Origin: an uncultured virus (IMG/VR IMGVR_UViG_3300029305_001437)
Lineage: Duplodnaviria > Heunggongvirae > Uroviricota > Caudoviricetes
Virus record (IMG/VR): IMGVR_UViG_3300029305_001437
DNA: 37,344 nt
Reading direction: 5' to 3' (one strand)
Position numbers and translations under genes: made by a program. Below the pieces are notes generated by a model. The model was not told the origin of the DNA and made no database searches. It was given only the letters and a program-made list of their open reading frames with translations. Positions within the stretch are counted from its first letter, which is position 1. Each line of letters begins with the position of its first letter. Below, piece by piece: positions 1 through 37,344 of this stretch.

Positions 1-2
1 AT

Positions 3-326
3 AGTTCCTGCCCAAAGTGCGGAGGTAGCTTCGATGTAGATGTTCCCGAAGGGAAGATCGTAGTTGCCTTTACAGATCCGCTTGACGGAGAAGACGAGCC
101 CTATAAGTCGTTCGATCAAGCGGTTCCCACTTGGAACATCCACGGGTACTACGCTTTCGATAGCGTGGAGGAGTTCCTGCAGAAGTGGAAGGAGTTTGTC
201 GATGAGCCCTACGGTATGTGGTACTGGGTGATCGACGAAGGCAAGGTGATATGCAGTGGTGCCGTTGACCCGTATGACATCGAGATATTCCAGGAACACT
301 GGGGACTGAAAGAGGAGGAAGACTGA
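3..326 (+). CDS. 5'-truncated hypothetical protein (CPKC zinc-ribbon-like motif near the window edge)
   Basis: Frame 3 is open from the window start (SSCPKCGGSFDVDVPEG...EEED) to TGA 324-326, which overlaps the next ATG (TGATG coupling). Not in the ORF track because its start lies outside the window. Confidence 0.7.
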   Translation, partial: SSCPKCGGSFDVDVPEGKIVVAFTDPLDGEDEPYKSFDQAVPTWNIHGYYAFDSVEEFLQKWKEFVDEPYGMWYWVIDEGKVICSGAVDPYDIEIFQEHWGLKEEED

Positions 327-607
327 TGAAAAAATGGAAGTCCGGAATAAATAGGCACGAGCTGTTCTTGCAGGGCGTTTCTGTTTGCGTATTGCACTTT
401 GGACCTGACTGCGGCTACTACTGTGAGGCACAGATCGGGAACGGCATCCGTAACGAGAGCTTCGGTTTCTGCACGGAGTACGAAGCGAAGATCAGTGCCG
501 AGGCTTGGTATGCAGCACAGATGAGAGCCTGTTATCGGTTTTACAGGCGGTGTGCAACGGAATGTCTGGACAGACTGAGGGACTTGGGGGTATCGGAGAA
601 GGTATGA
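326..607 (+). CDS. hypothetical phage protein, 93 aa
   Basis: GAGGAGG RBS upstream; TGATG and ATGA coupling with both neighbours. Confidence 0.65.
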   Translation: MKKWKSGINRHELFLQGVSVCVLHFGPDCGYYCEAQIGNGIRNESFGFCTEYEAKISAEAWYAAQMRACYRFYRRCATECLDRLRDLGVSEKV

Positions 608-846
608 AGAAGTATGTTTGCACAGCAGGCTTCGCTCTGGAGCAGTTCGACGATGACGGGTTCACTACTGAAAAGTGGATGACAGTCGAAGAAGGCGATA
701 TATGGACTGAAGATGACACCGCCTTCCGCATGGTTGGAGGCGACGACACAGTCAGACTGGTACGGAAGAAAGAGAACTCCGAAGGCTGGATGGAGATCAC
801 GAAGGAGACCCTGGCCACACACTTTGCCCTGGTCGAAAATACTTAG
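604..846 (+). CDS. hypothetical phage protein, 80 aa (MKKYVCTAGF...)
   Basis: ATG 604 overlaps the previous stop (ATGA) and has GGAGAAGG upstream, so it is preferred over the longer ORF-track start at 505. Confidence 0.7.
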   Translation: MKKYVCTAGFALEQFDDDGFTTEKWMTVEEGDIWTEDDTAFRMVGGDDTVRLVRKKENSEGWMEITKETLATHFALVENT

Positions 847-865
847 CCGGCGACCGCCTTTCTTA

Positions 866-893
866 TTGACTTTTCACGGTACTGTGATATAAT
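866..893 (+). promoter_or_regulatory. sigma-A/70 promoter for the DUF4160/DUF2442 cassette
   Basis: TTGACT (866-871), 16 nt spacer, extended -10 TGnTATAAT (885-893). Confidence 0.8.
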
Positions 894-915
894 AAAAGAA
901 AAGGTGGTAGCACAG

Positions 916-1170
916 ATGCCGACAATTTCTCGATTTTATGGACTTATCATTCGCATGAACCTCCGCAGCCGGGAACATAATCCCCCTCATATCCACGCAG
1001 AATACGGGGAATATGAAGCCTTAATCGACCTGCGGGATTTATCGGTGGTCCGGGGCAAACTCCCAAATCGTGCCTTGGAAATGACCCTTGAGTGGACTTC
1101 CCAAAATCAGCAAAAACTGCTTGAAATGTGGGAAACCTCCCAAATCACAAAACTGCCCCCGCTCGTCTGA
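916..1170 (+). CDS. DUF4160-family protein (putative toxin of a DUF4160/DUF2442 TA pair)
   Basis: MPTISRFYGLIIRM...EHNPPHIHAEYGEYEA...W...L..W is the typical DUF4160 pattern; AAGGTGG RBS before ATG 916. Confidence 0.85.
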   Translation: MPTISRFYGLIIRMNLRSREHNPPHIHAEYGEYEALIDLRDLSVVRGKLPNRALEMTLEWTSQNQQKLLEMWETSQITKLPPLV

Positions 1171-1195
1171 GCGGGGCATCCGACAGGAGGAGCTT

Positions 1196-1651
1196 ATGGA
1201 AAACTTTGTCGAATATCCGATCAGGACGCTGACCTTGGTTAAGGACTACGAGGTGATCGCCCACTTCAAGAATGGCGATGTGAAGCGGTATGATTTCCGG
1301 AAGATCATCGACCAGCTGGAACCGCTGAGGATCTTGGCGGAAGACTACGAGCTGTTCCAGAAAATCCATCTGTCTGCCGGCGGATACAGCATCATCTGGA
1401 ACGACGACCTTGACCTCGAAGCTGAGGAGCTGTGGTACGAAGGTGAAGATGTTGACTCCCCGTTCCGGGATCTTATGGCTTTCCGTGATGCGGAAGAAAC
1501 CTGGGGCTTGAAACCGAGTGCCCTCCGGAAGGCTGTTCAGTACAAGCGGTTCACAGTCGGCGAAGATGTGATGCACTTCGGTAAGCAGTGGGTGATAACC
1601 AAGAAGGCTATGGTACGGGAATACGGCCCCGAACCCAGGCAAGCTGAATAA
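1196..1651 (+). CDS. DUF2442-domain protein with C-terminal helix-turn-helix (putative antitoxin/regulator)
   Basis: DYEVIAHFKNGDVKRYDF...GGYSIIWNDDLDLEAEELW is DUF2442-like; the C-terminus (DAEETWGLKPSALRKA...FGKQWVITKKAM.REYG) resembles an HTH; AGGAGG RBS. Confidence 0.8.
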   Translation: MENFVEYPIRTLTLVKDYEVIAHFKNGDVKRYDFRKIIDQLEPLRILAEDYELFQKIHLSAGGYSIIWNDDLDLEAEELWYEGEDVDSPFRDLMAFRDAEETWGLKPSALRKAVQYKRFTVGEDVMHFGKQWVITKKAMVREYGPEPRQAE

Positions 1652-1655
1652 GACG

Positions 1656-1684
1656 AGCGGCTCTCGAAAGAGGGCCGCTTTTTT
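1656..1684 (+). terminator. intrinsic terminator
   Basis: AGCGGCTCTC-GAAA-GAGGGCCGCT followed by a T-run. Confidence 0.85.
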
Positions 1685-1928
1685 ATGCCCAAATGTCCGA
1701 CTCAAGCCAATACCAGAACCCGAAGCAATACCCTACATCATTCGGCACCCGGCAATCAGCTCCATTTGCCAATTTTGCAGACCTGAAAGACGGTGATTAT
1801 GGTCATTTCCTGTCACTGTCACTAAATGACACGATTTCGCACTGAATTGCATTGAGTTGTCATAAATGCTGGTGTATCGTGTATAACAGCAAAAACCGGA
1901 TGACTGTTGGGGGACAGGAAATCCACAG

Positions 1929-1955
1929 AGCGTCGCTGAAAAGCGGCGTTTTTTC
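1929..1955 (+). terminator. terminator/attenuator-like hairpin directly upstream of the ParB-sugar operon
   Basis: GCGTCGCT-GAAA-AGCGGCGT followed by a T-run, ending about 13 nt before the GGAGG RBS of the 1981 gene. Confidence 0.6.
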
Positions 1956-1980
1956 ATTCTCATTTATGGAGGTTCAAGTT

Positions 1981-2619
1981 ATGGCAAAGAGAATTGAGGT
2001 TGTCCAACGCAGAGTTGGTGACCTGAAACTGGACTTCGGCAATCCTCGTAAGATCAAGAAGCAAAAGAAAGAGGATCTCGAACAGTCCCTGAATGACCAC
2101 GGCGACTTTGGTATTATCATTATCAATGAAAAAGACCAGGTCCTTGGTGGCAACCAGCGTGTTATGATCTTCCAGAAGCAGGATCCTGATATGATGGTGT
2201 GGTGTAAGCTGCTGGTCGGCTATACGATTGCCGAGCAGAAGTATGTCAATATCAAGGCGAACAGCCACGCCGGTGAATGGGATCTCGAAGAACTGGGCGA
2301 CTGGACAGCTGACCTGATGAGCAGCTTCAAGCTGGATCTGGAGAAACCCGATAAGCCTCTGGAGGAACGGAGCATCAAGGAGATGGAGCCGATCCACTAT
2401 GAGCAGTATGACTATGTGCTCATTGCTTGCCGTAATGAGCTTGACTATAACGACCTCGTCCGGAAGCTGGGCATCGAAGGCGGCACCGTCAAGGTTGCCA
2501 AGACCCGGCGGATCAAGGGCAGAGCGATCTGGTATGACCAGATGAAGTCCCAGATCATCAGTGCTGAGGAGGTCGCCGCAAGAGAGGCGGAGGAGGCTGG
2601 CGATGATGAAGAAGAATAA
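1981..2619 (+). CDS. ParB/Srx-like N-terminal domain protein (phage DNA-modification-cluster type)
   Basis: GNPRKI...LEQSLNDHG...IIIN...VLGGNQRV...NIKANSHAGEWD matches the ParB-N pattern; GGAGG RBS before ATG 1981. Confidence 0.75.
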   Translation: MAKRIEVVQRRVGDLKLDFGNPRKIKKQKKEDLEQSLNDHGDFGIIIINEKDQVLGGNQRVMIFQKQDPDMMVWCKLLVGYTIAEQKYVNIKANSHAGEWDLEELGDWTADLMSSFKLDLEKPDKPLEERSIKEMEPIHYEQYDYVLIACRNELDYNDLVRKLGIEGGTVKVAKTRRIKGRAIWYDQMKSQIISAEEVAAREAEEAGDDEEE

Positions 2620-3841
2620 TCCCATCAAGTTTGCGTCCCCCGACCTGAGCAAGAAAGAGCTGAACGAGATCCGGAAGGTACTGGATAGCGGTTGGCTCAC
2701 GAATGGCCCGGTCGTCCGGGATTTCGAGCGGAAGATTGCTTCGATGAGCAACTGCCGCAGAGCAGTCGCTTTTGACAGCTGTACCGCAGCGATGGAGATG
2801 ACGCTCCGTGCCTTGGGCATCGGCCCTGGGGATGAAGTCATCACCACACCGTATACATATTCCGCAACGGCGGAAGTCATCCGAAACACGGGAGCCAAGA
2901 TCGTATTCGTCGATCTGGCTCCTAACTCTTTTGAGATGGACTACCACCTGGTTGAAAAGGCGATTACGCCCCGTACCAAGGCAGTCATTCCGGTTGACAT
3001 CGGCGGCAAGCTCTGCAACTACGCAGCACTCCAGCTTGCGATCGAACTGAAGTCCAACATCTTCAAGCCGGCCAATCCGGTGCAGGAGGCGATGGGCAGA
3101 GTTGCTATTGTAGCAGATGCAGCTCACAGCTTCGGTGCAGAACAGGACAGCCACCTTGCCGGCGAACTGGCGGATTTCACCTGCTTCAGTTTCCATGTGC
3201 TGAAATGTATCACCACCGGAGGCGAGGGTGGTGCGGTAGTGTGGAAAGAGATCCACGGTATCGACAACGCCAAGTTCGAGGAAACCCTGAGGCTGCTTGG
3301 CGATCACGGCCAAACATCCCGGGATAAGTCGACCGGTTGGGAGTACGACATCGCCCTGTTCGGCTATAACCACATTATGACGAACATCGACGCCGCAATG
3401 GGCATTGCCCAGTTGGATCGGTTCAAGGAGATCTGCGACAGACGGATGGAGGTAACGCTCCGGTACGATGAGCTGTTCGCCAAGACCGATGTGGCGGAGC
3501 CGATGATCCAGCACTTCGGGTCGAACTACACCAGCTCGATGCACCTGTACCCGATCCGGTTGGCAACACCTGCGTTCCTGACTGAACAGGACAAGGGACA
3601 CGAGTTCTGGAGAAATATGGTGTACCGCCAGCTCCGGGCAGCAGGGATCCCCTGCAATGTTCACTACAAGCCCCTGCCTATGATGACGGCCTACAAGAAC
3701 GCAGGCTTCGACATCGCAGATTACCCCAACGCCTACAAGCAGTTCCGTAGCTTGCTGACGATCCCGTACCACACCTACCTGACTGCAGAACAGCAGGAGT
3801 TCATCGTGGATACCATCGGAAAGGTGGCGATGGGCGTATGA
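2603..3841 (+). CDS. DegT/DnrJ/EryC1/StrS-family PLP-dependent nucleotide-sugar aminotransferase
   Basis: SGWLTNGP..FE, DSCTAA, GPGDEVIT, DAAHSFGA, FSFHVLK (PLP lysine)-ITTGGEGG motifs; AGGAGG RBS. Start is 2603 or 2606. Confidence 0.93.
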   Translation: MMKKNNPIKFASPDLSKKELNEIRKVLDSGWLTNGPVVRDFERKIASMSNCRRAVAFDSCTAAMEMTLRALGIGPGDEVITTPYTYSATAEVIRNTGAKIVFVDLAPNSFEMDYHLVEKAITPRTKAVIPVDIGGKLCNYAALQLAIELKSNIFKPANPVQEAMGRVAIVADAAHSFGAEQDSHLAGELADFTCFSFHVLKCITTGGEGGAVVWKEIHGIDNAKFEETLRLLGDHGQTSRDKSTGWEYDIALFGYNHIMTNIDAAMGIAQLDRFKEICDRRMEVTLRYDELFAKTDVAEPMIQHFGSNYTSSMHLYPIRLATPAFLTEQDKGHEFWRNMVYRQLRAAGIPCNVHYKPLPMMTAYKNAGFDIADYPNAYKQFRSLLTIPYHTYLTAEQQEFIVDTIGKVAMGV

Positions 3842-4815
3842 GTGATACCATCAAGGGTGCGACCATACTGATTACCGGCGGCACCGGTACATTCGGCAAT
3901 GCCTTCCTCGACAAGTGCTTGGAGATGGATGCAGCCGAAGTCCGGATCTTCAGCCGGGATGAGAAGAAACAGTATGATATGGCACAGAGATACCGGGAGC
4001 ACAAGAATGTCAAGTTCTTCCTCGGAGACATCCGGGATAAGCGGACACTTGACCCGGCTATGTACGGCGTTGACTATGTGTTCCACGCCGCAGCTATGAA
4101 GCAGGTTCCCTCCTGCGAACGCTTCCCGATGGAGGCTGTGAAGACCAACATCCAGGGCAGCGAGAACCTCTTGATCTCCGCAGTCCAGCGGCGGGTCAAG
4201 AAGGTTGTTTGCCTGTCTACCGATAAGGCGGTGTATCCCACCTCCGCTATGGGTATGACCAAGGCATATATGGAGAAGTTGGCTCTGCAAAGAGCTGAGG
4301 AGCAGGACCGTACACAGATCTGCATCACCCGGTTTGGCAACCTGGTTGCATCCCGGGGTAGTGCTGTGCCTCTGTTCATTGAGCAGGTGCAGACTGGTAT
4401 GCCGATCACGATTACCCATCCGGATATGACCCGCTTCCTGATGACCGTCAATGAGGCGGTCGATCTGGTAGCCCGTGCGTTCAGCCTGGGTCAGAACGGT
4501 GAGCTCCTCGTCAAGAAGTCCTCTGCCTGTACGACCGGAGATCTGGCGAGTGCGGTATGTAAGTACCTGAACCTGCCTGAGGATTACCCCAAGAAGATCA
4601 TCGGCATCCGCCCCGGCGAGAAAATGCACGAAGCATTGCTGACCGAGGAGGAGGCAGAGCTGGCCACTGTGAAGGGAGACTACATCGTAGTATCCCGGAA
4701 GCGGGACAGCGTGGGTAGGATTGACGCCCAGTACAAGTCCGAGCTTGCACCCCGTATGACGGAGGAGCAGGTATTGAACCTGATCCGCAGTGTGTTCGAG
4801 GGAGGTGTTCACTGA
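3838..4815 (+). CDS. UDP-N-acetylglucosamine 4,6-dehydratase, FnlA/CapE/WbjB-like extended SDR
   Basis: ITGGTGTFG Rossmann motif, FSRDEKKQ, FHAAAMKQVPSCE, LSTDKA, MGMTK (MxxxK in place of YxxxK, as in CapE/FnlA), RFGN, GIRPGEKMHE. Confidence 0.92.
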   Translation: MSDTIKGATILITGGTGTFGNAFLDKCLEMDAAEVRIFSRDEKKQYDMAQRYREHKNVKFFLGDIRDKRTLDPAMYGVDYVFHAAAMKQVPSCERFPMEAVKTNIQGSENLLISAVQRRVKKVVCLSTDKAVYPTSAMGMTKAYMEKLALQRAEEQDRTQICITRFGNLVASRGSAVPLFIEQVQTGMPITITHPDMTRFLMTVNEAVDLVARAFSLGQNGELLVKKSSACTTGDLASAVCKYLNLPEDYPKKIIGIRPGEKMHEALLTEEEAELATVKGDYIVVSRKRDSVGRIDAQYKSELAPRMTEEQVLNLIRSVFEGGVH

Positions 4816-5519
4816 TGCCTAAGAAGATCCTGTTTGTAGTTGCCCATCCGGACGACGAGCTCCTGGGAGCCGGTGCGTTCATCCACGATGCAGCTAAGGC
4901 AGGCCACGAGATTGCCGTGGCGGTGCTGAACACCTGTGACACTACCCGCTATCAGGATGATTTTAAGCGGATCGTCGCTGATATGGTACGGACACACCAC
5001 GAAGTCGGTATTTCGCAGTTGTATCCATTCTGCTATACCGACAGCAACTTCCACAATGCCGACCATCGCCAGATGGTACAGGACATTGAGAAGGTGATGC
5101 GGGAGTTCCAGCCTGATTACATTTTCACCCAGCACCCCGGTGATATTAACACCGATCACTACTGGACGGCAGCATCCTGTATGGAAGCCTTCCGCCTGTG
5201 GCAACGGGGCCGGGAGGAGATGAAGCCGGTCAAGGCTCTCTACCTGATGGAAGTCCAGTCCTCTACCGACTGGGCACTGAACCCGTCGATCAAGAAATTC
5301 GACGCCAATACCTACATCCCGGTAACGGAGGCAGGTGTGGCGGCTAAGATCCGTGCATTGGGACTGTATGAGAATGTCATCCGTCCCGTTCCGCATCCCC
5401 GGAGCGAGGAAGCTCTTTGGGCATTGCCCCGGCTCCGTGGTGCACAGTGCGGTATGCCGTATGCTGAGGCGTTCGAGTGCGTGTTCAGACTGGAGGGGAT
5501 TGTATGGGGGACTTGGTAG
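4815..5519 (+). CDS. PIG-L/LmbE-family N-deacetylase
   Basis: VAHPDDE metal-binding motif, HPGDINTDH, C-terminal R..RGAQCG..YAEAF. Confidence 0.9.
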   Translation: MPKKILFVVAHPDDELLGAGAFIHDAAKAGHEIAVAVLNTCDTTRYQDDFKRIVADMVRTHHEVGISQLYPFCYTDSNFHNADHRQMVQDIEKVMREFQPDYIFTQHPGDINTDHYWTAASCMEAFRLWQRGREEMKPVKALYLMEVQSSTDWALNPSIKKFDANTYIPVTEAGVAAKIRALGLYENVIRPVPHPRSEEALWALPRLRGAQCGMPYAEAFECVFRLEGIVWGTW

Positions 5520-6208
5520 TCCTTGCGTCCCACCAGCCTGACTTTTTCCCGTGGATGGGATATTTCTACAAGATATTCCGGAGTAAGATCTTCGTATTCT
5601 CCGACAATGTCCAGTATTCCAAGTCAGCCCGACACAACTACAACGACATCCTGACTGCCAATGGTCCGCAGCGGTTCACGCTGCCGATCCACTACCATTG
5701 CGTTGACATCGACAAGATGGAGATCGCAGCGGATGAGCGAGTTGTGGAGAAGATGCTGAAGACCTTGAAGTTTGCATACGGAAAGGCAAAGCACTTCGAT
5801 GAGGTGTACCCGGTAATGGAGGAGCTGCTCGGTCGGGCACCGACGGCGAAAAGCCTTGCCGATTTCAACTATATGTGCATATTCGATTTCTGCCATCGGT
5901 TCGGTATGTTCGATGATGGTACTGAGCGGGAGTTCTATCGCTCCTCTTGGCTCAACCTCAAGGAACGCCGGGACGCACGGATCATCGAGATGTGCAAGCT
6001 CCTGAACGCAGATATGTATATCAGCGGGTCAGGGGCGAAAGATTACCACATCGAGGAAGATTACCGGAACAACGGGATCGACCTCGTCTATTCTGACTAT
6101 GAACCGGTGGTTTACGATCAGGTGGGAGGCAAGCAGGTTATCAACCTGTCTGTCATCGACTATGTGATGAACTGCGGGTTTGAGATCCCGAGGGGGTGGA
6201 AAGTATGA
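5504..6208 (+). CDS. wbqC: WbqC-family protein (putative glycyl transferase onto a 4-amino sugar)
   Basis: HQP.F.PW.GYF.KI...DNVQY, Y.KA..F, YISG.G.K.Y, NLSVIDY..N.G match the WbqC-like pattern; GGAGGGG RBS before ATG 5504. Confidence 0.88.
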   Translation: MGDLVVLASHQPDFFPWMGYFYKIFRSKIFVFSDNVQYSKSARHNYNDILTANGPQRFTLPIHYHCVDIDKMEIAADERVVEKMLKTLKFAYGKAKHFDEVYPVMEELLGRAPTAKSLADFNYMCIFDFCHRFGMFDDGTEREFYRSSWLNLKERRDARIIEMCKLLNADMYISGSGAKDYHIEEDYRNNGIDLVYSDYEPVVYDQVGGKQVINLSVIDYVMNCGFEIPRGWKV

Positions 6209-6927
6209 ATGAACCGACATTCGGTATCTATATTCCCAGCTACAAGCGGTTCAAGACCTGTACCGCCCACCAGTTTTTGGAGTATGGTACTTACATCGTA
6301 AGAGAGAGCGAGTACGAGGACTATGTAGCGGCTCTGGCTGACTACCCTCACATCAAGGTGCAGGCGGTCGAAGATAGCCAGATCTGCGGACTGACTGAAG
6401 TAAACCAATGGCTCATTGATAACGCTCCGGAAGATGTGATCGCCATCCTCGACGATGACATCCACCATTTCTACTACCGGATGTTTGAAACGGAGTCGAT
6501 CTCGGATCCTGACCTCATTACCGGTGAACTCGAAAGAGTAGGCCAGCTGATGTGGGATCTCGGCATCGGGTTCGGTGCAACTGACGCAACCATCCGCCCC
6601 TGGAACTACGACTGTGAGTTCTCGTTCAAGGGATGTGCGGGTGCAGTCCGTTGGGTGAACCGGCGGACATTCAAGTCCAAGTGTGTCAAGGAGCTGGAGT
6701 ATAACTACGACATCGACCTTGTCCTTCAGGAGCTGCTGACCAACCGGGTGATCCTGAAACCGAAGTATTTCTGCTCGAAGGGATTGACAGATACCAACGA
6801 AGGCGGAGCATCGGGCAAGAAGCGGGGAGACCAGGTGGCAAGCATCAACCTGATGAAATCCAAATGGGGTAAATACTTCTCATACAATATGAAGACGAAT
6901 GTACCCCACATCAATGTGAAAAGATAG
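6205..6927 (+). CDS. GT-A-fold glycosyltransferase, TAGT/GREB1-like phage family
   Basis: IYIPSYKR N-terminal strand, LDDDI DxD motif, DIDLVLQ, TNEGG and KWG C-terminal motifs, in a ParB/terminase gene context. Confidence 0.75.
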   Translation: MNEPTFGIYIPSYKRFKTCTAHQFLEYGTYIVRESEYEDYVAALADYPHIKVQAVEDSQICGLTEVNQWLIDNAPEDVIAILDDDIHHFYYRMFETESISDPDLITGELERVGQLMWDLGIGFGATDATIRPWNYDCEFSFKGCAGAVRWVNRRTFKSKCVKELEYNYDIDLVLQELLTNRVILKPKYFCSKGLTDTNEGGASGKKRGDQVASINLMKSKWGKYFSYNMKTNVPHINVKR

Positions 6928-6956
6928 CCGCCCGACCGGCGAAGCCGGGAGGGTGG
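6928..6956 (+). terminator. GC-rich hairpin ending the sugar operon (no immediate U-tract)
   Basis: CCGCCC-GA-CCGGC-GAA-GCCGG-GA-GGGTGG directly after the TAG stop. Confidence 0.5.
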
Positions 6957-7016
6957 ATAGCTTGAGCATTTTTCCTTGAAAAGTTCAAAAAACACCGTCT
7001 TTTCCCGAAAAAACCC

Positions 7017-7044
7017 TTGACTTAGGCGGTAGATATTGTAAGAT
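7017..7044 (+). promoter_or_regulatory. sigma-A-type promoter
   Basis: TTGACT (7017-7022), 16 nt spacer, TAAGAT (7039-7044), with A/T tracts upstream. Confidence 0.6.
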
Positions 7045-7099
7045 TAAGATACAGGATTACCCTGGATACGATACTGAACTTGGAAAGGATGATGATGAT

Positions 7100-8047
7100 T
7101 TGGCGTATCAAATGCTCACACGAACCGGTAAGTCTTTTTGGGAGGTAACTTCTGCTATGCAGAACGCCATCCGGAAAGGCGACTACGACATCGCAGGACA
7201 CTGCTTATGGGAGCTGCTGCCTCAGTACACACCGTACCTGAGAAAGCGGCTTCTTGTCATTTCTGCCGAGGACTGCTACGGCATCCTGACGAAAGAGATC
7301 CTGCCCCTGTGTGAATACGGCACGGAGGACAGCCTGACAAAAGCACTGGCTCTGCTTTGTGCAGCCAAGAAGAACCGGGACGCAGACTACTTCGTATGCA
7401 ACCTGATGTATGCAGACGAACCCAGCGGTCTCGATAAGCACACGCTGATGCAGACACTCTGCAAGGCTATCCGGAAGCGGGATATGATCGCAACCGGACG
7501 ATACGCAGCCGAGCTTTTCAAATTGTCCCGGAAGGACTTCTGGAAAGCACTGAATGAAACGATGTCTGTTTTCTACCCGCACCTGGAGAGCGAGTTTGCC
7601 GCACTGAGCAGAGCGAACGACTTTATGACCAAGCCGAACGAGGAGACCATCTTCGTAGCGAAGGCGATTATCCTGATGTGGACACAGAGGGAGAATGGTG
7701 ACGATCTGTTTGCCCTGCCCAATATGGACCTGTGGACTCCGTTCCGTATGGATGAGATCACGGTGCCCAAGCCGGTAGACCAGTGCCCCAGAGTGAACGG
7801 TCTGTTCCCTGACTGGGCGTATAACTGGCACACGACCTACGGCAAGTACAAGCTCGGTCGTGATGCGGTACACGCCATCGAGAATGACCAGCGGTTGCTC
7901 ACGCCCCTGGAAGTCAACCTGTTTGATGACTGCTCCTGGAACCGGGACATCAATGCTTGCCTCTTGAAGCATAACCCCCGGAGATATGAGCTGCCCTTCG
8001 ATGACCGTAAGATCACGGTCGAGCAGAAATATGGAACGCAAGTCTGA
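7100..8047 (+). CDS. RarA/MgsA C-terminal-like helical protein lacking the AAA+ ATPase
   Basis: EVTSAMQNAIRKGD...RLLVISAED.G resembles the MgsA 'ISA..KSIRGSD...RRL...A.EDIG' region; a second copy is TLCKAIRKRD; no Walker A motif; TTG start. Confidence 0.65.
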   Translation: MAYQMLTRTGKSFWEVTSAMQNAIRKGDYDIAGHCLWELLPQYTPYLRKRLLVISAEDCYGILTKEILPLCEYGTEDSLTKALALLCAAKKNRDADYFVCNLMYADEPSGLDKHTLMQTLCKAIRKRDMIATGRYAAELFKLSRKDFWKALNETMSVFYPHLESEFAALSRANDFMTKPNEETIFVAKAIILMWTQRENGDDLFALPNMDLWTPFRMDEITVPKPVDQCPRVNGLFPDWAYNWHTTYGKYKLGRDAVHAIENDQRLLTPLEVNLFDDCSWNRDINACLLKHNPRRYELPFDDRKITVEQKYGTQV

Positions 8048-8261
8048 CCGGGTCCGCCGGCTGGTAGCGGAAGGGGAATACAGAGAAGCCCTCCGGATCG
8101 CCAAGGATTTTCGCCTTGGGATCAGCAAGACAGAGTCGGACCTGATTAAGAGGGGCTATGAGTGCCTTGTCCACCCTGAGTTCTACAAGAGCATCGGCGT
8201 AGATGTAGATAGAACCGTGGGGCTGGGTATAGCAGCTCTCAAATGCCTGTATGGGGTATAA
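8031..8261 (+). CDS. hypothetical phage protein, 76 aa (MERKSDRVRRLV...)
   Basis: Overlaps the end of the previous gene, has plausible helical composition and is followed by a terminator. Confidence 0.65.
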   Translation: MERKSDRVRRLVAEGEYREALRIAKDFRLGISKTESDLIKRGYECLVHPEFYKSIGVDVDRTVGLGIAALKCLYGV

Positions 8262-8287
8262 ATTCACCCCGTAAAAAATAAGCCCGT

Positions 8288-8325
8288 AAAACAGCCTCCA
8301 CAGCCTCGTGCTGGGAGGTTGTTTT
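8288..8325. terminator. probable bidirectional terminator before TerS
   Basis: AAAACAGCCTCC...GGAGGTTGTTTT inverted repeat with an inner CAGC/GCTG stem. Confidence 0.6.
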
Positions 8326-8349
8326 CGTTCGTAAGAAACGAGGTAAATT

Positions 8350-8994
8350 ATGGCCGAAAACGAAACCGAATTGGAGCAGGTTCAAACCGGGGAGCAACCG
8401 GGCGATACTGAGCCTGAAAAAAAGCCAAAGAAATCCTCCAAGAAAAAGGGCGGAAAATCGAAGGGGAAATCCTTCGAGGAGAACAAGATCCAGGACTCCG
8501 AAACCGCCCGTGAGAGGGGGAGAAACGGAGGCTTGAAATCCGGTGAGGTCCGGAAAGCGAAGAAGGATGCAAGAGAGGCTGTTCAGTACATCCTTGCACA
8601 GATGACCAAGAACGCCAAGGTTCGGGAGAACCTCACAGAGCTCGGCATCGAGGAGAATGAGTTTAACAATATGATTGCCCTCCACGCCCGTCTGTTCTCG
8701 ATGGCGATGGGTGGAAATCTGGAAGCATACCTGACGCTGATGCGGATGGGTGGCTATGAACCTGAGGAAACCCGTAAGGAGCGTGAGAGCATTGCTGCGG
8801 ATCGCCGCAGAGAGCTTGAGCTTGACGCCAAGGTCGCAGCCCTTAACCGGGGAGATCCTGCCAGCCTTGCAATGAATATGCAGAACGAGGACGGCGATAA
8901 CGATGTGGTGATCTATATGCCACAGATGGACAGTGAGGAGGACTGCCAACCGAAAGAAGAAGATCCTCCTGCGGCAGAAGGTTCTGCCGAGTAA
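8350..8994 (+). CDS. putative terminase small subunit
   Basis: Directly upstream of TerL; ARERGRNGGLKSGEVRKAK (KGG-like) motif, Lys-rich N-terminus, C-terminal VVIYMP strand; GAGG RBS. Confidence 0.65.
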   Translation: MAENETELEQVQTGEQPGDTEPEKKPKKSSKKKGGKSKGKSFEENKIQDSETARERGRNGGLKSGEVRKAKKDAREAVQYILAQMTKNAKVRENLTELGIEENEFNNMIALHARLFSMAMGGNLEAYLTLMRMGGYEPEETRKERESIAADRRRELELDAKVAALNRGDPASLAMNMQNEDGDNDVVIYMPQMDSEEDCQPKEEDPPAAEGSAE

Positions 8995-9008
8995 AGGGGG
9001 GATGCACT

Positions 9009-10411
9009 ATGGCAACTGTTCTTAAACCGCAGAAAGGTCCGCAAGAACAGTTTATGTAGTGGCTACCCCGGCACAGATATGTATCTTCGGAGGTGCAGCA
9101 GGCGGCGGTAAATCGTTCGGCCTGCTGTTATCACCTTTGCGGCATAAGAATGTCAAAGGCTTCGGCTGTACGATATTCCGTCGTAACTTCAACCAGATCT
9201 TCTCGCAGGGCGGTCTTTGGGATGAGTCCCTGAAAATGTACCAAGGCATCCGGGGTGCAGTACCGCAGATGTCCCTGGGCAGGTGGAAGTTCTGCGACAA
9301 GGACGGCAACACAATATCGTCAGTCAAGTTCGCCCACATTGAGCGAGATGAAGAACTTCATAAGTGGCAAGGCTCCCAGATCTGCGAGATCGGCTTCGAC
9401 GAGCTGACCCACTTTAGTGAAAAGGCGTTTTTCTATATGCTGTCCCGTAACCGTTCTACCTGCGGTGTTACCCCGTTTGTTCGGGCAACCTGCAACCCGG
9501 ATGCGGATAGCTGGGTAGCCAAGTTCATCTCGTGGTGGATCAATCAGGAGACCGGATACCCCATCCCTGAGCGGAGCGGTAAGATCCGGTGGTTCATCCG
9601 CCGCAATGAGACCCTGTACTGGGCGAACACGAAAGAGGAGCTTTGGGAGCAGTTCAACCTCGTAACCGAGAGGCAGAAACTGGAGCCCCGGTCTGTCACA
9701 TTCATTATGTCCCAGTTGAAGGACAATCAGGAGTTGCTGAAGGTGAACCCTCAGTACGAGGCGAACCTGATGGCTCTGTCCCTTGTTGAGCGTGAGCGAC
9801 TGCTGAACGGCAACTGGAAGATCCGTGCGGCAAGCGGTCTGTACTTCAAACGGACTCAGCTTGGCGAGATCCTTGAGCGGGTCCCGGAGGATGTCATCCA
9901 ATGGGTACGCTGTTGGGACTTGGCCGCCACAGAAAAGACAGACAAGGGAGACCCGGCATACACCGCCGGCGTACTGATCGGCAAGCGGAAGAACGGACGG
10001 TACATAGTAGCCGATGTTATCAACAGGCAGATGTCCGCCTCCGATGTCCGTCAAACGATCAAGCTCACAGCTCAGGCAGACCGAGCGGCATACAAGCGTG
10101 TCCGTATCCGGTTGCCTAAGGATCCCGGTCAGGCAGGTAAGGAGCAGGCTGAGTCCTACATCAAGTTCCTGTCTGGCTTCGATGTCACGACTGTGGCAGA
10201 AACCGGCAGCAAGGAAGCCCGTGCTGAGCCTATGGCAGCACAGTGGCAGGCAGGCAACTTTGACCTGCTGTACGGTCCGTGGAATGAGGAGTACCTGCTC
10301 CAGCTTGAGAATTTCCCGGACAGCACCTTCAAGGATATGGTCGACGCATCTGCCAACGGCTTTGCGGAGATCGAAACACGCAATGTGTTCAATGTAGCAA
10401 ATCTGGTTTGA
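9009..10411 (+). CDS. terL: terminase large subunit; first 16 codons are separated from the body by a stop/frameshift at 9057-9061
   Basis: Walker A GGAAGGGKS, Walker B IGFDELTHF, RATCNP coupling motif, nuclease motifs WDLA and DMVDA. RBS AAAGGGGG precedes ATG 9009 (MATVLKPQKGPQEQFM*); the body ORF is 9059-10411. Confidence 0.93.
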
Positions 10412-10427
10412 TTAAGAGGTGATACCA

Positions 10428-12569
10428 ATGAACGAAAAGAAACGGAGTCAGGCGGAACGCATCCGTGGCTATGCTCGGCTGATCGAGAAGCAGACCGGCA
10501 AGGCAGTCCGTCCGTTCCGTGAAGACGGCTATATGAATATGGTGACTCGGTATGGCACCTCGAAAGATAGCCACGAACACTACCAGTTCCAGCCTGAGCC
10601 GGCGATACCGGATGAAACCCTCAGTATGCTCTACGAGGGCAACGGCCTGTTCGCCAAGATCATCGACGCACCTGCCGAGGAAGCGTTTAAGCGAGGCTTC
10701 ACTCTGGAAGATGTATCCGACGATGACTTGGAGAACTTCTACCGGGAAGCTCTGGATGAGCTGGACTGGGACGAAACCGGTATGACCGCCCTGAAATGGA
10801 TGCGGCTCTTTGGCGGTTCGATTGTTGTTATGCTGATTAACGACGGCGGCGGACTGGAGGATCCTCTGGACTGGAAGAACATCAAGTCCATTGACGACCT
10901 CCGGGTGTATGACCGTTCCGTTATCCAGCCTGACTACTCCACGATGTTCAGCTATGACCCGAGAAACCCGTTTGATACACGGGGCAGTCGCTTGGGTATG
11001 CCTGAATACTACCATGTCAACAGCCGGTACGGCACATTCACGGTGCACGAGAGTAGATGCCTTGTGTTCCAGAATGGTGTCCTGCCTGAGAACTCCAGCA
11101 ACTCCGTGTATCAGCTTTGGGGTATGCCTGAGTACATCCGCCTGAAGAAGGCACTCCGGGATACGGAGCTGGCTCACAGCAGTGCCCCGAGAATGTTGGA
11201 TCGCTCTGTACAGCCGGTCTACAAGATGAAGGAACTGGCCAACCTGCTTGCCACCGAAGAAGGCGAGAACCTGGTCCTGAAAAGGATGCAGGTCATCGAC
11301 CTTGCCCGTGGACTCCTGAACAGCTTGGTAATTGACAGCGAGGGCGAAGATTACGATTTCAAGTCGTTCCAGTTCAACGGTGTGGCTGAGGTCATCGACA
11401 CCTGCTGTAACTTCCTGTCCGCACTGACGAACATCCCGCAGACGACCCTGTTTGGCAGATCTCCTGCAGGTATGAACTCGACCGGTGAAAGCGACCTGGA
11501 AAACTGGTACAGCTTTGTAGGCCGTATCCAGAAGCGGTCTGTCAAGAGCAACCTCCGCTACCTGCTGTCCGTCATCTTCCAGGCTGGTCTGGCTACCGGC
11601 GAGGTGGATGAGGTGCCGAAGATCAAGATCAAGTTCAACCCGCTGTGGACATTGAGCGACACAGAACAGGCTGACCTGGATCTCAAGAGGGCACAGATCG
11701 AGCAGGCCAAAGCCACCACCCTGCAGACCTACGCTTCTATGGAGGTCATCGACCCGACTGAAATCCGCCGTAAGTTGGCAGATAGCGGCGATCTGGAGAT
11801 CAACACAATCCTGGATGAGTACGATGACGAGGAGGAACTGCTGGCAGCCTATGCCAGTGAAGATCCGGATGCTCCTGCTGTAAAGGGCGGCCCCGGTCAA
11901 ATCCTGAATGAGGAAATGCTGGCAGCACAATCCGGTCAGAAGGTCGAAGGCAAGGTTGCTGGACGCAACATCTTCGAGGAGGGCGAGTTCGCTCAGTATG
12001 GAACCGGTGTTGACATCGAGGCACACGCCACGGATCCCGGTTCTACCGGTAGTGCAGCAGCCAATGCTCCTGCAGCGACCAAGCTCCCACAGGATATGAC
12101 CGCCGAGGAAAAGACCGAAGCTGCTGAGGCAGCTGAGGAGGTACAGCAGGACGAAGCACCGTTCGGTGTGGGCGTTCTGGTGTTCCGGGACGGCAAGATC
12201 CTGTGCGGAAAACGCCACAATGACACCGGGTACGGCTTGATCTGCGGCCCTGGTGGTCACGGCGAGAAAGGGGAGACCCCCGAGCAGGCCGCCTTCCGGG
12301 AGACTGAGGAGGAGTTCGGCATCAGCCCGAAGGAGCTCGTGCCTATTGGAGTAGGACCGTTTGAACCTGAGAGCGGACTCCGGGCTCACATCTTTGTCTG
12401 TACTGACTTTGAAGGGGAGCCTGACTGCTTGGATCTTGAGATGACAGATCCGAAGTTCCGGACACTGGAGGAACTGAAGGATCTGGAAGCATCTCTGTTC
12501 CCGCCCTTCCGGGATAGCCTGGAGATCCTGACCTCCTGCCTCGAAGATATTGCCGAGGATGAGGAGTAA
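10428..12569 (+). CDS. portal protein (DUF1073-like) fused to a C-terminal Nudix hydrolase
   Basis: Follows TerL; LY..NGLFAKIID.PAE, RLFGGS, VHESR, IPQT.LFGRSPAGMNSTGESDLENWY, F.PLW motifs. Nudix box GHGEKGETPEQAAFRETEEEFGI at 12255-12323. Confidence 0.9.
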   Translation: MNEKKRSQAERIRGYARLIEKQTGKAVRPFREDGYMNMVTRYGTSKDSHEHYQFQPEPAIPDETLSMLYEGNGLFAKIIDAPAEEAFKRGFTLEDVSDDDLENFYREALDELDWDETGMTALKWMRLFGGSIVVMLINDGGGLEDPLDWKNIKSIDDLRVYDRSVIQPDYSTMFSYDPRNPFDTRGSRLGMPEYYHVNSRYGTFTVHESRCLVFQNGVLPENSSNSVYQLWGMPEYIRLKKALRDTELAHSSAPRMLDRSVQPVYKMKELANLLATEEGENLVLKRMQVIDLARGLLNSLVIDSEGEDYDFKSFQFNGVAEVIDTCCNFLSALTNIPQTTLFGRSPAGMNSTGESDLENWYSFVGRIQKRSVKSNLRYLLSVIFQAGLATGEVDEVPKIKIKFNPLWTLSDTEQADLDLKRAQIEQAKATTLQTYASMEVIDPTEIRRKLADSGDLEINTILDEYDDEEELLAAYASEDPDAPAVKGGPGQILNEEMLAAQSGQKVEGKVAGRNIFEEGEFAQYGTGVDIEAHATDPGSTGSAAANAPAATKLPQDMTAEEKTEAAEAAEEVQQDEAPFGVGVLVFRDGKILCGKRHNDTGYGLICGPGGHGEKGETPEQAAFRETEEEFGISPKELVPIGVGPFEPESGLRAHIFVCTDFEGEPDCLDLEMTDPKFRTLEELKDLEASLFPPFRDSLEILTSCLEDIAEDEE

Positions 12570-12633
12570 CGGTTGACAAAACCGGTGCAGATCTGCAAAA
12601 CAGGCTCAAGAATAAAAGGAGCGTGTAACCGCA

Positions 12634-12735
12634 ATGGGATACCGAAATGTCAACCCGTTTGTCCAATGCCTGCTTGTGATATGGCACTGCGTTAAGCAGA
12701 GATGGCGTTGGATCTTCACAGGCAGGAAAGCCTGA
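12634..12735 (+). CDS. possible 33-aa hydrophobic/cationic peptide MGYRNVNPFVQCLLVIWHCVKQRWRWIFTGRKA
   Basis: AAGGAG about 12 nt upstream of ATG 12634, followed by a strong hairpin. Below the ORF-track size cutoff. Confidence 0.35.
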   Translation: MGYRNVNPFVQCLLVIWHCVKQRWRWIFTGRKA

Positions 12736-12746
12736 AACAATGATAC

Positions 12747-12772
12747 ACAGCCCGGTCTTCGGATCGGGCTGT
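12747..12772 (+). terminator. stable hairpin (terminator or processing signal) just before the tRNA
   Basis: ACAGCCCGGTC-TTCG-GATCGGGCTGT (cUUCGg tetraloop) followed by TCCATTT. Confidence 0.6.
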
Positions 12773-12779
12773 TCCATTT

Positions 12780-12855
12780 GTCAGCATAGCTCAGTTGGTA
12801 GAGCACCTGACTTCCAATCAGGACGCCACGGGTTCGAGCCCCGTTGCTGACTCCA
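12780..12855 (+). tRNA. tRNA-Gly (anticodon TCC) with encoded CCA and atypical acceptor stem
   Basis: 76-nt cloverleaf: GTCAGCA/TGCTGAC acceptor stem, GCTC/GAGC D stem, CCTGA-CTTCCAA-TCAGG anticodon arm, ACGGG-TTCGAGC-CCCGT T arm, discriminator T, then CCA. Confidence 0.93.
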
Positions 12856-12914
12856 ACACAGCCCGGAAAGGGCTGCACAATCCTGCTAAACCACCGGGAA
12901 AGGGGGAAATCGTC

Positions 12915-13847
12915 TTGAACAAACAACAACATCACGAGATGGTAAAAGGGGCGGTAAAGGGCAAGTTCTACGGCCACAAGAGATTGTATGGCAAGACGAC
13001 CCCGATGTACCCGGATGCAGCAGAGCGTGAATTTAAGAGGATCTGCAACAGCTATGTCCGGATTATGCACCGCACTTTGCAGGAGAACCTGCCCGAGCTG
13101 ATGGAAGCCTATAAAGCACACCAGCGAGGAGACTCCCGGTATGACGACATCCGGAATGTTGAAGACAAAGTGAGAACCGTATTCCAAAAGATCGCAAGGG
13201 AGCTTGAGCAAAGACTGGGTGCCTTCGGTCTTGATGATATGGTGCGGAAGATCTCGAAGATGACCAAGAACACCGCACTCCGGGAATGGAAACGGGCGGT
13301 CAAGGAGACCTTGGGCATTGACATCTTCGACGACTACTTCAACGGTGATTTCTACGAACACGCCTTGAAGCAGTGGATCGACGAGAATGTCCTGAAGATC
13401 AAGTCCATCCCGAACGAGTCGCTTGGTGAGATGCAGAAGATCATTATGGATGGCTACCGCCAAGGTGCCTCCCTGACGCAGATCACGAAGCAGATCCAGG
13501 AGCAGTACAAGCTGACCCGTAGGAGTGCTCAGCTCCTTGCCCGGGATCAGGTGTCTACCCTGAACTCGCAGATCACGAAACTGCAGCAAAAGGACGCAGG
13601 ATGTACGCATTACCGGTGGTCAGACTCTCGTGACTCCCGTGTTCGGGATTGCCACAGGGAACTGAACGGAAAAATCATCAGCTGGGACGACCCTCCGGAG
13701 ATGTGGTACGAAACCAAGAGCAGGGGACGGGTCTACACCGGACGGCGATGCCATCCCGGCGAGGACTTCTGCTGCCGGTGTATTCCAATACCGGTGTTCG
13801 ATGTCGACACGATAGATGTGCCGATGAAACCAAAAGATCGTAGGTGA
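12915..13847 (+). CDS. MuF / SPP1 gp7-like minor head protein
   Basis: RAQLLARDQ-like RSAQLLARDQ, YRWSDSRDSRVR..H..LNGK and HPGEDFCCRC motifs. TTG 12915 follows AAGGGGG; the ORF-track start lies inside the tRNA. Confidence 0.9.
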   Translation: MNKQQHHEMVKGAVKGKFYGHKRLYGKTTPMYPDAAEREFKRICNSYVRIMHRTLQENLPELMEAYKAHQRGDSRYDDIRNVEDKVRTVFQKIARELEQRLGAFGLDDMVRKISKMTKNTALREWKRAVKETLGIDIFDDYFNGDFYEHALKQWIDENVLKIKSIPNESLGEMQKIIMDGYRQGASLTQITKQIQEQYKLTRRSAQLLARDQVSTLNSQITKLQQKDAGCTHYRWSDSRDSRVRDCHRELNGKIISWDDPPEMWYETKSRGRVYTGRRCHPGEDFCCRCIPIPVFDVDTIDVPMKPKDRR

Positions 13848-13855
13848 GAACAGCT

Positions 13856-14029
13856 ATGGAAACGAAGGAGAAGATAAAAGTCTTCATCCGCATCGAAAAC
13901 GGCAAGACGGTTTGCGTCTGCCACCGTGGTGCCAAGAAATGTAACCGCAAGTGTGAACCGGATGTGGTCGAGCGGGATAAGTTCCGTGGCTGGGAAGAAA
14001 CGATGCGTAGGAATAAGTACGGCAAGTAG
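13856..14029 (+). CDS. small Cys-rich hypothetical protein, 57 aa
   Basis: AGGTGA RBS before ATG 13856; CVCH...C...C pattern. Confidence 0.55.
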   Translation: METKEKIKVFIRIENGKTVCVCHRGAKKCNRKCEPDVVERDKFRGWEETMRRNKYGK

Positions 14030-14155
14030 CCGTATGAGTTCAGCCTGAATGGAGGTAGCGGAAGTTATGAAGATCAGGCTCCCGAAGAACAGCAGAGATC
14101 CTCCCGGCAGGGAAGGCTCTCCTGTATCAAAAATTGGAGAAAGGAGTGAAATGCC

Positions 14156-14494
14156 GTGAAGAATGGTATGGCAGTAGGTGCTTTAGCCCGTCAGCTTCGC
14201 AGTACGGCTCAGCGGATCGAAGATCTGTCCAATGACATCGAGATGTTTGAGCAGGGCAACGAAGGTATGGTGGACACCTGCGTCGGCCTCCGTCTGGACG
14301 AGCTGGAACGGGCACAGATGCTCGTCCTGAAGCTCACTGAGCTGATTACCGAACCTGCGGATGGTGACGAGGGTGAAGCCGAAGCACCTGTCAATCAGGA
14401 TGAAGGCGGTAGTGTCTTTGGTCCGGGTGAGTTGACCGACAATGTTGGCGACAAAACCCAGGAAGATGGCACCGATCCTGCTTGCTCCAAGTAA
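14156..14494 (+). CDS. acidic hypothetical protein, 112 aa
   Basis: AAGGAG RBS, GTG start, helical N-terminal half and acidic tail. Confidence 0.65.
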   Translation: MKNGMAVGALARQLRSTAQRIEDLSNDIEMFEQGNEGMVDTCVGLRLDELERAQMLVLKLTELITEPADGDEGEAEAPVNQDEGGSVFGPGELTDNVGDKTQEDGTDPACSK

Positions 14495-14530
14495 TACCGC
14501 CAAGCAGATACCCGAAAGGAGGGGTGCGAT

Positions 14531-16033
14531 ATGACCCCGAAGTTACAAACGGTAATCCGTCTGGACAGCCTCCCGCTGAACCAGACTTATTACACGCCCG
14601 AAGGCTACCTGGTGGACAGACCTATTCTGACCCGCACAGGTATCTTCGAGTACGCAAATCCTGATGGTTCCATCAGGCGGGAGTTGCGGCTCCCGGAGGA
14701 TGTTTTTGATCCCGAAAGCCTGAAATCGTACAAGGGTCGCCCGATCATTATCACGCATGACGCTGGGCTCGTCACCACGGATAATGTGAAGGAGAACGCT
14801 ATCGGTACGATTTTGACGGAGGGATACCGCAGTGGCGATGATGTCCGTGCTGAGATTATCATTCACGATACGGTCGGGATGAAAAAGGCTGGCCTGAAGG
14901 AGCTTTCCTTGGGGTACAACCTCGACCTTGAAGAAACCCCAGGTGAGTGGAACGGCCAGCACTACGATGCCATCCAGAGAAACATCCGTATCAACCATCT
15001 TGCCCTTGTTCGTGAGGCTCGGGCAGGAGAATCGGCACGGCTCAATATAGATAGCCGTGACCAGACCAATTCGCTCAAAGGAGGAAGTGTTATGGCTCAC
15101 AAGAAAACTGCTCGTGGCGACGGCGTTCTGTCCCCTGAGGACCTGGCCAAGGCCATCGAGGAGTACAAGGCAAGACGGGCAGCTCGTCTTGCAACCAAGG
15201 CAGATAACGAGGATGTGCCCACCGAGGAAACTGCCGCAACCGAAGTAGCTACCGACAATGAGGAGGCAGCTGCTACCGCAGAGGAGGAAACCGTAACTGC
15301 AACTGACAGTGAGGACGAAACCGCTGCGGAGCCCACCGCCGAGGAGAAGGTTCAGCTCGTCAAGGATCGTCGTGATCGTCGTGACGAAGCTGGCGATCCC
15401 GAGACCGTGGAGGAGGCTCAGGGCGTTATCGCCCAGCAGGATGAGGATATGGGCATCCTGTTCGACATCATCGACTCTCTGCTGGCTCAGGCTGACTTTG
15501 CTAAGGCTGACGAGGAAACCGCTGAGGCGGCTACCGAGGAAACTGCCGCTGCTGAGGAAGCTGAGGCTACCGACAGTGAGGAGAACGCAGAAGGCGAGGA
15601 GACCGTGATCGGTGCTTCTGTTGCTGAGGACAGCGAGGAAGTAGCGGAGGAAACCGCTGCTGAGACCGCTTCCGCCGAAGGCAAGCTGAACGCCGACTCC
15701 GTTGACGCCATCGTTCGCACTCGTATCCAGCTGGGTATGGTTGGTCGCAAGCTCAACCTGGACGGCTTGGAGATGATGCGGATTATGGACGCCAAGAAGG
15801 CGATCATCCACGCAGTCCGCCCCAACCTGCGTCTGGACGGCAAGAGCGTGTCCTACATCAACGCAGCCTATGATATGGCTGTCTCCGATGTGACCGCCCG
15901 TTCCGAGAAGGACACCGGTTACCAGAAGCGGCAGATGTTCAATGGCGACGGCAAGAGAAACGACGCCAAGGATGAGAACTCTGCCAAAGCAGCCCGTGAG
16001 CGTATGATCGCTCGTCGGAACAACAATCAGTAA
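14531..16033 (+). CDS. DUF2213-type capsid maturation protease/scaffold
   Basis: TPEGYL....LTRTGIFEY, ELSLGY, NHLALV..ARAG motifs followed by an acidic low-complexity scaffold region; upstream of cement and capsid genes. Confidence 0.88.
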   Translation: MTPKLQTVIRLDSLPLNQTYYTPEGYLVDRPILTRTGIFEYANPDGSIRRELRLPEDVFDPESLKSYKGRPIIITHDAGLVTTDNVKENAIGTILTEGYRSGDDVRAEIIIHDTVGMKKAGLKELSLGYNLDLEETPGEWNGQHYDAIQRNIRINHLALVREARAGESARLNIDSRDQTNSLKGGSVMAHKKTARGDGVLSPEDLAKAIEEYKARRAARLATKADNEDVPTEETAATEVATDNEEAAATAEEETVTATDSEDETAAEPTAEEKVQLVKDRRDRRDEAGDPETVEEAQGVIAQQDEDMGILFDIIDSLLAQADFAKADEETAEAATEETAAAEEAEATDSEENAEGEETVIGASVAEDSEEVAEETAAETASAEGKLNADSVDAIVRTRIQLGMVGRKLNLDGLEMMRIMDAKKAIIHAVRPNLRLDGKSVSYINAAYDMAVSDVTARSEKDTGYQKRQMFNGDGKRNDAKDENSAKAARERMIARRNNNQ

Positions 16034-16049
16034 TAAGGAGGACACTGAA

Positions 16050-16532
16050 ATGTCTGCACAGATCCATTATGGTTACAACACCCCTGTGGGTGCTGCCGGC
16101 GGTATCGTCGACCTGGCACCCTACGCCATCGACACCTTCCTGAACGAGGAAGACACCGGCAAGCTGAAGTTCGGCTGCGGTGTTGTCCGTGGCTCCACCC
16201 CCGGCAAGAATGTTGCCCTGCCTGCCGCTGCCAGCGACAAGTTCGAGGGCATCGTTACCAACAACCTGACCACCGAGTACGATCTGGAGGGCAAGCTCTC
16301 CGTCCGTAACGGTGCTTCCGTCGGCGTTATGCGTTATGGCCGCATCTACGGTCGTGTCGCTGCCGGCGTCACTCCCGCATACGGCGATGCCGTCTACCTG
16401 ATCTCTACCGGAGACGAGGCTGGCTGCTTCACCAACGCTGCTGATGGCAATGTGGCTGTCAAGGGCCGCTTCCTGGGCAGCGTCGATACCACCGCTCAGA
16501 TCGCTGAGATCGAGCTGTTCAACGCTCAGTAA
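16050..16532 (+). CDS. capsid cement/decoration protein
   Basis: Gly/Ala/Val-rich beta protein between protease and major capsid; FG.GVVRG and V.VMRYGRIY motifs. Confidence 0.75.
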   Translation: MSAQIHYGYNTPVGAAGGIVDLAPYAIDTFLNEEDTGKLKFGCGVVRGSTPGKNVALPAAASDKFEGIVTNNLTTEYDLEGKLSVRNGASVGVMRYGRIYGRVAAGVTPAYGDAVYLISTGDEAGCFTNAADGNVAVKGRFLGSVDTTAQIAEIELFNAQ

Positions 16533-16552
16533 GAAAGAGGAGGTACAGTACA

Positions 16553-17581
16553 ATGAAACATACCCATTATGATGCTGCAGAGCAGAAGGCTCTGCTGAAC
16601 TCTCCCATCCCTGCTGCCATTATGGCTTCCGAAGGCACCCACTTCGACAGTGCGGAGGATGCTTCCATCTTCTTCGCTCGTGAACTGGATCATGTCAAGA
16701 GCAAGTCCTATGACAAGCAGTATCCCCAGTTCACCGCCCTGAATCTGTTCCCCCAGACCTCCGAGGCTGACGCTGGTGCAGAGACCATCACCTACTACAC
16801 CTACGACAAGACCGGCCTGGCTAAGATCATCAGCAACTACTCCACCGATCTGCCCCGTGCCGATGTGACTGGCAAGCCCAGCTTTGCTCAGATCAAGTCT
16901 ATGGGTGCTTCCTACGGCTACTCCGCTCAGGAGATGAGAGCTTCCCGTCTTGCCGGCAAGTCCCTGGACTCCCGCAAGGCTGAGTCCGCTCGTTTCCAGA
17001 TCGACAACCTGAACAACAAGATTGCTTGGGCTGGCGATGCCGAGTCCGGCCTGATGGGTGTTCTGTCCGAAGGTCAGAATGTCCCCATGTTCTCCATCCT
17101 GCCCGGTGCTTCCGGTAAGTCCTCTTGGCTGGAAAAGACCGCCGATGAGATCCTGGACGACATCAACGGTATGCAGAAGCAGGTTGACGCCGCCACTATG
17201 AATGTGGAGCGTCCCGATACTCTGTGTGTGCCCTCCGATGTGTTTATGCACATCAGCACCAAGCGTATCCCCGATACCACTATGACCGTCAAGGCTTTCA
17301 TTCTGGAGAACGCTCCCTACCTGAAGAAGATCGAGCCCGCTCCCGAGCTGAACGCCAACGCCGTAGGCACCAACCCCTACGCCGCTGCTGCTGACGGTCA
17401 AGGTGTTGCGTTCCTGTTCCACAACGACCCCGAGAAGATGGCTCTGGAGAACCCCATGGCGTTCTACCAGTATCCCATGCAGTCCAAGGGTCTGGAGATC
17501 GTGGTGCCCTGCGAGGCTCGTACCGCAGGCGTCATCTTCTACTACCCCCTGTCTGCACTGATCGCTGTCGGCGTATCCTGA
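16553..17581 (+). CDS. major capsid protein (DUF2184-like, HK97 fold)
   Basis: FFARELD.V....Y, DLPRAD, YGYS.QE.RA, C.ARTAGV..YYP motifs; strongly biased codon usage and strong RBS. Confidence 0.9.
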   Translation: MKHTHYDAAEQKALLNSPIPAAIMASEGTHFDSAEDASIFFARELDHVKSKSYDKQYPQFTALNLFPQTSEADAGAETITYYTYDKTGLAKIISNYSTDLPRADVTGKPSFAQIKSMGASYGYSAQEMRASRLAGKSLDSRKAESARFQIDNLNNKIAWAGDAESGLMGVLSEGQNVPMFSILPGASGKSSWLEKTADEILDDINGMQKQVDAATMNVERPDTLCVPSDVFMHISTKRIPDTTMTVKAFILENAPYLKKIEPAPELNANAVGTNPYAAAADGQGVAFLFHNDPEKMALENPMAFYQYPMQSKGLEIVVPCEARTAGVIFYYPLSALIAVGVS

Positions 17582-17592
17582 TCCCGTAAGAA

Positions 17593-17622
17593 CAAGGAGG
17601 GTGCCATTCGGTGCCCTCCTTG
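17593..17622 (+). terminator. hairpin after the major capsid gene (partial terminator or mRNA stabiliser)
   Basis: CAAGGAGGGTGCC-ATTC-GGTGCCCTCCTTG, with no clear U-tract. Confidence 0.55.
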
Positions 17623-17678
17623 AAACATTCTGTTGAAATCGCCGGCTTTGACCGGCTCGAATTTTGGAGGTTACAGAA

Positions 17679-18026
17679 ATGATTATCAAGAATACTGGCA
17701 CTAAGATCGTCCACATCGGCACCACGATGCTGATGCCCGAAGACACTATGACCGCCGACAAGGCTGTCTGCGAAGCTCCTGCTATCAAGGCTTTCGTCAA
17801 GAAGGGCCTGCTGTCTGTCTCCGAGGAGCCCAAGGCTCCCAAGAACGGCAACGACGCTAAGGCTAAGGCTGAGGCTGAGGCAAAGGCTAAGGCCGAAGCT
17901 GAGGCAAAGGCTAAGGCTGAGGCTGAAGCCAAGGCTAAGGCTGAGAAGGAAGCAGCAGAAGCTAAGGCTAAGGCCGAAGCAGAAGCCAAGGCTGCCGCCG
18001 CTGCTGCCGCTGCTGCCCAGAAGTAA
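17679..18026 (+). CDS. small head-associated protein with (AKAKAEAE)n helical tail
   Basis: GGAGG RBS before ATG 17679; imperfect 24-nt tandem repeats at about 17856-17995. Confidence 0.75.
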   Translation: MIIKNTGTKIVHIGTTMLMPEDTMTADKAVCEAPAIKAFVKKGLLSVSEEPKAPKNGNDAKAKAEAEAKAKAEAEAKAKAEAEAKAKAEKEAAEAKAKAEAEAKAAAAAAAAAQK

Positions 18027-18029
18027 GGA

Positions 18030-18428
18030 GTGAACACGATGACGTCCATTGAGATGATCCGCCTTGTCGGTGCGGAGTTTAAGGATGTGGAAGACAAGAC
18101 CGTGGAGCAGTGGATCGAAATTGTCCGCCCTATGGTCAGCAAGAAGCAGTTCGGCAAACTGTATGAGCAGGCACTCGCCCAGCTCGTCTGCCACAAGCTG
18201 AAGATGGCCGGTTATGGTGAGAACCCGTTGGGGGAACTCGGTACGGTAGGTATTGGGTTGACCGTGGGCAGCGTGTCCGAAGGAGGCAGCTCTGTGAGCT
18301 TTGGTGCAAACGCCGCATCTATGCTCGTCAAGGATGCTGAGCTCGGCCTGACTGTCTACGGTGCCCAGTTCCTGTCTCTCCGCCGTATGGTTATTGTACC
18401 GATCCACTGTGGAGGGGAGGTCGATTAA
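18030..18428 (+). CDS. head-tail adaptor (DUF4054-like)
   Basis: EF..V.D..V..W, L..H.L, S.SEG..SVSF, T.YG.QF..LRR motifs; synteny. Confidence 0.8.
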
Positions 18429-18430
18429 GT

Positions 18431-18889
18431 ATGGCTCTGGCATTTACAGATATGACCCCTGAAGGTAAGAAGTTCTTTGCCCAGCTCCGGGCAATGGAAA
18501 AGATGGAGGTCCGTGTTGGCTTCCAGCAAGGTCAGGGATCATACGAAGACGGTGCAGATCTCGTTGAGGTTGCCGCCTACAACGAGCTGGGCTCGTCTTC
18601 CACCCCGGCAAGACCTTTTATGAGGCAGAGCTTTGAAAATCACGAAGCTGAGCTGAGGAAGGCTTGCGAAGATGCCAACAAGGTGCTTGCATCCGGAGGC
18701 ACTGCACAGCAGGCGTTGAACCGGATCGGCGTGGTTGCCAAGGGTCTCGTCCAGGATGAGATTGCCAACGGCAGCTTCGAGCCGAACGCAGAAAGCACAA
18801 TCGCTAAGAAGGGCTCTGCAAGGCCGTTGATTGACACCGGCTATATGAGAGAGAATGTCAACTATGTAATCAAAGGCAGAGGTGAGTAG
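18431..18889 (+). CDS. neck/tail-completion protein
   Basis: V.VGF, VAAYNE.G, PARPFMR, PNA.STI..KGS..PLIDTG motifs. Confidence 0.8.
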   Translation: MALAFTDMTPEGKKFFAQLRAMEKMEVRVGFQQGQGSYEDGADLVEVAAYNELGSSSTPARPFMRQSFENHEAELRKACEDANKVLASGGTAQQALNRIGVVAKGLVQDEIANGSFEPNAESTIAKKGSARPLIDTGYMRENVNYVIKGRGE

Positions 18890-18891
18890 TT

Positions 18892-19308
18892 ATGAACATA
18901 TCGCTTTTCAATCGAAGATACTGGCTCCGCCGGTTCGGTGAACAGCGGGAGGTCAAAGGCTACCTGGCTGCCGGTTGCACAGATTGCGTCATCAGTATCC
19001 ACGCCCACCCGATGGGCACGGATACGCTGCAGGCACTTCCGGAAGGTGAACGCTCCGTAAAGAGGATCGAAGGCCACGGTTCGTACAAGCTCAACACCGC
19101 AGAAACCGGTAGCAGCAAGAAGGCAGACCTTCTGCTCTACGACGGTAACTGGTACGAGTGCGTCGTTTGTATGAGCTACAAGCAGACGATCCTGTCCCAC
19201 TACAACTACCAGTTCGTGCAGGTGCCTATGGACGGCTCCCGGCGAGATGACATCGCCAATCCGCCGACCGGCGACCCTGAGAAGGAAAGGGTGGTGGAGA
19301 CCTTATGA
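18892..19308 (+). CDS. putative head-closure protein
   Basis: LQALPEGER and ADLLLYDG.WYE motifs; synteny in the neck module. Confidence 0.65.
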   Translation: MNISLFNRRYWLRRFGEQREVKGYLAAGCTDCVISIHAHPMGTDTLQALPEGERSVKRIEGHGSYKLNTAETGSSKKADLLLYDGNWYECVVCMSYKQTILSHYNYQFVQVPMDGSRRDDIANPPTGDPEKERVVETL

Positions 19309-19805
19309 CTGTATCCGGAGCGAAAGAGTTGTTCCGCCAGCTCGTCAAGGAACACTTTGCAAACAGCACTGTGATCTTCGACCGGCAGAGCAGAGTAACT
19401 AAGCCTGAGATCCCCCTCGTCACCATATCGCCTGGTAATGTCAAACGACACCGGGCGGCCAACGAGATCCTCGACCTTCCCGAAAGGGAGGGTTACTTCC
19501 ACTGCAAACTCTCGTTTGTGATCGACCTGTTCACCCACGGCTCCCCTGTGTATGATGACGATACACATACGGAAGTCGCAAGGGAGGACACCGCCACAGA
19601 TGAGATGTCCCTGTTTGCCAATTTCCTCGACTCCGAATATGTGACGCTGTGGAGTAACACCCACGATGTTGCAGTACAGGTCGAAGGAGATGTGCAAAAC
19701 CTGACAGGAGCCGTGAACGATACGACCTATGAGTTCCGTTCCAGGCTGATTGTCAACTTTTATTTCACCCAGAAGACCGTCGGTGATAAAGCGGCTCCCG
19801 CTTAA
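19305..19805 (+). CDS. putative tail terminator/neck protein
   Basis: Directly upstream of the sheath gene; typical size; YE.R....V.F C-terminal strand. Confidence 0.6.
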   Translation: MTVSGAKELFRQLVKEHFANSTVIFDRQSRVTKPEIPLVTISPGNVKRHRAANEILDLPEREGYFHCKLSFVIDLFTHGSPVYDDDTHTEVAREDTATDEMSLFANFLDSEYVTLWSNTHDVAVQVEGDVQNLTGAVNDTTYEFRSRLIVNFYFTQKTVGDKAAPA

Positions 19806-19839
19806 CGCCGGCGGCATCATTCCATAAGGAGGAAATGCA

Positions 19840-20937
19840 ATGAATAACTTTGATTTGATTGCCACCCTGAACATCGACATCGCACAGCAGATCGCCGATG
19901 GACAGAGCTTTGGCAATCTGCTCATTGTCGGTCCTGCCCCCGTTGCGGAAGCTGCTACCGCTGCTCCTATTGCCGTATATGCAAGCCTGGATGAGGTCAC
20001 CAAGGCTGGCTTCGTCGTAACCGGTGAAAACGCCGACCCCGTCGGTGTGGCCGCCCGTGTTGCGTTCAGCAAGAAGCCTAAGCCCTCCGCCATCTACATT
20101 GCGGTGATCCAGGAAGGCGAAACCGCAGTCAAGGCTGTGGAGAGAGCTATCGCCACCACCGGTTGGTGGGCTGTCTGCACCGCTGGTGTAGAAGCATCTC
20201 AGTATGAGGCGATTGCCACCCTCATCGAGGCTCACGAGAAGGTATTTGTCTATGCTGAAACGGACTTCTTTGCCGGTGCCAAGGCTCAGGCTGCTGTTAC
20301 CGGTAAGTATTTCCGCACCATCGGCATCTTTGCCAAGGAGAGCTCCGCACAGGAAGCAGACGACATCCCCGAAGCAAACCGCTACATCAATGTTGCCTTC
20401 GCCGCTGAGTGGTTCAACTACCAGTCCGGTACTGAGACCACTGCCTACAAGTCCCTTGTGGGTATCAAGCCTGCTCAGCTCAACGCTGACGAGATGGCCG
20501 CACTGGATGCTGCGAACCTGAACTACTATGTCACCGTCGGCAGCAGAGACCTGACTGTTGGTGGCAAGGTAATGTATGGTGAGTGGGCCGATGTGATCCG
20601 CTTCCGTGACTGGCTGCAGAACGATATGCAGGTTCGTGTCGTGGATCTGTTCGCTACGAACTCCAAGATCCCGTTCACCGACGCCGGCATCGCTGCTATC
20701 CAGAACCAGATGCTTGCCTCTTTGAAGGCAGGTCAGGACATCGGCGGCATCGCTGAGGAGGAGTTCGACAAGGATGGCAATACCATCCCCGGCTTCACCA
20801 CCTCTGTCCCGTCTGCTGCCAGCCTCACCGCTGCACAGAAGTCCACCCGTAAGATCACCGGCTTGACCTTCAAGGCAAGACTGGCAAGTGCAATCCACCT
20901 GACTGAGCTGGATGGCACCCTGACCTACGAGCTGTAA
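19840..20937 (+). CDS. tail sheath protein (DUF3383-like)
   Basis: K.L.GI, NYY, GEW.DVIRFRDWL, KIPFTDAGI, F.ARLA.AIH motifs. Confidence 0.88.
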   Translation: MNNFDLIATLNIDIAQQIADGQSFGNLLIVGPAPVAEAATAAPIAVYASLDEVTKAGFVVTGENADPVGVAARVAFSKKPKPSAIYIAVIQEGETAVKAVERAIATTGWWAVCTAGVEASQYEAIATLIEAHEKVFVYAETDFFAGAKAQAAVTGKYFRTIGIFAKESSAQEADDIPEANRYINVAFAAEWFNYQSGTETTAYKSLVGIKPAQLNADEMAALDAANLNYYVTVGSRDLTVGGKVMYGEWADVIRFRDWLQNDMQVRVVDLFATNSKIPFTDAGIAAIQNQMLASLKAGQDIGGIAEEEFDKDGNTIPGFTTSVPSAASLTAAQKSTRKITGLTFKARLASAIHLTELDGTLTYEL

Positions 20938-20956
20938 GAAAGGAGGACAATTCGTT

Positions 20957-21373
20957 ATGGGAAAGGTTAAGACTTATAACCCCAAGGAAGTGACCTGTGC
21001 TCTTGGTAGCCACATCGTTTCCGGTTACGCCGATGACTCCTTCATCACGATCGACCCCAACGCCGATGGCGTGACCAAGAAGGTCGGCTGTGATGGTGAG
21101 GTGGTCAGAAGCGTAAGTCCTGACGATACCTGCATCGTCAAGATCTCCCTGCTGCAGACCTCCGAAACGAACTCGTTTCTGCAGGCCTGTGTTGCAAGAG
21201 ACCGCAAGACTGGGGACGGTATGTTCCCGATCATCATCAAGGACCTCAAGGGCGGCCTGGTGTTCAGCACCGATGCTGCTTGGTGCAAGGGTCCTGCAAG
21301 CCGTGGCTACGGCAAGGAAGCTGGCAACCGTGAGTGGGAGATCCACACCGGCTCTGCTACGCTGGAGGAGTAA
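20957..21373 (+). CDS. tail tube protein (DUF3277-like)
   Basis: TYNPK.V, GYADDSFI, VG.DGEV, L.QTS..N..L, REW motifs; follows the sheath gene. Confidence 0.85.
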   Translation: MGKVKTYNPKEVTCALGSHIVSGYADDSFITIDPNADGVTKKVGCDGEVVRSVSPDDTCIVKISLLQTSETNSFLQACVARDRKTGDGMFPIIIKDLKGGLVFSTDAAWCKGPASRGYGKEAGNREWEIHTGSATLEE

Positions 21374-21380
21374 TATCCCT

Positions 21381-21416
21381 GACACCGCTCTTGCTTAGGT
21401 GAGAGCGGTGTCTTTG
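21381..21416 (+). terminator. intrinsic terminator after the tail tube gene
   Basis: GACACCGCTCT...AGAGCGGTGTC followed by TTTGT. Confidence 0.7.
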
Positions 21417-21449
21417 TCCAACTATGAATGAATTTAGGAGGTTGTCGTT

Positions 21450-21980
21450 ATGAAACAGTTGGAAGTTACGAAGAAAGAAATTGGAGATGCCGTTTTCTAC
21501 ATCAAGCCGTTCCCTGCATTTACCGCTGCGAACCTCAGCGGCGATCTGGCGAACCTGGTTGCACCGCTGTTTGGGGGAATGGCTGGTGCCTTTAGCAACT
21601 CCAAGGTCGATGACATTATGAGTATGGAGATTGATGAGGCTCTGCCCTCCATCAGCTCCGCCTTCTCTGGACTGTCCGGAGACAAGTTTGAGCGGCTGAT
21701 GAGAAAGCTGCTCGTCGAACACAAGAATATCTCGGTCGAGTGCGAAGCCACCGATGGGGAGACCAAGGTACTCTCCTACGACCTGGCTAACGAAGTATTC
21801 TGTGGTGAAGTGCAGGATATGTACATCCTCTGCTTCGAGGTTATCCGTTTGAACTACAAGGGTTTTTTCAAGAAACTCGGAGCCCGATTTGGAAACCTGC
21901 TCGGGGCTTTTCAGACGAAGACTCCGAGTTCGGAAGATACGGAGAGTTCGATTACGGACAATTCACAGAACTCGAATTAA
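21450..21980 (+). CDS. tail assembly chaperone (short, G-like form)
   Basis: Between tube and tape measure; ends ...EVIRLNYKGFF, which carries a slippery site. Confidence 0.8.
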   Translation: MKQLEVTKKEIGDAVFYIKPFPAFTAANLSGDLANLVAPLFGGMAGAFSNSKVDDIMSMEIDEALPSISSAFSGLSGDKFERLMRKLLVEHKNISVECEATDGETKVLSYDLANEVFCGEVQDMYILCFEVIRLNYKGFFKKLGARFGNLLGAFQTKTPSSEDTESSITDNSQNSN

Positions 21981-22135
21981 GGCTTTACATCCTCATTAAA
22001 GCGAGGCTGGCCTCTAAGTTTGAACTCGAAACCGTCTATTCTTTAGATGAAGCCTTGAAACTGTATGCCCTGTACCGTATGGACCAGGACATCCAGCACT
22101 TCCAGGCTGATGAAATCAAACAGAATACTGGTTAA
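21860..22135 (+). CDS. -1 frameshift extension of the tail assembly chaperone (GT-like form)
   Basis: G_GGT_TTT heptamer at 21860-21866; the -1 frame is open to TAA 22133-22135 (FQETRSPIW...LASKFELETVYSLDEALKLYALY...NTG). Confidence 0.8.
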   Translation, partial: GFFQETRSPIWKPARGFSDEDSEFGRYGEFDYGQFTELELRLYILIKARLASKFELETVYSLDEALKLYALYRMDQDIQHFQADEIKQNTG

Positions 22136-22165
22136 GAATCAACCGAAAGTGAGGTGAGTCTGTAA

Positions 22166-24727
22166 TTGACCATTTCTGAGTTTGTCAATAAGGTTGGCTT
22201 TAAGGTAAAGGACGAAGATGTCAAAAAAGTCAACGACTCGGTAAAGGGTATCAAGGACACCGCCACGAAACTTCTCGGAGCAATCGGCATTGGCTTTAGT
22301 CTTGCCGCCGTGAATGGACTCATCGAAGAATTTGGTGCAGTCAACAATGCTATCCGGAACTCCGTCGGAGAGCTGGGTAACATGGAGGAAACCCAGGGTT
22401 TGATCCTGGCTGCAGCGAACGATTGCAGAGGCACCTATTCGGATATGGCGAACACCGTATCCAATTTGGTGAAGTCGAGCTCGGATCTGTTCCCCGTTGA
22501 AGACGCAGCGGAGTACACAAGTGCAGTAACCAAACTGCTGAAATCGGCAGGGCGAAGCGAAGCCACAATAGCAAGCGTTATGGAGGGACTGAATAAGTCG
22601 TTCCAGAAGGGTATCGTAGATACTGAAACGCTGAATAAACTGCTCGAACAGGCACCTGAAGCGGCGAATGTTCTCGCAAAGCACCTCGGTGTGGCGAAGA
22701 CACAGCTGCTCGATATGGCAGCCAACGGGCAGATGAAAGTCGAAGACCTGAAGTACGCATTTCTCGACTCGGCGGATGAGATTAACGCCGCCTTCGGAAA
22801 TGTTGATATGACTATCTCCGACGGACTGCGAAGCATTAGAAATCAGTGGGGTCTGTGGTTGGCACAGACAGACAAAACGCTTGGGATCACCAAGACGCTA
22901 TCGAAGGTAATGGTGTCCGCCTTTAACGGCGTGATCGCCATATTGAACCGAGTGCGAACTGCTGTCGTCTGGCTCTCTGAAAAGCTGGGCGGCACCGAGA
23001 ACCTACTGAAACTGGTTGCCATCGCAGCAGGCTCGATTTTCCTTGCTTTGAATTTCGACAAGATCGTCAATGGCATCAAGATGATAGGCAAAGCCATTGG
23101 CGGCTTGAATTTGAAGATGGTTGCGATCATCGCAGTCATCATTCTTATAGCCCTGCTTGTTGAAGACTTTATCAACTTTATGCAGGGCAACAACTCGCTG
23201 ATGGGATCTCTGCTTGAACAGACGGGTATCGACTGTGAGGCAGTAAGATCCAAGATCACCGAGGTATGGAACTCGATCGTCGGTTTCCTGTCGCAGGTAT
23301 GGGACGGAATTAAGGGAGCAGCCCAGATCACCTGGGGTGCGATCAAGGATTTCTTCAACCGGCACGGCGAAACGATCAAGAAGAACTTTGAGCGTTACTG
23401 GAACAACATCAAAGACTTCCTTGGCACGATCTGGGGTATGATCTCCGACATCATCTCCGGTGTCTTTGGCACTCAGGAAAAGAATGTCGATGGCTCCCAA
23501 AAGTCGATCAGCGAAACGATTGTCGGAGGATGGCAAGCCATACTGGATGCCATTATGCCGATACTCGACGGACTGTTCGCCGCCTGGGATGCCATCTTCA
23601 ATGCACTGATGACGGTAGTGGAATTTGTCCTGAACCTGATAAAGAAGTTCTGGGACAAATGGGGTGCCGACATCGTCAACTTCCTGAAGAAGACCTGGGA
23701 CGCAATCAAGAAGGTCATCGACGGTGCACTGACCATAATCAAAGGCATCGGCAATTTCATCGCAGGCGTATTTTCGGGCGACTGGAAGAAAGCCTGGGAG
23801 GGAATTAAGCAGGTCTTTGAGGGAATTTGGAAAGCTATTCAGGGTGTGATCGAGTCGGTCATCGCCTATGTAGAGCTTGCCGTGAAGTTCTGGGTCGATA
23901 ACATCAAGATGATCTGGAGTGCGATCACCGCTTTCTTCCAGGATCTCTGGAACGGTATCTGCGAGATCTTTGCCGGTATCGGAGAGTGGTTTGCTGGTGT
24001 ATTCCAGGCAGCTTGGGACGGCATCGTCGCCATCTGGAACTCCGTTGTCGGTTGGTTCCAGGGTGTATGGAACGGCATCGTCGGTGTGTTCTCCGCCGTC
24101 GGCTCCTGGTTTGCGGGTATCTTCAACTCTGCGTGGGAAGGCATCAAGAACGCCTTCAGTGCGGTCGGCTCCTTCTTCCAGGGTATTTGGGACACGATCG
24201 TCGGTATGTTCACCAAGATCGGCACCTCGATCGGCGACGGTATCTCCGGAGCCTTCAAGTCTGTCGTGAACGGCGTCATCGGTTTTGCCGCAAAGATCAT
24301 CAATGGTTTCATTGACTCGATCAACTGGGCGATCGGTGTCATTAACAAGATCCCCGGTGTCAACATCAGCAAGCTGTCCCGCATCCAGCTGCAGGGACTT
24401 GCCCAAGGTGGTTACATCGGTGCGAATAAGCCCACTCCTGTTGTCATCGGTGATAACAAGAGCGAAGGTGAGATCGTATCGCCTATCAGTAAGATGCGTG
24501 ACACGATGCTGGACGCCCTGCGGATGTTTGCAACCGCAAAGCGGCCCAGTCCCACTACGCAGATGATGTCCAACAGCACGACCAACCGGAGTGTTGTACA
24601 GAACATCGAGTTCCACAATGAGTTCAATGGCGACAGGGCTATCCAGAAGGAAGCTAAGCAGACTATGGATAGATCTGCACAAGACATCACGGCTACCCTT
24701 GCTCGGGGTATTGCTTTGGCTACATAA
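22166..24727 (+). CDS. tail tape measure protein, 853 aa
   Basis: GAGGTGA RBS and TTG start; tape-measure domain (LLEQAPE...LAKHLGV...MA..GQ), hydrophobic segments and roughly 11-residue Trp/Phe periodic repeats. Confidence 0.92.
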   Translation: MTISEFVNKVGFKVKDEDVKKVNDSVKGIKDTATKLLGAIGIGFSLAAVNGLIEEFGAVNNAIRNSVGELGNMEETQGLILAAANDCRGTYSDMANTVSNLVKSSSDLFPVEDAAEYTSAVTKLLKSAGRSEATIASVMEGLNKSFQKGIVDTETLNKLLEQAPEAANVLAKHLGVAKTQLLDMAANGQMKVEDLKYAFLDSADEINAAFGNVDMTISDGLRSIRNQWGLWLAQTDKTLGITKTLSKVMVSAFNGVIAILNRVRTAVVWLSEKLGGTENLLKLVAIAAGSIFLALNFDKIVNGIKMIGKAIGGLNLKMVAIIAVIILIALLVEDFINFMQGNNSLMGSLLEQTGIDCEAVRSKITEVWNSIVGFLSQVWDGIKGAAQITWGAIKDFFNRHGETIKKNFERYWNNIKDFLGTIWGMISDIISGVFGTQEKNVDGSQKSISETIVGGWQAILDAIMPILDGLFAAWDAIFNALMTVVEFVLNLIKKFWDKWGADIVNFLKKTWDAIKKVIDGALTIIKGIGNFIAGVFSGDWKKAWEGIKQVFEGIWKAIQGVIESVIAYVELAVKFWVDNIKMIWSAITAFFQDLWNGICEIFAGIGEWFAGVFQAAWDGIVAIWNSVVGWFQGVWNGIVGVFSAVGSWFAGIFNSAWEGIKNAFSAVGSFFQGIWDTIVGMFTKIGTSIGDGISGAFKSVVNGVIGFAAKIINGFIDSINWAIGVINKIPGVNISKLSRIQLQGLAQGGYIGANKPTPVVIGDNKSEGEIVSPISKMRDTMLDALRMFATAKRPSPTTQMMSNSTTNRSVVQNIEFHNEFNGDRAIQKEAKQTMDRSAQDITATLARGIALAT

Positions 24728-24741
24728 GGGAGGTCGAGATT

Positions 24742-25332
24742 ATGGCAAAGGTGAAAATTCCTGTTTCCATCAATGGCATTGAGTTCGACGCCCTTATGTC
24801 CGAAGACCGTGGGTTTGAAGCGAGTGTACCGGAGTATTCCGTTGAGGACGGCTTTTCTGTAACCGATGCGATTATCATCGGCTCGGAGAAATTGTCTATG
24901 ACCCTGTTCGTTACGAACACCCCGGTCACTTGGCACAGGCGGCACGGCTCCAGCCCGACCAGAGTGAAAGAGATCTGCGACAAGCTGGAGAAGTTGTTCC
25001 TGGAGGCAATCCCCGTAACCGTTATCACGAACGATGCGGTTTACAAGAGTATGGCTATCGAGAGTATCTCGTTCTCCAAGACGCTTGAGCAGGGATATGC
25101 CAGAGAGATACCGATTTCGTTCAAGAAGATCCGTGTTACCAAGGCACGGACCACGACGATCCCGGACAGCTACGGTAAGAGCGGAGGCACCGGCACATCC
25201 GCCGGCTCCGCCAACACCAGCACCGGCTCCACCGGAGGATCCGGAGGCTCGGGCAATTCCGGAAGTAATGACGGCAAGAGCAAGTCCAGTATCCTCTACG
25301 GCGTGGCATCGTCCATCGGCATCATCAAGTAA
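24742..25332 (+). CDS. baseplate/tube-initiator (Dit-like) protein
   Basis: FDA..SE......EY.VEDG..VTD and V.VIT...VY.SM.I motifs; follows the tape measure gene. Confidence 0.75.
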   Translation: MAKVKIPVSINGIEFDALMSEDRGFEASVPEYSVEDGFSVTDAIIIGSEKLSMTLFVTNTPVTWHRRHGSSPTRVKEICDKLEKLFLEAIPVTVITNDAVYKSMAIESISFSKTLEQGYAREIPISFKKIRVTKARTTTIPDSYGKSGGTGTSAGSANTSTGSTGGSGGSGNSGSNDGKSKSSILYGVASSIGIIK

Positions 25333-25344
25333 AGGGGGATCAGT

Positions 25345-25662
25345 ATGGAGTATGTAATCATTGAAGTCCCCGACCTGAACGACAGTATGTCCCGCATCGT
25401 GCTGAACGGTGTGCCGTACCAGATCAGGTTCTCCTACAATGATACCAAGGACTATTGGAAGTTCAGCCTGTATGACACGCAGAACAACCCGATTGCCCTC
25501 GGTATCAAGATCGTCCCGAATTTCCCGCTGAACATCTTCTACGGAGTGACACAGCTCCCGTCCGGAGTGTTTGCGGCAAAGTCGAAGCTCGACCACATCG
25601 GGCGAAACGACTTTAAGGACGGCAAGGCGGAGTTCATCTTCTGTCCTGCTGACCTGGGGTGA
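25345..25662 (+). CDS. small baseplate (plug-like) protein
   Basis: I.LNG..Y..RF.YN....W..SLYD...P...GIKIV motif; synteny. Confidence 0.7.
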   Translation: MEYVIIEVPDLNDSMSRIVLNGVPYQIRFSYNDTKDYWKFSLYDTQNNPIALGIKIVPNFPLNIFYGVTQLPSGVFAAKSKLDHIGRNDFKDGKAEFIFCPADLG

Positions 25663-25683
25663 TCCTGTCCGTAATCTGCGGCG

Positions 25684-25914
25684 AAAATCCACAGACATTC
25701 CTACGGACATTCCACAGACAGACCGGAAACGCACATCGTATGCAGACACAGCTCTGCTGCGGTGTGTGATTTTCGGCTGCTGTCTGTCCTTTTCTGTTTG
25801 TCCTGCGGAAATTCCACGGACAGTCCTGCGGACATTCCACGGAAATTCCAGACATAACCGTAACCGTAACCGTAACCGTAACCTATACCATAACCGAACC
25901 TTAACAGGTATAGG
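25684..25914. repeat. iteron-like 11-12 bp direct repeats plus (TAACCG)n hexamer array, ori-like
   Basis: Two clusters of (G/A)GA(C/A)ATTCC(A/T)C-like units (about 25684-25722 and 25800-25854); four perfect TAACCG copies at 25855-25878 plus degenerate ones; CCTATACC/GGTATAGG inverted repeat at 25882-25914. Confidence 0.8.
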
Positions 25915-25998
25915 GATATATGTGCATTTGGCAATGCACGAGTGTTTTTGAATTTGAGAGTAACCGATTGTATCGGATGATATACAAGGAGGTGCCTT

Positions 25999-26865
25999 AT
26001 GGCAGGGTATGATAACTTCAATCGAGAATACCGACTTGCTGCAGGCAAGGCAGGGAAGAAGGGCTTTGAGATCGGGCATAAGAGTCCGCAACAGCCTGTT
26101 CCTCTGCATATCAACTTCTCGTTGCAGAAGGCAGACCTCCAGACCCCCAACACCGGAAAGGTGACGATATGGAACCTGAATGAGGCTCACCGTGAGCTGC
26201 TCAATGAGGAAGACTGCGTTCTGTCCCTCCGGGCAGGATACGGCGACCATATCTCCCTGATCTTCGCCGGTGTGGTCAGCTTTGCCACGACATCGAACGA
26301 CGGAGCTGACAGAAAGACGGAGATCGAAGTGGTTGACAGCCTAATTGAGATCCGTGATACCTACATCACGGTGTCCTACAACGGCAAGGTCAACTGGAAG
26401 CGGATATTCGACGATGTGGCGGCACAGATGGGTGTCGCCGTTTCTTATTCGTATAACGCCAGCAAGTATTTCAAGAACATCAACAACGGCTTCTCGTTTG
26501 TTGGCAAGGCGAGGGATGTGCTGACCCGTGGCTGTAACTGCTGCGGATTGGTGTGGAGCATCCAGAACGGCGTCCTGCAGGTCAAGAGGCCGAACGATGT
26601 TATGTCCAAGGAAGTATATGTGCTGTCCCCGGACAGCGGCCTGATCGGTATCCCGGCGAGAGTGGTCGTCGAGGAGGACGATGCGGGTGGTAAGACCTTG
26701 GGCTGGGATGTGGAGTATTTCCTGAACGGTGCCATCAACATTGACGACTATGTCAAGCTGGAGACCAAGACTGTCTCCGGCTACTTCCGGGTGTACTCAG
26801 TCGAAATGCAGGGAGATAACCTGTCTGGCGACTGGCTGTGCAAAGCTCGGCTTTTGGAGGTGTGA
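25999..26865 (+). CDS. baseplate hub protein
   Basis: N.GKVTIWNL, L.AGY, WSIQNG.LQ, LSPDSGLIG.P motifs; AAGGAGG RBS. Confidence 0.8.
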   Translation: MAGYDNFNREYRLAAGKAGKKGFEIGHKSPQQPVPLHINFSLQKADLQTPNTGKVTIWNLNEAHRELLNEEDCVLSLRAGYGDHISLIFAGVVSFATTSNDGADRKTEIEVVDSLIEIRDTYITVSYNGKVNWKRIFDDVAAQMGVAVSYSYNASKYFKNINNGFSFVGKARDVLTRGCNCCGLVWSIQNGVLQVKRPNDVMSKEVYVLSPDSGLIGIPARVVVEEDDAGGKTLGWDVEYFLNGAINIDDYVKLETKTVSGYFRVYSVEMQGDNLSGDWLCKARLLEV

Positions 26866-26866
26866 T

Positions 26867-27427
26867 ATGCTTCAGGAATTTGTAGAGAGCATCCGTAAGA
26901 TGGTGGACGCAAAGATAAACGAGATCCACACCACGATGCCCGGTAAGATCGTATCATTTGATACCGCCACCGGGCTTGCGACAGTCTTGCCTACGATGCG
27001 GTTCAAACTGAAGAATGGCACGACTGTCCCGTATCCGCAGATCACCGGCGTACCGGTGGTCTTTCCGCAGGTAAGCGGACAACAGGCAACCATCGCTTAT
27101 CCGGTCAAACCGGGTGATGGCTGCCTGATTTTTATTGCTGAGCACTCCATCGAATATTGGCTCTATGGTCAGGAAACAGATACAGACCTGTCCTTCGACC
27201 TCACAGATGCCTTCTGTATTCCGGGGCTGTTTCAGGCAGCGAACTCTGTGGTCGAAAAGGCTTGCAGGGAGAACGCAGTTATCGTCGCTGTGAAGGGCAC
27301 TGAGGTCGTCGTAAGGAAGAACGAGGTGGCGATTAACGCCCCGAACATCCTGCTGAACGGCAATGTTCAGGTGAACGGCAGCGTCACGGCAACCGGGGAG
27401 ATCCAGTCCACGGCTCCTGCGGAATAA
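26867..27427 (+). CDS. baseplate central spike (Gp138/gpV-like)
   Basis: IHT.MPG.IVSFD, VPVVFP, PVKPGDGCL.F, DL.DA..IPG motifs and a C-terminal beta-helix; GGAGG RBS before ATG 26867. Confidence 0.85.
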   Translation: MLQEFVESIRKMVDAKINEIHTTMPGKIVSFDTATGLATVLPTMRFKLKNGTTVPYPQITGVPVVFPQVSGQQATIAYPVKPGDGCLIFIAEHSIEYWLYGQETDTDLSFDLTDAFCIPGLFQAANSVVEKACRENAVIVAVKGTEVVVRKNEVAINAPNILLNGNVQVNGSVTATGEIQSTAPAE

Positions 27428-27446
27428 CACGAATGGAGGTTAGATA

Positions 27447-27800
27447 ATGGTTGACATTACGCTCGACAGAAACGGCGACATCGCCGTATCGGAGAACGGG
27501 GACATCTCCCTGACCGAAAGTATTTGCCAAGCGGTGCAGATCCGCCTGAAATGGATCAAAGAGGAATGGCGGCTCGGCCCTGACCTCGGCTTCGAGTGGT
27601 TCGAGGAGGTATTCGTTAAGAACCCGAACCTCGAAAACATTAGGCAGCTTATCCGCAGCGAGATCCTCCAGGTAGATGCCGTGGAGGAAGCTGAGGTAGT
27701 GAAGATCGAATACAAACCCCGGGAAAGAAAAGTCTACTTCGCCTGCACATTCAGGGTGAGCGGGGAGACCTATGCAGAGGAGGCGACAATCAATGTCTGA
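27447..27800 (+). CDS. baseplate wedge / sheath initiator (gp46/gp25-like)
   Basis: Q.V.IRL.W...EW.L....G..W and IR.EIL.V..V motifs. Confidence 0.75.
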   Translation: MVDITLDRNGDIAVSENGDISLTESICQAVQIRLKWIKEEWRLGPDLGFEWFEEVFVKNPNLENIRQLIRSEILQVDAVEEAEVVKIEYKPRERKVYFACTFRVSGETYAEEATINV

Positions 27801-29247
27801 ATACGGCCTGACCCCGAAGGGTCCGAACATCAAACGACTGGACACGATCATCGAAGAAATGCACGATGAGCTGTCTGCGTTGTGGGGCGTCAACACCCGG
27901 CAGAACCCCCAGTCGTTTATCAATCACCTGTTGACAAACATTGCCGACATTGCGGCAGAGCTGTGGGAGTTCGGTGAGGACACCTACTACTCCAAGTACC
28001 CGTCCACAGCCGAAGGCTCCTCCCTTGATAATGCCGCTCAGTATGGCGGTATCACGAGAGAGACAGCTGCGAAATCGTACTACCCGATACATTGTACCGG
28101 TACTGACGGCACCAAGCTGACCGCCGGCACGATGATCTCGTCCAAGACCAACCCCACGACCTACCTGACGCTGGCCGAGGAGAAGGAGATCACCAGAAGC
28201 TCCTTCAACAAGGCGGTCATCAAGGTGGTTGCGGCAGTTGCCGATGAGGTGTACACGGTGATGATCGACAATGACTCGTACCTGTCTATGTCCACCGAAG
28301 CCGACGAGCTCAAGATCTTGCAAGGTTTGCAGGGGGCGATCTCGAAGAACCCGAACTTCGTTGCGACTCTGGATGAGGAGAACGCACTGCTGACCATTGA
28401 GTCTGCGGTAAAAGATACATCTCACGCAATGGTACTGAGCGAGAACCTGACCACGGACACCGTAACCAGCATCCTGACCTTCGGCACCACGGAGACCGGC
28501 GACATCCTCGTTCCTGAGGGCGTTATTACCGGTATCGTAAAAGCTGATGCGGGATTGCTTTCAGTCGTCAATCTGTGCGGCTATGTACCGGGCAACAAGG
28601 AAGAAACGGACCCGGAGTTCCGCCAGTCCTACACGGACAAGATCTTCGGTCGGTCTTCTATGATGCTTGAGAGTATCCGATCCGCCATCCTGAACAATGT
28701 GCAGGGCGTCGTGAGTGTGGCTCCGTATGAGAACGCCACCAACGAGGTGGATGAGCAGGGCAGACCGCCCCACAGTATTGAAATCGTCGTGGACGGCGGC
28801 GACTCCACGCAGATTGCCCAGCAGATCTTGGCGAACAAAGCCGGCGGCATTGCGACCTTCGGCAACACGGTCATTACGCTACCTGGTGTATATGACGAGG
28901 ATATTCCGATCCGCTTCAACCGTCCTGAGGCTGTCTATGTATGGCTCCAGCTTGGTGTATCCAAGAAGCGGAATGAAAATCTGCCGGCCAACTATGTTGA
29001 GATCCTGAAAGAGGCGGTACTGAAGAACATCGGTAGCTTGGATGCAGGCGAAGATGTGGTCCCGCAGGAGTTTATGTCTGACCTCTACAAAGCCTGCCCT
29101 GGTATCAGTTATATCGACATCGGCATCTTCTCGTCTGTTAAGCCGTCAGAAAAACCTGACGATTACGCAGAACGGAGTGTTGATATTACCGCTCGGCAGA
29201 GAGCCTACATCGACGAGAGTATGATCGGGGTGATCCTGAATGAGTGA
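27793..29247 (+). CDS. baseplate J/gp47-family protein
   Basis: P.TAEG.SLD, ETD.EFR, PPHSIEIVVDGGD..IAQ.I...K..GI.T.G motifs. Confidence 0.9.
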   Translation: MSEYGLTPKGPNIKRLDTIIEEMHDELSALWGVNTRQNPQSFINHLLTNIADIAAELWEFGEDTYYSKYPSTAEGSSLDNAAQYGGITRETAAKSYYPIHCTGTDGTKLTAGTMISSKTNPTTYLTLAEEKEITRSSFNKAVIKVVAAVADEVYTVMIDNDSYLSMSTEADELKILQGLQGAISKNPNFVATLDEENALLTIESAVKDTSHAMVLSENLTTDTVTSILTFGTTETGDILVPEGVITGIVKADAGLLSVVNLCGYVPGNKEETDPEFRQSYTDKIFGRSSMMLESIRSAILNNVQGVVSVAPYENATNEVDEQGRPPHSIEIVVDGGDSTQIAQQILANKAGGIATFGNTVITLPGVYDEDIPIRFNRPEAVYVWLQLGVSKKRNENLPANYVEILKEAVLKNIGSLDAGEDVVPQEFMSDLYKACPGISYIDIGIFSSVKPSEKPDDYAERSVDITARQRAYIDESMIGVILNE

Positions 29248-29896
29248 TTACATCAAGAGGCTCCAGGAAGACCTTCTGGAGCAGTTCAAAGGTAGACCCA
29301 AGATCGACGCTCTGCTGCAGGTCATTGGACGGCAGTTCAATGATGTGTTCCGGTTCTATGAGCAGATCCGGACAGAAACGGACATAGACAACGCCGTAGG
29401 TCAGCAGCTTGATGGCATTGGCGATATTGTCGTGCTGTCCCGGGCTGAAGCAGGTAAGCTACTGACCGGGCAGGAAGCTACGAGCAATCCGGACGACGAG
29501 ACCTACCGCAGATACCTGATCTACAAGATCTTGAAGAATACCTGCGACTGTACCTATGCCGACATTATGAAGGCAATCGGTATGTTCTGGAAGGGTCCGC
29601 CCCTCCGGTATTCGGAGGATCCTGACAAGCCTGCCACGATCTGCTTCGACTTTGAAGCAAGCAAGGATCTGGCAGACCAGGCACTCGGCATCCCGTTCGT
29701 CAAGGCAGGCGGTGTTGGCCTGCACATGACGATGCACAAAGAAGATGAGTTTACGACCTACTTCGGCTTTGCATTGCAGAAGACGGTCACGACGCTCATC
29801 GAGTGCAGAGAAGCAGTCATCAACGACCAGACCTATCTGGCCGACGAGTTTGACATCATACTCGCCGACGAGGTGGGAGCTTGGCTCGTAGAATAG
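29240..29896 (+). CDS. baseplate wedge protein (DUF2612-like)
   Basis: A.G.QLD.IG.IV..SR and DDETYR.YL..KI.KN motifs. Confidence 0.8.
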   Translation: MSDYIKRLQEDLLEQFKGRPKIDALLQVIGRQFNDVFRFYEQIRTETDIDNAVGQQLDGIGDIVVLSRAEAGKLLTGQEATSNPDDETYRRYLIYKILKNTCDCTYADIMKAIGMFWKGPPLRYSEDPDKPATICFDFEASKDLADQALGIPFVKAGGVGLHMTMHKEDEFTTYFGFALQKTVTTLIECREAVINDQTYLADEFDIILADEVGAWLVE

Positions 29897-29907
29897 GAGG
29901 TTAAGGA

Positions 29908-31062
29908 ATGAAACTGGAATTGACAGCAGGCGGAATTGATTACCTTTCGCACTGCTTGGCCGGTGGGCCGTCTCCCCAGTTCTGCAAGATCACCCTCGGA
30001 AACGGTGCCAACGCAGGTATGGAGAGCAGAGAAATGTCCAACCCGGTCAAAGACATCGCCATTGCCGAGATGTCCCGGAGTGGCAACTTTGTAACGCTCA
30101 TCGGCAGACTGAACAACGCCGAGGTTGACGAGCGGTTCAAAGAAACGGAGATCGGTGTGTTCGTTACCGACCCGGACGACGATACCGGAACGGGCACGAT
30201 CCTGTTCGCATACGGATATGTTCCGGAAACGGAGGCGGCGGTTATCCCGGCTGCTGCAGACTACACCTTCGAGACCATCCAGAAGGTTATGGTCTATGTG
30301 GGTGCTACGCAGGATGTTACCGCTATCCTGAGTGATAGTCAGCTGACCGCTACCAAGGCGGAGTTGCAGGCTCACACGGATAACAGCGATAACCCGCACA
30401 ATGTTACCGCAGCTCAGGTTGGCTTGGGCAATGTGGAGAATAAGAGCATCAATGACCAGACCCCGGAGATCTATCTGTATTCCGACTATGACGATATTCA
30501 GGACGGAATGACAATGAAAGAGATCCTCGGTAAACTGGCAACTCTTGCGATGGTACATCGCTTCCACGAGGAAGACTCGGACAACCCGCATAACCTCGAT
30601 CCGGACTCCATCGGAGCTGCCTGGAGTGTTCACAGGCACAGCGTCAACGATATGATTACCGGTGTCCTGAGTCCCGCTCGTGGTGGCACCGGTGTGCAGA
30701 GCATATCCGCCCTTGCGAACGCATTGAGTAAATACTTCAACATCCCGTACTTCGGCGTCTACTCCGGTAACGGAGCCACAAAGAGGTTGATCTCCTTGGG
30801 CTTTACGCCGAGTGCTGTTCTTGTCGTGGACAGCCGTGGCTTTATGGGCGACGATGTCAACGGCACCTGCGGTGGCTTGGCTGTTGGTGGTAGTGGTGTC
30901 CGTGCATACGGCAGCTCCTCTGTTGCGGATGCGACAACCTGGAGCAACCAGTACACAGCCCTGCAGATCACGACCAACGGTTTCTATGTCAACTTCAACA
31001 GCAGTTACAAGAACGGCACGAATAAGAGCGGAGAGACATACCGCTACATTGCGTTCAGATAA
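29908..31062 (+). CDS. tail fibre/collar protein
   Basis: N-terminal LT..G...EIG.F..D...G.ILFAY baseplate-attachment pattern; two H...DNPHN repeats; RGGTG; C-terminal ISLGFTPSAV...YRYIAFR domain. Confidence 0.8.
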   Translation: MKLELTAGGIDYLSHCLAGGPSPQFCKITLGNGANAGMESREMSNPVKDIAIAEMSRSGNFVTLIGRLNNAEVDERFKETEIGVFVTDPDDDTGTGTILFAYGYVPETEAAVIPAAADYTFETIQKVMVYVGATQDVTAILSDSQLTATKAELQAHTDNSDNPHNVTAAQVGLGNVENKSINDQTPEIYLYSDYDDIQDGMTMKEILGKLATLAMVHRFHEEDSDNPHNLDPDSIGAAWSVHRHSVNDMITGVLSPARGGTGVQSISALANALSKYFNIPYFGVYSGNGATKRLISLGFTPSAVLVVDSRGFMGDDVNGTCGGLAVGGSGVRAYGSSSVADATTWSNQYTALQITTNGFYVNFNSSYKNGTNKSGETYRYIAFR

Positions 31063-31074
31063 GGGGGTATTTGA

Positions 31075-34000
31075 ATGGCAACGCAAAAGATTACAGAAAA
31101 GCAGCAGACCGAGAGTCTTCACGAGGAAGCCAGCGTACTGGTTACGCAGAAGGAGACCATCGAAGGCGTACAGAGAGAGTCTGTCCGTAGAGCTACGCTT
31201 GCAGCGGTTGTAGCCGCCCTGCGTAGCAAGGGTATCAACGAAGGATACCAGACCACGGAGGGCATTGAACTGATGTACCCGAACCTGGTCAAGAGCATCG
31301 ACACCATTGAGACCGGCATCCGGGTGACTTTCTGGGATGAAACATCTATGGACATCCCCATTGAGAGCGGCGGACTTGCCTTTGATGAGGTGTCTTACAA
31401 TCAGGAGACTGGCTACCTGCATATCACCTTGGAAGGTGAGGATGTGGTAGCCCCTTGTTATATCGGCGGAGGCGGAGGCGGTTCTACCTCCGGTACAGTC
31501 GTTAAGGTCGAGAACCTGACCGGCTGGGCGGCTACCACGGTTGCTCACGGAGAAGAAGTGGTTATCACCTTCAGTTACTATGACTACGACAGCGGCGGTG
31601 ATTTCACAAACAGCAGCGGTACTTTGGAACTGTCTGTGAACGGCAATGTTGTGGTGCAGAAGAACATCGAGCAGGGCACACACCCGATTGATGTCGGCCC
31701 GTACCTGTCTGCCGGCACGAACAAGATCAAGGTCAAGATCACCGACGAAGACGATATGTACGGTATGAAGACCTGGACGGTCAATGCCGTCGCCCTGTCC
31801 ATCAGTTCTACCTTTGACGATACCGCCGTGTACGAGGGAGATGCGGTATTCCGCTATACTCCGATCGGTGCGAATATCGTCAAGACTGTGCATTTTGAGG
31901 TGGACGGAAATCCGCTGCCGTCCGCAACTGTTACAGCCTCCAACCGTCAGCAGACATATACGATCCCGGCACAGGCCCACGGCTCCCACTCTTTGAAGGT
32001 GTATGTAACCGCCGAGGTGGAAGGCGTCAATGTTACCAGTAACGAGCTGGTGTACGATGTGATTTGGGCAGAGGAGGGGAATGATACCCCGATCATCGCT
32101 TGTAGCTTCCACGCAACCGTGAAGCAGTTCAGCACTGTCCTGATCCCGTACATCGTTTACAGCCCCTCCAGCCTGACCTCTGCTATCTCCCTGTATGTTG
32201 ACGGAGAGTGGGTGTCCAACCTGACCGTTGATAGAACGGTACAGAACTGGAGTTATAAGCCTACTGAGGCTGGTCTCCGGACGTTGAAGATCGTCTGCAC
32301 TCAGGGCGAGGGCGACGACCGGATTGTCGTTGAGAAGGAGATCCCGATCACCGTTGAGGACATTGGCATCACCGTCGAGCCGATTACCACGGGTCTGGTT
32401 ATGGACCTGAACCCGGAAGGCCGCACGAATAACGATGACAACCGCACCGAGTTCGGTTACACCGACGGCGAGGGTGTGAACCACCCCCTGACATTCTCCG
32501 AGAAATTCGACTGGGTCAACGGCGGCTTCCAGGTCGATGAGAACGGCAGCACCTACTTCTGCGTGAAGTGCGGAACGAGAGCCTACCTTGACCGCAGCCT
32601 GTTTGATACGAATATCATCACGGGCGGTAAGGAGATTAAGCTGGTGTTCCGGGCTACGAAGTGCCGGGACTACGATGCAGAGGTTGTATCCTGTATGACC
32701 GACGGCATCGGCCTGAAGCTCCAGGCACAGAAGGCCACCCTGAAATCCTTGCAGACCACACTTGAGGTGCCATACTGCGAGGACAACCTGATCGAGATGG
32801 ATATCAACATCGAACCGATCTCCAAGGATCGGGTAATGATGATCTGGCTCGAAGGCGTTCCCTCCAAGGTTGAGATCTACCCCACGGAGAACGAAGACTT
32901 TACACAGGATACCCCTGTGCCTCTGGTCATCGGCTCCGACGACTGTGATGTCCACATCTACCGCCTGAAGGTATACGATAACGACCTGACCCAGTATGAG
33001 ATCCACGAAAACTGGATTGCTGATGCTCCCAGTGCTGAGGAGATGGTGAACCGCTATAACCGGAACAACATCTACGACCAGAACGGCGACATCGACATCC
33101 AGAAGCTGATCGCTGCCAACCCCAACCTGCGTGTTTTGGAGATCACAGCTCCCAAGATGACCACTGGTAAAGAGGATGAGATCACCTGTACGGTGAAGCA
33201 CACCTACGGTGCCGGCGGCAAGGCTCATAAGTTCGTGGGCGAGGGCGTTATTATGAAGGCTCAGGGTACATCGTCTATGCAGTACGGCACAGCGGCGTAC
33301 AACCTGGATCTGGAGTTCCCCAACGGCTTCACCTTCGACGATGGCACTACGATCGGTTATTACAGTATGACCGACAAGAGCATCGGAGTGAACTATTTCA
33401 ACATCAAGCTGAATGTGGCATCCTCCGAAAACGCCAACAATGTCATTATGGCTGCGGAGTATAACGACTTCCAGCCGTATATCAACCCCGCAAGAGCAGC
33501 GAACCCCAAGGTTCGTGATACTGTCGAAGGCCAGCCTTGCGTTGTGTTCTTCACGAACAGCAGCGAGGAGACCATCCAGGTCGGTGCCTTGACTGTTGAA
33601 CCCGGCCAGACCATTATGTATGGCTGCGGCGATATGAACAACTCCAAAAAGAACTTTGCGGTGTTTGGTCAGCAGGATAACCCCTTGCAGTCCTGTGTTG
33701 AGATCCTGAACAACACGAACAACGGCTGCCTGTGGAAAACCGATGATCTGTCCACGGAAACTTGGGATGGTGAGGGCTCGTTTGAGTTCCGTTACCCCAA
33801 GAAACCGACCGCAGAGCATAAGGCTGCGTTCCAGCGTGTCCTGTCTTGGGTGGTATCCACCGACAGAACAGCTGCGACCGGCGAGGATCTGCCCGAAGCT
33901 GTTACCTACAACGGCGTAACCTATGACAAGGATACTGCCGAGTACCGTGGAGCCAAGTTCGTGGCAGAGCTGGAGGATTACTTCATCAAGGACTCTGTCC

Positions 34001-37000
34001 TGTACCACTACCTGTTCACAGAGCGGCACTCGATGGTCGATAACCGTGCGAAGAATGTGTTCGTATCTACCGATGATGGCATCCATTGGGATTTCACCAA
34101 AGACTACGATAACGACACGGCGGACGGTAACGACAACGAAGGCGGCCTGACCCTGACTTATGGTCTGGAGGATACTGATACCATCGGTACAAAGGATGTC
34201 TTCAACGCATCCCAGTCCGTCATTTGGTGCAATGTCCGTGACCTGATGTTCGACGACCTGCAGACACTCTACAAGAACCTTGAAACCAAGGGAGCTTGGT
34301 CTGCGACCCGTATCCTTGCCCGGTACAATGCCTATCAGGGTGCAAGACCTGAGGCACTGGTGATCGAGGATATGTGGAAGAAATACATCAAGCCCTACAC
34401 CAACCTGGGCGACTCCGGTTATCTGGAGATGCTGTATGGTACGAAATATGACCAGCGGCAGCAGTTTGAGGTGTATCAGGAGAAGTACATCTCCAGTAAG
34501 TACCTCGGCTCCATCGCCACCTCCGACACGATTACATTCCGTGCGTACACGCCTGCCAACTGGGGCGGCGTGGCTCCCAGTGACCAGATCACGATTACGA
34601 CCTATGCGGATATGTATATCAACCTGAAATCCGGTTCCGGTCTGGCAAGAGAGAGAGCGAAGCGTGGCGTTCCCGTTACGCTAACCTGCCCGATCGACAC
34701 CCTGAACGATACCGAGATCTACGCCTACAACGCATCGAACATTGCGGATGTAGGCGACCTGGCACCGCTTTATGTTGGCTACTTCAACATTGCGAGTGCT
34801 ATCAAGCTGCGGCACCTGAAGTTGGGCGATGCTGCGGCAGGCTACAACAACACCAACACCACGACCATCGGTGTTGGCAACAATGTCCTGCTGGAAACCA
34901 TCGACATCCGGAACTGCCCGAACCTCCGGGCATCCTTGGTGCTGACCGGCTGTGATGCTCTGGTATCCTTGGAGGCAGAGTGTAACAACTATGTCCCCGA
35001 AAACGCAGAGGATGTTCCCGGTATCACCGGTGTTGCGTTTGCACCCGGCGGCAAGATCCAGACGGCACACCTGCCTTATGTTACCGCTTTCTCTGCCCGT
35101 GAGCTGAAAAGCCTCACTGACCTGACCTTCACCAGCCTGAGCAAGCTCCGATCTTTGAGAGTGGAGAACTGCCCGACGATCAGTGCGTTGGATTTGATCG
35201 AAGCGACGATGCCGCAGGCTGAGGGAGATGTGGGCTTGACCAGAGCTCGTATCCTCGGTGTCGAGTGGTATCTGCCTGACACCAGCGTCCTTGACTATTT
35301 GGTCGGCCTGAAGGGTATGGATGAGAACGGCTACAACTCCGATCAGTCTGTCGTTACCGGTTATGCCTATGTTCCTACGATGCGAGAGTCGCAGAGACAG
35401 GAGTATTCCGCAGCGTGGACGGATCTGGAATTGGACTACGCCAACTTCATCCAGCAGTACCTCGTAACCTTTAAGAACTGGGACGGAACGGTGCTTCACA
35501 CCGTCTATGTTGACCAGGGCGAAAACGCCCCGGATCCTGTTGTGAATGAAATCATTCCCGAGCCTACCAGACCCAGCACTCAGTCTACGGACTACGCCTA
35601 TGACGGATGGGATACTTCCTTGGATGTCATTCTTGCGGCTCGTGAGATCACGGCAGTTTATGCTGAGTCGGTCAGACAGTACACAGTTCGCTGGCTTGCT
35701 GATCTCGGCATTGTACTGGAAACCCAGACTGTCGGATATGGCAGCGAGGCGATCTATCAGGGAGATATTCCCACGAAGACCGGTGAGGAAAGTGCGAGAA
35801 CCTACCACCTGTTCAAAGGTTGGAGGCAGAGCACCGGCTACATCACCGGCGACCTGGATGTTTGGGCTGACTGGGAGTCCGGTTCTCAGCCCTCTGGTAT
35901 CGTTGATACCCAGACATTGAACGCAGCTCAGTATTACGGACTGTGTCAGGCAGGTGAGGCACAGAACTATCTGTCCCTGAAAGACCGTGTCAAGATCCAG
36001 TTCGGCTTCGATCCCCAGTATGTCAACATCCCGTTCACAGACCTGATCGAGGAGCCTCTGGAGCTGGATGGTGCAACCTGCATTGATACCGAGCTGCAGC
36101 CGTTTAAGGAAGGCATCGAGAAGGGCTGGACACTGGTTGTAGACTGTAAATTCGACGACACCACCGCCGACCAGACGATGGTGTGCTGTATGCAGGAAAG
36201 CGGATACATGGGCTTCAAGGTGAAGTACAATGGCGGTCCTTCTGTGCAGTGGTCGACCAACAGCTACAACAGCGGTGCTACGACTTACCGGGAGATTATG
36301 GTACTTCGCCATCAGCCCGGAAGCAAGGACATCACGGTGTATTCATCCAAGGCTTATGACACCGTCATCGGCACCAAGTTGCTGACGAAGACCATCGACA
36401 CCCTGACAAACGCCAAGCTCTACATCGGTGCTACCGTTACCGATGGCGGCAGCATTGGTAACTTTGCCAAGGGCACTCTGTACTCCCTGCGTTTCTGGGA
36501 GGCAGACCTGGGCGATGCAGATTGCCGGCAGATCGTCTCTTGGCCCCGTGGGGTGTATACCTTCGAGGTGGGCGGCTTCCAGAACTACACGCTCTCTGCC
36601 AACTCCGTGCAGAAGACCAGCGTGGACTTCATCTGTGCATCTCTGCTCGAAAGAACGAAGCAGATGAACACGACCAACAGCAATGCCGGCGGCTTCGACG
36701 ATATGCCGCTGTTTAGCTGGATGCAGACAAGGCTGTATAATGCGTTCCCGATTGTATGGCGGAACTTTATGAAGCAGAGCGTCATTAAGTTCAACTGCTA
36801 TGTCAATGGCACTGACTCCCAGATTGAGGAGACTGATGCTTATGTATGGCTCCCGTCCTACACAGAAATGCAGGGCGGCACCGCAGAGCCTTGGATCTAC
36901 GAAGGTAACTGGGTCGAGTTCTTCGTAAACAACACGACCCGCATCAAGTTCCGTGGTCATTGTCTTGCACGGAGCGAGGACGGCGGATACCAGACCTTTA

Positions 37001-37254
37001 CGACCGGCACAGATCCTACGACAGACAGCACGGTCACCGTCAACGAAGGCGATCTTTGGATTGACACTGCCAATAACAGCATTGGTAAGTTAAGAGTGAA
37101 CGGGGCTTGGCTTTCTGCGAACTCCTTCTGGTTGCGTGGTGCCTCGGTCACTGGCTCGACGGGCTTTGGCATTGTGGGCAGCTACGGCTTTGTGCACGGC
37201 AGCGGCGGCAGCGCCGCGGCCTCGTATGGCCTGTGCCCCCGCTTCTCTATCTAA
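31075..37254 (+). CDS. giant multidomain tail adhesin/receptor-binding protein (Ig-like, LamG-like, CotH-like, LRR, InlB-B-like repeats, C-terminal CLec/DUF6273-like DGR target), 2059 aa
   Basis: Follows the tail fibre. LRR-like LETIDIRNCPNL and LRSLRVENCPTI; repeats YLVTFKNWDG...YDGWD and YTVRW...FKGW; C-terminal WLPS..E...FWLRG...YGLCPRFSI. Confidence 0.85.
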   Translation: MATQKITEKQQTESLHEEASVLVTQKETIEGVQRESVRRATLAAVVAALRSKGINEGYQTTEGIELMYPNLVKSIDTIETGIRVTFWDETSMDIPIESGGLAFDEVSYNQETGYLHITLEGEDVVAPCYIGGGGGGSTSGTVVKVENLTGWAATTVAHGEEVVITFSYYDYDSGGDFTNSSGTLELSVNGNVVVQKNIEQGTHPIDVGPYLSAGTNKIKVKITDEDDMYGMKTWTVNAVALSISSTFDDTAVYEGDAVFRYTPIGANIVKTVHFEVDGNPLPSATVTASNRQQTYTIPAQAHGSHSLKVYVTAEVEGVNVTSNELVYDVIWAEEGNDTPIIACSFHATVKQFSTVLIPYIVYSPSSLTSAISLYVDGEWVSNLTVDRTVQNWSYKPTEAGLRTLKIVCTQGEGDDRIVVEKEIPITVEDIGITVEPITTGLVMDLNPEGRTNNDDNRTEFGYTDGEGVNHPLTFSEKFDWVNGGFQVDENGSTYFCVKCGTRAYLDRSLFDTNIITGGKEIKLVFRATKCRDYDAEVVSCMTDGIGLKLQAQKATLKSLQTTLEVPYCEDNLIEMDINIEPISKDRVMMIWLEGVPSKVEIYPTENEDFTQDTPVPLVIGSDDCDVHIYRLKVYDNDLTQYEIHENWIADAPSAEEMVNRYNRNNIYDQNGDIDIQKLIAANPNLRVLEITAPKMTTGKEDEITCTVKHTYGAGGKAHKFVGEGVIMKAQGTSSMQYGTAAYNLDLEFPNGFTFDDGTTIGYYSMTDKSIGVNYFNIKLNVASSENANNVIMAAEYNDFQPYINPARAANPKVRDTVEGQPCVVFFTNSSEETIQVGALTVEPGQTIMYGCGDMNNSKKNFAVFGQQDNPLQSCVEILNNTNNGCLWKTDDLSTETWDGEGSFEFRYPKKPTAEHKAAFQRVLSWVVSTDRTAATGEDLPEAVTYNGVTYDKDTAEYRGAKFVAELEDYFIKDSVLYHYLFTERHSMVDNRAKNVFVSTDDGIHWDFTKDYDNDTADGNDNEGGLTLTYGLEDTDTIGTKDVFNASQSVIWCNVRDLMFDDLQTLYKNLETKGAWSATRILARYNAYQGARPEALVIEDMWKKYIKPYTNLGDSGYLEMLYGTKYDQRQQFEVYQEKYISSKYLGSIATSDTITFRAYTPANWGGVAPSDQITITTYADMYINLKSGSGLARERAKRGVPVTLTCPIDTLNDTEIYAYNASNIADVGDLAPLYVGYFNIASAIKLRHLKLGDAAAGYNNTNTTTIGVGNNVLLETIDIRNCPNLRASLVLTGCDALVSLEAECNNYVPENAEDVPGITGVAFAPGGKIQTAHLPYVTAFSARELKSLTDLTFTSLSKLRSLRVENCPTISALDLIEATMPQAEGDVGLTRARILGVEWYLPDTSVLDYLVGLKGMDENGYNSDQSVVTGYAYVPTMRESQRQEYSAAWTDLELDYANFIQQYLVTFKNWDGTVLHTVYVDQGENAPDPVVNEIIPEPTRPSTQSTDYAYDGWDTSLDVILAAREITAVYAESVRQYTVRWLADLGIVLETQTVGYGSEAIYQGDIPTKTGEESARTYHLFKGWRQSTGYITGDLDVWADWESGSQPSGIVDTQTLNAAQYYGLCQAGEAQNYLSLKDRVKIQFGFDPQYVNIPFTDLIEEPLELDGATCIDTELQPFKEGIEKGWTLVVDCKFDDTTADQTMVCCMQESGYMGFKVKYNGGPSVQWSTNSYNSGATTYREIMVLRHQPGSKDITVYSSKAYDTVIGTKLLTKTIDTLTNAKLYIGATVTDGGSIGNFAKGTLYSLRFWEADLGDADCRQIVSWPRGVYTFEVGGFQNYTLSANSVQKTSVDFICASLLERTKQMNTTNSNAGGFDDMPLFSWMQTRLYNAFPIVWRNFMKQSVIKFNCYVNGTDSQIEETDAYVWLPSYTEMQGGTAEPWIYEGNWVEFFVNNTTRIKFRGHCLARSEDGGYQTFTTGTDPTTDSTVTVNEGDLWIDTANNSIGKLRVNGAWLSANSFWLRGASVTGSTGFGIVGSYGFVHGSGGSAAASYGLCPRFSI
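37117..37251 (+). mobile_element. putative DGR variable repeat (VR) at the 3' end of the adhesin gene
   Basis: WLR..S...F..V...G......A...G..P.F scaffold; the intervening codons are nearly all NNC/NNT (GGC, AGC, TAC, CAC, GCC, TAT), as expected from A-to-N mutagenesis of AAC/AAT template codons. Confidence 0.75.
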
Positions 37255-37280
37255 AAGGCGTCAGCCGCAATCCGTCAAAA

Positions 37281-37305
37281 TCTGCCCCGCATTAGTCGGG
37301 GCAGA
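37281..37305. promoter_or_regulatory. GC-rich hairpin downstream of the VR (candidate DGR homing cruciform)
   Basis: TCTGCCCCG-CATTAGT-CGGGGCAGA, 26 nt after the stop codon, with no U-tract. Confidence 0.65.
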
Positions 37306-37331
37306 AATAACCTACGAAAGGGTTTTCGCAA

Positions 37332-37344
37332 ATGTCAGTACATA
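37332..37344 (+). CDS. start of the next gene (MSVH...), possibly a DGR accessory (Avd-like) protein
   Basis: AAAGGG RBS then ATG TCA GTA CAT. Only 4 codons are visible, so the identity rests on position and the MSV start. Confidence 0.35.

Follow-up and report, generated by a model that had tools for sequence, protein, structure and literature searches.

Gene content of the cassette

The window, which is the whole stretch of 37,344 nucleotides that was analyzed, comes from an uncultured virus (IMG/VR record IMGVR_UViG_3300029305_001437), a temperate myovirus of gut Clostridia of about 99 kb. Its late operon is opened by six overlapping genes, all on the plus strand (positions 1981-6927), which begin about 290 nt beyond a terminator-like hairpin (Table 1). 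When each gene is taken from its start with a ribosome-binding site, the overlaps between neighbors measure 1 to 17 nt, which is consistent with translational coupling. These coordinates and overlaps, along with the Pfam and PHROGs matches, bear out the original prediction of six coupled genes encoding ParB-like, DegT, dehydratase, PIG-L, WbqC, and glycosyltransferase proteins. That prediction had also held that a flippase, a polymerase, and an initiating transferase are absent, and it was right in this as well: a Pfam scan of the window found no domain of any of the three, and across the ten proteins encoded from ParB through the portal, no 19-residue window has a Kyte-Doolittle hydropathy above 1.45, so we see no membrane protein, flippase, or polymerase among them. 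The GC content is flat across the region.

Table 1. Features of the cassette and the genes that follow it
Feature	Position	Strand	Evidence
Terminator-like GC-rich hairpin and T run; ends the upstream DUF4160/DUF2442-HTH gene pair	1653..1690	+	Read directly from the sequence
ParB-like protein, 212 aa	1981..2619	+	phrog_620 6.4e-15; phrog_498 5.1e-17; ATG with GGAGG ribosome-binding site
DegT/PseC-like PLP-dependent sugar aminotransferase	2603/2606..3841	+	PF01041 2.2e-86; TIGR03588 (PseC) 277.5 bits
Short-form Polysacc_synt_2 UDP-HexNAc 4,6-dehydratase, FnlA/PseB/CapE type	3838..4815	+	PF02719 2e-97; FnlA 343.4 bits; PseB 283.9 bits
PIG-L/LmbE-family de-N-acetylase	4815..5519	+	PF02585 9.4e-19; BshB1 40.9 bits; phrog_11796 7e-26
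WbqC-family protein	5504..6208	+	PF08889 5.4e-54, 183.8 bits
Soluble GT-A glycosyltransferase (GT), putative TAGT family, DDD motif	6205..6927	+	PF20691 19.4 bits; phrog_842 6e-9; AF2 GT-A fold
g7100, with two predicted MgsA_C-like helical domains in tandem, then a C-terminal domain	7100..8047	+	phrog_16866 1.4e-24; AF2 pLDDT 95.5
Probable small terminase subunit (TerS)	8350..8994	+	Position only, directly upstream of TerL; phrog_2412 (unknown function) 2.7e-11; no family assignment
Large terminase subunit (TerL)	9059..10411	+	PF03237 2.3e-21; PF17289 2.2e-14; phrog_979 1.5e-147
Portal with C-terminal NUDIX hydrolase domain	10428..12569	+	PF06381 9.8e-76; PF00293 2.5e-15

The first gene of the operon encodes a protein with an N-terminal ParB/Srx-type domain, a conserved C-terminal domain, and an acidic tail. 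It has no match in Pfam or NCBIfam and is recognized by PHROGs only, with ParB matches that span residues 44-177 of the long open reading frame. The motifs FGNPRK and GGNQR are invariant in the N-terminal domain across an alignment of 13 orthologues; a profile search found no relative in the PDB.

By family assignment, the dehydratase and the aminotransferase belong with enzymes that convert UDP-GlcNAc to UDP-4-amino-4,6-dideoxy-HexNAc. Their scores fall short of the NCBIfam cut-offs for FnlA (343.4 versus 730 bits), PseB (283.9 versus 407.75 bits), and PseC (277.5 versus 423.5 bits). PseB and PseC, which carry out the first two steps of pseudaminic acid synthesis, rank first or nearly so among the NCBIfam matches of the two enzymes, but besides the missed equivalog cut-offs, the cassette proteins contain no PseH, PseG, PseI, or PseF domains. 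The PIG-L protein is likewise below the cut-off for BshB1 (40.9 versus 182.5 bits), and the WbqC protein is far above the gathering cut-off of PF08889 (183.8 versus 21.3 bits). Neither sequence nor profile searches found a relative of the WbqC protein with a solved structure.

By sequence and predicted fold, the product of the last cassette gene is a soluble enzyme of GT-A type that lies at the margin of the TAGT family. Its own match to the TAGT model (PF20691) covers just residues 11-96 and is below the Pfam cut-off (19.4 versus 27.5 bits, E = 0.0011), but 32 of 32 relatives match the model at E <= 0.01 (best, 1.2e-12), and more distant GTs from the triad loci described below score 37.6-66.3 bits over the full model. 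None of the 32 family members matches a GT2 model, so the transferase is not an ordinary GT2 enzyme; grouping with such enzymes was an outcome that the original prediction had named as counting against it. The AF2 model (pLDDT 88.2, pTM 0.86) has a GT-A fold, and Foldseek returned 299 GT-A-type matches at E <= 0.001, all of them generic GT-A. Membership in TAGT is seen at the level of the family. A soluble nucleotide-sugar pathway that feeds a TAGT-like GT-A transferase, as had been proposed, fits these family assignments. Residues D86, D87, and D88 are invariant or nearly so in relatives. BLAST found no similarity between the GT and any record in the phage collection.

The cassette is followed by the gene g7100 and then by the terminase and portal genes. 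The NUDIX domain of the portal occupies residues ~583-687 (numbering of the open reading frame called from 10419), and the portal-NUDIX fusion is retained in relatives.

A constant triad with variable tailoring genes

The same gene order, ending in TerS and TerL, was found in 29 related viral contigs and 20 prophage loci, with 50-93% protein identity; the predicted position of the cassette and its ParB-like gene beside the terminase is thus conserved. Three of the proteins form a triad that stays constant across lineages, ahead of the terminase genes: the ParB-like protein, the TAGT-type GT, and g7100. Among 80 ParB loci, the GT is present in 77 and g7100 in 72, and each locus that is missing one of them is cut by the end of a contig. 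The ParB-like orthologues are 50-85% identical and always linked to the GT. The triad also precedes a different type of terminase (Terminase_3), and it occurs in Microbacterium phage Paschalis (gp83-gp86). More broadly, cultured phages of Microbacterium, Arthrobacter, and Vibrio have versions of the system (56 Microbacterium phage records, 5 Arthrobacter phage records, DanielleIgnace, and VH2_2019). Microbacterium phage Quhwah and a Lawsonibacter prophage are also carriers. Where the host is Vibrio or Arthrobacter, the GT is a GT-B enzyme (Glycos_transf_1).

The third partner, g7100, is a member of the invariant core that had been overlooked in the original prediction. Its C-terminal domain carries the conserved motif P-x-(Y/W)-x-x-x-x-H-T-x-x-G-K. 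The g7100 of the window has no Pfam match, and 5 of 50 relatives match MgsA_C (PF12002; best, 1.8e-5). Structural alignment with VIA-align gave Z scores of 8.2 to 8g28_B (rmsd of 1.5 A over 93 aa), 7.0 to E. coli MgsA (3pvs_A), and, for residues 111-197, 6.4 to 2r9g_A; for helical folds, Z scores under about 13 are not decisive.

Between the members of the triad lies a hypervariable set of sugar-tailoring genes, and it is this arrangement, with the triad as the constant core, that is new here. About half of the ParB-GT-g7100 loci (36 of 80) lack both PIG-L and WbqC. The tailoring genes are freely exchanged, and among those seen in relatives are an ATP-grasp ligase that comes with an Orn/DAP-type decarboxylase, a FemAB-like enzyme, and a Mur ligase, all of which form amides on amines. 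The ATP-grasp ligase takes the WbqC slot in two loci (L023 and L026), and in another (L015), WbqC and the GT are separated by an inserted DUF1599 gene ("nucleotide modification associated domain 1").

These exchanges bear on the chemistry. We propose that WbqC may acylate a sugar amine, for which the ATP-grasp ligase at the same position is the only hint. In 12 of the 20 prophage loci, PIG-L and WbqC are present without the dehydratase and the aminotransferase, which suggests an order of transfer, de-N-acetylation, and acylation of the freed 2-amine. The original prediction had instead placed a glycyl group on the 4-amine before transfer, and this order and product are not supported by the prophage loci. 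As for glycine, the papers found for WbqC, judged by their titles and abstract openings, include none on its activity and none that ties it to glycine. The "complete glycyl-amino-deoxysugar pathway" was an interpretation rather than an observation.

Base-priming enzymes and related systems

The original prediction had noted that TET/JBP and hydroxymethylase genes are missing from the window, and none was found in the 62 kb upstream either. TET_JBP (PF12851) matched none of the 101 open reading frames in those 62 kb, and PHROGs named no base-priming enzyme among 56 further upstream open reading frames. Among the neighbors of the system in relatives, the counts were 0 of 34, 0 of 35, and 0 of 42, and there were none in five related records, in a search whose positive control matched none of 14 control genomes. 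Overall, no hydroxymethylase, ThyS-type, or other base-priming enzyme was found in the window, the upstream 62 kb, or the neighborhoods of relatives, at the level of Pfam, which divergent members may escape; thousands of 5mYOX (TET/JBP) proteins are reported to have no such annotation (PMC13229309). Pfam and PHROGs scans of the upstream open reading frames also found no DNA polymerase gene in the phage, so a pre-replicative route of modification is unlikely.

The closest known arrangement is that of clusters with 5mYOX, with or without a C5-methyltransferase or ParB, and a GT-A/TAGT enzyme. As published (Burke et al. 2021, PMC8256090; preprint 10.1101/2023.12.21.572611; O'Toole et al. 2026, PMC13229309), these clusters likewise place a TAGT-type GT-A enzyme, a short ParB-like protein, and sugar-modifying genes beside the terminase, and the commonest neighbors of 5mYOX are GTs (31%), ParBs (27%), and terminases (19%) (PMC13229309). 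The ParB that marks such clusters is short, with a nucleotide-binding domain at the N-terminus and a C-terminal domain but no HTH domain for binding DNA. Both kinds of locus come from metagenomic phages in the same databases, and this genome also has a phage C5-methyltransferase gene, at another place (G002, 24442-26358). However, 5mYOX, ThyS, or another base-priming enzyme was not found here in the regions that we scanned; the available parts of the published cluster accounts do not mention an invariant MgsA_C-like partner; and those clusters use plain host UDP-Glc or UDP-GlcNAc, whereas this cassette has an amino-sugar route of its own, which includes PIG-L and WbqC.

At the HMM level, the GT resembles the beta-glucosyl-HMC-alpha-glucosyltransferase of phage T6 over its N-terminal 100 residues (phrog_842). 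The T6 enzyme is a TAGT that places the second glucose on the glucosyl-hmC of DNA (PMC13390438), but its substrate is a sugar already present on hmC, and hmC is made before replication.

Another parallel is thymidine hypermodification, which, in work attributed to Lee et al. (2018 and 2022), reportedly appends an amino acid to DNA and then decarboxylates it. The relatives that carry an ATP-grasp ligase and an Orn/DAP-type PLP decarboxylase have the same append-then-decarboxylate logic, leading to cationic groups. Thymidine hypermodification, however, starts at 5-hmdU and uses a kinase and aGPT-Pplase/AADT enzymes, none of which we see here.

Candidate targets of the glycosyltransferase

Our best reading, held with middling confidence, is that the cassette supplies the sugar donor and tailors the sugar for a DNA glycosylation system that is expressed late and acts after replication. 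The likeliest target would be the phage's own DNA, for which we see about an even chance. The dehydratase and the aminotransferase would convert UDP-GlcNAc to UDP-4-amino-4,6-dideoxy-HexNAc, and the GT would move a HexNAc-type sugar onto phage DNA. PIG-L would then remove the 2-N-acetyl group on the polymer, and WbqC (or the ATP-grasp ligase in some relatives) would attach an acyl group, probably an amino acid, to the 2-amine thus exposed. With the 4-amine left free, the proposed adduct would be bulky and cationic. The ParB-like protein may aid the enzyme on double-stranded DNA, as ParB does for some phage thymine dioxygenases, which it is reported to activate on that substrate (PMC13229309). 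g7100 may tether the enzyme to DNA or ready the acceptor. The purpose would be to evade restriction and other nucleic-acid defenses, with the diversity of sugars as the product of an arms race.

The GT might instead glycosylate a protein: a virion protein such as the capsid, tail, or portal, or a packaging or DNA-bound protein, with shielding or adhesion in the gut as the benefit and with the ParB-like protein and g7100 as members of the packaging module. We consider this unlikely. Virion glycosylation is known in mycobacteriophages, the cassette shares its late-operon expression with the structural genes, hypervariable glycans are typical of surface structures too, and no base-priming enzyme was found in scans of the genome and its relatives. 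Also, GREB1, a relative of the TAGT family, is described as a protein O-GlcNAc transferase (PMC7968844). However, the GT is 86% identical to its counterpart in G003, which is the highest of 30 matched late genes and fits an invariant acceptor, while the candidate substrates are less conserved (major capsid protein, 71%; portal, 60%; sheath, 53%). The triad also stays together in phages whose terminases and structural modules are unrelated, both ParB and MgsA_C are families associated with DNA, and DUF1599 lies inside the cassette in L015.

A soluble product, either a small molecule like bacillithiol or mycothiol or an altered precursor of the host cell envelope, with no attachment to DNA or the virion, seems improbable. 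The logic of those pathways (BshA/BshB/BshC and MshA/MshB/MshC) is the same, with GlcNAc transfer, deacetylation by a PIG-L enzyme, and ligation of an amino acid to the freed amine; the GT, PIG-L, and putative ligase parallel BshA, BshB, and BshC. PIG-L is nearest to BshB1, the GT-B enzymes of the Vibrio and Arthrobacter phages are like BshA and MshA, and the ParB fold is shared with sulfiredoxin. But PIG-L is far below the BshB1 cut-off, the ligase here is WbqC or ATP-grasp rather than BshC or MshC, and the loci that lack both PIG-L and WbqC imply that the triad works without this logic. Furthermore, these are ParB-tied phage late genes at the head of the packaging operon, which is not a lysogenic-conversion position; the cassette has no membrane or export protein; and TAGT has a known DNA-acting member. 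The remaining alternative, that a piece of a host O-antigen or capsule locus was captured recently and does nothing for the phage, we consider scarcely credible. O-antigen loci typically contain the DegT, Polysacc_synt_2, and WbqC families, but the GT matches no GT2 model, the flippase, polymerase, and initiating transferase are all absent, and the GC content is level. The conserved order beside TerS and TerL in the 29 viral and 20 prophage loci rules it out; such a capture was another outcome that the original prediction had named as counting against it.

If DNA is the target, a broader reading becomes possible, which we hold tentatively and with the balance of our judgement against it. The triad could be a machine, widespread in phages, for glycosylating DNA with no TET/JBP or hydroxymethylase step, with the sugar on a canonical-base position or the backbone, or at a site readied by the MgsA_C-like protein via undescribed chemistry; the swappable tailoring genes would then yield a family of cationic aminoacyl or polyamine adducts. 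To our knowledge, phage DNA glycosylation always begins at a hydroxylated or hydroxymethylated pyrimidine. Here, a transferase from a DNA-acting family is tied to a ParB-like protein beside the terminase, with no priming enzyme found. A preprint (10.1101/2023.12.21.572611) reports this unexplained kind for about 65% of some 25,000 phage GT contigs, and the triad gives at least part of them a defined anatomy and a third partner. Because cultured carriers exist, the system is open to bench testing. If the reading of the triad is true, gut, soil, and marine phages would harbor a DNA modification of a new class. With DNA as the target, there would be a new acceptor chemistry and an added family of cationic aminoacyl-sugar adducts, and the system would help to account for the odd behavior of some gut phage DNA in sequencing and restriction digests.

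Cassette genes and their conservation

All six genes of the predicted cassette are present (see the table), as judged from gene calls and from Pfam, NCBIfam, and PHROGs. With starts that have a ribosome-binding site, successive genes overlap by 1 to 17 nt, and all of the proteins are soluble. The ParB-like protein had no match in Pfam or NCBIfam and was assigned from PHROGs alone. Upstream of its gene lie a terminator-like hairpin and then a gap of ~290 nt; this terminator closes a two-gene module just before the cassette. The gene that follows the cassette (g7100) precedes the probable small terminase subunit (TerS), the large subunit (TerL), the portal, and then a complete set of myovirus genes for the head, neck, sheath, tube, and baseplate.

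Features of the cassette region, the rest of the window, and related records
Sequence	Feature	Coordinates	Strand	Remarks
Window	DUF4160 protein	904-1170		Overlaps the next gene
Window	DUF2442 + HTH_59 protein	1088-1651		
Window	Terminator-like hairpin	~1653-1690		
Window	ParB-like protein	1981-2619	+	ATG with GGAGG
Window	DegT aminotransferase	2603-3841	+	
Window	Short Polysacc_synt_2 4,6-dehydratase	3838-4815	+	
Window	PIG-L	4815-5519	+	
Window	WbqC	5504-6208	+	
Window	GT-A transferase (GT)	6205-6927	+	240 aa
Window	g7100	7100-8047	+	Directly after the six genes
Window	Probable TerS	8350-8994	+	Ahead of TerL
Window	Portal	10428-12569		
Window	Tail-fiber gene	29908-31062		
Window	2,059-aa ORF	31075-37254		After the tail-fiber genes
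L003	HNH/NUMOD4 homing endonuclease	10892-11446		Between GT and g7100
L164	TerL	8943-11924		993 aa; Hint/intein-type domains
L168	ParB-like gene and TAGT-like GT	14807-16602		Streptococcus phage Javan291
G002 L043	Reverse transcriptase	1367-2608		
G002 L044	C5 DNA methyltransferase	5442-7358		638 aa
G002 L044	MazF/PemK-like protein	7767-8258		

Using the GT as the query, we found 29 viral loci. A ParB match lies upstream of the GT in 25 of them, and the other 4 are cut at the left end; g7100 lies downstream in 28, and the exception is cut at the right end. The kept order is ParB-DegT-dehydratase-PIG-L-WbqC-GT-g7100-TerS-TerL, at protein identities of ~50% to 93%. Because the order beside the terminase genes persists at these identities, recent capture of a capsule-locus fragment, an origin that the original prediction had raised, is ruled out. 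In a comparison of 30 matched late genes with those of G003, a near-complete relative, the GT shows the highest identity (86%); the values are 82% for both ParB and the tail tube, 79% for TerL, 71% for the major capsid protein, 60% for the portal, and 62-76% for the sugar-making enzymes. Nucleotide and protein searches of a cultured-phage collection gave no match to the window cassette or the window GT.

With ParB as the query, we examined the best 80 of 169 viral loci. The GT is present in 77 of the 80, and the 3 without it have 1.2 kb or less after ParB; 72 loci contain g7100, and in the other 8 the sequence breaks off within 3.8 kb. PIG-L and WbqC are both found in 39 of these 80 loci and neither is found in 36, as judged for PIG-L by tblastn with the window protein, which may miss distant copies. 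Among 20 prophage loci, ParB, the GT, and WbqC are in all 20, PIG-L is in 19, g7100 is in 18, and the dehydratase and aminotransferase occur together in 7. The constant core of the system is the triad of ParB, GT, and g7100.

The tailoring genes between ParB and the GT differ among relatives. A PylC-like ATP-grasp ligase replaces WbqC in L023 and L026, and an ATP-grasp ligase occurs with an Orn/DAP-type PLP decarboxylase in five loci (L106, L132, L136, L142, and L143). Others encode a FemAB/GNAT-like enzyme (L029), PglD-like acetyltransferases (L027, L028, and L117), or DUF1599, "nucleotide modification associated domain 1" (L015). UDP-galactopyranose mutase, UDP-glucose dehydrogenase, a Mur ligase, a methyltransferase, and a DegT-hexapeptide fusion are also found at this position. 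ThyX lies just upstream of the cassette in L023, L027, and L117 and is absent from the window phage. One record (IMGVR_UViG_3300021254_000221; L019/L089) keeps DegT, PIG-L, WbqC, and the GT and has no tblastn match to the dehydratase, which was apparently deleted, since DegT at 987 and PIG-L at 2270 leave no room for it. The insertions in L003 and L164 are mobile elements.

The triad extends to distant lineages. In a set found via a g7100 relative, ParB, TAGT (PF20691), and a short g7100 abut and are followed by an epimerase, TerS, and a Terminase_3-type TerL; the GTs of three loci score 58-66 bits against TAGT and that of the fourth scores 37.6 bits, all over the cut-off of 27.5 bits. In Microbacterium phage Paschalis, ParB (gp83), a GT (gp84), and UDP-glucose dehydrogenase (gp85) are followed by an "AAA-ATPase" (gp86) that is g7100-like (E = 1.7e-59 with our g7100 profile), and the short g7100 was matched in 56 Microbacterium and 5 Arthrobacter phage records. 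In Vibrio phage VH2_2019 and Arthrobacter phage DanielleIgnace, PIG-L, WbqC, and ParB_N accompany a transferase of the GT-B type, and there are weak g7100-like matches (~21 bits) that include SAEDC and HT-x-x-G motifs. A related-locus search with the single protein P0250 gave no match. In Javan291, a streptococcal prophage, TerL is directly preceded by a TAGT-like GT (E = 4.5e-19 with our profile) and a ParB-like gene (annotated as "DNA modification methylase"); a profile search found no g7100 in this locus, and the pair may represent a version of the system with just two genes.

The transferase, g7100, and a proposed pathway

The original prediction called the GT TAGT-like. All 32 of its aligned relatives match TAGT at E ≤ 0.01 (best, 1.2e-12), and many homologues carry a precomputed PF20691 label, but the window GT itself scores 19.4 bits, which is under the cut-off. 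None of the 32 relatives matches a GT2 model, so this is not an ordinary GT2 enzyme. The GT also matches phrog_842 (6e-9), which is annotated as beta-glucosyl-HMC-alpha-glucosyltransferase; in phage T6, the second glucose on DNA is added by an enzyme described as a TAGT (PMC13390438). The AlphaFold2 model (pLDDT 88.2) has a GT-A fold and a DDD motif, and its structural neighbors are generic GT-A enzymes that are not informative about the acceptor. Sequence and profile searches of the PDB found no relative of the GT, WbqC, or ParB.

The g7100 profile matched 1,376 clusters (E ≤ 0.001) in a library of 1.84 billion proteins. Its AlphaFold2 model (pLDDT 95.5) has a tandem pair of helical domains, each resembling the C-terminal domain of AAA+ proteins of the MgsA/RarA type (8g28_B, Z 8.2, rmsd 1.5 Å over 93 aa; 3pvs_A, Z 7.0; second copy, Z 6.4), and 5 of 50 relatives match PF12002. 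The C-terminal domain contains a nearly invariant H-T-x-x-G motif. We ruled out g7100 as the missing dioxygenase: the model is all helical rather than a jelly roll, and the family has just one nearly invariant histidine. The resemblance to helical iron oxygenases (7y3w_A and 8z4q_A; Z 6.0-6.6, rmsd 4.5-4.8 Å) was too weak for a helical protein. In the ESM Atlas, g7100 gave unnamed viral clusters only and WbqC gave the WbqC family alone. A predicted complex of the GT, g7100, and ParB scored 0.12 (mark, 0.32), which is neither for nor against binding.

The sequence data establish the enzyme families and their linkage, from which we infer the reaction steps. The dehydratase (FnlA/PseB-like) and aminotransferase (PseC-like) would turn UDP-GlcNAc into UDP-4-amino-4,6-dideoxy-HexNAc; both are below equivalog cut-offs, so the scores do not fix the stereochemistry of the sugar. 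The GT would transfer this sugar, PIG-L would take off the 2-N-acetyl group, and WbqC would acylate the freed amine. We place PIG-L and WbqC after transfer, at N2, because 12 of the 20 prophage loci have this pair but no 4-amino branch and because characterized PIG-L enzymes (MshB, BshB, and PIG-L) use GlcNAc glycosides as substrates. Mycothiol and bacillithiol are made by the same GT-deacetylase-ligase logic. On these grounds, the 4-N-glycyl product of the original prediction is not the best reading. Glycine as the added group is without support: none of the papers found on WbqC, as judged from titles and abstract openings, deals with its activity.

The phage and its hosts

The window is a viral metagenome contig. 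An overlapping record of the same phage (G002) is 100% identical over the window's first 6,423 bases and extends 62 kb upstream, so the phage is at least 99.3 kb. These 62 kb encode a large serine integrase and a CI-type repressor, DnaD-like and DnaC-like loaders, SSB, an exonuclease, an ArpU-like DUF1492 protein, and no DNA polymerase. A reverse transcriptase, a MazF/PemK-like protein, and a GIY-YIG protein (L043-L045) are also upstream, and ~40 kb of the region is almost without recognizable genes. GT relatives are prophages in MAG contigs named Lawsonibacter (91% identity), Oscillospiraceae, Acutalibacteraceae, Lachnospiraceae, Roseburia, and Acetatifactor. Near-identical DNA occurs in animal gut or feces (15 studies): 20 of the 24 listed runs, all of them assembled contigs, contain the stretch or part of it.

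At its C terminus, the portal carries a NUDIX hydrolase domain (PF00293, 2.5e-15, residues ~583-687). As a tblastn query, the window portal gave matches in 33 loci, several of which represent the same contigs. In 27 the match runs past residue 700 of the query and spans the NUDIX domain; it ends earlier in the remaining 6 (L001, L002, L003, L018, L025, and one more) and is split in two in a few loci. It is unusual for the DNA entry/exit channel to have a nucleotide-diphosphate hydrolase attached; such an enzyme could act on nucleotide sugars or host signaling nucleotides. The 2,059-aa ORF matches phrog_14959 (unknown function; 1.5e-94). Neither it nor the preceding fiber gene has a tblastn match in G003, and the ORF probably forms the end of the tail module that varies with host range.

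DNA or another target

We consider the chance that the GT acts on DNA to be about even. The GT belongs to the TAGT family and is conserved above every structural protein. Its linkage to ParB is obligatory, and ParB activates phage T-dioxygenases on double-stranded DNA; their commonest neighbors are reported to be GTs, ParBs, and terminases (PMC13229309). The third partner, g7100, appears to have a DNA-associated fold, the L015 cassette contains an inserted DUF1599, and the position ahead of the terminase is kept across unrelated terminase types. Also, the tailoring chemistry yields amines, like known cationic base modifications.

Against a DNA target, scans of related records, the upstream 62 kb, and neighbors in relatives found no base-priming enzyme, although the positive control of one search gave no match. 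The original prediction had found no TET/JBP or hydroxymethylase gene, and this still holds with the upstream 62 kb included, where a C5 DNA methyltransferase is present. The phage is also without a DNA polymerase, and a preprint considers GT contigs without 5mYOX (a TET/JBP-type 5-methylpyrimidine dioxygenase) or ThyS to be less obviously DNA-related (10.1101/2023.12.21.572611). The wider family can act on protein: GREB1, a TAGT relative, is reported to glycosylate one (PMC7968844). We see a protein target for the GT as unlikely, and it is more doubtful still that the cassette makes a small molecule or an envelope precursor.

Among known systems, the 5mYOX-ParB-GT clusters come closest and have the same gene syntax. 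However, their defining first enzyme was not found, so we do not class the window system with them. In the literature, we found no description of the ParB-TAGT-MgsA_C-like triad or of a PIG-L/WbqC tailoring arm in phages, and nothing relevant on a PIG-L, LmbE, or ATP-grasp phage DNA pathway; the enzyme described for Carin-5 is of the polysaccharide-deacetylase type and belongs to a different T-hypermodification block (PMC12686479).

Overall, the genes are as originally described, and their interpretation is supported in part. There is a real chance that this system involves new acceptor chemistry. Because cultured phages carry versions of it, the system is directly testable in them.
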